From Lama guanicoe (lineage: Eukaryota): a stretch of DNA of 64,000 nt. A program made the translations under genes and the position numbers. Shown here piece by piece: positions 1 to 64,000 of this stretch. The stretch covers positions 2,050,127 through 2,114,126 of the forward strand of contig MU053594.1 in NCBI GenBank assembly GCA_013239625.1. Direction: 5' to 3'. Position 1 is the stretch's first letter. Each line of letters starts with the position of its first letter. The notes beneath the pieces were generated by a model, which saw nothing but the letters and a program-made list of their open reading frames with translations, was not told where the DNA came from and made no database searches.

Positions 1-2
1 TA

Positions 3-101
<99 letters not shown>

Positions 102-569
102 TGACCCTTTGAATAAAAGCATGAGTATTTCTGTTTTCCAGTGTTTTTAAAGAATTTGTTACCCACGATATTAGTAAGTACTAAGCTGAGCCTGATGCTT
201 TGGGTGCAGAAGAAACAGGACACGTTTCTTCTGTAACGTTGTGGCCAGACACATTCAGACGTTAACTATTTAGCTAATAGGGAAGTAAGATGCAGGATTG
301 TGAATTTCTAGTTCATTCTGTAAAACAGATCTAAGAGGATTCTTGACTGAGAAGGAATTAAAGGCTGTTAAATTATGTTCAGAGTTGTTTATGACAGTAT
401 AATGCTAAATAGCCTGTTGAATAAATGTCAAACTTGGGGGGAAAAAAGGCTGTGAAGATTGTGACAGGACCATCTAGTTACATATGGATTCTATGGCTGG
501 TTTTGTGTGAGTGTCCATCTCTGGGCCAGATACCCTTGCTGATGAGTACTGGGTTGTTGTCATTTCCAG

Positions 570-670
570 ATACAATTTATGATGAAGATGAAGTACTGTT
601 AGCTCTTGCTGAGCAGCTGGGAAATTTCACTGGCCTGGTAGGAGGTCCTGACTTTGCCCACTGTTTGCTG
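570..670 (+). CDS. PPP2R1B: PPP2R1B exon 3 ([34 protein letters not shown])
   Basis: ttccag|AT ... CTG|gtgagt; 101 nt; within ORF 425..703. Confidence 0.96.
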
Positions 671-1429
671 GTGAGTATATTCTGCCTACTCCTCTCCTTC
701 TAGAACTTTCACAGTATAAACGATACATTGTTTGGTGACAGGCACACTGCACCATTTTTTATGCAGATCTTTTTATGGATAGTCACAGTGTTAGTTATAG
801 AGAGAACAAATAATGTAGACACTTTGGACTCAACTCTTTCTTATTTTTTTTCTGACTGTGAATGTAAGAACTTCCTCTTTTCTTAATGAAAAGACTTATT
901 TGTTAGTTTAGAGGTTGGGAGGAGAAAGAGTTGTTTTGTTTATGGTTTTTTCCCCCCTTATATTGGAAATCTTAATTCTCTTCCAGGAGTGTGATGCCTT
1001 TGGGAATGTTTATTAGTTTTGTCTTTAACTATAAGTGTAACTTTGCTTCTGACTTACTTTGTGAATTTGATGAGTGCAGTTTAATTTAGTTGACATTTAT
1101 TGAGAACCTACTATATCAGGCACTGAAATTACAGTGTTAATGTTAAAGAAGAGCATTGTGGATGGAGGGAGGTCTGAGTCCTTATGTGTCAACAAATAAT
1201 TACTGTGTGGTATTAGGTGGAAAAATGTGAAGCACATACGAGGTACCCAAGTAACAGAGAAGAGAAAGCAGTTAACCCAGGGTGATTAGGGAAGACCTGT
1301 TGGGAGAGAATGTCTGAACTAGGGCTGAAGGGTGAATAGGAACTTGACCATTGGACAAGATAGGGATGTATGCTTCAGGGCTTAAATATTATCTATAGGT
1401 TATGTTGCTAACAGAAATCTTGTGATTTC

Positions 1430-2390
1430 TGTCTTTACCTCTAACCTTTCCATGGAACTCCAGATACAGATATAGAAAAACAGATAGAAATATCTATGTT
1501 TGTCTCTCTCTATGTATATCTGCCTGATTTTTCTACTTGGATGTCAAACAGGCATTTCACATTTAACGTGTCTAAAACAGAACTCAGTTTTCTCCCCAAA
1601 ATATGCCTCCTAATTAGTTGCCCCAATCGCAGTACGTGGCATCACCATCTACCCAGTTGCATGAGCCAAAACCTAGAAGACATTCTTGAATCCTCTTTCC
1701 CACATTTCCCACATCTAATCCTTTAGTAACACTTGTAGATTCTCTGTATATTCCCATTCAATCCACTTTCTTCTGTCCTTGCTACTACCTAGCTCACCAT
1801 TTCTCTAGTCTTTCCGGATCACATGATCTTGCTTGTAGATTACTGCAGTAACTTTCTAACCAGTTGCCTTCCCCTCATCCCTCCCACCCACCACACTACA
1901 GTTCACTCTTCACCCAGCAGGTGGATCACTCACTCCCTGCAATGGCTTTTAGAAAATCTAGATTTCTACCTTAACTTGTACCTTAGTTTACAAAACTTGC
2001 CTCTGTGAGCTCATCTCATATTCCTGCTGATAACCTCATTCCATTCATGATGGTCTTTCTGTTCTTTGACCAAACCAAGGTTATTGCCTTAAGACTTTTG
2101 CCCTAGGTGGTCCCTCTAATAAAATTCTCTTTTGAGCTTCCTGTGACTGGCTCCTTGTCATTCAGATATCAACTTTAATGCATCTCAGCAAGGCCTTCCT
2201 GACCTCCCAACCTGAAATTGCCTCCCCGTCACCCCTTGTCACATCATCCTGTTCTGTTTCTTTGCAGAGCACTCAGCACCATCTAATTGTTTTCTTGACT
2301 AGTTATCTTTCCCCATTAGAATGTAAACTCCATTAGGGCAAGGAAATCATCTGCCTTGTTTCACCTCTATCCTCTGTGCTAGAGTGCAAC
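1430..2390 (+). mobile_element. LINE-2 3' region relic
   Basis: L2 motifs ctacttggatgtc..aggcat, tctaaaacagaactc, tagaatgtaaactcca..gggcaagga; approximate limits. Confidence 0.65.
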
Positions 2391-3644
2391 AATAATTGTG
2401 ATTTTAAAAGAAAGTTTAAGGGTTGTGGAAGAATGGAAGAGGTTGAGTTGTAGGAATATAAAATGTTGGAGCTGGAGGAGGCGGAAGTCGTGGTGGGGGC
2501 AGTAGGAAGAGGGCATGGAGAAATAAGCAGAATTCAAATCAAGAGACAAAACTCTGTGTGAATCTCAGGAGCTTGCCCTTATTCTGTAGCAGATTATACA
2601 ATGATACTGCCTGAGAGGAGGTTAGATGAGGCCTGGGACAGAGCGTGAAAGGCCTTTGCAAGCAAGAAAGCGGTATCTTTTCAAAGGGCTTCTGAAATCC
2701 CTCTTAGGAAAACTGAGTAATTTTTACCTCTGTGTATCAAATAACGTTTGAAATGTATTATTGGACATTCATACCTCTTTCCTTTGACTCATAATTCTTT
2801 TTACTTTCTTGGTCAATTCTGCGTGTGGGTTTTGTCTTAACGTTTGCACCTAATGGCATGTGCGGAATCTGCCTGGACCAGATGTGCACCCAGAAGGAGG
2901 TTCAGAGAACCAGGCCTCTTTCTGTTTTTACTGGGCCATGACATTCATGCACTGATCCTAGCCCAGACCAACCCCTTTGGTCTCTTCTATTTCTAAAACT
3001 GCAAGCAGGGTTTCCTGCCATTTCTGTACTCATCACTTAATTGTTCTTTTGGAAACTCTTGCTCTGTCTGGCTCATGGAAAGATTCTGGATGTATTCCTA
3101 AAAAAGTGATTTTAGACTCAGCCTTTTATAAGTTGGATAAGTCGATGGTGTGGAGCTAGTGGACAAGCGTAGCTTTCACTTCCAGGAGTGGTAGAATAAT
3201 ACTCCAAAGGCTGTGGACTCAGTGGCTGGATGAGATGTCATCATGTAATTATGGTGCCCAATGTTGGTCGTGTTTTTGCATTTCCTCTTGAGGACGTACA
3301 CATGCTCCTGTCTGAATTTGGCTACGTATCTTTAAAATCTAATGATTCTGCTCGCAATAATACTAATATTATGTCAAGTCTCTTCCACTGTGTGTCATTC
3401 GTAGACACCATCTGGGAATTGCCATCTGGGACATGAGATCTTGGCTGTCCTACAGAAGTCGTGTCTTCAGGTTGGACACACCATATGTTAGCACTGTGTG
3501 AACTGAAAGTAACCATTTGGTGTGATGGAGCTAACATTCTGGTTACATGTACCACCTCCCTTCAGTCACTCTAAAAGGTGCTAATCTGTACATAACCTGA
3601 TTCAGTACGTTTTCTTCTCTGGTTTTCCTTTTTGATCTATTCAG

Positions 3645-3877
3645 CCTCCTTTGGAGAGTCTGGCGACCGTGGAAGAGACAGTGGTCCGGGACAAGGCCGT
3701 GGAGTCCCTGCGACAGATCTCCCAGGAGCACACCTCTGTGGCTCTGGAGGCTCATTTTGTTCCTCTGGTGAAACGCCTGGCGAGTGGGGATTGGTTCACT
3801 TCTCGCACATCTGCATGTGGTTTGTTCAGCGTTTGCTATCCCAGGGCTTCAAACGCTATCAAAGCAGAAATTAGACA
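3645..3877 (+). CDS. PPP2R1B: PPP2R1B exon 4 ([23 protein letters not shown]...KAEIRQ)
   Basis: ttcag|CCTCCT ... AGACA|gtaaga; 233 nt. Confidence 0.96.
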
Positions 3878-4155
3878 GTAAGAGCTGGTATTTTTTACTT
3901 ATTTGGGGCTACTGGGAACTCAGAGCTGACAAGTTACACAGTACCCTGCTACCAGTGTGTGGCCGGTATCGGATTGATGGCGTCACTTTATTGTCCATTG
4001 AATATACCAGTGGAGTTTTCTTTGTTACTTCTACGAATAGAAGCCAATCCCTGAGGTTTGTAAGAGAAAGCCTCTAAAATCTCCGTATGTATGTTGGGGG
4101 ATGTTTAATCAGTGACGTTTGACAGGAAATACCTTCATTATTTTGTTCGCTGCAG

Positions 4156-4303
4156 GCACTTCCGTTCCTTGTGCTCAGATGACACACCAATGGTACGACG
4201 TGCTGCTGCTGCCAAATTGGGTGAATTTGCAAAAGTTTTGGAACTAGACAGTGTGAAAAGCGAAATTGTTCCATTGTTCACTAATCTAGCTTCAGATGAA
4301 CAG
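4156..4303 (+). CDS. PPP2R1B: PPP2R1B exon 5 ([26 protein letters not shown]...ASDEQ)
   Basis: tgcag|GCAC ... CAG|gtaggt; 148 nt. Confidence 0.96.
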
Positions 4304-5459
4304 GTAGGTTAATTCAGTAATTAAGGTACACAGACGTGCTTCTCGAACATTTTAAGAATATCTTTGGGAGTTTTGGTTCTCATGTTAGGATCCTTTTTGC
4401 AAAGTTAATTCTTAATTCTGGCCTGGATAAAATTTAGCATGATTCATCTCAGTGTCCTTATAATTCTTTCTTAACAGGAGCATGATTTTCTTTTATGTTA
4501 GCAACTGTTAAAAGGAGGGGGTATCGAAGAGGAAATGGGAGCCATAATTAGAAAGGAAGACCAGCGCTGTGTTGAGGGTGACACACCCTGGGTACTGCAG
4601 GCCGGCTTGTCGGGGAGAGTGGTGTCTCCTAGTTTTTGACTTTCAGATAAACAAGCGTAGCAGGTGTTAGGAAAGCTCTGTGTCCTCTGTATGAGTGTGT
4701 AGGATGACTTAGCATTATAACAACTACAAATTCAAAGATCTGGATCTCAGTGGTGTAGAAATAGCAATAATGAAAGCTAGCAAGCACCTGTAGAAGTCTT
4801 TCTCAGCCTGGCTTAAGTGAATTACGTATGTGCCGTAATTAGTCCTTACAGCAGCCGCATGAGGTGGATACTCCATTCTACATGTCAGGAAACAGGCTCA
4901 GGAGATTGAAGGGACTTGTCAGGGCTGCACGGTCAGCAGTGTTGGAGTTGGGATTCCAGACTAGGAGTTTGGCTCTGAAATTCATGGCCTTTGTAGCTTT
5001 GGAGGGTCAACACTTTCTGGACTCTAAATGAACAGCATTTTGGGTTTTTTAATTTGCCAAGTGTCTGCCCTAGAATCACTTCATGTGTACAGGACTGAGA
5101 GCACCAGACACATACGAATGAGTCTCATTTGCAGATTCTAGATCTAAAGATGGTAAATCTTTCAAAATAATTTTTTAAGTATATTAAAATAATATATAGA
5201 AAACGGCACCAAGTGAATATGCATCTTAATGAATTACTACAAGTTAATGTCATCTTGTAACTCATCTGTGAAAGGAGACAACTTTGACAGCCACTACCCT
5301 AGAAGCCCCCATGGGCTCCCTCCCAACACCGCTCCCTTCCCAGTTCCCACTCCTCACTCTCCGCCCCCCCCCTTAAGACCAACATTTTATCTTGACTTTT
5401 GTGGTAACTACCTCTTCTCTTTGTACTTTTATTACTCATACATTATAGTTTAAAATATC

Positions 5460-5670
5460 AGTGTAACAGAAATATAATGTAAACTAACTGTTAATTTTAA
5501 GGTTTGTAATCACCATATTTTAAAAAGTAAAAAAGTGAAATTGATTTTTAAAACATGTTTTATTTAACCCAGTATATCCAAAATAATTATCATTTGAACA
5601 TGTGGCACTAGTTATATTTCAGGTTCTCAGAAGCCCCATGTAGATAGGGGTTACCAATTGGACAGCACAG
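5460..5670. mobile_element. hAT-Charlie MITE relic (MER3/MER33-like)
   Basis: Recalled motifs tttatttaacccagtatatccaaaat and ccaattggacagcacag terminal; approximate limits. Confidence 0.6.
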
Positions 5671-5723
5671 GTTTACAGTCCTCATTTGGGATTGTGTTGA
5701 TTATGTTTCTCATGGTATAATTT

Positions 5724-6216
5724 TTTTTAAATTAAATTTTATTTTTTTAACTTTTTTTATTGAGTTATAGTCATTTTATAATGTGTCAAATTCCAGTGTA
5801 GAGCACAATTTTTCAGTTATACACGAACATACATAAATTCATTGTCACATTTTTTTTTGCTGTAAGCTACCACAAGGTCTTGTATATATTTCCCTGTGCT
5901 ACACAGTATAATCTTGTTTATCTGTTGTACATTTTGAAATCCCAGTCTGTCTCTTCCCACTCGCCGCCCCTTTGGCAACCGCAAGTTTGTATTCTATATC
6001 TGAGTCTGTTTCTGTTTTGTATTTATGTTTTTTTTTTTTTCAGATTCCACATATGAGCAATCTCATATGGTATTTTTTTTTCTCTTTCTGGCTTTCTTCA
6101 CGTAGAATGACATTCTCCAGGAACATCCATGTTGCTGCAAATGGCGTTATGTTGTCGGTTTTTATGGCTGAATAGTATTCCATTGTATAAATATACCACA
6201 ACTTCTTTATCCAGTC
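5724..6216 (-). mobile_element. 5'-truncated LINE-1 (ORF2 C-terminus, 3' UTR, polyA) with TSD
   Basis: ORF 6040..6222 WIKKLWYIYTMEYYSAIK...PFAATWMFLENVIL is the typical L1 ORF2 end; polyT; TSD tctcatggtataattt (5708-5723) / tctcatggcataattt (6217-6232). Confidence 0.9.
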
Positions 6217-6285
6217 TCTCATGGCATAATTTAACGTTTTCTTTTGTCCTCTGTATTTCCTGCAAGTTGGTAGTTGAATCTAGAG

Positions 6286-6493
6286 TGAAGGTTTGTGAAC
6301 TTTTTCTGTAAAGGATCAGATAGTAAATATTTTAAAATTTTTGTGGGCCAGCCAGTGTCTGTTGTAATGACAAAGCTCTGCTGTGGTAGCACAGTCTAAT
6401 GTGTAAGCGAATGGGCATGGTGCTGTGCCAATAAAACTTTATTTACAAAAGCTACCTGCTTTCCATATTCGGCCCTTTTTTGCCCCAGCCCTG
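6286..6493. mobile_element. hAT-Charlie MITE (MER58A-like)
   Basis: aactttttctgtaaagg..cagatagtaaatatttt, ccaataaaactttatttacaaaa; flanked by 8-bp TSD atctagag (6278-6285, 6494-6501). Confidence 0.75.
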
Positions 6494-6679
6494 ATCTAGA
6501 GGCTTAATGAGAATTAGGTTTGACCTTTTTCGGGTGATAAGATTACTGCATAGGTGGAGGTTACTTTTCATCAAGGTATGTAATGTCTGATTACATGTGG
6601 TATTAACAGTGATGGATGCTCAAAAAAAATATGTGTGTGTATGGAGACTTTACTTACTGATAGATTGCTGCTCCTGCCT

Positions 6680-7500
6680 TGTTCATTCATTGAGAAAATA
6701 TTTATTGAGCACCTTCTACATATCAATCACTGTTCTAGAGCTGGTCTACAGTGTTAAACAAGGCATACAGGGACTGTGCTGTCGTGGCGTTTACATTTTA
6801 ATGAGGGAAAACAGATAAGCAAAATATTAAGGGTTAATACTATGATGAAAGTAGAGTAAGGTGATGTAGTAGAGAGTGATTGTAGCACTTTCCTCTAGCC
6901 TGGCTGGTCAGAGAAGGACTGTGAAGGGGGTTTTAAACTGAGACATGAACAAAAAATGCCAGCCATGCCCTTTCCTAGAATGTCAGAGCTCCAGGAACAG
7001 GGCATTGCAGGAAGAGAGGACACCCGTGTGAAGGCCCTAAGGTTGGAACATAGAGGGTGAGAGGGACTCTGATAAGAGATGAGTTAGGAGAAGATACGCA
7101 GGGACCAGGCTGTGCAGGACCTTTAAACCAGGGCATAGCGTTTGGATTTTCTTTTCTAGGTGCCCTGAGAATAAATACATCACGATTTTAAGCTGGGGTG
7201 TGATTTGATGTAATGTACATTTTTAAAAGAACATGCTGGCTTCTGGGTGGAAACTGAATTGTAAGAGGGGAGGGTGAGAGTAGAAACGGGAAGACCAGTT
7301 GGGAGGCTTCTGTAATCATCCAGGCAAAAGACAGTGGTGAAGCGTGGTGATCCAGGGGAGGCGGAGGGAGTCTGGAGATGGGAGGGAGTCGGTAGAACGA
7401 CAGTTGAATTTAATGAAGGGAAGAGGAATCAAGAACTGGATTTTTGGCTCGAGCAACTGGGTGGATGGTGGTGTCATTGCTGCAGTGGAGAAAGTTCCAG
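6680..7500 (-). mobile_element. LINE-2 relic
   Basis: cattcattgagaaaatatttattgagcacct start plus purine-rich L2 body; approximate limits. Confidence 0.65.
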
Positions 7501-8256
7501 AATTTGTACGTATGTGCATATATGCACCTACTTTTACAATTTTAGTCCTGTTTTCTTCTGGGTACTCATGTTTACTTGTTTTCAGTTCCTACTAATAGGT
7601 TTGTGGTTTCCAGATCTGTAGTCTCAATTTCTAAGTTTTCATTGATTTGTCTAATTGTGTATTTCTCCTTGGCGCAAAGGACCAATAGGTGTTACACTGA
7701 TGCTTGGCAGTTTACATTTGGAAAGCTGAGTTCATTAATCTCAGGCCTTTCTAACTTTCTCTGCTGGGTTTTTCTAGGCTTGGCTACCTCAAAGTTATTC
7801 TGTCCTTGATCATAAACATTTAAATATAATGTTTTTAAAACATTACTTTTAAGATGAGTTATTCTTTGTATTTCTTTTCAAGTCATTATCTTACGCCTAG
7901 CCTCCTCACAGCCACCCTAAACTGAGGATTTTGAAAACTCAGCTTCCTGAGTGGTTCACTTACCCTTATTCTCTTTCTCTGCTCTGATCTGCTCTAAACA
8001 ACTTGTGTAAGGGTAGTTTTCAGTTTTGCCCCTCATTTCTTATAATGAGGGTTTAGAGACATCATTAGAATGTTCTCTTTTTTCACTTAATCTTTACATT
8101 TTCATTTCATTTTCCTTAAAGTCCTGTACTCTAACCAACATTATTACTTTGCAGTTCGCTCAGAACAAAGTCATTTCTGCCTTTATGGCTTTGACATGCC
8201 TTCCATTCCAGGCAAAGGGAGCAGCTGTTTCAAGACAGAAAGACATGAGCTGCATA

Positions 8257-8258
<2 letters not shown>

Positions 8259-8306
<48 letters not shown>
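8259..8306. repeat. (GT)24 microsatellite
   Basis: Perfect dinucleotide run 100 nt upstream of PPP2R1B exon 6. Confidence 0.97.
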
Positions 8307-8308
<2 letters not shown>

Positions 8309-8406
8309 TTGTGTTTCCTGACACCCACAGCACTACCCTACACCAGACACACTGCCGCGTGGCTTTCAGTAAATACTGTGTAACAGAAAGAACTTTTATT
8401 CGTTAG

Positions 8407-8562
8407 GATTCAGTGCGCCTCCTGGCTGTGGAAGCCTGTGTCAGTATTGCCCAGTTACTGTCTCAGGAGGACCTCGAGGCTTTGGTGATGCCTATACTTC
8501 GACAAGCAGCAGAAGATAAATCTTGGCGAGTTCGCTATATGGTAGCTGACAAATTTTCAGAG
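8407..8562 (+). CDS. PPP2R1B: PPP2R1B exon 6 ([18 protein letters not shown]...[16 protein letters not shown])
   Basis: gttag|GATTCA ... GAG|gtaaaa; 156 nt; translated by hand. Confidence 0.95.
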
Positions 8563-8675
8563 GTAAAATTATTGCACTGACGTTGATTAAGAACTAAAGA
8601 AAAAAACTGGAAACCCACTGATTTGCTGTTGTACCAAAAGTTTCTGAATCGAAAGTGCTTGTGGCAAAAGTATCT

Positions 8676-9144
8676 ATAGATCCTCCTCAAAGTATGATGG
8701 GTTATGTCCCAATAAACCCATTGAAGGTTGAAGGGCATTTAATTCACCTGACCTCCTGAACATCATAGTTGAGCTTGATTGACCTTAAATGTACTCAGAA
8801 TACTTACATTAGCCTGGAGTGGAGCAGGCAGAATCATGTAACACAAAGCCTGTTTTATAAGAAAGTGTTGGCTGTCTCCTGTAATTTATGCAATACTGTC
8901 CTGAAAGAGAAAACCAGAATGCTTGTAAGTGTCTGGTGGTTCCTCCTGGTGATCGTGTGTCGACTGGGAACTGCGGCGCCCTCCCTCTGCCCAGCTGCAC
9001 AGGAGCATCGTACTGCGTGTCGCTAGCCTGGGAAAGTCCAAAATTCAACATCTGAAGTTTAGTTTCTATCATTTGTATTGGTTTCATACTGCCATAAAGT
9101 TGAAAAATCACAAGTTGAACCTTCATAAGTCAGGGACTGTCTGT
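8676..9144. mobile_element. TcMar-Tigger non-autonomous element (Tigger5/MER47-like)
   Basis: Recalled motifs gatgggttatgtcccaataaacccat, aacatcatag, and terminal ataagtcagggactgtctgTA. Confidence 0.7.
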
Positions 9145-9218
9145 ATTTGAAGACTGCACTGTTTTGTGTGTTCATGTTATTTTAATGTACATTAAAACCT
9201 TTACAAATTCTTTTATAG

Positions 9219-9333
9219 CTCCAGAAAGCTGTGGGTCCTAAAATCACCCAGGATGACCTCATCCCCGCCTTTCAGAACCTGCTTAAAGACTGTGAAGCCG
9301 AAGTCCGAGCAGCTGCTGCTCACAAAGTAAAAG
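9219..9333 (+). CDS. PPP2R1B: PPP2R1B exon 7 ([38 protein letters not shown])
   Basis: tatag|CTCCAG ... AAAG|gtgaag; 115 nt. Confidence 0.95.
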
Positions 9334-9768
9334 GTGAAGGAGTTAATTGACATTGTAGTACGAATCATTCACTTTGGCTCATTTTTTTTAATGTCATTGA
9401 ATTTTGTGTTTTGTTTTTTTTGTTCTAGAATATGTTTTCAAATCACTAGAGGTGATTTTAATGTGTTGAAATGTTACATTGTCATATAAAGCTACTCCCT
9501 TTATATATAAACCAAACAGCTGTTTTACCCTGTTTTTGAAAAAAAAAAAAAAAGCGTTTCCAGGTTGGGTTGGCATGGTGCACAGTGGCAGGTAGATTGA
9601 TGGAACCAAGTGTATCTGGAAGAACCCATTTTTCCTCCTTGGAGCTTATTTCCGTACACATACAATTTGATTTAACTTGAAGCTGTTGATAAACCTGCTT
9701 CAGTCTCTTCATTTGGCTCCTTGTAAATGGCTGTGTAAGCACTGTTTTCTTCTGTTTGTCTTTTTTAG

Positions 9769-9839
9769 AACTTTGTGAGAACTTGCCCATCGAAGGTAGA
9801 GAGACCATAATTATGGATCAGATTCTGCCCTTTATAAAG
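9769..9839 (+). CDS. PPP2R1B: PPP2R1B exon 8 ([24 protein letters not shown])
   Basis: tttag|AACTT ... AAG|gtaaac; 71 nt. Confidence 0.95.
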
Positions 9840-10273
9840 GTAAACCTAACTTTAGTTTTTCACTTTGCCATATATGAAGGGAGATCAGACCTCAGTTTTT
9901 ACTTTTATTTATGTATTTATTTATTTTTCCCTCAGTTTTTATTTTACCTTAAAGCTCTTTGAGTTTAAACACGAACAGGAGATGAATGGGACAGATGTTA
10001 AGGTGTGACATTGTTATTTATCACTTATTAGTGCTTTATGATATTTTTATATAATTATATGTAGTTACATTTATATATACGTATATACTGCTTTATACAC
10101 AGTTGTAAAATGCACTGTGGTGCTTGGGTTTATGTTATCTGGCAGGTAGTCTGAGGAAACATGAACTAACCAGTACTGAAATAGTGCTGTCTTTCAGAAT
10201 TCCTTGGGAAATGGTATGGAAGTTCCTGTTGGCTTGCGAAAAAGAAAAGCTTCTCATTTTGATTTTATTTTAG

Positions 10274-10438
<165 letters not shown>

Positions 10439-10714
10439 TGACAGCCAGTGATTTGGATTGGTTTTTGTTTAGGGTCTCACTAGAACAGAACCCGAAAAAG
10501 TAACTCACTTTAAACCAATGCCAATGTTTGGGCATGGGGAGTCACAGGCTTCCCAGAAAATAGGCACAAAGAGCCGCTGATAAGGACTTAAAAATGTCTC
10601 TCCATCTTCTCTGCCTGATTCCTGCTTATATTCCCTGATTTCTTCTCTTTAAACTTAACATATCTTTGTTTGGAAAGTTTCTTTCATTTAACTATAATAA
10701 TGTCACAGTTATGA

Positions 10715-10935
10715 TAGGTAACGTTCGTTGAGTACTATGTGCCAGGCATGCTCATAAATGCTTTGCAGGTGTTATTGCATGTAATTCTCACGACAGTCTA
10801 ATGAGATAGGTCTTACTATTATCCCCATTTTACAGATGAAGAAGGTGAGGCACAGAGGTGGGATAACTTACCCAGGATCTCACAAGGGCAGATTTGGGAT
10901 TTGGATTCATGTAATTTGATTCCAGAGCTGTGCGC
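10715..10935 (-). mobile_element. MIR SINE
   Basis: Core attatccccattttacagatgaagaaggtgaggcacagag. Similar MIR relics near 4780-4980, 46820-46990, 48800-48960, 56220-56430, 59000-59190 and 63170-63350. Confidence 0.75.
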
Positions 10936-11131
10936 TTTACTTTTCTGTAGACTTTTCATTGAAGGTTCTGGTTAAGATCAGTTAAATTTATGTGCTTTGA
11001 ATTATTCATATATTCAAGTATTTCTTTCAAGAGTATATACTTTTTTCACCTGAGTCAGTTCTGTCTTATTTTAAAATTTATTTATCAGTTTTTACCTCCT
11101 CATGACAGTAGGAATTGGGCAGAGAACTTAA

Positions 11132-11509
<378 letters not shown>

Positions 11510-14256
11510 TGACTCTGACAGAAAGGTACTGTAGAAACACATTTCACCTCGCCACCGTCTGAAAGCATAGCCATAGAAGAAATGTCATTCATTTCTTCTT
11601 GTGTATAACATAGACTTAGTGATACTTAATGTCTCTGTGACTTAAGGAATATTAAATTGAGAGGAAAAGACACTGTGGTTTCAAGATAAGTCTGTTTTGA
11701 TTTTTGCTCAGGGCAGCTTCCCTGTTTGCCTCTATTCTGAGCAAAATGTCTCTGGTCACCACTTTTCGTGCATCCTGGTTAAAGGGAGTTGAGGACTCTC
11801 CACATAGAAAAGGACTGTTGAGGTTTGTAGTGCTAGTGTTTTGGCCCAAGTCCAAGTCCACATTATCACTTTCTATGTTACTGTTTTGAGATTCATGGTT
11901 AGTTTTACCGATACCATATTAATTAAAATTTTCATTGCTGGGTTGTATAATGACATCCTTTTTTTTCTTTTTTAGTAGGTGCCCTGGACAGTTCTAAATC
12001 TGATATGCCCTCACCATGTGGGTAGCACTTATTACAGCGTATAAACTGTTAAAATCTAGTTGGGGAGATAAGACAGCTGTGATCTTTTAGGGCAGGGACT
12101 GTGTTCAGTCTTGCTTCCAGGCACCTAGCATCTGTTGATTGTTGAATAAATGAATACCTGAATATTTTTTGAGAAAGCTCAAAATATGTCAGGTGACAGC
12201 TCACTTTACTGTAGTTTGTTTCCCCGCTTTCACCCCCACTTCAGTTCCTTTCAGATCATAGCATATGAGATTTATTTTTTCTTTTCTTGGATTACTGAAT
12301 TTGTATTGATAATTTTGGGACGCTTAGTTTATGAAATGGGTCTTGTGCATGTCTGTGGCATCATATGTTTTATAAAGTTTCAAGTGTCCCTTTCTTTAGA
12401 GTGGATGCCAAAGATATCAGCATACAGGTTATCCCCACTGTCTGGCAGTAGCGTGTTCCTAAGAAAGTTTTTGTGAGCCGAAATGGTGGAAAGCGAAGAA
12501 GCAATTGCCTTATGACACATCTTACTAACAGATACACAGAATAAATGGAGACAAAGCGCAGATGCTCACAGTTCAGAGCCGTGGCGGCCTGATGCTGAGA
12601 TGCTGGGTTAGTTCCCGGGAAAGGAGCTTGATGGTGCCGCTGGCTGCCGGGGTGTGTGCTGCCCCTGTAACGGCTCCTTGCAGAGCAAATGCTGAACGTG
12701 ATTTTCGCCTTTTTTTTTTTCGGTAAAATGAAAATCCCCATCGGATTTCTTTTGATTAGCAAAAACGGGTACTAATGTAGTTCTTTTGTAAAAGTGAAGT
12801 GGTGTAAAGTGGAACTAAAACTGGAAAAGTGGAGGGTACCTGTGTAGCTGATGGGGTCAGGTGAAGTCCTCTTGTCACTGTCTTTCCTCTGTCACTCCCA
12901 AGTACTGTGACTGTCACAGATCACCTCTCCAGAGTGGAAAGGAGCAGTAGTTAGCTGGTTTGCTAAAGCCTGAAATAACTGTTCAGAAGTTGGGGTGAAT
13001 TTTAGTAGCATTGCTTTTTTCTTCTTCTCTCAGACCCGGGAAGTCTGCAGAGGGGGGGGAGCTGTCGGGGGGAGCGTGGAAACAGGCGTCTGGTGACTTT
13101 GACTGCCTCCTGCTTGTGTAGCGGGGTGACATGTATCAATCGGGAACATTTTGTTACAGAACTTCGACTTAGTATTATGTATTTTATCCTTTTTTGAAAA
13201 ATCTGTAAAGACTTTTATATCAGGTAGTCCAGTTATAATATAACATTTTTTCAGGATGATGTGTGGCCTGGTTTACGGACCATGGTGTGGTGAGTAAATG
13301 TCAGGTTAAACCGTAAGAACCAGGAAATAAAAGTTAATTAAGACTCAGGAAAAAAAATCTGTGACCTGAAATGAAAAAGAAATCTTGGAGAGCAGACGTG
13401 GTAATCTCAGTGTATGCCACAGCCTGTTCATAATCTATTATTATAGAGCCATTTTATCTTATTAAATCACTATTTTCAAAGCACTGTAACTTTTTATTAC
13501 ATCTCTTTGTTTAAAATATATAATCACTGATCAGAAACTTCTTAAGATCCAAAGAAGCTAAAGGTTGAACACATAGACCTCAGGAGGGAGGTGCTGGAGG
13601 GTCTGTATAAATCAGCTCTCGGAGCTTGTCCCCAGTTGGCTGGTCCCTAGCCTGTGCTGGAGTGGCCACCGTTGACAGGGAGAGCAGAGGTGGGAGAACC
13701 AGGATGGCCCCCCCCCGTGGCTGTGCCGGGACCACGCCACCTGCCTTGTTCTCGCTCTGCTTTCTCCCATGCCTCCCAGAGTCCTCTCTTTAATTGGAGG
13801 GACCTGTATTTCTTGATGTCAGACTCTTTATCCTTAAGGATTTATTACGATATTAACCAAAAAAGGGAAAAATTGGAGAATTATTAATATTATTGACTGG
13901 GATTTTCCTGGTAGTTCGTTTTTACAGATAGTCTGGAGCTTGCTAGCCAGACTGCAGCTGCGTGCTTTCCGCTCTTCTGCAGCACGGTGCCTGGCTCCCG
14001 GCCACCCTGTCCTCTCCCGCTTAGCAACGCCTGGGCCATGTCACTTATGCTTTCCTTTATGGTTTCTGTCCAATAAAATAGATTTACAGTTTGTAAATCA
14101 AATCCCATGGTATCCCTTTTCAGCTGGTTCATGAATTCAGCTCATTTGGAAATAAGTGTTATTTTAGCTTTCAAGTCACTTTGGTGTAATGTAAATAGGC
14201 CATCTTGTTTTCTAAACTTTGGAGACATGTATTAATGGAATCTTCTGTATCCACAG

Positions 14257-14317
14257 GGTGTGGAATTCTTTGATGAAAAGCTGAATTCCTTATGTATGGC
14301 CTGGCTTGTGGACCACG
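14257..14317 (+). CDS. PPP2R1B: PPP2R1B exon 11 (GVEFFDEKLNSLCMAWLVDH)
   Basis: cacag|GGTGTG ... CACG|gtaagt; 61 nt. Confidence 0.95.
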
Positions 14318-17300
14318 GTAAGTAGCTAACTTAAAAACAGATTATTAGTAGCAGGCCCATGGTTTGGCGTATATCCCATTTTGTTCATTTATTTCCTTTT
14401 CAGAGAGGAGTCGTAATCTGACCATATTTTGCCTTACCAGTGTAGGGGTGAAGATGGGCTTCGATTAAAGTCCAGTTAACTTGCTCTGAGTGCAAGTTTG
14501 ACATTTCTGTTTTCTTCTGTCTTAAATTTTATTTTCTCCATTAAACAATCTCTTTGCCCTATTTCTCACTCATCGTATTACGTTATTTTCAGACTGTCTC
14601 TTTTATACATGTACTCTTTCTTATCTCAAGGTCTTCTGCTTGACCAGTCATCTTTGTATCTTCAGCCGCTGTAGACAGGGTTGGACAGGGATTGGAAGCA
14701 GATGAAAGGCCTAGGGGAAGAAATGGCTGCTTGGCCTCTGTGAGGTGGCGTAGAGAAGGAGGTATGCATGGCGCGGTAAAGGAGTCTAGGGGTGGAAGTC
14801 GTCACTGTGACCTGGGACAGAGAGGGCCCTGATTTCTGGTTTTGGTGAGAGGTGTATGTTACTTCCTGCACCCTGGCTGCCGCCGCCATGATGCTGAGCG
14901 AGGGCGAGCCAAGAACTCAGGGCAGGGTCAGCTGGGACGGCATTTAGAAAATAAGGTTTTTAATATTTTATCTTCTCTTTGCATTTATTGCATAATTCAT
15001 TTCAGTAATCACAGGATGCTTTATTTCCAGTGCTACGTACTGTGTTGCAAATAAAAGCTGGAACTACTGCTCATCAAAACATACAAGGCAATTGATGTTT
15101 CATATAAAGCCACTTTATATATTAACTTGTTAGCCGCTTACTTTTTGACGGGGCCTCAGGTCTGTTTACTTCCTCTTGTCTGCCAGGCAGTGATGGGTGG
15201 GAGGGGCTCCTTCTGTACAGATGAGGTCTAATGCCAGCCCCGTGTCCAGCCTGGCAGCTTCAGTGTGCCTGAGATCTGTTTACATGAGGGCCCTGAGGAC
15301 TTAGAATGACCTGTGAGCTTTGGCTCCATGTTTTGGTGGATATGATAGGTACCCTGTTTCAGTTTCACAGCATCTTATGTGTACTTTGTGTACTGAGCGT
15401 GTGTCTGTGGGGTCTTCTGGGTAGCTGTTTGGGAGGAGTGGGGATGTTGTATTTGCTTGTACGTGTAGTGGTTTTGTTCGGGGCATATTTGGATCATATG
15501 GGAAATCATACGAAGGAGGGGAGGAAAAAAATGTGCGACTCTCCTAAAGGCATATATATGTAGATAATTTCACTGTTTCCAGACTAGACTATGAAGACTT
15601 TATGTCCATTTTTCTTGTCCTCCAAAATTACTTTCTAAGAGGCTTAATTTTTTTTTCTTTTTAAGTGAAACTCTGGTTTGGCAAATCATAGGAAAGAAAT
15701 TCTTCTCTTTTTAGATGTAAAGCGTTTATATTATTTCTGATAAGTATTTAATGTTAGTGAGTCCCAGCAGATTGTTCTGTAATTTCTTTGAAAGCTTGTA
15801 TTCTGGATGTTTTTTTGAGGAACTCTCAAAGTCCTAATGTTCCACCAAGAATTAAATTCCTGACACCTTTTCTATGTAGGATTGCTCTGTAGGATTGTGT
15901 CAATGCAAGTTAATTAATACTTCCTCTTTTCTCTGATTTTTTTCTTCCAATTTGGGAGCAGCAGAGACCTTTGGGTCGCTTTCTGTAGCAGCATACCAAA
16001 GTGGGCATTGCAGACATTCTCCACACCAATGAAATGTCGGCTCTGAAATTGCTCTGTACTTAATCACACGGATTATTTTGTTTGTTTTTGCATTTTAGAT
16101 AACTGTTATGTAGGACCAATGATCAATTAAATTTTTGGAAACTTTTTTTTTTTTCTGATTATTAAACTACTGAAAGAATACTGTGAAAAATCCAGAGAAG
16201 TGTAAGGAAGGAAGTATCACTGTACTGCTGCTCCCATGGTTGAGTGGATAGTGTTGATTAGAGGGAGGAATTCAGGAGGGGGATTTATTTTTTATAGGAG
16301 AAAGGAAAAAGTTAGCATATAGAGTGTGTTAGGAACTTTGCAAGGCAGCCAGACCTTGAGGGGAGAGGGGAAAAGGGGGAGGGGGAGGGAGAGAGGCAAA
16401 ACAAGAAGAGAAGAGAGGCAGAATGGTTTGCATTCTTTTTGCAGCAAAATTGAGGGGAGCCAAGAACATAGTAGGCATCTGGCCAAGTAGAGTTGAGTGC
16501 AGTTAAGGTCTGGGTCAAGGCCGAGTGCATGTGCTCTGTCTCCGGTTACTCTGGCAGTGAGATCCCTTCCTATGGTAATGGCATTAGGAGGAGAAAAATC
16601 TCCAGCAAATTAAAAAAACAATGAAGGGAGAAGACACAGATGCTCTAGATGCCCTTGAGGGGTAGAGGTGTTGGGGGTTGGGGGGCTGTGCCCGAGACAG
16701 AGGCTGTGAATGAAGGTGGGGAACTTGTATTATGGGTCAGGCTGACTTGAGCTTGGTCCTTAGAGGGTGCTTCTGGGTGTTCCTGGCAGGTTGCTTCTCC
16801 CACAGACTTTGGTCCCGTTGCGTGTTGGTGATAAAGGATGTAGTTCCTTGGCTGTGCTCTCTTGCCTGTTGTCATCAGTGGCGCTGCCCGAAAGGATTTC
16901 ACGGACCCGGAAGAGCTGGATATTTCCTGTCTGGAAGCCTCGTGTAAATTATCCAGGATCAGGGCTGTGGCTTGGCTATTGTTAAGCCATTCTTGCCCAT
17001 CCTGCCACCAGGAAGGCCGGGCTTACCTGGAGAGAGAAGTAGAATAAGGAATCGGTCCCCACCACTCTAGGTCTGTTACTGAAGACCGGATTTTGGACTT
17101 ACTAGACATGTGAAATGAAGCAGCGCCACACCTGTCTTTGTTAAGTGCTGTTCGCAGAAACTAGTTGTGAGAAGGTAGTTGCCCTTTACTTTACTGTCTA
17201 GATTTATGATGTTGATAAATGATCTTGTAGGGAGTTGTTAGGTATTAAAGCAGACATTGGACATGTTGTCTCAACAGAAACATTTTTAAGGGAAAAAGAG

Positions 17301-18403
17301 GCAAGTCAATCTCAAGTTTCTGTTTGCTGTTGTGTCGGTGACGACGGTGGCCTCTAAATGACCTCCTCGCTGTCATTCTCTCCTCAGCTGTTCTTGCTGC
17401 TGCTGGAATCATCTTGCTAAAATACCACATTGGTCATAGGGTCACATCTTTGCTTTAAAAACCCATCATTGGTTTTCTAACAGAGTCTAAATTTAGCTTC
17501 CATGATGCTCTGTGTTCTCAGTCCACCCGAACTGTTCAACCTTACAGTCTCTCAGTCTGTGCCCTTGGTAAATATTTTTGCCCTTTCTAGGAATTCTTCC
17601 CTTCTCTGTACTTACACAAATCCTCCCTAATCTCTAAGGCCCCGTGCAAGGCCTCTGTTTCTCGAAGCCTTCCCAGACCTCCCCGTTCTCTCTGCTCTAA
17701 AGCCCTGCATCCCTCACAGTCTTTGCTACACAGCTTCGTGCCTTGCTGTAGTCGGTCTCAGGCCTCGTGACTCCTTGGAGGGCAGCAGCTTTCACTTCTT
17801 TGCTGGAGGGTGTGACCTTCGGGGGAAGTTATCTTACGCATTCTTTCTGAAACACGTAGCACCCAGTTGCCACTCACGTTTGTTCATTAATAATGCTTGG
17901 AGTGAGCTTGTCAGCCATTTCTTGGTCATCTCGTTTCATGCAGGCGGCTCTGTCCCTCTTTAATAATCCTGGGACAAAACACCACCACCTGCGACTTCGC
18001 TAATAAGCTTTTGTTTTGTGCCCCTTACCCTCTGCCAAACCCTAACTGAAATAAATCTCTCTCCCTCCCACACCTACAGCCTCTACTACAGCTACTCTCT
18101 GCACACCCACATTTTCTTACTTGGACTATTACATTAGATTCTGTATTAGTTTTCCTGTCTTCAGTCTTACCGTTTTGTTTTTGATCTCTTTTTCTTGAAC
18201 ATACTGTCCCATTTTGCAGCTGTAATAAGACCGGATCAGTAAGTTAGGCGTCATAACTGATCGTGTTTGCTATTGCTGTATGACTGAATGTGGAGTGTTG
18301 ACAGAGTTTTATTTTTGGTCCTTCTTTGGATGATGTAAGTAAAAGTAAACTAGGTTATGCTTATGGTGTGAGCAGCACAGTGTGTCCTTCGCCTCTTCTG
18401 CAG

Positions 18404-18558
18404 TGTATGCCATCCGGGAAGCCGCCACCAACAACCTCATGAAGCTGGTTCAGAAGTTTGGAATAGAGTGGGCCCAAAATACCATCGTCCCCAAAGTGTT
18501 AGTAATGGCAAATGATCCTAATTACTTGCACAGAATGACCACTTTATTCTGCATTAAT
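18404..18558 (+). CDS. PPP2R1B: PPP2R1B exon 12 ([20 protein letters not shown]...[13 protein letters not shown])
   Basis: tgcag|TGTAT ... AAT|gtaagt; 155 nt. Confidence 0.96.
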
Positions 18559-18908
18559 GTAAGTATGACATAGCTAGTAGTGCAAAGCACAAATGTTAAA
18601 GCAGTTATTCAATCCTGTGCTTCTGAATTCTGAATACATTGTCTTTTGTTTGGAATATGTTTCTTATACTGATGAATTTGGACAGTTAGGAGATCAGAGA
18701 AAAATGTCAATTTTTCAGTTCCTGTTAAAATCTATAGGAGTCAGATCAGTTACTTATGAATTCTGATCTAATTCTGGGACTCTTTGCTGCCTTCTATCCT
18801 TCATTCAGAGGCTCAAACTAGAAACAGTTTCCTGTTGGCCAGTTACTTGCTTATTAAATATTAACTTGTCTCTTTAGATTTTGGGATATTTAAAAAAGTA
18901 AAAGTGGT

Positions 18909-19029
18909 GGGGGAGGGTACAGCTTAGCGGTAGAGCATGTGCATAGCATGTACTCAACCCCCAGTACCTCCATTTAAAAAAATTACAAAAGAAAAAATAA
19001 ACCTAATTACCTCTCCTCCTAAAAAAAAA
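18909..19029 (+). mobile_element. tRNA-derived SINE, camelid vic-1-like, internally deleted
   Basis: GGGGGAGGGTACAGCTTAGCGGTAGAGC (A-box) ... CCCCAGTACCTCC-A-rich-AAACCTAATTACCTC-polyA; homologous to the other copies in the window. Confidence 0.8.
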
Positions 19030-19031
19030 GT

Positions 19032-19167
19032 ATTTTATTTTATTTTACTTTTTTTTTTTAAGCAGTCTTTTTCTTTTAATTTATTAATTTTTTTTTTAAA
19101 CAGAGGTACTGGAGATTGAACCGAGGACTTAGTGCACACGCTCTGCCCCTGAGCCGTGCCCTCCCCT
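19032..19167 (-). mobile_element. tRNA-derived SINE, vic-1-like, diverged
   Basis: polyT then GAGGTACTGGAGATTGAACC ... CTGAGCCGTGCCCTCCCC, the reverse of the same consensus. Confidence 0.75.
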
Positions 19168-19211
19168 CCAAGGAAAAGTGTTTCAGAAGTGCCACCTTGT
19201 TCTTTTTCTAG

Positions 19212-19354
19212 GTGTTGTCTGAAGCCTGCGGTCAGGAAATAACCACTAAGCAGATGTTGCCTATTGTATTGAAAATGGCCGGAGACCAAGTAGCAAATGT
19301 CCGTTTCAACGTGGCCAAATCTTTACAGAAAATCGGACCAATTCTAGATACTGA
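19212..19354 (+). CDS. PPP2R1B: PPP2R1B exon 13 ([47 protein letters not shown])
   Basis: tctag|GTGTTG ... ACTGA|gtaaga; 143 nt. Confidence 0.95.
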
Positions 19355-19498
19355 GTAAGATTTCTGTATTATTATTATTTTAAAATAGATTAAAATTTTC
19401 CCCTTAGAGTAGGGAGTAATAGCTGTAATTAAAATCAGTAATTTTTCACTTCACCTGATGTGTGAAGAAAATAATAAAGTAATTTAACAACTGATTTT

Positions 19499-19627
19499 TT
19501 TGTTTTGTTTTGGTGGCGGGGAGGTAATTAGGCTTATTTATTTTTAGAGGAAGTACTGGGGCTTGAACCCAGAACCTCATGCATGCTAGGCATGCGCTCT
19601 ACCACTTGAGCTATGATACCCTCCTCC
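19499..19627 (-). mobile_element. tRNA-derived SINE, vic-1-like, full length with TSD
   Basis: A and B boxes on minus strand; TSD ttaacaactgatttt (19484-19498) / ttaacaactaatttt (19628-19642). Confidence 0.88.
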
Positions 19628-19843
19628 TTAACAACTAATTTTGAGGGCGTCCACTCAGACTTTTGCATTTAAGCTCTGTATATGTGTAGATCATTGCCCA
19701 AAGCTAATTCTGCTAACTTATTTTGTGCTTGTTAAGTGTATATTATAGGTGTTTTAAAATATTTTAAACTTTAAAAATTACCATACAGCATGCATTTCTC
19801 TGGCCAAGGCCTGCCTTTCACAGACCATACCGTTGGATTTTAG

Positions 19844-19935
19844 TGCTTTGCAGGAGGAAGTTAAGCCAGTGCTCCAGAAGTTAGGCCAAGATGAAGACAT
19901 GGATGTCAAGTACTTTGCACAGGAAGCTATGAGTG
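19844..19935 (+). CDS. PPP2R1B: PPP2R1B exon 14 ([31 protein letters not shown])
   Basis: tttag|TGCTTTG ... AGTG|gtatgt; 92 nt. Confidence 0.95.
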
Positions 19936-20344
19936 GTATGTCCCCGTTTCCTGCTTTCAAGCTTTCACTTCATCTAGCGGGGTGTGAGTGGTGGTAAGTG
20001 GGCCAGGCAGTGAGCATCTGGACACGGGGAGGAGCTGAGCTCCTGGAATGCTTGTCTCTTCTTCCAGTAGAACCTTCTTGGCCAACCCCTGAGCAGGCCG
20101 TTTCCTCAGTTTCATGTCTAGGACTGGATTGGGGGTATGATTCTTACTGATAAAAGCAGTTTTTTCTTTGGATTTTCATCAGTTTTTAAAGATTAACTTT
20201 TGATTAGCCTGGCCGAGTAAAGAAACTGACCACGAGAAGCTGATGGTCGTATGATTTGGGGTCTTTGTTGTCGTGCTTAATCTGCGCATAGATAGTTCAT
20301 GAACTTTCTGTACCACTAACTTGCTTTTGTTTGGAATTTTCCAG

Positions 20345-20361
20345 TGCTTGCGTTGGCATAA
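20345..20361 (+). CDS. PPP2R1B: PPP2R1B exon 15 coding part, short isoform (VLALA*), followed by 3' UTR
   Basis: ttccag|TG CTT GCG TTG GCA TAA TGA; phase matches exon 14. Confidence 0.93.
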
Positions 20362-21600
20362 TGAGGAACAGGAGGGAAAAGACTTTACTAAATTCTTACC
20401 ACAGATTTCTAGTCCATGTGTTCTTAAACTGGGTGGAGAGAAAAATGGAAAACCTTCAAGACCTCATCCGAGCAAATGGCAGCAACTTACAAGAAATCAA
20501 ATTTCAGTGACTTGATTCTTTCTAAAGATGAAGTGGGATTGTTTTATACTTGTCTTCCTTGTTGGGATAATTATATTTAAGCCATTCTTATTGTTTGTGA
20601 CCCATTCCTGACACTTGGTGCAGTCATTTCTTGATTGTCTCCTAGTGATTTATCCAGCACCATCTGGTCTCCTGCGTCTTCATTGTTTTACCAAGCCTGG
20701 ATGGGTTTGGACCCAGACGCGGAATGGAGTGATTCTCTTGATGTTTACATATATCTGTGTCTCCGTCTTCCAAAGTTAAGTGTACATGGTTTAGAATAAC
20801 TTAATTTATAAACACTCTATTTGGGAGACACATTGAGATTTAACTATAGTGAAAGCCATATTTTCCTGGGTAATAGTGGTCCGTGTCAGTGTTGCACATG
20901 AAAGGGGAATGTGGAAACTCAGGGTTCATCTGTTGGTTGTTTTGGTGTTTATTTGCTCGATTCTGATTGTAATCATGTCATTCAGAAACCTGGAATGCAG
21001 ATGCATCTTGCTGCTGGTGCCCGATGTTGAAGCCTAACTGAATTTCAACAGCTCCCCACTGTGACCACCTTCAAAAATGCTTCCCTCTCTTCTGTGCTCT
21101 AAGAAACTGAAAATGTAGTGCCTTCTAACAAGCAGTGGTTCTCCTGTTTGATTGTAAGATCGCAATTGTTATTTCAAATGAGCAGAAGAACCACTGGTCT
21201 ATACAACACTGTGAGGACCTCTGCTCTCTACCTGGTTCTGCTTCCAGCTGTGTGAACATCTGGTCCTTGCTGCATGTACAGTAGTGGCTTTCCAAACTGA
21301 AGTTTCTTTAGTTATTTTTTGATATGGGTGATGCTGGAATCTTACCATTTGAAATGTTTCTTTCTCTACTTTTACAGTAAAACCTCATTAATTTCTCATG
21401 GAATTGAAGATAAAGAGTTAAGCTGAAGGGTTTGCTGAAGCAAATTAATGTAAAGAAGCCTGTTGTGTCTCAACTACTTAACAGTCTTAATGCTCTTTAA
21501 AAAAGCACCCTTTTACCATTTGGTATGCGGGTTACTAATCACTCTATTCAGTTATATTAAAATACCTTCCGTGAGGATCTTTATGAAGCCACACTTTTTG

Positions 21601-21740
21601 TTTTAATTTTATTTTTTGTTGAGGGGGGAGGTAATTAGGTTTATTTATTTGTTTATTTTTTAGAGGAGGTACTGGGGATCGAACCCAGGACCTCACGCAT
21701 GCTGAGTATGTGCTTTACCACTTGAGCTATACCCTCCCCC
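21601..21740 (-). mobile_element. tRNA-derived SINE, vic-1-like, in putative PPP2R1B 3' UTR
   Basis: GGAGGTAATTAGGTTT...GAGGTACTGGGGATCGAACCCAGGACCTC...CTTGAGCTATACCCTCCCC; TSD-like ccacacttttt / ccacatttttt. Confidence 0.88.
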
Positions 21741-22689
21741 CCACATTTTTTTTAGATGCATTCAATTTACTCTCTATCTTTGATGTGTATGCATATGTAT
21801 TTCATGGAGAATTTAAATATTTTTTCTTTTAAATTTATGAACATTTTTCACCTAATCAAACTTGCCTTGTCCCTAATGAAATTTTTAATTAATGAGGTTT
21901 TATTGTATTTATTTTTTTTCTTCTGTGCATCATGCTATGTGGTTTGCTTGTTTCCGTTTTGATTTTCAAATTGTTTCTTTCATTCACAGTCTCTTAAACC
22001 CAGTGGGCCCTGTTATGATTTGTGGAGGTCCAAAGACTTTCTGTAAAACTTCGTACCCTAGACTGTTTTATAAAACCAAGTTTTGACCAAATGCTTTCAA
22101 GTTTGTCTCACCTTAGAAAAACAGAGCATTTTAAATTAGAATTATCTGCCTACATTTAAAACTGCCAAGCTACTTTAGAGTAAGTTTCTATTTTATTACT
22201 TTTGGGCTAAGAATTAAATATTTTCCTAGGCAAAAACCTTTTCTACATTCTCATTTTAATATCTTAAACTATTATGCTGTGGACATTTGAATTTGGTTTC
22301 ATGGTTCTTTTTATTTTTTTTATTACCTGCGAGGTATGTTCCTCTTCATTGAATTTCATGTTTGAGAGAGTATTGTCTTAAAACAAAGTTACACAACCAG
22401 TGCCTTCCTCTGGTTGGAAATGCCATTGATTTTGGGACAGATTTTTAAATGCCCATGTGGAGCCCCTGGGGAGCCCTGACCTCCAGCCGAAGACCGCGGG
22501 GCCAGGGAGACAGCGAGCCCTGGCCTTCCCAGCCGCGGGTCAGGTAGCTCAGCGGGGCCCTGTCTCTGGGTGACCAGCAGGGACCTCATGGTTTCGCTCT
22601 GACTTAAACAGGAGGGAGCCCCTTTTGTTACTCCTCACGGGAACTGTTCTTCGGCTCATAACTTGGTCATTTTCTCCACAGGTTAGTTT

Positions 22690-22835
22690 TCTTCTCCTGA
22701 TTTCACTGGAATGTAAGCTCCAGGAGCTGTGTCGGGGCAGGGATTCTTGTCTGTTCTGTCCTCTAGGGTGTCACCAGCACCTGGATCAGTGCCTGGTGTA
22801 CACAGTAGGTGCTCAATAAAAATGTGTTCAATGAC
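22690..22835 (+). mobile_element. LINE-2 3' end
   Basis: ctggaatgtaagctcca..ggcagggatt..cagtgcctgg..acacagtaggtgctcaataaa. Confidence 0.7.
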
Positions 22836-24330
22836 TGTCTAAAACCTGTCCTCTGGTGTGTTGTGTGCGTGGAGCAGGCCACCCAAGGTGCCAGACTGCT
22901 TCCCGTTCTCCCGTTGACAGAGGGTTTCACTGCTCTTCAGACACAAGCTCTTGGGCCCCTCTCCAGTCCCCGTCCGGCACCTGTTCTGTTCGGCTTACGT
23001 TGTGACGCCCGCAGTAGACGTCGCCGTCGTTTTTCAGCCCGGCCGGTTTGTGTCAGTTGTTTGGCTGACCAGCAAAGTGAAGTAGACACATATATACCAC
23101 CTTATGCCAATCAGAGCCTCCCCAACCACGGGGTTCACCTTAGTGTTATTCTTTCCACAGTTTTTGTGGGGTTTACCCCTCACTGGTGTAAGAGACCAGA
23201 TCTTTCTCTGTCCATGCTGCCGTGATGGGATGAACCTGAAGATGCAGTAAATGGGTTGCTGTGCGGTTTCTAATGAGGCTTTGTTGAAATAATAACCCTC
23301 AGCTCATGGAAATACCACAGCCTGGCCACTGTGGCCCAGGGCCCTGCGGGTCCTTGCTGGACAGCTTGTCCTGACTCAACAGAGACGGCAGCCTGACCTT
23401 TGAGCTGCCTTATCCAGGCGTCCGAGGTCCTTGTGTAGACCTCCGGGGAATGAGACGCGTCATTCCTGAGCTGGTGACTGGCTGTGGCAGTGCCGGCTGG
23501 TCGCAGTTTCATTAATCGCTGTGTCGTCATGGAGTTCAGAATCTGGGGCTTTCCTGTGGAAATCACACCGGTTCCTTCCCCCTGCGGATGGCAGGGCAGG
23601 GTGGCCAATGACTTGGGTGCTTGTCGTACCCTCTTGCCTTGCTTGAATTCCTCTGACACTTTTTTCCTTTTGGCACTTGTATCTTAAAGCCTCCTATTTC
23701 TGCACCGCCTGGTATAAAACCGCAGGGGGGTAGGAGCTGTGTCACCTTGTTCTCCTTGGTTTAACAATGAAGTGATTGTGGTCTGATGTTATGTAATTTC
23801 CCTCTGATTCTCTCATATTCCTGATTCCATCCAATTCCTTGCTCCTCTTTCCTGTTCACTCACATGTCTCCAGTCCTTTTTTTGTACCTAGAATAGTCTC
23901 ACCATTCCCCATTTGCCTCCACAAGCCTGCTGTTTCCAGGAAATTACATAATGTTCAGTTGAGATGGAAATCTTAAGAGAGTTTAATTACTCATTGGGTA
24001 GAAAAGCCAAGTCATTTCTTTATCCAGAGTTGTTTTCTTAAACTGATAGCATCAGCTCTGAGAGGAGCCAGGTCTTTTTTGTCTGGTTGGGGCTCTGTAG
24101 GCTGTCAGTGACCCAGATGTGGGGGGAGCACCCGGCTGGCACCGTAGGCCCAGTAGGGTGGCCCTTGCCGTGGCTGTCGAGGAAAAGGCACCTCCAGTAA
24201 GGTCGTGGGTGAACTGGCTTTCTCTGCACGGGGACCCAGCGCTGCGACAGCGAGGCGTCCTGGCTGGGACGCACAGGTGGGCATGAGCCCTGGTCAGGGA
24301 CGGTTACAGCGCTGCTGTCTGTGTCTCTAG

Positions 24331-24452
24331 TGGTGGTCCAGAGGCTGAGGAAGCTAGACTTGCCTGTGAAGGACTGTGACGAGCCCAGCGCCCCTGGGGC
24401 TGACAAGAACCACTTCCTGAGACCCAGAGGGCCTGGAGAGGACGCGGGGAAG
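24331..24452 (+). CDS. PPP2R1B: PPP2R1B alternative penultimate exon, long isoform (VVVQRLRKLDLPVKDCDEPSAPGADKNHFLRPRGPGEDAGK)
   Basis: gtctctag|TG ... AAG|gtaagc; 122 nt; phase-compatible with exon 14. Resembles the recalled human long-isoform segment VVAQRLRKLEFPVKDSGEPSVPRADKNHFPRP. Confidence 0.85.
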
Positions 24453-27400
24453 GTAAGCGCCACACACTCCTGGCCTGAGTCCCCCACCCCGGCTGAGGTG
24501 TGGGCAGAGGGCAGCCTGGTGGCCTGGTGCCCCAGCAGGCCAGGCGGAGAAGCCAGATCCTTACCTCTTTCCCAAGAGGACAGTCAGGTTTTAGGGCCAA
24601 GAGGGTATGCTTTTAAAGCCCGTTGTCCTGTTTCTTGTCTTTGTTCTAGGAGTGTTGTCCGAGGGGTGGGGTGGGCTTGCCAGCGCTCTGGCACTGTGAC
24701 CGCAGGTCTCTCCCCGCCCCCCATGCAGGGGATGGGGCGGTATGGTGAAGGGTTGCTCATTGAAACAGGCTGTTCCCACCTACCTCACAGAATACACACG
24801 GTTCTTACCTGCCACAGCTCCTCTCAGGTAGTCACTTCCATTCAAGGGAAAAACCATTTCTGTCAACTTCACTGTGTAATAGTCTGAATGTTTTCCAAGC
24901 CCCACCTGAGGCCACTCTGGAGGAGGTGTGCCAGGGTTCAATTTCAGCCACGTTGGTGCCGGCCACTGCCCGGGGACTGTTCGTTAGGAGGGTGATTTAT
25001 GACTGACAGATACGTTCAGAAAAGCAGCCCAGAGGGTCCCGGCTGCCTTGTGCTGATGTCAGGCTGCATTGAGTTTATCTGGAAGATGATGGCAGCCTCC
25101 CACCCACTCCCGTGGGTCTGCTTGTGACAATTCTAACATCAAAAAGTTGGACTTCTAAATCTGCATGGCTTTTCCTTCATTTTTTTCTGAACTGAGGCCA
25201 TGAGAACCTTTTCCTGTTGTCCAGGCCCTGAGCTGCCGCCTTTCATCTTGGAATGTCCTCCCTTCCTGCCCGGCTGCACACGGTTCTCCCAGGGCCTGGG
25301 CTGCCATGCGCGTCAGGCTCGGGCAGCTCCGGGCTGTCCCTGCCCTGCGGGGGGGAAGTGCGGCCCAGCCTTGGCGCCCCGGGAGCTGCCGGAGGCGCTC
25401 AGACCTTGGCCTTAGGGAAGACACTGTGGCCCAGCCAGCAGGAGTAATTAGTTATACATTTTTAGGACTAAACCACAGACTTCCTTGTGAAGAAAGGCGT
25501 CGTGTTTCCCTGCAAACTTAGGATCAAACAGCCATGCCACACACTTTGCCTGTGATCTGAGTGTGGTAGAGAGGCAGCCTCTCCACGGGACACCTGCTCA
25601 AATCTGTAGGTGGCCCACGATGGCCACACGCTGGGGAACAGTATTAGCTGCCAGGCCTTGAGCCTTGGTAACTGCAGGCACCTTGTCAGGCACTTGGCAA
25701 AATCTCACTTAATCCTTGCAACAGCCCTGTGTGGTAGGTGCTGGTGGCTCTGCTTTTCAGGTGGCCAAGAACCTCCCCCGAACCCTGTCGTGTCTACCTG
25801 GGGGTCTTTTCCAGCACCGGAGGCCCCTGAGGCTGCAGATCATTTAACCCAGAAAAATCCCCTGCCCCGTGACTCAGGGAGCCTTCCCTGCATTCGTTTC
25901 ACTTAAGGAAAATGACTCGAGGGGGAGATGGAAAGGGAATTGGCTGTTGCCAGGCAGAGCCCTGCATGTCAGGGGCCAGCAGCCAAGTGAGTGATCCAGG
26001 AAGTCATCCACTTGCAAACCAGAAATTGTTCTTAACCCCTCACTCACTGTCTGTGGTGCATAGTAAATCTGCCCATCTGCCCGTCCTGGGTCAGAGTGGA
26101 CGCTACCTGCTGGGAGCCCTGGGAACCGCCTCTTGCCACTGGCCTCTGGGTCCTGCAGGAGCCATTCAACATCCCAGGGCTCGGGCCTACCACTTGGTCC
26201 AAGAGAGAATGGCCCCAAGGTTGTGGTGAGGGCCAGTTTCTTTTGGTGAAGGGCACCTGCTTGGTTCCTCCGGGACTGGCCTTTGGTGTTTGCGGAGCAG
26301 TCTGTGCTCTGGATGTCACCTGTGTCCCCGTGCAGGGCCTGCGGGGGAGCCTCCTGTGCCCGCAGACCCTGGGTCAGCTCAGCCGCTCCTCGCTGGCGGG
26401 GCAGACGGGCGGTCTTCCCCCGCTGGTCGGGCGGGACTGCCCTCCCCATGTTGTCCGGGGTTGTTCTCTGACCACAGAGCTGCCGTCCGGCCTCTGTCAG
26501 GCTAGGGTTAACAGAGGATTTGTTTATTGAATCACAAAGTAGCTGTCACATGATTTTAATCAAAACACCATTTCCCTGACAACAGTGATGTCAGTCTTGT
26601 TATTGCAGGAAGGAGCAGCTGTGAGGGGCGGCCAGTCTCCATGCCGAGCCCAGGTTGAGAGACTGGAATCAAGTGAAGCATCATACATACTGGCTGCAGG
26701 CTCCGTCGCACCGAACGTACCCTCCTCTTCCTCTTCTCTGTCCTGACAGTCTGTCCTGCACAGCACTGGCCAGAGCCTGGCCCCTGCGCCCCGGGTCTCT
26801 GCTGAGATCCCACCTTCTGCACCCCATGCTCCTTCTACCCTTGTTTTGACTACTGGTTTTCTCAGTTTTCCTTATTCGCCCCAAACTTTGGACTCCTAGG
26901 ATCTCTGGCCTCTGCCTTCTGGCTTCTGTCTTTCCTCCAGGGTCTAAACCAGCACTTGCTGGCGATCCAGGCAGTTCCATCTAGCCAGAGCTGGGGCCGA
27001 TCTCGGCTCCGAAACCTCGGCTCCCCCCGGAGCCAGGGTTCTGGGGGAGGAGGGGCTGCTTGTCTTATCTTTGTCCCTGTGAGAGCAGGCTAGCGGGGCT
27101 GAGGGTCTCCAGGACAAATCTAAGGAGCTTGGCTGTGGATGCTGAAGGGTAAGAGCTCCTTAAGGGCTGACCTCAGGGCTGAAGGATTAGCTCTCTGGGA
27201 TCCAGAAAGACTGGAGAAAGCCTGAGTCCAGTCCAGCTGAGGGGAGGTCAGCAGCAGACTGCTCCCAGCCAGGTGGAGCAGCATCCTCAGGCTCTGCCTC
27301 TGGGCACCTTCCCCACCATGGGGACGGAGCAGCTGTCTCTGCAGAGGAAGACTCCTGGCCCTCCAGCCCTTCACCCTGGAGCTTGGCCTAAAAGTTGGAG

Positions 27401-29162
27401 ATGAATGAAAAAGGTCCCCTAAGTGGGACGTGGATTCTCATGATTGTTCTCTTATCTGTGGTACCCATGGCTGGTGCTGCCCAGAACTCATCACTGAAAA
27501 TGAAGAAATCCCTGGCAAAATTCTTGGTTCTGAACCTGAAGCAGGTGCTCAGAATAGGGCAGCCCCCCTGAAATCTGTGAAGAGATTTCATAGGCGCCAA
27601 AGTTTTCTGGGGAGTCTCCTGGGGACTCTTGTTAGAGGGCAGGGCTAGGCCAGGCTGCATTCGTAAAAGGCTCACAGTGAAGCCTTAGTTAAGTCAGCTA
27701 GTCTAACAAGTTACCACTGGGGATAATGAGCCTTTGCAGTGATTTGCCCAGGGTGGTGGCAGGGCTGGGAGTAGTGCCAGGGGCCGAGGACTCGGCCAGA
27801 GGTTCCCTGCTGCCTCCAGGCTGTCCCTGGCAGAGAAGGGTCGGCTCCACCCTGCCCAGAGGACCTTTCTGGCCTGGGTGGCTGCTCCCGGGGGAGTGGG
27901 CATGGGGAGCAGGGCTCCAGACTTGCTTCTGGCCAAGCCCTCCTTGCCCAGCCCTTTTGTCTCTGGGGCCTCTAACTGCCTGCTTGCCCTTTGGCCCTCT
28001 CTTTGCTGGCACAGGAATCTTGCTAAACATTTGGGCTTCTTTAGTGACCAGAGGGCAGTTCCTGTGGGCCCAGACGGAAGAGTCCCTGCATGCTTCTAGG
28101 AAAGGCCTTGGGGGATTTGCTTCAGGTCGCGTCCCACTCCCTAACTGTGCGGGTGGTCCTGGCCTGGTCAATGGATTTACGAGTCAGGGTTCTGAGGCCC
28201 CTTTTGGCATCTCAGGCCCATTATTCCTTCCTCTGGGGAGTGAGGAGACTGAGTCAGAAGCTCTCAGATCTGCCCGATGGGCAGAGCCACTCACTTTTCC
28301 CTTTGAGAGGCCAGATCCCCAGTGCCTCTTTCTTCAGGGCCCAGACGTTCTGAGCTGTCTGCACAGCCTGCTCTTAGGGGCTCAGCTGAAGGGGGCGTCT
28401 GCTGCCCCTGGTGCAGTGTCTCCCTCCCTGCATCTGGGCTCCTTGCTTTGTGGCTCAGCCCTGCACCTGCTTCGCCAGGGCTTCAGACCAGCTCTCAGTC
28501 AGTGTGCCTAGGAAGATCCCCTAGAAATGTATACAAAGAGAGGTATCCACGCTCCCTCGGGGTATTTGCAGCTATCAGTCCAGAGGAATTCAGCTGCATT
28601 GGTGGGTCAGGACATCTGTAGCAGGAAGGCTCCTTAGTTGAATGGCTGGAGGCACACAGCAAGCTGCCGACTGCCTGATCTGGCTTTCAGGTTTGGCCTC
28701 AGTGATTGTAGTCATGGCTTCATGCCTGGGTGGGAGCAAGTATGCCAGTGACAGCTGGTGTCTGAGATGAGGGTCCAGTTCCTTCACTTCAGTCAAGACC
28801 CACATCTGTCTCCCAAGGGACACTGCTAAGGCTGAGCCATGCGCAGTGTTCCATCCCAGCAGGGCTGCTCAGCCTTGTCGTTTCTTTGAAGTGACATCAT
28901 TGGCTGGGGCCCAAATGAGAAGGGCAGAGCAGCTGTAGCCTGTGCAGGTGACATTTATTTTGTCACTGTGGGGCACCCAGGATTTAGTGCTCACAGCCCA
29001 GAACTTCCTCCCACGGTGCCCTGGGCCTGTGGGTGGAGCAGAGGGCTCCCTCCTTACCTGGATGCACCCAGGGAGGGATGGGAACACTCAACCGGGAGAG
29101 CCCTACAACAACTGTGACTGGAGAACGTAAGGGGTTGCAGATGGAGAACCTAATGCTCTAAA

Positions 29163-29340
29163 TCAGGGGTTAGAAGCCCCTCTAACCGCATAAATGGGCC
29201 TTAGGGGGTGCTGGGAACCAACCCCTCCCCCTGAAATTACCCGTCCAAAGTTGTATGTGTATGTGTTTCCTTGGAAGAGGATCCAAAGCTTTTATCAGCA
29301 TGTCAGAGGGATCTGTGCAACCCCAATTTAAGAACTAGTT
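29163..29340. mobile_element. hAT-Charlie relic (MER103-like)
   Basis: caggggtt start and agaggatccaaagcttttatcagcat..agagggatctgtg..ttaagaacta end; family from recall. Confidence 0.45.
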
Positions 29341-30552
29341 GGGTAGAAAGATGCAGATGGCTGAGAACAGAGCCTTGGGCAGGGCCCTGACTTGTGGTGA
29401 TGGAGGTGGGCCCCGGTGAGAGCCACTGCAGACGCGGCATCGCTTTGGAAGTGTGGGTGCTGTTGGCAATTCTAGTTCCCAGCGCCGCCGGGCGGAGGCC
29501 CCAGGGCTAGAGCTCAGGTCGCCCTTGCCCCATTCTGCTCCTCCACCCTGTGCCAGGCCTATGGCTCACGAAGGGCACCGAACTGAAGCATGTTCTGGAG
29601 ATCGTGAAGGTCAAGGGCTTGACTGGCTGCTAAAGTTCTGGCCAGTCTCAGCTGGCAGGTCTGTTATTTTTGCCTGTACCCTGGACACTGGGGTTGTTTT
29701 TGGCAATACAATATAAAAATGATGGAGAAATTTGGTGGGAAAGGGGAAAGTTTGCAAAACATCATTAGTGAAATTGAGGGCCTTCCTTTAAAAAAAAAAA
29801 AAAAAGCAATTGAAACAGCTTTACTGAATTCTCGGGTAGCCGAGCAGAGATAGTAGCCGTCCTGGGGCAGGACTGAGCGCCCGTAGTTGGTTCTGGGGCA
29901 GCAGGACAAGTCGACGGGGAAGGCTCTGCTCTCTTCTTGCCCTTGGCTGTGCCTTCCAGGCCTTCCACCCCCGCCCGCAGCCAGCAGATGGTCCCAGTTT
30001 GGGAACTCAGTTATATAGCATGGGCTCAACTGGAATGGTTTGAGTGAAACCAAATCTTCGTTCAACTTGCTGCCAGAAAGTAGGATTTAATGCTGCCCTT
30101 TCACTCAGGGTCTGGCACTAAAACAAGTCCTGAAGGTATGAGCGTGACCCCAAATGCCTCAGGAAACGGCTTCTCCGGCACCCGAGGGCACCGGGCTGGT
30201 GCCTTTCCCCGGGTGGGGCTAGATTGTGCGCATGTGCGCCGTGAAGCCTTTTGCAGGCCCCAGAGAGGAGGTGCCATCGTGAATAAGTGCCAGTGTCTTG
30301 ATGGCCGCCCCCATTCACACCCCTTGCCCTGCAGCTGTGGTCAGGGAGCCCCAGGTGCCCGCCTGCCCTCCTCCTCCTGCTGCTGCGGAGGCCCTTCCTT
30401 GCCCGACTCCCCCTGTAACCCCGGGGCGCCCGGCCACGTGCTCGCAGCCCGGGCCCTGCCCGTGTGCAAGCCGCGGTCAGCGCTGCTTCCGTCAGCGATC
30501 TGCAGCTCCCGTGTGCTCGGGCGGTTTCAGAGCAAGGTATTATTTACCCTGC

Positions 30553-30560
30553 TGACGTCA
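30553..30560. promoter_or_regulatory. Full palindromic CRE motif TGACGTCA
   Basis: Exact motif beside a CpG-rich patch (30230-30530); function not shown. Confidence 0.35.
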
Positions 30561-30730
30561 ATGAGAACATATTATCCACTGTCCTTTTCTGGAGCCTGAA
30601 ATGAGCCCCAGAGCTCAGGGAACACAGCCACCTTCCATAGTTTCAAAATTCCACCCGAGGCCCGACGAGGGAGAGGCCCCATCCGCCGCCTGACATTCAC
30701 ATCACCCAGGCTTTTAGAAAACAAGTTGTT

Positions 30731-30736
30731 TTTATT
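30731..30736 (-). terminator. Candidate distal SIK2 poly(A) signal
   Basis: plus-strand tttatt = AATAAA on minus; UGUA upstream, GU-rich sequence downstream. Confidence 0.65.
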
Positions 30737-33700
30737 TTAGTTCAAGAGGGTTGGAAATGTAAAAACAGTACATTTTCCTTGCAGAAAATTACCCCATTTA
30801 AATTACCGTTTGATACAAAGATCATTTTATTAAACTGCATTTTAGGCAATTTTCTAACATTGAGTGACAGGTTACATTTTGATTTTTTCACATTGGAGCT
30901 ATTATGATTTGCACTCAAAATACCAAAGCTATTGAACTCACCAGTTTTTCTTGGTAATTGAAAAAAAAAAGCACACAGGAAAAATAACTACAATTAGATT
31001 AACTTTATCAAAAGTAACTCTTTCACAAACCAGATATCCAGCAGAGACCACCCTCCTCCCTTCAGAAATAAGCAAATAATCTTGCCCTTTCTACAAAGTG
31101 CAAATATTTCTGTATCACTTTTGTTTCCTAAACTGTAGTCCCTGAAGAGAAGCAAACCTCCTTTTCTGGTTCTTTTCCCTTCAGAGATTTCGGTGGAAGC
31201 AGGTTTCTTTCACCATCAGTAGTGGGAAGGCATCACCACATGAATTTCCTTGATTGAGCAAATCATGAACAGATAGGCATCACACAGCCAGTGGCAAGTC
31301 CCAGTTATCTGCATTTGCTAATGTAACGTTCTCCCAATCTGGGGTCACATTTTTTTCCGGGATGTAATTTTGTACTTCTATTTTTAAAGCTCCTCCCTAT
31401 CCACCCACTTTGCCTCTGAAAAGACGAAAGTATTCGATCAAAGGATGTTATTTTTTTAACCCTATGAGCGTCTGGTAACACTTCAGCTTGATGGGCCTTA
31501 ATGGTAAAGAAACTTTATGCCCCCCCTCAGGACTGGGCTGAGTTCCTGATAATTCTCTGAGCAGCCCCCTTTCTTGAGGTTGAGTCGCTGGCCTGCAGCG
31601 GCGGCCAAAGCCATTGGCAGTTAAGGAAGGGTGTGTCCCGCCATCATAGACTTCTGTGGGAAATTACGATATTGTGTAACTTGGAGAAACTACACATCTT
31701 TGATGTGAACCTAAGCTGCTGTGGTAAACTGGACACTGGAAAGATCTGTGGGGTCTGTCTCTCCCTTAGCCTTGTTCATGCGGGGCCACCGGGACAACTA
31801 CAGTTGTCACCTGGAGGGCACCTCTTACCCCGAAGCCGGGTAGCTGTCAACTGGGAATAAGGTTTCGGGGACAGTGTCACATCCAGTCAGTGCTTGGCCA
31901 AGATGGGGGCTTTGTTTATACAGCTGTTTGCTCATGAAAAGGGTCAACTGCTACTGAAGAGGGAGGAGCGCGGAGTAAGAAGCCAGGAAACCCCAGAGCC
32001 TGTCCGGCTCGGCCACGCGTGAGCCCTGTGTGCGTGGAGAAGTCACGTGACCTTCCTGGAGCTTGGGTTTCCTTGGCTGTGGAACATGAGGACTCTCTGC
32101 TCAGCTGACTTCATGGTATTGTTGGGAGGATTAGAAGAGATTACTTGTGAAAGTTCTTGGAAAATTAATGCACAAAGAGAAGCTACTGCTCCTTTTGGAC
32201 AGACAAGCTGATTATCTGTGCAGGAACCACCAAACCTACCACTGGCTGTTTCTCCATCTACGCACCAGCAGGTGCCCAGTTCTGCCAAGTGTGTTGAAAA
32301 TTGCGCAGATGAGATGTAGACATAAGATGGTCTAACTGGGGCGGCTGTGAGTCTCCTGGAGTCAGCCAGGGCAACTTACTGGGGAATAACAGTAAAACAA
32401 AGGTGTGAGGGGGCCATGTGAGGCCAGGGATACAGGCCAGGGAGGACCATACTGCTGAACTGGTCAGAAGGGATCCATCAATTTGTTAAAATTGGATTTG
32501 TCCAGTTTAGAGAGGCAGGTGGTGTTACTCTCGTCTGTCACACATCACTCAGGATGAGTTCTGTAAACATTTCCTGAAGCAACAAAGTGATCAAAGACCC
32601 CTGCCTCTCCGTGACTCCAACTTACTACCCGTCCCCCAGTTTTCACTTTGATGTCTCAGCACAGAGGGACCGAGCAGCTCGGGTGGCTTCCGAGGCGGCG
32701 GTAGAGGCAGCCCAGTTAGGGGTAGGGACGCGGCCAAGGTCAGCCCCGGCACGGGGACTCCGCAGCTGTTTCCTGGGCCCCGTGCTGTCCAGTGACCCTA
32801 CTTATTGTCTCCAAGGAGAAGGAATGTGAAAGATTATCCGGAGTGTGGTTTTCCGTAAGCCAACAGGGAGCTTAGGTGAAGCTGCTCACAGGTCTTCACA
32901 TGTAGTCTAGAGCTGGAAATTCTGACCTCAACACGGAACCCAGTATTTAAGTACCTGGGGCTTGCCTGGAGATGGGAGGACCCTGCAAAGGAAACTGTGC
33001 ATTTCATCACGTCCACGTGTGAACTGCCCACCCCTGCCGGGCTGCTCTGACTGCCATATCCCTGGACCCCCGGCCCACTAGAGCGGAGGCCTCTGCTCTC
33101 CACCTGCCTTCAGCTCCTGGCTGGCCACCCGTCACTCTCCAGCGGAGAATACACCCTCTTCCTGACTCTTAACAATTAGGTAGAATTCTTTGCTCTGAGA
33201 ATCCTCGCTTTCGGGTCCTAATGACAGTGTGGGGACAGAGAGGGAGAGGCCAGTGCCACCATGAGTCCCTTCTGCAGGAGCCTTGAGTCGGCTTGGAGGG
33301 TGACATTCCCACAGGGTGGTCTCCTCACTCCCCGGCAAGGCACAGGGCTCCCCACTGCTCTGAGCCGAGGACTGCCTTCAGCCTGGACCCCAGGTTCTCC
33401 TGTCAGTCCTACTTAACTGACTCAGGACACAGCTCACAAGTGCAGAAGTTCTTTATTTCTGGGGAAGAAAGGGACTCTGATTTTCTCTTTCCTTGGAGGC
33501 AAAGTTGGTGCAGAAAAGGAGTCCTTTAGTCCCATCCCCTAGCCCTCCTCTGGGGGCCCCAGATGTTTCCCATCAGTGGAGACTGGAGGGTGGCTGGTGT
33601 GGAGAACCTTCCGCCGCCCTGTCTGTTCCCAAGGCAGCAAGAGGGCAGTGCTGGCCTGGGGGGGACAGAGATGGTGGCGGGGCATCAGGGGGTGTTCAGT

Positions 33701-33773
33701 GCAGCTCCCCAGGAGTTTTCAGATGGAACATCCACCCTCTCTGCTGAGCTAACGGGCTCTATTTGCCTTACAG

Positions 33774-33866
33774 GGACCAGCATATCAGCTGTGTGTAAAT
33801 CCTAGAGAGACACTTGCCCACCCGGAAATTGTAGGACTAGTGCATTTTTCTCAAAGCAGAGACTAA
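33774..33866 (+). CDS. PPP2R1B: PPP2R1B alternative last exon, long isoform (GPAYQLCVNPRETLAHPEIVGLVHFSQSRD*)
   Basis: ccttacag|GGA ... GAC TAA; 93 nt, phase 0. Resembles the recalled human C-terminus GPVYQLRGDTRDTLAQLGIAELVHFSQSTD. Total with exon 1 would be 667 aa. AATAAA follows at 33904 and 34001. Confidence 0.8.
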   Translation, partial: GPAYQLCVNPRETLAHPEIVGLVHFSQSRD

Positions 33867-33903
33867 TATCCCTGGATTTAAAAAAAAAAAAGCACAAACA
33901 AAA

Positions 33904-34006
33904 AATAAAGTACCACACATATTGTACTTTTTGCTGAATGAAATTTTTACCTCTTGTTCATCTCACTGAAGTCTCTTCAGAGGAGCCTGGTTTACAAGAC
34001 AATAAA
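33904..34006 (+). terminator. Candidate poly(A) signals of long PPP2R1B isoform (AATAAA at 33904-33909 and 34001-34006)
   Basis: Two canonical hexamers 37 and 134 nt after the stop codon. Confidence 0.55.
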
Positions 34007-36572
34007 GCTAATGGTTATTATACAGTAGTGTTCACGCTGCTAATGTGAAACAGACTGGAAAGAAAGTCATGACCTCCAAGTACCTCTTAGAAAAAGAAGA
34101 GTACTAAGCGTTCTTAGTGTTACTTTAGTATTAGTGAAGAGAGGAGACACGCACAGATCACCAGTGAGGGGACAGAGCAACGGGGCTGATCAGGCAGGGC
34201 TGGCAAAATGCCTCACTGACCGACAGAACCAGTCCCCTCTCACCAGCCTAGCTTTCAGCAAATACAGATCGTTACGGAATTTATTGATTTCTGCTTGAAA
34301 TAAATGAGAAAAGCAAACAGGTACTTACAACACAGTCCAGCAGGACGGGCCATGCTCTCCCCGGGGGCTTCCGCCCTGCTGTCGGTCAGTTCCCGACAGG
34401 CCTGGCCACCGCCGCGCGCTCCCCGGTGTCTACCTCTGGGGCCTTCAGCCTCCCAACAGCCTCTCCGCTGCCTCTCGTCTGTCAGCCCAGCTGACCTGCC
34501 GCAGCTCCCAGGTGTCCTGGGCTAAGCGGCTCATGGCCTTGTCTCATGGGGCAGGTGTGTCTGCCCATCTGTAAGTGCCACTCTTGCGACTCTGAAATGA
34601 GCCGCCCCCGTTTTCGATCTGGAAGGCATTTTAATTTCATAAATATTACAGCGCTTCTGTAGACTATTTTGGGAAAACATCCTTCAGTTTAAACAAATCA
34701 AGCCCTGCTTTATAGCTCTAAGGTTAGAGGTCTTAATGAGAGGATCTCTTAAATGAAATGATGTCTATTTCACGGAATCATCAATCTTAAGCACGAGGAG
34801 GATTAAACAATCCGTAGAAGGAACCCACTTCCTTCCTGGATTTTTCACTGCATGTTGTCAAGTCACAAAACACTCATCCTCCGCACCACTGTCGCTCACA
34901 CCCAGAGCCCGACCCCAAGCGCAGTGCCTCTGCGGAGCGTCCTGGCGCCAAGAGGGGCCAGAACAGAGCTCCTCAGACCTTCCACGCTTCTCCTCATCTG
35001 CCTGGACACGTACTACAAAGAGGAAAGGCAACTTAAAGGTGTTCTAGATGCAGCATCAGTGTAGTCTCTCTCTTCTTTGTGCTTTAAGGAAGATGCTTTG
35101 TGCTTAATGCGTTCATCTGATAGGACACACCATTCTAAAGGACAGAAACGGTCCTCTTTGTAAATAATACTGAATTTGTAACACTTGGATGTTACTGTCC
35201 GAATGACGGAATACTCATTGCCTCTAGGCCGACAGTTCACTAGCTGTAGCATCTATTTTTCACTTACTCTGACGACTGAGCTGTAAGGGTCTCAGTTTTA
35301 CTGGTCATATCACGTGCTTGGCAGATGACCTGCTTTAAATGGTTAACACATCTGTGGTCTTTTGAATATTGCTGTTAATACTTGAACATTTCATTACAAG
35401 TCAAAACCTAAGGAAATTAAGGATGTGATTCCCACATGGTGGAAAACAAACTCTGAAGTGACTTTGGATTTAGCATTGACATAAGTGGGAAACTTGGTTT
35501 CTACAGAAAAGAAATAATTAAAGCATGATCTGGGGGGAAAAGGCACAGCACTAACCACTTCACATGGATGATAGAAGTTCGTTTCTCTTGTCCTTAAAAT
35601 TCCTAAGCCCTATATGAAACTGTTCAAATATACAAAGCTCGATAAACGACTAGCCACATCTAGTGTAAAGTCCAAGTAGTTATTACATTTTAAAAGAGAC
35701 GCCAGGTCCTCTAAAGACCAACTGCCCCAAACTAGAAGTCTCCACAGAAGATTGCAGGAAAAGCCCGTCTTCGCTGGTCCAGGGCTGCGCTCCTGATGGT
35801 TTCTCGAGTCTCCTGCCCTTGGTCTCCACTGCAGTCCGTCCCTTGGTTCCACAGGTGACATCTCTGGGGCCCTGAGGACACACTGTAACCCAGGGCACCT
35901 GCTGAAGAGGTGTGTCACCTGTTCTCAGATGGAGGCGACCGCCAGTCTCAGGGGTCAGTACCAGCTGTTCCTTAGTGGCCCCTGAAACAAGGCTCACGCT
36001 CTACCCCTTTGCAATGGTCTTGGGGACAACTTGTATCAGCAGCTTAGAACTTATGACTCAGTGGCAAAGTACAACTTTCCTTTATTTCCTGTGCATCAAC
36101 TTTAATACGTATTCTTGATTTGCCTTTAAGCAACATGCTGTTCTTGGCTTCAGTGAAAAATATTATATTGCCTTTTTTTTTTTTGCCTATATGTAATGGC
36201 ACACTTTCTTTTTCTTGCTTTCACCAAGATTTCCCTCGATAATAAATTGGTGGAGTTTTGCATAAAACCTAGGGCTGGATGTCTTCTTACAGAAACATTT
36301 GCTGGTGCCTCTGACGAGCGCCTGCTCCACCTGACCTAAGGGCACGAGCTTCAGCCTTCAACTGTTCCAGCACGGGCCACGGAAACCGTGGTGGGACAGA
36401 GCCGGGGGGAGCCTCATCCCCCCGGCCGGGCCCTCCAATTCCGGCTGGGCGACTTGATTTTTACCCCACTGGGGAGAGGGCAGGAAAATAAGCGTTACAT
36501 TGAAAAGGCTGGAATAAAAACAGAAATACACACGCGGTCTTCACTTGACCCGCTTCACTTCCTGCGCCGAGA

Positions 36573-37146
36573 TTAATTTACCAGGACGTAGCCGCTGTGC
36601 TGTGGGTCCACGGCCTCCAGCATTTCACAATCGAAGAGTCCGGGGAACTCCGGGAGGGCTAGAGGGCCGCAGCTGGAGGGCGCTTCCTGCAGTCCTGAGC
36701 TCTGGGGGCAGTCCGGCGCTGCGAGGCCGCTCTGCGGGTCTCCATCCATGGGGTACGAGCAGGGCGTGGGGTAGTCCGACGCCGGGGAGGCGGCGCCCGG
36801 CAGCTCGCAAGTCTGATAGGAGAACCGCAGGGGCGCGGGGGCTGCTCCCCACTGCGGGGGCGGCGGCGGCGGCGGCGGCGGCGGCGGGATCTCCTGGTAC
36901 TGACCGAGGAAGGGGCTGTACTGCATCCCTCCGGCAGCGGGCTCCAGGCCAGCGGGCTCCAGCACGGGGCTCAGGGGCTGCGTCCGGCTGAACGGCGCGG
37001 GCGGCTGGGCCGGCGGGGGCGGCTCCCGGCCGGGGAGGGGCCGCTGCTGGCCGGGCTGTGGGTACGAGCTCTCTGCTATCTGCATCTGATTAAAGTATGC
37101 CTGCAGCTGAGACTGTTTCTGCAGGAGGAGCCGCTTCTGCTGGAGT
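36573..37146 (-). CDS. SIK2: SIK2 last exon coding part ([25 protein letters not shown]...[11 protein letters not shown])
   Basis: cttag|ACTCCAG ... TAA at 36575-36573; 574 nt; includes ORF 36573..37085. Confidence 0.95.
36861..36887 (-). repeat. (CCG)9 coding trinucleotide repeat within an 11-proline run of SIK2
   Basis: plus-strand (cgg)9. Confidence 0.95.
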
Positions 37147-37873
37147 CTAAGTCGGCAACACCAAAAGAAAGAATTTTAAATCTTCTTCAGTGATGCCAAT
37201 TCTAACGTAAATCCAGTACCAGTCATTAGCGTCAGTCCCCCCACTTCTCCGCTTCCCACGGCAGGAGGGAAGGAAAAAAAAAAAAAAAAAAGAACAGGGG
37301 TAGGAGCCAACTGTGTTTGGTTTCTTAAACACAATCTTACTTTTTGTTCCCCGGTTCTGGCTGATCCCTCAGTGCCCCAGTGGACAGGAGTTCTTTTTCT
37401 CTAAGACTCTTGCGTTTCTCCTCCCTACAGAGCGAGAGGCTGATTTCCCGTCCGGAGTGTTTCGAAGCGGGGGTGACACCTTGGCCTCTGTGAGTGTCTG
37501 CAGGTTGATGGATTAGGGTAATTCTATCTTGGCCAAGATGCTTCTACTAGTGAGGCCTGAGGGCACGAGTTACTGCAGGGGAGGATGGACGCCTTCTCTC
37601 CAGTATAACCCACTTAAACCGCATTAGGTCGGGGATTCTGAAAGCTTAGGTCTATTCATAACCCAAAGGGGAAACACTGGAAGAAAAGGAGAACAAAGCA
37701 CATTTAGGGCTGCTGTCCCCTGACAGGCCCGTACTCCACGGACAGTGGAACATGCACACCAGCATACTGAAACCTGTGTTCCTGGTAGAGGCAAATTGTA
37801 GGGAAAAGGACAACCTACCCGGCTTACGTTGCCACAAAGAGAGTGACTTCTGTGGCTCAAGGCCGTCTCTCAC

Positions 37874-37965
37874 CTGTGTTCCTGCAGCTGCTGTTCAAGG
37901 CTCCGTGGTGGTTCTTTACAATAAAGCTGGCAGGTGTTCTGGGCTTTTGATAGAAGGCTGGGCTT
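37874..37965 (-). CDS. SIK2: SIK2 exon 14 ([31 protein letters not shown])
   Basis: tccag|AAGCCC ... CACAG|gtgaga; 92 nt. Confidence 0.95.
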
Positions 37966-38702
37966 CTGGAAGAGCAGAAAAAATACAAGCATGACATGTG
38001 TCATCCAGGACGCAGTCATTAGACTGAACTTCTGCCTGGAGTTTGAAGCCACGTGAGCCACAGAGTGAAGAGAATGCCACTTGCTCACTGAGACTCTGGC
38101 AAAGCCTTTTGCCCAACAGTATCGAGTCAGCAAGCCTGGGCTCTCTTGGGTCTAACCTAGGTCAGTTCTCCATTTCTAAAAGTCTTCTAGGACTGGGAGG
38201 TTCATGGAGACTAAAAACAATGAGGAAGTGGAATTAAATGTATAGCAGAGGCCACCGCACTTGTTGAATGAACAATCCATTCTTTATGGGATCTATGTTG
38301 TATTTGTTTTTAAGGATTTTCAGGCACCGAGCGAGAGTTGATAGTACATTCTTCCTGACTGAGATTTTCATTTTATTTATTATTCACCGAGATGTACACC
38401 ATCAGAAGCAAAGAAGCCGCTGTTCCCTTTCCTCCCGCTCAGTGGCAGTACCCTTTCCTGGGCTCTGAGGACAAACCTTTTTCCGCTGCCAGCACAGAGC
38501 ATGTGGCTAAGTCTGAACATGTTTCCAGACCTACCTGCCTATCAGGAATTAAGAATTAAGCAGCTATCCTAAAAAAAATACCGAGCCCAACAGGCTGCTG
38601 CTGTGCAGAAAGGCAGACCTTGGATGAGCGCAGTGAGCTGGTGCCACAAAGTGAGGCGGGGTGGGGGGGAGGGCGCGCGGGTGGGGGGCGGGGCGCTCTC
38701 AC

Positions 38703-38813
38703 CTGGAGTCGGTGCTGCAGGAACTGGGCCTCCAGGCCGGGCCGCTGGCAGAGCTGAGGGTGTGGGCTGCTGGGTAGCGCAGAGATGCTTTTCTGCTGCT
38801 GAGAAACTTCCTC
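38703..38813 (-). CDS. SIK2: SIK2 exon 13 (EEVSQQQKSISALPSSPHPQLCQRPGLEAQFLQHRLQ)
   Basis: ctcag|GAGGAA ... CAG|gtgaga; 111 nt. Confidence 0.93.
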
Positions 38814-39254
38814 CTGAGGAGAAGGGGTGAACACATTTTCAATTGTCCATTAGGGGAGAAAGTTTCAATTCTTAGTTGAAACACATGGGTGAACGTCCAA
38901 GAGGAACTCCAGCTCTGCTAAGACGGAGTACTCAGAGCTCTTCACATAGCCAGTAGGTAGGCTGAGGGTTAACCACTTTGCAGAACGTGTACACATGCAT
39001 TTCCTGTGGTGAACGATTACCTAGTCAGTACTGGAGCAAAGGCCCTTTCTGTCACCAGAACGTTATTACCTTCATGTGGCATCAAAGTCCGTGATGCACT
39101 GGAAACGGACTCAAATGAAACTTATTAGATAGACAGCAATATTTTGTATTTTTAGCATCAATAATTCATTTAATAAGATTTAATGATGTGATATCACATC
39201 AAAAACAGCGGCAACAAGCTTCTCATTTTGTGTCAAGTTTCTTATTCTTAACTT

Positions 39255-39257
<3 letters not shown>

Positions 39258-39287
<30 letters not shown>
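39258..39287. repeat. (TG)~15 microsatellite in SIK2 intron 12
   Basis: Direct reading. Confidence 0.93.
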
Positions 39288-39288
<1 letters not shown>

Positions 39289-39576
39289 ACGTAAAGTCCA
39301 TTATGTTCACGTTCAGTCCGTCCTGTGAACCGAGCAGAGCTGGCCAGTGTCTAGACCTCCACGTGGTGCAGATCGCCTGGGCCTGCGTGGGCGGGCCTAA
39401 CCCGGCCTGTCAGCGGCAGAGGGCAGCAAGAGGGGAAGCTTTCAGGCTGCGGGCTTTCCAAAAGCGTTTGTCTGCTCCAGGACTGCAGTAAATCCTCTGA
39501 GTGAAATGATGCATCTTCAGGACAAAGCCCTGCCACGTACTCACAGAGCCCCTGAGGCCAGGGCCGGGGTACCCAC

Positions 39577-39740
39577 CTGAGGGCAGCTGCTGGCAAGGGC
39601 TTGGAGCTGAGGAGCAGGTGAGGCCAAGTTAGGGTCGGCCTCGGATCCCATCTGCTCGTAAAGCAACTGCACTTTGTTCAACTCTAGGATTCCTTTGGTT
39701 CTAGCCAGATTCTGAAGATGCTGTCTGAATGCTACAATTC
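39577..39740 (-). CDS. SIK2: SIK2 exon 12 ([30 protein letters not shown]...SSCPQ)
   Basis: ctcag|GAATT ... CAG|gtgggt; 164 nt. Confidence 0.95.
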
Positions 39741-39876
39741 CTGAGAGAAAGAACAATGTTTAAATAAAACACAAGGCCTTTCAGTGACCACGCGTGTGAA
39801 CTCACATGGCAGCAAAGCCCGTCAAGTCCTAGCAGCGTTAAGAATTGTGAGAGCCAGCAGAGAAAGCCGCAGTCAC

Positions 39877-40161
39877 CTTGGGTGAGGGAGGTGTCCGACG
39901 CCCGGCGGCCCTCTCTGAAGCTCACTGGAGACCTATTGTGAGCCTCTCGTTTCTGGGAGCTCAGAGCCTGCATGGCTGGGTTGGCAGGTCTCAGGCTCAC
40001 GAAGGGAGACGTCATGCGGGGTGAGGGCTGATTGGCTAACATGATGTCCTTGAGGGAAGGGTTGTCCTCCAGAAAATTCAGGTCCCTCTGAACAGACCCC
40101 ATGTCATATTCAGAGTCCACACTGTCAAGGGAAGGGTTGTCACCCACAGAGAAAATTTTCC
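39877..40161 (-). CDS. SIK2: SIK2 exon 11 ([20 protein letters not shown]...[15 protein letters not shown])
   Basis: taaag|GGAAA ... CAAG|gtgact; 285 nt. Confidence 0.95.
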
Positions 40162-40634
40162 CTTTAAGAGAGAAAAACCAAAACAAAACACGTATCACCA
40201 CCAACAAATAGCATATTCTTGGAACATAGGATACAAAGCATACAGCACAGCCACAACGTCCTTCATCTCCAGCCAAAACATCTTTCCAGAAACTTCTTAT
40301 ATGGCAATTTAATCAGCTTCAAATTTAGTGGGGAAAACACTCCAGAACCTGTACCTGTAAGATCTCTGCCACTCAAAAAAAGAGCCAGAGAGCCGATGAG
40401 TGTCACAGCCCTCAGATGGGTCCTGGGAGTTAGAGGAGCCATCTCAGAGATAATCCATCTCCATCTTTGTGGCTGTTGACCAGGTCTGATCTTCCAGCCC
40501 ACCGAATGTGGTCCACGAGGGAACAAGACCCAGACAGCATTCTGGGAACTGGTTGGTACTGTTACCAGTTCTTGGAGCTTGGAGAACGAGGTGACGCTGG
40601 GAAGGCTTAACGTGGCGCTTACTGGCTACTGTAC

Positions 40635-40863
40635 CTGAACCAGGCATCACCACCACCTGATTGGTCACTTCCGACACAGTGTGCCGTCTCTGCCCACTGC
40701 GTGTGGACTGGAAGGCGTCGAAGGACTGACTGGGGTCTTCCTCAGCGTCTCCTTCTGTCTCCACGCCCTCATCAATGGAGGTCTCCATCACGTTGCCAGG
40801 CAACGACTGGCACCCCTTCCTCGCCAGGACAGGGGGCACAGGGTCCAGCAGACAGCCATTCAC
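40635..40863 (-). CDS. SIK2: SIK2 exon 10 ([13 protein letters not shown]...[20 protein letters not shown])
   Basis: tttag|GTGAAT ... TCAG|gtacag; 229 nt. Confidence 0.95.
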
Positions 40864-43244
40864 CTAAACACCAGCGTGAGAGGGAGGTGGGAGGAGACCG
40901 TTAGTGGCTGCTCTGCTGAGACATCAGGAACATCCACACAGGAAAAAAGATTCGAGACCTATGGCAAGTCGGAAATTACGCGTAATATTCAAGATGTGCA
41001 CATTTGTTACTAATGACAACCTGTAGCTGGGAAGTCAGCTCCAGTGCTTAGAGACAGAAGCCCTTTATGACCCAAGCTGGCACTGCCTCCCAGGTTTCTC
41101 TGAGTCATCTTTATTACAATAAACAATTTTTTTAGTGGTTTCCAAATGAATAGGGTCTATTAGCTTCAGGCCTGCCAGTTGTTTTTTTTTTTAATAAGGG
41201 AAATGAAGAGGGGGAAGATGAGATTTAAAAAAAAAACCCAAAAAACAACTGCATGGCTCATAGCTAAGAAAAAAGAGCAGTCGCCAGCATTCTTCTAATT
41301 TTCAACCACAGAACCTATTGGAAGGCTCTAGACATACGTTTATGTTCATAATTTAAGTACCTGCCTGTTTGATTTAGTCTTTAGTTGGTTCTATGTGCCT
41401 GAGGAATGGAAAAAAAAAAAGAATTCTTTAAAGGCAGACATATCACAAAAAGGAGTGGAAAAAAAAAAATCAAACAGCAAACAGCCAAAGCCTTCCATTA
41501 TAGAATAACAAATGACTCGCAGGCCCCAAATTCCAGCAGGGGTTAATGAGCACTAGTGCACTGAATTCTCCCTCCTCCAGCAGCACACAGTGTCCATCCC
41601 GCAGGGACGAGCTCAGCACAGCTCCTGAGTGAGAGCTTGGCCATCCTGCGAGTTGCCAAGCAAGCCACCTCATGGCGGGCAGAAACAGCACCCAGAGGGG
41701 AGCTGTGGTTGTGAGTTCTTCTGGCTGGGAAAAGCCCCAACGAGGAGGCAATTATTTACCTCATTACCTTAACTAGTCCCCCGTGGAGATCAATCCAGTT
41801 TTCTCCTATGAATGGCTGCTCAGGAGCAGCCAGGGTAAGATGCGGAGTTGCCAGCAGGACGTTCACCTGGAATACACTGCGCGGAGCTATTGTTTCCCTT
41901 GGAAGCAGGAGAAGCTCTCGTATGTGAGGGGTGACGTGGGACATCCCTGGGCCAGACACAGGAAACTTTCCTCTTATGGCAACCGATCTGAAGGCGCTGC
42001 GAGGCCCTTTATTTGGAGAGGGAAACTTGGGTGACTCAGATCTTTGTTTGCTTGGGGGAGGGGACGGTTATTCCATAAAAACTGTCCTGCGGCCAAAGCT
42101 ATTACTCGGACATGGTGGCTAACGCACTACAGGGTTTTAAAGTGACAAGTGGTCATTTAAAAGGAAGTGGCAAATGCTTTTTTCCTAGACCCGGACCAAT
42201 CTTCCCCATGGCACTGGGAAACAAAAACTCTGAAATCTGGCTGGCAACTCTTAGGCTCCCTTGACCCTTCCCCAGATACGTGTTCCCTTTTTGACCACAC
42301 TTACAAGTTTTCTCGTAAGAAAGAATGGTTTGGGATCTTAACATTCATACCTCTATGTTCCTTAACTGTTTACTAATGTAATTTTCTAAGACTAACCAAG
42401 GATGATTTAGAAATGGATAAAGCAACAGAGAAAAGACTGTAATTAGGTAAATATCTCCCAAGCATCTTTATGTTTTATAGCCTCAGTTTTTAATCAGCTA
42501 TTTCTTGCAGTATAGCCTTACAACCAGGTTCTTTTTTTCATTAGTAAAGTCACTTTTTTTCCTGAGTACTCAAAAAACCTTGCAGTCCCCCTAAATTTGT
42601 GATTTTTTTCTTAAACTGCTTATAAATGTATCTCCTCATCTAGACTACAAGAAGAATTATATCTTACATTTAAAAGTGTTTGCTGAGTTCGGCTTCACCC
42701 TGAGACAGGTGGGTGACAATGATCTGGCTTCTCAGATGATGACTGAAAACGCTGTGGTGGCCCATTCAGAGTAAAGAGGTACAGACAGGAAGCTGCCCTG
42801 CGGCCCATCCAGAGTTTACAGGTGTGAACACTTTTAGCTCTGAGTTCACTTCCTAAAACAGGTGATAGTCATGCCACCCTTGCCGGACAACTTACCCAGG
42901 GACTTGTAACAAATTCAGCTCTAGGATTTTGTGGCTGAAATACTGGGCTGATCTACCTTCGTGACCTAAGCTGCTAGAAATGAGTCCTTCTGCTCTAGGA
43001 AATAATCTAGGCTAACCGCAGACTAGAGGGCTTCCAAATACAACGTGGATGAAATGCACATCTTCCAATACACCGTTTTTGCCTTTCCTTATGGCTCAGC
43101 CGACCCCTTCACTTCTGATACGAGGCTTCGTATTCAATAGGTGGTATACGTGGAGAAGTCAAACTCTCAGAAACTCCACCGCTAACTGACAGCACCCCTG
43201 AGCTCTCCAAAAATACAAGATTCAAGCACAGGAGACTGATAGGC

Positions 43245-43604
43245 TGTTATGGACTGAGTGTGTCTCCCCTTAAATTCATATATTGAAGCCCTGACCCCCA
43301 GCGTGGCTGTATTTGGAGATGGAGCCCCTAAGGACATGTAATGAAATCAGGTCATAAGGGCGGGGCCCTGAACCATTAGGTTAGTGTCCTTATAGGAAGA
43401 AGCACTAGAAAGCTCTCTCTCCTTAGACAGGAGCGCAGAGGAGAGGCCATGGGCGGATATGAGAGCTGGGAAGACAGTCCACACCAGACATCACACTGAC
43501 CACAACCTTATCTGACTTTTAGCCTCCAAAAACGGTAAGAAAATAAATTTCTGTTGTCTAAGCCACCCAGCCTGTGGCACTTTGGTGGCCTGAGCTGACT
43601 AATA
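43245..43604 (+). mobile_element. MaLR solo LTR (MLT1A-like)
   Basis: tgttatggactga..., gtggctgtatttggagatgg, ggtcataagggcggggccct, aaataaatttctgttg..aagccacccagcctgtgg. Confidence 0.8.
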
Positions 43605-46600
43605 AAGAGACTGACACAGGACTAGCCAGTGAGCCTGGAGGCTGGGAATGTGCCATATTTAATTTGTATCCTAAGTGCCTGCGAGTCTGGCACGTATTAA
43701 GGAGCCTCAAACCTCAGCTCCACTTATTAGGCAAGTGGCTTAGAGTCTATAAAGCTCTTTTTTTTTCTCCTCACTTATAAAAAGGGAGTAAAGTCGTCTG
43801 GGAGGATTAACTAAAACACTGTATGTATATATTACCATTACTTCTTGACCAAAAAGAATGCTTTATAACAATAAAAAATTTTAAAAGCATGAGTATAAAA
43901 CAACAGTTTCTTTTAAAACATTTTTACTATCTTGAGGCAAATTAAAATAAACCACCAGATGAGGAAGCACAGAAGTGGGTAATGCCAGCTCTAGAAATTT
44001 ATCCTAAGGAAATGAAGGTATAGTCGAAAATCTAGACACAAGGATATTCACCTGAAGCTATATGAGGAAGCAAAAAAGATTAAAGTACTTGATGTCCAAA
44101 GACAGGAAAGTAGGTAAGTAAGGGTACATCTAAGCTAATATACTAGGCAGTTGTTAAATATAACTCATGCTTTCATGGTATGGGAAAAATGCTCATGATC
44201 TTGTAAAAGCAAGGTACAAAACTACATCTAATACAATACAATTTGGTTTTAACAAGTCTACCTACGTCCTGAGTCACTCTGTCTTCATCCACCCACCCAT
44301 CCGTCTATCCATCCATCTAGAACCCACTCTAAGGAGACATGCCACAATGGCTTACCTTTGGGTAGGGGGATTATGGATACATTAACTTTTTGCTATATCC
44401 CTCTCTGAATTTTCCATGTATGATTCTGACTGGTTTTACCTCTTTCAATTACAAATTAAAAAATTCAAATTCAGAAGTAAAAGTACAATTTCTCCCCTTT
44501 ACAAAGTCTTAGCAGTTAACACGATTACCAGTTTTCGATGAATGTCCTTTTTAGACCATCTCTTATGTGTACTACCTTTATAATGAAAAAAAGGTATGAA
44601 AGACGCCAGTAGACGCAAAACACAATGTCTACACTTGCGTTTTCATAGTTTAGCCTCACAGTTCCCTTCGGCTATCCAGCTATGAAGATGGTAACTTGGA
44701 AAATCATTTTATTATAATCCCTAATAAATGTTAAGGTGACTGGTGTGTGTGTGTGTGTAAAGTCCATTATTCCCAAAGGAACTCTCAAAAGAGAAAGACT
44801 GGCCCTACAGGGCTTGCATCTGCCCAGATACGGGCTCTGTGCTGCTCAGTTACAGCTCACAGTTGGGTGGCTGCCTCAGAAAGGTGCTATTTTTGGGAGC
44901 AATCCCAAAGCGATGTTTCAGTGCAGACTCCCTAAGGGATTTTACTGACAGTTTTAAGTTGAAGACTTTTGGGAGGGAAGGAGAGGTGAAAACTCTCAGG
45001 GGCACAATTCCCGCCACCAGCTGAGAGCTGAAATGACTGGGCAACACACGCAGTCACGCAGCACCTTTTAGAAGACAGCAATCGGGCGTCGGAGCAAGTG
45101 CATAGGAAGCTATATGAACAACAAAGGACCGGTATCTCTGTCTGACATTTTCGTGCATGTGCGTTAATTACGGGCCCCAGAGAAAGAGGTGCGAGGGAGG
45201 GATGGACGGTATTGCTGACATAAATGAAACGGTCCACAAATAAGACCAGCGGGTGTCTGGAGCCTGGCTAAGAGCCAGGGTGGCCCTGCCAGTGTGGGTG
45301 GCCAGTTCCAGCGTGGCACTGCTTTTCGTACGAATGCAAATAGACCATCTAGCTACTGTCTGTATCTTTCACAAAATCATTCATTTCCTGTCTGTTTCCT
45401 AGTGACGGTAACAATCACAAGCTTTAAAAATAGCTTGCCCTATATAATACGGCAGACAGAGCCCAATCTGGGTTTCGGGCCTGGTGCCCTCACAGCCAAG
45501 CTTTTAGCAGACTGTATTTAATTTTTTTTTCAAGGGAATTAGATTTTAAAAATAAGTGAATGATGTTGCCCCAATTTGTGTCTGAATTTCTGGGTGGGAA
45601 TGTAATAGCAGTATGTGCTGTTACTGAACATGCTGGGCAACCAGGGACAGAAGAACCACTGTCCACAGGGAGTGGCCTCGTCCTCAGGGGCAGGGACACG
45701 AACTCCTCATGGTCAGCCACTTGGCTTAACACCTGCTTACGCAGCTGAGCATCAGGCCGCCTTGACTACGCTCCAGCTAACTCGTCACTGCACTTCTGCA
45801 CCAGCCCTACCTCTAGAGCTCCCGAGGTCAGAAAGTGGCCTGTGTCACCCTCCCGTCATCTTGGCTCAAAGTACTGTTAGCGGTTTGGACTTCTTTCCTC
45901 TGGACCCTCACGGTCTATCAGTTTTCTCTGTTCAGTCCCTTTTACGTCAGCCCCGCCTCTCCAGTTTCATGAGCACTGTCCCAGGGCAGGCCCTCATCAT
46001 CTCCCCAACTTCTGCTGTCCTTGTCACCTTGCTCTAACCTTCTACTGTCCTTGTCCTCAGTCTCTCCCCTCTCCAATGCAGGCCACGTGCCCTTCCAGGC
46101 TCATTTCTGAGGCACAACAGGGATCACAGTGGTTCTTTATCAAAAAATCTTCATGCAATATAATGTGTATGTGCAGTCGAACTGTAATAATTTTACATAA
46201 TAAAACTGGAAAAAATAAAAATTAAAAAAATAAAATAAATGTATATTTTATAGTTAAAAAAAAATCTGCAACTGTTTCCTACCACCTTGGAGAAGTCCAT
46301 TTGGAAAAACTGGCTCGATGATCCTGAAACACGTTCCCATGTTGAAAAGCCCAGCCTAGAGAAGGAGCGCAGCCCCCGACTTGCCATCCAGAGCTCAGCT
46401 ACTGTCTTCATTCTGTACAATCCCCCTTCACGCGCCCTCTTCCAGGGTGCACTGCCCTACTGCTCTGACTTAGCTGGACCCGGGCTTTCCTGATGTCTGC
46501 TGTTGGCCAGGCCTTTCCGTCCACTGAGATACCACCCCCTGGGTGCCATCCAGCCATCTCTCAATTCCCAGCTCTGGCAGATCACCCAGACATTCCTGAT

Positions 46601-47633
46601 CAAACAAGCTCAAAGCAACTGCCCCGCCCCTTCTAATCGCGCAGCCCTGTGGTTTATATCTCTTTAAGGGACCGATCACATTTATTCATCTATTCAGGAC
46701 CTGGCACGCTGTCTCCAGTTAGGCACCGTGCCCCTTCTGCTAGACTACAAACTCTGAGGCAGAATTAACGTCTGAGTCATCTTTTTATTACCCAAAGAGG
46801 CTAAAAAGACAGGAAACCGATATTTATTGAGTGTCTACGATCTGCTCAGAACCTCACACACAGCCTCTCAGTCCTCACAAGCCTCATAGAGCTGGTATTC
46901 TCATTTTACACAAGAGAAAGCGGACGTCCAAAGATGTGAAGTCCCTCTGCCCGAGTGCACACAGCTAGTAAAGGACAGAATCTATTTTAAAACCCTCGAG
47001 GACCTACCCATTAATATGATCCTCTGAATACCTCTTGATGCTAAGTATATAAAACACAAACTCGAAGTTACACAAATATCCACTAAATGAGAGAAGCCGT
47101 CATCTTCCACATACTAAAAGCCAACTTTATGCGACACACCAGAATAGACTGCTCTCCTGTAAGTATGTTCAAACAGGACCAAAAAAGATGTTTAGCTGAT
47201 CAAAAAAAGATGGCCCCTCATTTTATAGCTGCAGCACGTGCAGCAGGAGAGAGGCCATAATCACAGGGGCAAAGCCCAATTCAGCACAACAGTTGTATCT
47301 TTGTTTTCAGAATTACAGCTGATTTTTTAAAAAAGCCAAAACCTATGAGGCACTGAGCAGCTTGAGAGAAGGAACTGGTTAAGGAAAGAGAACGAAGGAT
47401 GCTGAAAAGCACAAATGAGGTCTGACAAGTTACATAAAACTCATAATGACGACACGCTGAACACAGCCGACTGTAAGCCCTGGATGCTTTTCTCAGATCT
47501 TCTGCACAAAAACACCACTCTTGAGCGACCTGACGAAATGACAAAGTTCAGCAAGCCAAAGTACAGCGTCTCTGGACCAGGCTGAAGTTTCCAGCCAACC
47601 TGCAAGCTCGGAGCCTCTTAAACACAGCTGTAC

Positions 47634-47798
47634 CTTTGGGGTGTCAACACACTCTTCCTCCATGAACGTTGCTTCCGCCTGACAGCCGGACGCGGGAAAC
47701 GCGAAGGCGTCCACGTTGGGTGCCTGTGGGAGGAGGGCAGATCGCATCAGCCGCACGTTCGGGGGGTGCACGGTCACTGGGAGCCCCACGGTCTGTGC
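47634..47798 (-). CDS. SIK2: SIK2 exon 9 ([17 protein letters not shown]...EEECVDTPK)
   Basis: tgcag|GCACAG ... AAG|gtacag; 165 nt. Confidence 0.94.
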
Positions 47799-50190
47799 CT
47801 GCAGACATGGCAAGAAGAGAAAGTTGGGGAACATTAGTACTTTCTATATAAAGGTACAGAATTCTTAAAAGAAAATAATTCTTCCTGGTGCAATGAAAGG
47901 ATAAATAGGGATTTGCTGGATACTCCAGGAAAGATGTGATTAAATAGGTACACGGCACAGGTATCCACCTGAAGCAGTCTCAATTATTCTGAGATGGGTG
48001 GTATAGGATTCTGTTCCTGTTCCACGATGAGGTGCGTAACTTTCAGGCAAATGACAAGAAAGCTGATCGTTGTAAGGAATCTACAGATGCTCTTTTGTTT
48101 TCAACAAACAAATATTGTCTATATCCTTAAAATGTATTACTCTGGAAAGATACAAAGAATGGAAAAGTCCCTGCCTCTCTAGGAGCTCAAAAATTAAATC
48201 AGAGAGAGAGAAACATTAACTGTAACACAAAGCACACTGCCATACGTGCTGTCCACCTGCATTTTTGGGGGGAGGGGGTGGAGGTGAGATGGCGGGTCTT
48301 TCTCGGCAGTGGTGTGTGTGAAGAGGAAGGAGAGAGAAGCGGTGGTCACTTGGGGGGACAGGAATGTCCTTTGAAGGAGATGCACAGACTGAACACAGCC
48401 TATTGCTGAGCAAGCCATGTTCCCAAAGTTAACCTACTAGAGAAAGTCCATCCTTCGCGTCTCCTTTGTTACAGAACTCTAAGTAAACAAGTATTACAAG
48501 TTTTTTTTTTTTAAATGTCATTTAAAAGAACCTTCCTTTACGACAACTGGCAAGGGTCGATTCTGAAGATGTAACTGTTGAATAATCCTTTCCTCTCCAT
48601 CTTTTCAAAACAAGCAGACTAATTTATTAGATGCCTTTTGAACATAGCAGACACTGCAAGACATCTGAGGGAACAATCATCACACTAGTTTCTAAAAGGC
48701 AGAGGAATGGCCTATTTTTTTCTGCCATCATCACTTCAAGGGATGTAAGACGGGGAGTTTTAAATTCAAACGAAAAGAAACAACGGTATGATTCTAGCTT
48801 TCCTTTCCCTAGACCTGGGTTTGATTCCTGGCTCCATCACGTACTGTGTGAACTTACTCAGGTTACTTAACCTCTCTGAATTTTATTTTCTTCACCTCCA
48901 AAAAAAGACGTTAAAATCTACTCCACACTGAAGTCAGGCAACGTGTAGAGCCCTTCACACAGTAATGTGAATTCCTCCTTTCTCCTTCCTTCTAAAGTCT
49001 TAAAATGATCGCAATAATTTAGCACAGGAATTAGACTGCAAAATGAATACACAGTTTTGTTCTCAGATACTATCTAATGGTTCCCAGTTAAAATTTAAGG
49101 CTGATGCTTTTCAATAATGGGGGGATAGGTCAGAAATACACTTTGTATTTGACTATACTTTGAATATACTCAGAACATACTTTATATTCCAACATTAACA
49201 GTATTAGATACACTGCATGAGATAAAGAATAAAACAGTGATAGCAAAGGGTTGGTATCATGTGGATGGTAAAAGCAGAAAAAAAATACATTATATACTAT
49301 TCTGAACATGACACAGAAATAGCTTTTCTTATATCATCATTCTTCAGGCCTATATCCTGGGCCACTTTTGAGATTAAACATTTTTTTCCCTTTCAAGCAT
49401 TAGTCATTTAAATTGATTTTTTCAGCCACAATGTAACATTTAAACTTCCTAATGAAGTATATTTGATATTCTTCTTACTCTTATCATTGGCTTTTCAATC
49501 AGAGGATAAAGCTGAACTTTGATTTCTGTTTCCCAAATTTATTAGACTGTTCCTTCTTATTAGGACAAAGCATTATTACCTGAAAATGCTGTACTGGACA
49601 TGAGATACCAACACGGTCACTACAATGTGGTGTTGCTTTTCACTCTCTTATCAGCTGTGGCTTTTTAAATGGCAGGACTGTGCTTGGGCCAGACCAAGCA
49701 TTTTCCTTAAACACATATTCCATATTCCATATTCATATTCCAACCTGGTCTGCAACTTATTGTGAACTTGGTAAGGACAGAGAAAGGACACATTTTATTG
49801 TGACAACCACTTCACAGCAAATAGAGTGGTGGATCGAGGGGTCTGCGTTTTAGGGTTCCTGCAATCACTGAAGGGACTGTCAATGTCTTTTTTGGCACAA
49901 GTTAGGGTATCAATAGTCAAAGAGCCTAAACAGCACTGAACAGCTGACTAAAGAATCCGGCATTATAATAAATAGATGGTTGATTAATATCCCAGACAAG
50001 CAGATATTACCAGTTTCTTTAAGAGTGGCAGTGAACAGTGATCATGCCTGCTAACTGTAACGACTTTTTTAGATCACATGTTTATTGTCTTGAACCTCTT
50101 CTTCTGCCTTTATGCTTTACAGAGCCATGACAATTAAAGCAGTGTTCTCTCCGATGGGAAAAATCTCTGTTGCTCCAGTGGGAATATGCT

Positions 50191-50577
50191 TGTTATGGAC
50201 AAAATTTGGCCCCTGCCCCCACTCCCATCCACGTTGAAGCCTTCATACCTGGAGTGACTGTATCTGGAGATAGGGCCTTAAAGGAGGTAATTAAGGTTAT
50301 ATGAGGTCATAAGGGTGGGGCCCTAATCCAGTAGGACTGGTGTCCCTCGACGAAGAGGCTGACACCCCAAAGATCTCTCTCCCTGCGTGTGCAGAGGAAA
50401 GGCAGTGCGAGGACACAGGAAGAAGGTGGCCACCTACAAGCCAGGAGCAGAGTCCTCTCACCCTGACGGCAGCTGGATCCTGGCCTTCCAGCCTCCAGAA
50501 CTGTGAGAAAGCAGACTTCACTGTTGAAGCCGCCCGTCTTTGGCGCTCCGTCACAGCGGCCCTAGTCGACTAACGCA
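50191..50577 (+). mobile_element. MaLR solo LTR (MLT1A-like)
   Basis: tgttatggac.., gtgactgtatctggagatagggcc, gaggtcataagggtggggccctaatcca, ttccagcctccagaactgtgagaaa. Confidence 0.82.
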
Positions 50578-50711
50578 AGGCTCTTCCTTACAGATGCGGA
50601 AGGCAACCTCTAACCAGCCCTTAAGGAAGAACTGGGATGAGTGTTTCACTCTTGTCTGCTTACAGCAGATGGACACCTGGAGTGGAAGGACTGTTAAAAA
50701 CTAGTAGCTGG

Positions 50712-50905
50712 ACTGTGTATAAAATAGATAAACAACAAGTTTATACTGTGTAGCCCAGGAAACTATATTCAATATCTTGTAGTAACCTATAATGAAAAGA
50801 ATATGAAAACGAATACATGTATGTATATGTATTGCTGAAACATTACGCTGTACCCTGGAAATTGATACAACATTGTAAACTGACTATAGTTCAATTAAAA
50901 AAAAA
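50712..50905 (+). mobile_element. LINE-1 3' UTR fragment with polyA (laurasiatherian type)
   Basis: aaaatagataaacaacaag..tactgtgtagcccaggaaactatattcaatatcttgtagtaacctataatg..ttgtaaactgactat..aattaaaaaaaa. Confidence 0.8.
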
Positions 50906-52489
50906 TCCACATGCACAAAGCAAAACAAACAAACAAAAAACCAACAACAAAAAAACCTTGCAGTTCATATTCACAAGAAAAAGGTGTGACATATTTTCTC
51001 TAAATAGTCACCTGCAGTCAATTTGATGTAACATTTCCCACTTGTTATAAGGCAAATATAAGTACTCTGCTAAGATGGACATCTCACGGCTTTCTAAGTG
51101 GTGGTAAAGGGTTGTTTATCACTATACCACAAACTCCTAAGGGCAGGGACTGTTCCCTGGTACCTATGAAACTCTGATGGCTGGGGCTGTGCCTGGCACA
51201 TAAGTGAACCAAATGGCTGCTATAAATTAACCGATTTGATCTTTGTAGCCAACTTATGAAGGAGGCACTGCTATTTCCATTTTGTATTGAAGGTCACTGG
51301 AGCTTGGAGACGCTGACTTGCCGAGGTCGCTCAGCTCGGTGTGGAACCCAAGGTCTGCCTGATTCCACAGCTCCGGGGATCTCTGTGTGGGATTCTGTCA
51401 ATTCCTTATTCCCATGTCAAGTAACAAGCAGTTTGCCACTTCTTTCAAAAGATAGTATACCATCAAAGAATTCAAGGGAGAAGGCTCTACTAAAACTTGA
51501 AGCATATTACATTCCTAAAACAGAGAAATCTATTTTTTTTTAAACAAGTTCAGCACTAAACACTAGAACGTGAATGTTCTTGCAGGGAGGGGCGATCTTG
51601 TTTAAACCCAGGGCCCACTGCTTAGAATTCAGATGGCCCTCGAGGCAAGTCTATGAATGAGCACTGAAGATCTCTCCTTGAATTAGACACATCTGAAGTC
51701 ACACTAGGTAGCTTTCTACGACAACTTGGGTCAAGGCGTAAAATGAAAAGAACTCATGGGGTGCTTGGTCATTAAAACAAAAAGTTACCAAACATAAGAA
51801 GCTATGCATACATCGGAACCCCCAAGCCAAATCACATGTAAATTACATGTAACCTGAGATCCCCTAGGGAGTTTGCTTCAAGCTCAGACAGGACAGGCGA
51901 TCATGTACAATAACCACACTGTATGTGTGCTCAGGAGCAGTCATCACGTAGCCCTCTTCCCTCACGTGTGCCACGTGTGTCTCAGAAGAACAGAGACTTG
52001 GGGGGGACAGCAGTGCAGCCGGGGGCTTCCCTGCTCCCTGTCCTTCTGTCTGGCCATGTTTTCTAGAGGGAAGGGGCACTCCACCTCTCCCTGTTACTCC
52101 CTCAGCTCAGAAATTCTCATTTTATCCCCCTCCTCTCCATCTTGAAGGGCATACTATTCTACTTAAAAAAATTCCAGGGGCTCAGAGATACTTCAACCCA
52201 AATATCTGACTTGACTGATATATTAGTGTCAATATTCACATTATTTTAGATACCAAAGTATGTATAACAAAGTATACCATTTGCCTATTAAAATCAAGAA
52301 GATTTTCATTTCATTGGGGTTTTTTTCAAATGTTCTGTACAAGCCAATGCAAAATTCTATTATAATCCTATACATTCTGTAAAACTGCCAGAGAAGAAAC
52401 ACAAAGTCAAAACTTTTCTGCTCTCACTTGCACTTTAAATAAAGTCAGTAGTCACAGAAATAGATGGAAGTCCTAAGAGATCACAGGAA

Positions 52490-53310
52490 CGAACCGTTTC
52501 TCTTTTCAACCTCTATGTAGATGATTTCCTGACCCCCTTCAGCCCCAGCTTCTCCAGGGGATCCAGATCCATCCTTCCTCATAAGCAGCTGAGTCAGTGC
52601 CACCCCAGTTCCCTCAGCCTCGGGCTCAACAGTGGAGTCATGTAACCAGCAGTCCCTTCCTCCAGAGTCTGCCTCCGAAGGGGTCCTGGCACTCGCCCCT
52701 TCCTGCCTACCTCCACCTGCACCATCTTAGTTCAAGTTTCAGTATTTCTCATCTCGGCTACTATACTGGTTCCCTAACTGCTCTCTCCAAATTTCTTCTC
52801 TCCCCTAACCAATCTAACCTTCCCCACGTTACCAGACTGTTTAGCTGAAAGTGTGGATATAATTTATCACTTCTTTTTGCTTAACAGTCTTCAGTAGTTC
52901 CTCATTTCTTCCTGAATTGTAAGTAAACTCTTTTACCTTGGCATTCAAAGCCCCTCACAACACGGCTTCAACCTCCACTCCAACTCTTCCATTTCCCTGG
53001 GCTTCAATTCAAGTGGATTGATTTGAAGAAGCCCTACACTTGCCCACTTGAGGACTTCTGTCCCCACTGCTTCCTCTGCCTCTAACTCCCGCCTCTCCCT
53101 AACGAAGTCCTACACGTCTGTAGAGCTGTCGTAAACGCCCCCTCTCCCACACAGCATCTCCCATTCAGATGTCTCTCTCGCTCCCCTTTGCTTCTGTAGC
53201 ACTCACCTTCCTCTAATTTGAATGATGGCTATTTATGTATCGTTTTCCACACCCTCTCCTCTACAGTGCCTACACCTAGTACATCTGCGATAAAAATTTA
53301 TTACATGAAA
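52490..53310 (+). mobile_element. LINE-2 relic
   Basis: tatgtagatgat.., ttggcattcaaagcccctcacaa.., pyrimidine-rich body; approximate limits. Confidence 0.5.
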
Positions 53311-53581
53311 CTGAACATACAGGCTAGTGACATTAATTCTCAACATAAGTGAATGATGTGAAATAAGTGAAAAATATTGAGAAATCTCTTAAAGAAAAAA
53401 ATCCTTAAAAGGAGGAAGATGATCAAACATTCGATAATCTATTGAATGATGGAGAGAAACTTTACAGAAGAATGGGGTGTAGGGGATGAAATCCTAACGC
53501 TTTATACTACACGATGAAAAATGTGTCCAACATGTGAACAGACACACGCACGGATAAGACTACTGGCTGTTGGGGTGTTAC

Positions 53582-53734
53582 CTTGGCAACTGTCTGTTCT
53601 GCGATGGTGCTGGGCCGACGCTGGCGGGCGTCGAGTCTCTGCTCCACCGGGAAGCTGCTCCTGTGTGATTTCAGGCGCTCCACCAACAAGTAATAAATGG
53701 CAGCAAAGTGGTTATAGCTCTTGTTCTGCAGAGA
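53582..53734 (-). CDS. SIK2: SIK2 exon 8 ([29 protein letters not shown]...[13 protein letters not shown])
   Basis: tccag|TCTCTG ... AAG|gtaac; 153 nt. Confidence 0.96.
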
Positions 53735-53946
53735 CTGGACAAGAAAACAAGTGCTGAAGGCAGAGGACCACAAAAAAACCAGTCCAGGGATTTACATCTT
53801 TCTAAACAAGGAGGCAAGATATCATGTATTCTTAAAAACAGAGTATGCGTCAAAAGGAAAGCTATCCCAGAATTGAGAATGGAATACAGATAACCTCATT
53901 AATTACACAAAGGGCGATACCTCTGAATGACCTGACTGGCTCTTTT

Positions 53947-54100
53947 TTTTTTATTTTTTTATTTTTTCAGTGGGGGAGAGGGGGAGGGAGGTAATTAGGA
54001 TTATTTATTTCTTTACTTTTTAAAGAGGCGACACTGGGGATTGAACCCAGGACCTCGTGCATGCCAAGCATGCGCTCTACCACTTTGAGCTATAGCCTCC
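53947..54100 (-). mobile_element. tRNA-derived SINE, vic-1-like, in SIK2 intron 7
   Basis: Same consensus; TSD-like tggctctttt at 53937 and 54107. Confidence 0.85.
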
Positions 54101-55423
54101 TGCAATTGGCTCTTTTACCTTAACAGGATCCACTTGTGTGTCTGCATTCAGAGAAAATGCCCCAGTGCTGTCACGGGGTCCCATCTCATTGTCGCAACTA
54201 TGCTGTAGGGTCAGGTAGCAACCTGAGCCCTGAGGCTCTAATTCCATTGCCTCAACACAAGTCCAACCCATTGCAAACTCTGAAGTGAATGATTAAAGTC
54301 TTTGGGGAAATTTCTGGTGATGACTTTGGGCTGGAGAATGACATTTGGACGCTAGGTTGAGAGACACTGTGTCTCCGTTCTTAGGTAATTTTTTCCTCTT
54401 GTTTTTGCAGTCCCACCCTTTTGAAACCTTGAAAATAAAGTTGCTTCCCAATTTCTCCCATCCCGGGCTGGCGAGCTCTCCCAGGATACTAACGGAGCAG
54501 AGCAACCACGGCTCCTCTGGTTCTAACTCCACGTGACAGGCTGCCTGGGTGCCGGGCAGCACAGCCGGATGCAAAGCTCTCACGGCAAACACTAGCGGAA
54601 CTACCCCCAACCCCCCAGCTGCTGTTCGAGATCTCCTTCACCGGCAAGTACAAAAAAAAACCTCACTGAGCACATGATGAGCAAAGCAGGAGAGCAGTCT
54701 GGTTTCACTTACGGCTCCCACGAGGGAAAAGCCAGCACAGTTTGGGGCACTTTATATTCGCTGGGGGGCATTTTGCATTCTTTCTTGTTATGCTTCATCC
54801 TTAAAGACACTGGGGTTTTTTGTTTTTTTAATTGCTGTGGAGTTATTAAAAATATGTATATGCTGACTATTAAAGGACAGAAATAAAGCTGACAAGGAAT
54901 TTCCCTGGTTCATGACCTTCTCAGCTCTATGACCCATAACACTTCCAAATCAGGAATCCACCTGGTTTTGCCTTCTCAGTTTCTTCAGTTCACAATCTAA
55001 ATCCCAGTGTTTTTCCTCAATCTGATGCCCACCCTTGTTCCCTGCTCAGTCCTCAGCCTTGTTCTGGATCTGCAAATTTATGTTCCATATAAGCTAGTTC
55101 ATTACCTGTAAAAAACCCTTATTCTTCATCTTAGCAGAAACCTTCTACTCTGTGTTTGTGAAGATTCTACCTTTGTCTTTTCTCAGTCCTACATAAACCC
55201 TTCCTTTTGAATTTTCTGGCAGATGAGGAAAAGGGAGGAATTCACACATTGAATAGAAACAAACATAGAGTGTGATGTGCTTTTCAGAGAACACTGAACA
55301 GTCACCTAGGTGCTGGGGATGGCCATGCCAAAGGACCAGATGACAGGAGCGAGCGTGAAATTTCGAGTTACCAAGTACAGCAGAGTTCTAAAAAATCTTC
55401 AGTTGAACCTCTACCCACTTTAC

Positions 55424-55644
55424 CTCAATGGTTTTCTGTTGATCTATCCCAAGGCTGTGCATGAGTCGCAGGACCTGCTCATTAAATTCCCCAATGGATG
55501 GCTCGTTTTCTTGCCCTTGTGGATAGAGAACAGGCCTCTGCACAGGAACTTCTACGAGCATCCACTTATGCTCCTTGATCTGGGCTATGGTTAGCCGTTT
55601 GGATGGATCAAGGACCAGCATCCTTCGAATAAGGTGCTCACAAT
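55424..55644 (-). CDS. SIK2: SIK2 exon 7 ([29 protein letters not shown]...GIDQQKTIE)
   Basis: cgtag|ATTGT ... GAG|gtaaag; 221 nt. Confidence 0.96.
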
Positions 55645-56854
55645 CTACGGAAAACACAATGTTACAAAAGTCGCGTAAGTCACCTTGCACCTCGGGGTAA
55701 ATGCCTGACTCAGGTGGCTTGGCACAGTGGTCGGAATCTCTGCATCTGCACAGCACCCACTGGAAAGCAGACACTCAAATGAAGAAATGACTACCTGAAG
55801 GCCACTGGTAACTGTCAGGTTCACATGGTGAAGGCAGACACTACAACCAACATCACCGCGAGTGAACACTTAAGAAAAAGACGAGGACGCAGTTCTGGCC
55901 TGTTTTATACTAAATGAACCCAGAAGCTGAATTTCTCAACTGAAAATATCTAGACAGACTCAGGCTTCCTCCAAGAGAAGAACAAGCCTTCTTCTTTGAA
56001 CGAGCAAATAATAAACGGATCGTCAGTCACTTCTGAGGCAAGAGCTCTTGCATGGACTGTCGCTTTTCTCCAAGTCAGTTCAGCTGAGAAAAATGTACGT
56101 GGAGCAGGAGCTACTTCTGATGCCACTAAGTGACCCGCACGGTGCAGCTCGGCACGGGCGCCCTCCCCGAGCTGACTGTGCTGTTCGCCCCTCCACGTAA
56201 GCTAACCCTGTATCACCTGCTTTGTGCCAGGCAACAGGCTGAGTGCTGTAAGATTAGTTTAATTAATCCCACAACACCTCCATTAGCAACTGCTGTTATC
56301 ACCATTTTACAGACTGAAGAAACTGAAGCACAGAGGGGGGCTACAACCTGCCAAGGCCAGACCGCCAGTAAGTGGGGGACCCAGGATTAAAACCAGGCGG
56401 TCTGGCTTCACAGTCTATCCCTTAACTACTAGATCATTACTTCCGTTACGAGGAAGAAATAAGTTAAGGATGATAACCAAAACCTAAACTAATGAGTAAA
56501 CTGCTGCCCACGTAACAACTCAATGCAAGACTGGCAGGGACTACGGGATTTGATCTCAATTACAGATTTGCTAGTTGGTGTTAAATTTAATTAAAAACTT
56601 AATTTTGAAAAAAAACCCCTTAATTTTGCCACTTCCCACCAAAGACAGGGGAAAATCCATCACATATTGTGAAATGGTTGTGGGTCTGTATCGACAAAGT
56701 GCTTCTCTAAGGCTGAAACAAACCTGGGACATTTGCAGATTGACAGTAAAAGGAAAGACTTGCTTAACCCGGGAAACTCTGTTTTCAGTTACAAGCAGGA
56801 AGGCTGGAACTCCTCTCACCTACACGGAGGGGCGGCTTATGTCTATGGCTTTTA

Positions 56855-57097
<243 letters not shown>

Positions 57098-57418
57098 CTA
57101 GGGAGGAACACAACACAGTCACTTTTCCACTGACAACGTCAAACACTCCTCCTGTTCCTACATAACCCGGGGGCCCTTAAAAACACATGGACTGAAAAAT
57201 TCCTGTATGAATTTACTACTTTCTCAGAATTAAAAACAACAACAAAAACCCCAAAACACTGACTGCTGCAGTAAAGTATCCTATAACAAAAAACAGAGGG
57301 CCTAAATTTAATCATTTTGATTGCTACTTGACTTTGAATTATTGCTGATATTAGGATGGTAACATCTGTCCCTAGAAATTCTTCCCGAGAATCGAATTCA
57401 AGATGCTCTGACTAGTTA

Positions 57419-57727
<309 letters not shown>

Positions 57728-60700
57728 TCATAACAAACTTTATAATATGCTACATGGACAATGTCACTACTCATGACTGTGAGAATGGGTTGACATGTAT
57801 CTCGTGATGTTTCCTTAGCACTTAGCATAATGAATAGCAAACATCAGGTGTGCGGTAAACACGTATTGAATGAATGCGTAAATGAATCAAGTTTTCTTCT
57901 CAAAGAGAATGAGTGAGAGATTGGAGAAAGACTTTAAATCATGTATTTTTAAGGCTGAGAGAAAATCCATTGGTGTAGACAACCAACTTGAATTTGATAA
58001 TCTTAGACTTTCCATTCTTCCATGATTAAGAGCTCTTTAGCCTACATGATCTATAAAGAAAAAAGTCAAATGAGTCGAAGTCCAAGATACTCACCTAAAC
58101 ACAATCAAAGGGCCGGCTGCTCTTACAGCCCTTACCCCGGAGCAGCAAGGTAAATACCCTTTTAAGGCAACTGAGCACAGTGGTTCCTAAGTAACAGCTC
58201 TTCTAAGCGTTGCCTGCACATCCTGAATTAGACAGATACTCATCTGAGCAGCTCATTAACATGCGACGGCTTTGTGGGCCAGCCGCAGGCCACCCAGCAC
58301 CAGCTATCACTTATTTACTCATTTATGGAATGCGGTGGCGTGACACTTCAAAAGAGCTAATGGCCTTCCCCTCACGACATTAGTCATACTGCGTCTACAG
58401 CTCTGGTAAACTGCACGCACCCCGGACACACTGCACCCAGATGCCTGCAGGACACGGGAACGTTGCGGCAGAAGACAAACGTGGTGAGCTCTGGGGTAAA
58501 CGCAAGCTTGTGCCCTTTCGCTAAGCCATCACACGGTCTCATGTTCTTAGTGAAGGAACAAAACTCCTGCTATTTTGTTAAGTTAGAGCCATACTGTCTC
58601 AGGTTGGAACAGACTCCTGACTGAAGGACACACCTTGGTGACAGGAACTGGCTCCGCTCCCGGCCAGTGTATGCGCTGCAGGCAGAGCGAGGGGCCCCAG
58701 GGGACGGGAGCAAGTCCCCAGTGCCAGACTGACTGGCCGTGTGACTTGGGTTCAGTTTTTGTGAGCCTTGGTCACCTGTAACCCTGGAATAGCCGTAGTC
58801 AGCAGGTTCCTGCGGGGATCCCACGAGTTCACATAAACTCACATTCTTTGCACACCTTGAGATGATGGCGCACTTCTGCACCTTAGAAGAGGCATTCTCT
58901 GAGCTGCCGGTGTAAAAAGTGGTGGCCAGTAGTAGTGACAGCGACAACTTCTGTGATCCCAATACCGCAGCCTCACGGCGGAGGATGACCTAGGAAGCTG
59001 GGGGTACCTACACCTGATTTCCAGTTTTGCTGCTTTCTAGCCTCAAGTCCTCTGTGTAATCTAAATTATTTCACCTCCCTGAACCTTACTTTCCTTATCT
59101 GTCAGTGTGGGGATAATACACCTACCCAGATAAGATATTGTGAAGATTAAATGAGGTTAGGAATGTAAAGTGCCTGGAGCACAGGAGATAATGCAATGTC
59201 AGCTTCCTTCTGCTGTGAAGCCATCACTACCAGTTACTGCCTTACAGAGAAAAAGGTCCTGAGGAAATACACAGGAAGGGTAGACAAAATGTGGAGAAGC
59301 TTAAGGGTTCAGAAGAGAAAGCATGCACAGGGGGGAAGGGGTGGGGCATCTACACCTGGCGGAACAACACTGGTCTGTCCTTGGCATCCAGGACAATGAG
59401 AACGCCTCCCTCCACCACGTGACTGTAGTTCAGTCCCGTAATCCACTTTCCAAAATGCCTGTCAGAGAGGTCTTCACTTCTCAAGTCCATCTCTGTGACT
59501 AAACACTCACGCCACAACCCATGTGTCCATATTGACAGGTGTTTCTAATTTCCTAGAAAAATTATACTCTTAAAGGAGCCAAGGGCTAGATGTCCGAATA
59601 ACCTTTCAAGAGGAAAACATTAATTTCACTCACGCGAAAAGCACAAGATCTTGAAATAGGTCCAATAATTGCTGTACTTTGAACGGCAATCACAGGATGA
59701 GTTTTAGCCCATGCAAGTTGAGGACGCTCTCCAAACAGCATTGTAATGTTTTAACGTCTCCAAGAGCCATGACAGGGCTCCTTCGTTCTGAACCTTCCCC
59801 GACTCTGGCAGAATGAATGCGAAGGAGTGACCGGGACAGAGGACTGTCAGGAAGGCAGTCTGGACTCTTTGCTTCCCTGGGCTCTCTCACTGGTCCCTTC
59901 ACACGGAGGAGAGCAAAAGCGAGGGAAGCGCCATGGTGCCTGTGCCAGCCCAGCCTCAACCTTGGCTGTGCACATCTGCTAACTCACAAGAAGGGGGTGC
60001 TAGACAGAAGTTACTTCTATTTCCTGTAAGGAACTGAAGAAAACAGGAACTTGAGTCTGTAGGACCATTAAGAGAAGCACTGAAAGACAAATAGGTTCCT
60101 AAAACTATGATAACAGCACGTATGCAGCCGTCTTCCATAACCCTGTCAAAGCACTTACACGCTGTACTTGTCATCAGCTGATGTCTGGGTGAAGGAAGGC
60201 TTTGGAGTCAGGCAGATCCTGGGTTTTCCACTTGGACAAAGTGTGGAGAAGCTTAAGGGTTCAGAAGAGAAGGGATGATGCACCGAGGTGGGGGGAGGGG
60301 CGTGGGCAAATGACTTAATTTCTCAGAGCCTTGGTAGCATTTGCAAAGTGGGGACAATGTCCACACTTCATAACAAGGAGTACCTTATACTCACCACAAG
60401 TGAGTCTATGTAGGTACATACATTTATAAGTAGACAGTACATCATGCTCTAGGCATGCTACCGAGACACGGCAGGTGCTCACTAAACAGCAGTGACCGAG
60501 GAAGATGCTCAACAGAAGCACAGCAATTCTCCGTCTCGTTTTGTCTTTCCCGTCACATGAACTCCTGGAGAGCAGAGAAGTGGGAAATGATACGTGTCTG
60601 TACTCCTAGCACTGAGCACACTGTCGGCAGACAGCAGCTGTTCAGCACAGGTTTGCTGAGTGAATATGTTGTCATCGTCTTTTTGAAAAATGCCAGAAGC

Positions 60701-61464
60701 TGACCCGAGCTCTCCATAGATGATTTCCTCTTCATAATCCCATGAGGTATCCTTATTTTAGGAGAGTGAGAGTAGAGAGTTAAGTACCTTTGCTAGAGGT
60801 TATACTAAGTCGTGGACGTGGAAGAGAAACCAAGTCTGAATACAGAGCCCTCCCTGTTACCCACCACCGTCATGTCCTTCTCCGGCACAGCGATGGCCAC
60901 TATTTTTGAGCAAGTTAATAATTGTCAGGTTTAAGAAGTAGCAATGGTAAGGCCCTTAAAAATAAAAGCCCTTTTTATTTCTTCACTGGAACCTGGACAA
61001 TTTGCTTCATTCACAGCCTGCAGCTTTCTGCCTAAAAGCATATAGTGAGATGAGGGAAGAGCAAGAGGGATGAAATGCACTAATGGCAGAGCTACGCAGG
61101 ATTTCTCTCTCATCACTATTCAAATGCAATGGATTAACGTTTCATCATCCCAACCAAGTTCTTTCCTTCCTTCATTAAACATGTGAGTGCGGACAGGTGT
61201 CAATCACTATGCAAACATGAAGGCAGTCTCACAACAACAGAGAATCATCAAGGACCCCTGATTTTTGGAAAGCATCCTTTCTTTATGCTTGACCCAGACC
61301 CAGGCTATGCTGGCCTTGCTGGAAAGGACCAATCCTTCTAGTTTAATGGCTTCTCTGAGCTCTGAGCTGCCAGTTAATACCTCAAATGCCCCTCAGGCAC
61401 TTTGCTTCCTGTTTCTCTGTCATGGAACTTGACGCCATGCTATGCCGGATTGACTTTGATATTA

Positions 61465-62760
61465 TTTAACTTTTAATTTTGAATTTATAGAAGAGTTGCA
61501 GCAATCAAGTAAGGAGAATTCCCTATGCCCTTCATACAACTTTTCCCCCTAATGTTAACATTTTCCATAACTATTAGCAAAACTATCAAAAACTAAGAAA
61601 TAACATGGATTCAATACTTTAAACCACACACTTCAGTAAGATTTCACCAGTTTATTTCACTAACGTTCCCCTTCATCAGTGCTGGATTCCATGATGCACT
61701 TGGTCATCATGACTCCTAAGTCTTCACTAAGTTGTAAGACAGTTCCTTGGTCTTCCCTTGTCTTTCTTGACCATGGACAGTGCATTTGCAGACTGTGTCT
61801 CAGTCCGGGTTTGCCTGCTGATTTTTCACGAGTAGATTAAGATGATGACTTTAGGGCAAGAACATCACAGAGGTGAAGCGCTCTTCTGAGTGGACCAGGT
61901 CAGGGGTGCACATAATTAGGTCTAACTACTGGGGTGGGGGGGTGTTAACCTTGATCTCTTGATTAAGGTAATCTCTGCTGGGTTACCCCACTGTAAAGGT
62001 ATTATTTCTCCCTTTGTAATTAATAAATATTATGGAGAAGATATACTGAGACTATACCTACCATTTCTCCTTAAACTTTCACCCACTAATTTGGCATTCA
62101 CTGGTAGGTCTTGACTGCAACAATAATTACTGTGGTGTTCTAAAGGTGAATTTTCACTTCCCTCATTCCTTCTACAGTTATTAATGACAATTCTTCTTTA
62201 AGGAAGAGTCGTCCCTTCTTCCCCTCTTATTTATTTATCATTAAATCATTTGTTTATTATTTATAATATTGTCATATTATAGTCATCATAAGTATTTATT
62301 TTATTCTTTGGGTTGTAAGTCAATATTATGGTTATTTATTTTGATGCTCAAATAGTTCCAGCTTTGGCCACTAGGAGCTAACTCAGGTTGGCTCCTGTAC
62401 CCTTTCAACATGGCCCTCTCTTTTTAAAATTTCATTTAACTTTAGCTATTTCCTTATCGTCTGGCAGAACAGAAGATGTTCTAAGTCTCATCTTATATTT
62501 TCCTGCCCTAGCCCTGGAATGAACCACTTTTCCAAGGAGCTCTGATTCCTTTTACAGAGGAATGGTACTTAGAAACCAAGGCTAAGACCTAAATGTGCTC
62601 ACTGCCAGTGGGATGTCATTGCATCTAGGCTCTGTCAGCATAGTTAGGAAATATATGTATGAATGCTAATCCATGTTTACACACACATGCATACACACAC
62701 ACATTTATTTTTGTACTCAACTATATGTACATGTATTAAGAAAAAACATCAACCCATGGC
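61465..62760 (-). mobile_element. Old LINE-1 (L1MC/L1MD-type) 3' region
   Basis: Recalled L1M motifs atttatagaagagttgca, gttaaccttgatc..ttgattaagg, ccctggaatgaaccacttttccaaggagc, tagaaaccaag; approximate limits. Confidence 0.7.
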
Positions 62761-64000
62761 TTCACAGTGATAACGTCTAACTCAGGGCTCATTCTAGCAT
62801 TATTTTGATACTATTTTTATTCGCGTATGATTGACTGAACAACTCCTGACAAACTTTTGAAGGTATAAGGGAGCTTTCTTCCTCTGCTGTAATTTGTCAT
62901 TTGTCATTTGTGTGGGAGTAACTATTTTGAACTTTCACTCATAACATACCTTGAATTTGTCAGATCAATCAAGATTGTCAACCTTTCTTGAACATAGGAG
63001 GAGAAAGACAAATCTTTCTCAAAGAATCTCTTAGCTTCACAATTTTAGGGATGCTCAATATGAAATCATAAGAATTTTTTGAAACAAAATGAGCAGTCCT
63101 TCAACATGGTGTATAAGTTATAATCAAATCCAAAAACCCTTTATGTCTTGCTTACTTTGGACTAGGCATCACACACTAGGTACTTTTGTATAAATTATCT
63201 CATTTAATTGTGATGGTGGCCCTGTGAGGCATGACTGTCCTTACCTTATAAAGGGGGAAATAAAAGCTCCAAGTGGTTAACTGACTTACCGAAATATCTA
63301 CAGCTGCAAGTGGCTTAGCCAGTATTCAAATCCAGGTCCTTTGAACTCCAAGCCAGGAGTCCTTTTTTTTTTTTATTATATCACAGATGTTCTAAGAACA
63401 TCATTAAGTAGGAGAAGTTTAATCCAACTTAAAACTGGAGGTAAGGCTGTTTAAACCCCAGGAAAAATCCTTTATATTAAATAGAGATGAGAGGTTTTCT
63501 AACTTATTGCTCTGCTAGCAGAACCTGATGAGTGAGGGTTTTCTTGTCTCTACAACACTGGATGCTATGTTGAAATCATCCTTAATAAGTGAATAGGAAT
63601 GATTAAGATATTTGCAGAGTAAATGTCAGAAACACATTCCTACATTCATTTTAGAAATCTATATTCATTTCAAGCATGTGGGATGTGCTAAAATAGACAC
63701 ACCTTGTCCTTTTCACATGAAGATACATGCTCCCATCCTTGCAACGCTAAGACATATAGTCTGAGGTTTTACACGAACATTCGTTTTGAGATTTCCTGAT
63801 ACATCTGTGTTCTCTCACTTGGTTTCTGTGTGGCCTAAAATGTCAGTAGAAGAGAGGGGCTTGGAGTGGACTCTTTTACCACAGAACAGATCAGTCACTG
63901 CTGACTGACTCATGGAAACCAACCTGGCCTCAAAAGCCAAGCCCTCCAATTGCCTCTTATCTAACTACCCAGTAACAGACCATGGATCTCTTTGAAAACA

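Follow-up and report, generated by a model that had tools for sequence, protein, structure and literature searches.

Gene content and exon structure of the locus

The window, a 64,000-nt stretch of Lama guanicoe DNA, carries a pair of protein-coding genes that lie on opposite strands and point their 3′ ends at each other. The shared coding exons of PPP2R1B, the PP2A scaffold A-beta, lie on the forward strand at 1..19935, where tblastn placed the named camel (P0001) and goat (P0006) A-beta proteins at high identity; one core exon is identical at 42–46 of 46 positions to 15 models. PPP2R1B is the host gene of the two additional exons described below, exons A and C. The start of the gene lies outside the window, and its last shared donor is at 19935. 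The reverse-strand gene encodes a SIK-family kinase (best PDB match SIK3, E = 2.7e-15), and it is named SIK2 here for its place beside PPP2R1B, the gene order of mouse and human. The coding part of its last exon spans 36573..37145 on the minus strand (5′ end approximate), with the stop at 36575-36573 and kinase exons upstream; a search of the ESM Atlas with this exon returned only low-complexity look-alikes, all scoring below 0.8.

The sequence offers PPP2R1B two candidate endings. In the canonical short form, the terminal exon codes from 20345 (20345..20364, +) for five residues followed by two stops; it ends like the human short form P0050, and candidate polyA hexamers follow at 21556, 22213 and 22815. 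The long isoform would use exon A (24331..24452, +; 122 nt, 40 whole codons), which is entered in phase 1 and left in phase 0 through a strong donor, and terminal exon C (33774..33866, +), which is preceded by a pyrimidine tract and CAG and stays open for 30 residues up to a TAA. Both exons are thus present and open, with compatible phases and homologues in the human tail. In a simple home-made splice score the exon C acceptor ranked 14th of 745 AGs in 24500-34100, and it was the only one of 16 plus-strand acceptors scoring at least 5 (24500-36500) to combine an open frame of at least 25 aa with an AATAAA no more than 150 nt from the stop. That AATAAA (33904..33909, +) has a T-rich tract (50% T) downstream and is followed by a second at 34001..34006 (+). 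A run of 12 A directly 3′ of the exon C stop (33880..33891, +) is an oligo-dT internal-priming hazard when 3′ ends are mapped. These features agree with the preliminary description, which had reported an intact exon with an acceptor and AATAAA signals on the forward strand, lying between the SIK2 stop (36573) and a distal minus-strand AATAAA (30731-30736).

A middle cassette, exon B (32660..32738, +), which that description did not list, emerged from comparison with mammalian models, several of which keep it in frame as 27 residues. In the present locus it measures 79 nt, or 74 nt from the next AG, and the 99-nt version from the upstream AG contains a stop; because of these lengths and this stop, exon B cannot serve here as an in-frame module.

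Neither exon A nor exon C matched a Pfam family, and inspection by eye of the tabulated tail alignment found no LxxIxE (B56-docking) motif in the long tail. An AlphaFold2 model of a 694-aa orthologue placed a helix at 585-606 and gave pLDDT <50 over 607-694, low values that derive from a shallow 21-sequence alignment and are weak evidence of disorder.

Conservation of the long C-terminal tail

The proposal that the long isoform is conserved and shared with human was borne out by database models in many placental mammals. Human XP_016873449.1 (P0051) contains both added exons, with order and frame unchanged, a 30-residue last exon and the same stop position, and exceeds its short counterpart P0050 by 66 residues; the guanaco form, predicted from sequence, is identical to it at 29/40 residues of exon A and 18/30 of exon C. 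The curated human long isoform has 667 aa.

Exon A is 68–88% identical to 10 mammalian models. A wider search returned 24 representatives at E ≤ 0.001 (66–87% identical) with no distant or transposon-like relative among them, and the 20 newly inspected representatives mostly share its ends and apparently represent the same mammalian exon. Its closest matches are two camel models (93%), which continue with two other residues and do not contain exon C, and in many further models exon A is joined to other sequence. The Lama guanicoe locus probably encodes a long form that the retrieved camel models lack.

Exon C was found in 15/15 tabulated models, which had been selected for carrying it (P0054 and P0026 were left out of the table), and has exactly 30 residues in 12 of them. 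The exceptions are an in-frame 4-residue deletion in hamster, a frameshift near the end in goat and a lost stop with read-through in guinea pig. In P0054, labelled gorilla by accession, a stop falls 10 residues into the exon, and the elephant seal model P0026 has it in another frame. Intact copies are over-counted in such a set, because the tail itself served as the query and human models are projected onto other genomes during annotation. Two region searches returned mammalian PPP2R1B models only, which is weak evidence on the origin of the tail, as non-placental long forms could hide in clusters. A motif scan of metagenome contigs for exon C gave no matches; a similar scan with the SIK2 tail gave two loci that had no blastn match to the window and were dismissed as chance.

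Identity of the guanaco exon C ranges from 24/30 (Panthera) and 23/30 (sifaka) to 16/30 (yak), and it carries Pro and Gly at sites that are Leu and Ala in the majority of models. Besides human, the tabulated models include, judging by accession labels, cats and elephants. Elephant and Panthera share 26/30 residues of exon C; neutral simulation gave a mean of 16.8, with P(≥26) = 0.0004 for an assumed distance of 0.3 substitutions per site but 0.078 for one of 0.15. We caution against reading this as clear coding constraint, because in pairs without elephant, cassette B is at least as conserved (17–23/27, against 13–22/30 for exon C). For the suggested double constraint, coding and UTR, the protein comparison gives a mixed picture. 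Cassette B was considered as a neutral control (13/27 between elephant and Panthera, against 26/30 for exon C) and given little weight: the contrast is missing in other pairs, and part of the elephant cassette seems to be read in a shifted frame.

The 3′ end of SIK2 and the predicted extent of overlap

The candidate 3′ UTR of SIK2 runs about 5.8 kb to the distal polyA site (30710..36572, −), as judged from its hexamers and an AT-rich end at 30700-31000. The distal AATAAA (30731..30736, −) has a UGUA upstream, and a second distal AATAAA lies at 30826..30831 (−). Several signals missing from the preliminary description lie closer to the stop. The most proximal, about 490 nt past it, are an ATTAAA (36106) and an AATAAA (36086), together spanning 36081..36106 (−); use of either would give no overlap at all. 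A candidate ATTAAA (34630..34635, −) and AATAAA (34280..34285, −) also precede the overlap, which makes four such hexamers (36106, 36086, 34635 and 34285), and an mRNA ending from the 34285 signal would leave a gap of about 230 nt to the 3′ end of long PPP2R1B. The newly noted AATAAA at 33452..33457 (−) is the first that would place the exon C complement in a SIK2 mRNA. The arithmetic of the overlap, about 3.3 kb for primary transcripts and about 150–250 nt for mature mRNAs, holds only with a SIK2 polyA site at or beyond 33457.

In mouse, the same genes have the same orientation and overlap at their 3′ ends in Ensembl: Ppp2r1b (ENSMUSG00000032058, +) ends at 50,894,229 and Sik2 (ENSMUSG00000037112, −) at 50,892,801, an annotated overlap of 1,429 bp (PMC8256860 Table S2), against a predicted maximum of about 3.3 kb in guanaco; cassette B is in frame in rodent models. 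The convergent layout had been expected to be conserved, and it is real, common to placental mammals and already annotated; the long PPP2R1B isoform is likewise a known one. In Lama guanicoe a crossing of the transcribed 3′ ends is predicted from the hexamers, with four SIK2 signals lying ahead of it. The human SIK2 3′ UTR is presumably also several kb long and overlaps PPP2R1B. Among 24 runs listed, 14 RNA or probably-RNA contig runs contain 0.38–0.40 of the words of 30500-37000. Such a share would be expected as much from divergence of a relative with the full UTR as from a truncated UTR, and is evidence for neither. An Rfam search of 20000-64000 gave only two tRNA-like matches, both outside the overlap.

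A putative germ-cell isoform with a probably tolerated overlap

We consider it reasonably probable that the long form is a germ-cell-enriched PPP2R1B orthologue isoform with a disordered tail, and that the overlap is tolerated since germ-cell SIK2 favours short UTRs. Under this model, splicing would skip the short terminal exon and join exon A to exon C, with cassette B included in some lineages, so that a tail of about 70 residues replaces the last few, extending the last HEAT helix before becoming disordered. The extra exons would have originated in the placental ancestor, and exons B and C would lie inside the DNA of the long SIK2 3′ UTR; the resulting tail-to-tail overlap would be of an ordinary kind. 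The long form would be made mainly in male germ cells, where SIK2 would tend to use proximal polyA sites, so that the two complementary mRNAs would seldom meet. Selection would act on the protein tail, beside HEAT repeats that bind the catalytic subunit (HEAT 11–15 of the PP2A scaffold are described as doing so), and the overlap would be tolerated and unused.

The long form is putatively testis-restricted, a pattern that no paper in the literature searched states. PPP2R1B transcripts are reported to peak in spermatocytes, and knockout is azoospermic (PMC12579511). In wild-type mouse germ cells, three listed Ppp2r1b isoforms with short C termini each account for <0.5% of the gene's transcripts, and a Sik2 isoform with a 687-nt UTR accounts for 24% of Sik2 in spermatocytes and 47% in round spermatids (PMC4858225 S1 Table). 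The table does not name the Ppp2r1b isoform that dominates in germ cells, for which the long form is a candidate. The literature searched contained no study of the long isoform, its 66-residue tail or the overlap with SIK2, and passages of PMC6406801, PMC12129040, PMC12653000, PMC12877115, PMC7794582, PMC6465407 and bioRxiv 2025.07.16.665150 do not mention the isoform or the overlap.

An alternative interpretation is that exon C is ancestral but decaying or unused in this lineage, its frame open by inheritance and partly sheltered by slow evolution of the 3′ UTR, so that the long form is here splicing noise. The camel models without exon C, the cassette already out of frame, the altered copies in goat, guinea pig, gorilla-labelled and elephant seal models and the low identity to yak (16/30) are all consistent with decay, and a neutral 90-nt frame stays stop-free in 43–48% of pairs at d = 0.3–0.35 under substitutions only. 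We nevertheless consider it unlikely, because no damage is seen in the acceptor, the frame, the stop position or the polyA signal, the exon remains close to those of Panthera and sifaka, and exon A and its donor, which require a downstream acceptor, are strongly kept. Still less probable, in our view, is that the long isoform is real but SIK2 mRNAs here extend no further than about 34260, so that the mature RNAs never overlap. The minus-strand AATAAA (34285, 36086) and ATTAAA (34635, 36106) signals would permit this, and the short-UTR Sik2 isoform in mouse germ cells is in line with it (PMC4858225), but mouse annotation takes Sik2 1,429 bp beyond the end of Ppp2r1b, and the distal guanaco hexamer, with UGUA upstream, lies where an AT-rich block ends.

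The preliminary description had gone further, proposing a regulatory sense–antisense pair in which long PPP2R1B and long-UTR SIK2 cross-regulate and tune kinase against phosphatase, through polymerase collision, a change in polyA choice or a 150–250-nt duplex that enters ADAR or endo-siRNA pathways. In mouse, where the convergent overlap is annotated, testis expresses both genes, but the short-UTR form makes up a large part of germ-cell Sik2; Ppp2r1b and Sik2 occupy adjacent rows of a mouse testis J2 dsRNA peak list, and the same source reports enrichment of dsRNA-forming genes in pachytene spermatocytes (PMC8256860), where PPP2R1B peaks (PMC12579511). In addition, a review reports that B55-gamma, a PP2A subunit, binds SIK2 protein and stabilises it (PMC12557939). 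However, the J2 peak sheet has 3,494 rows and gives no peak position within genes; each gene occurs once in the J2 file and is hence absent from its expression and intersect sheets; J2 pull-down exceeded flow-through in only 2/8 samples for each gene; and neither is named in the other PMC8256860 supplements searched. Overlapping neighbours are also common, involving 4,951 of 19,200 human coding genes (about a quarter), with 2,980 in convergent or divergent pairs (PMC6746723), and SIK2 has its four polyA hexamers ahead of the overlap. Among papers naming both genes, including with 'antisense', no title or abstract opening concerns the overlap, and the passages sampled are silent on it. With overlaps common, no enrichment of either gene in the one dsRNA data set found and SIK2 able to end early, regulation through the overlap has no good evidence, and we regard a functional pair as improbable. 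A more specific version, to which we attach less probability still, is that a meiotic switch to the long form extends polymerase about 14 kb into the SIK2 3′ UTR and thereby causes proximal polyadenylation or duplex clearance of long-UTR SIK2. If it were true, a single splicing event specific to placentals would reshape the PP2A scaffold of germ cells and also reset a kinase bound by PP2A, and coding exons would have been born within the partner's UTR.

Comparison with known systems and implications

PP1gamma2, a splice variant of PPP1CC, is altered at its C-terminus. Like the long PPP2R1B form, if the germ-cell inference holds, it is a phosphatase-subunit variant linked to the male germ line; it differs in being a catalytic subunit with established testis restriction (PMC6406801), whereas the long PPP2R1B is a scaffold with a putative one. 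The human overlapping pairs surveyed in 2019 likewise include opposite-strand coding genes that share 3′ boundaries (PMC6746723), but here coding exons, beyond the UTR, lie inside the partner's UTR; PPP2R1B/SIK2 is not named in the one supplement of that survey consulted. In SLC34A1/PFN3 (PMC4996343, PMC2673434), too, a protein-coding gene has a testis-linked, alternatively spliced transcript that extends antisense into the adjacent gene. Endo-siRNAs are reported for that pair; for PPP2R1B/SIK2 none were found in the sources consulted, and the PPP2R1B extension is coding.

The overlap has a practical consequence: PPP2R1B, which is essential for male meiosis, could be credited with reads from the SIK2 UTR in unstranded RNA-seq or with 3′ probes, and SIK2 with reads from PPP2R1B. 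The risk is relevant to human gene-level association studies, in which both genes turn up together. A proven coupling in cis between the kinase and the phosphatase scaffold would be more interesting, but it is currently unsupported.

Long PPP2R1B terminal exons in the guanaco

Positions 1-19935 (+) hold PPP2R1B coding exons, identified by their matches to named proteins of camel and goat, and the short, canonical terminal exon starts at 20345 (+). A SIK-family kinase gene on the minus strand ends at 36573; we call it SIK2 by synteny, because mouse Ppp2r1b and Sik2 adjoin in the same orientation as in the window and human ALG9, PPP2R1B and SIK2 are grouped at one locus. Exon A (24331-24452, +), for which a camel protein was the top match in the sequence search (93%), is phase-compatible between the last shared exon and exon C (33774-33866, +), the terminal coding exon of the long form. 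The preliminary description had proposed exon C as the last coding exon, antisense to the SIK2 3′ UTR, and its elements are all present: a 30-codon open frame, a good acceptor, and AATAAA hexamers at 33904 and 34001 (+). The acceptor ranks 14th of 745 AGs by a simple splice score, and exon C alone among 16 strong acceptors combines a frame of at least 25 residues with a nearby AATAAA. Exon A-C splicing and the 3′ ends in guanaco are predicted from sequence alone.

Rfam tRNA matches at 21664-21736 and 54026-54097 (−) lie inside a dispersed repeat family (further copies at ~18888-19032 and ~19495-19627) and are most likely tRNA-derived SINEs; one such candidate falls in the short PPP2R1B 3′ UTR region. 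A triplet repeat at 36854-36887 (11.3 copies), which may vary in length, codes a proline run within the last SIK2 exon.

Conservation of the extension

Tail-seeded searches recovered PPP2R1B models across a wide range of placental mammals (10 matches among 14 candidates, 20 of 47 and 19 of 88, plus cluster members), named species including human, camel, goat, yak, sifaka, Chinese hamster, guinea pig and elephant seal; the labels macaque, vervet, mangabey, gorilla, Panthera, Mastomys and elephant are our assumptions from incomplete names or accessions. The human long form (P0051) exceeds its short counterpart (P0050) by 66 residues, fitting human isoforms of 667 and 601 residues. In a set of 15 models selected because they contain exon C (omitting P0054, which stops after 10 residues, P0026, in another frame, same-species duplicates, and every model joining exon A elsewhere, both camel models among them), the exon has 30 residues in 12 and a 4-residue deletion in one; goat shows a frame shift and guinea pig a stop read through. 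Identity between the window and 10 of the species is 68-88% for exon A and 40-80% for exon C, and a PPP2R1B core exon is identical at 42-46 of 46 residues across all 15 models. That exon C is decaying in the guanaco lineage, a reading with which the camel models would agree and the open frame and acceptor would not, is unlikely; its absence from camel model KAB1254943 (P0001) may be a prediction error, because that model has apparent intron-derived residues at two exon starts (against window 4109-4160 and 19812-19843). A rabbit model named Mannosyltransferase (P0029, UniRef A0A5F9D2S5) joins PF03901, HEAT repeats and exon A, apparently as a fused ALG9-PPP2R1B model or read-through.

Overlooked in the preliminary description, a third extension exon, cassette B (32660-32738, +), lies between exons A and C, also within the inferred SIK2 UTR, and is the window copy of a 27-residue exon in several models. 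It measures 79 nt here, and acceptors at neighbouring AGs would make it 74 nt or, with a stop, 99 nt, so that it allows no in-frame inclusion. Some database models enter it via an upstream acceptor in a different frame. Cassette B is in frame in several mammals but not here, and is thus the labile member of the extension, next to a strongly conserved exon A and a moderately conserved exon C.

Between elephant and Panthera, 26 of 30 exon C residues are identical. In a neutral simulation such a match is improbable if the pair differ by 0.3 substitutions per site (P = 0.0004), though not if they differ by 0.15 (P = 0.078); the distance is an assumed value, and UTR DNA may evolve slowly. Cassette B, as control, was mixed (13 of 27 for elephant-Panthera; 17-23 of 27 in non-elephant pairs). 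Scans for orthologous DNA to align yielded none, and protein-level conservation of exon C does not separate coding from UTR constraint.

Predicted overlap with SIK2

Candidate SIK2 polyA hexamers lie at 36106, 36086, 34635, 34285, 33457, 30831 and 30736 (−), and only the last three would yield an mRNA complementary to exon C. Opposed AATAAA hexamers within a 25-nt stretch (34280-34285, −; 34299-34304, +), just past the long PPP2R1B end, form a possible two-way termination point. A GC- and CpG-rich patch (30300-30500; 71-75% GC, 13 CpG in 100 nt) adjoins the far side of the distal SIK2 polyA signal, within the long PPP2R1B intron. The convergent layout was rightly expected to be conserved: Ensembl coordinates in the Table S2 rows of PMC8256860 give a mouse overlap of 1,429 bp, and roughly one human coding gene in four overlaps a neighbour (PMC6746723). 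The long isoform is real and conserved; both it and the convergent overlap are already annotated, and overlaps of this type are common.

It had also been suggested that the pair regulate each other as sense and antisense. Ppp2r1b and Sik2 are both among the 3,494 rows of testis dsRNA peaks listed in PMC8256860, but neither is in that paper's expression or intersect sheets; pull-down exceeded flow-through in just two of eight samples for each gene. Our literature search, which covered few subscription journals, returned no paper on a regulatory role of the overlap or on the tail. Short 3′ UTRs are favoured in germ cells (PMC4858225), where, in S1 Table, a Sik2 isoform with a 687-nt UTR makes up 24% of Sik2 in wild-type spermatocytes and 47% in round spermatids, and the three Ppp2r1b isoforms listed with a short C-terminus each stay below 0.5%; the dominant Ppp2r1b form is unnamed there because the table is restricted to genotype-biased transcripts. 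These data weakly favour avoidance over duplex regulation, and antisense regulation between long PPP2R1B and long-UTR SIK2 is, despite the dsRNA peaks, doubtful. That the mature guanaco mRNAs do not overlap at all, as the proximal hexamers would permit and the distal ones would not, is less likely still. PPP2R1B is reported to peak in spermatocytes and to be required for meiosis (PMC12579511).

Predicted structure and possible role of the long tail

In an AlphaFold2 model of a 694-residue orthologue, built on a 21-sequence alignment, the last helix is lengthened and reaches residue 606. Residues 607-694 all fall below pLDDT 50, and 674-684, within exon C, form a weak helix. The tail begins directly after HEAT 11-15, which are described as binding the catalytic subunit (PMC12557939, PMC12129040), and may modulate how the holoenzyme is assembled or localised. 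The guanaco form is probably the orthologue of the long PPP2R1B isoform, made mainly in male germ cells, with its overlap with SIK2 tolerated and not used.
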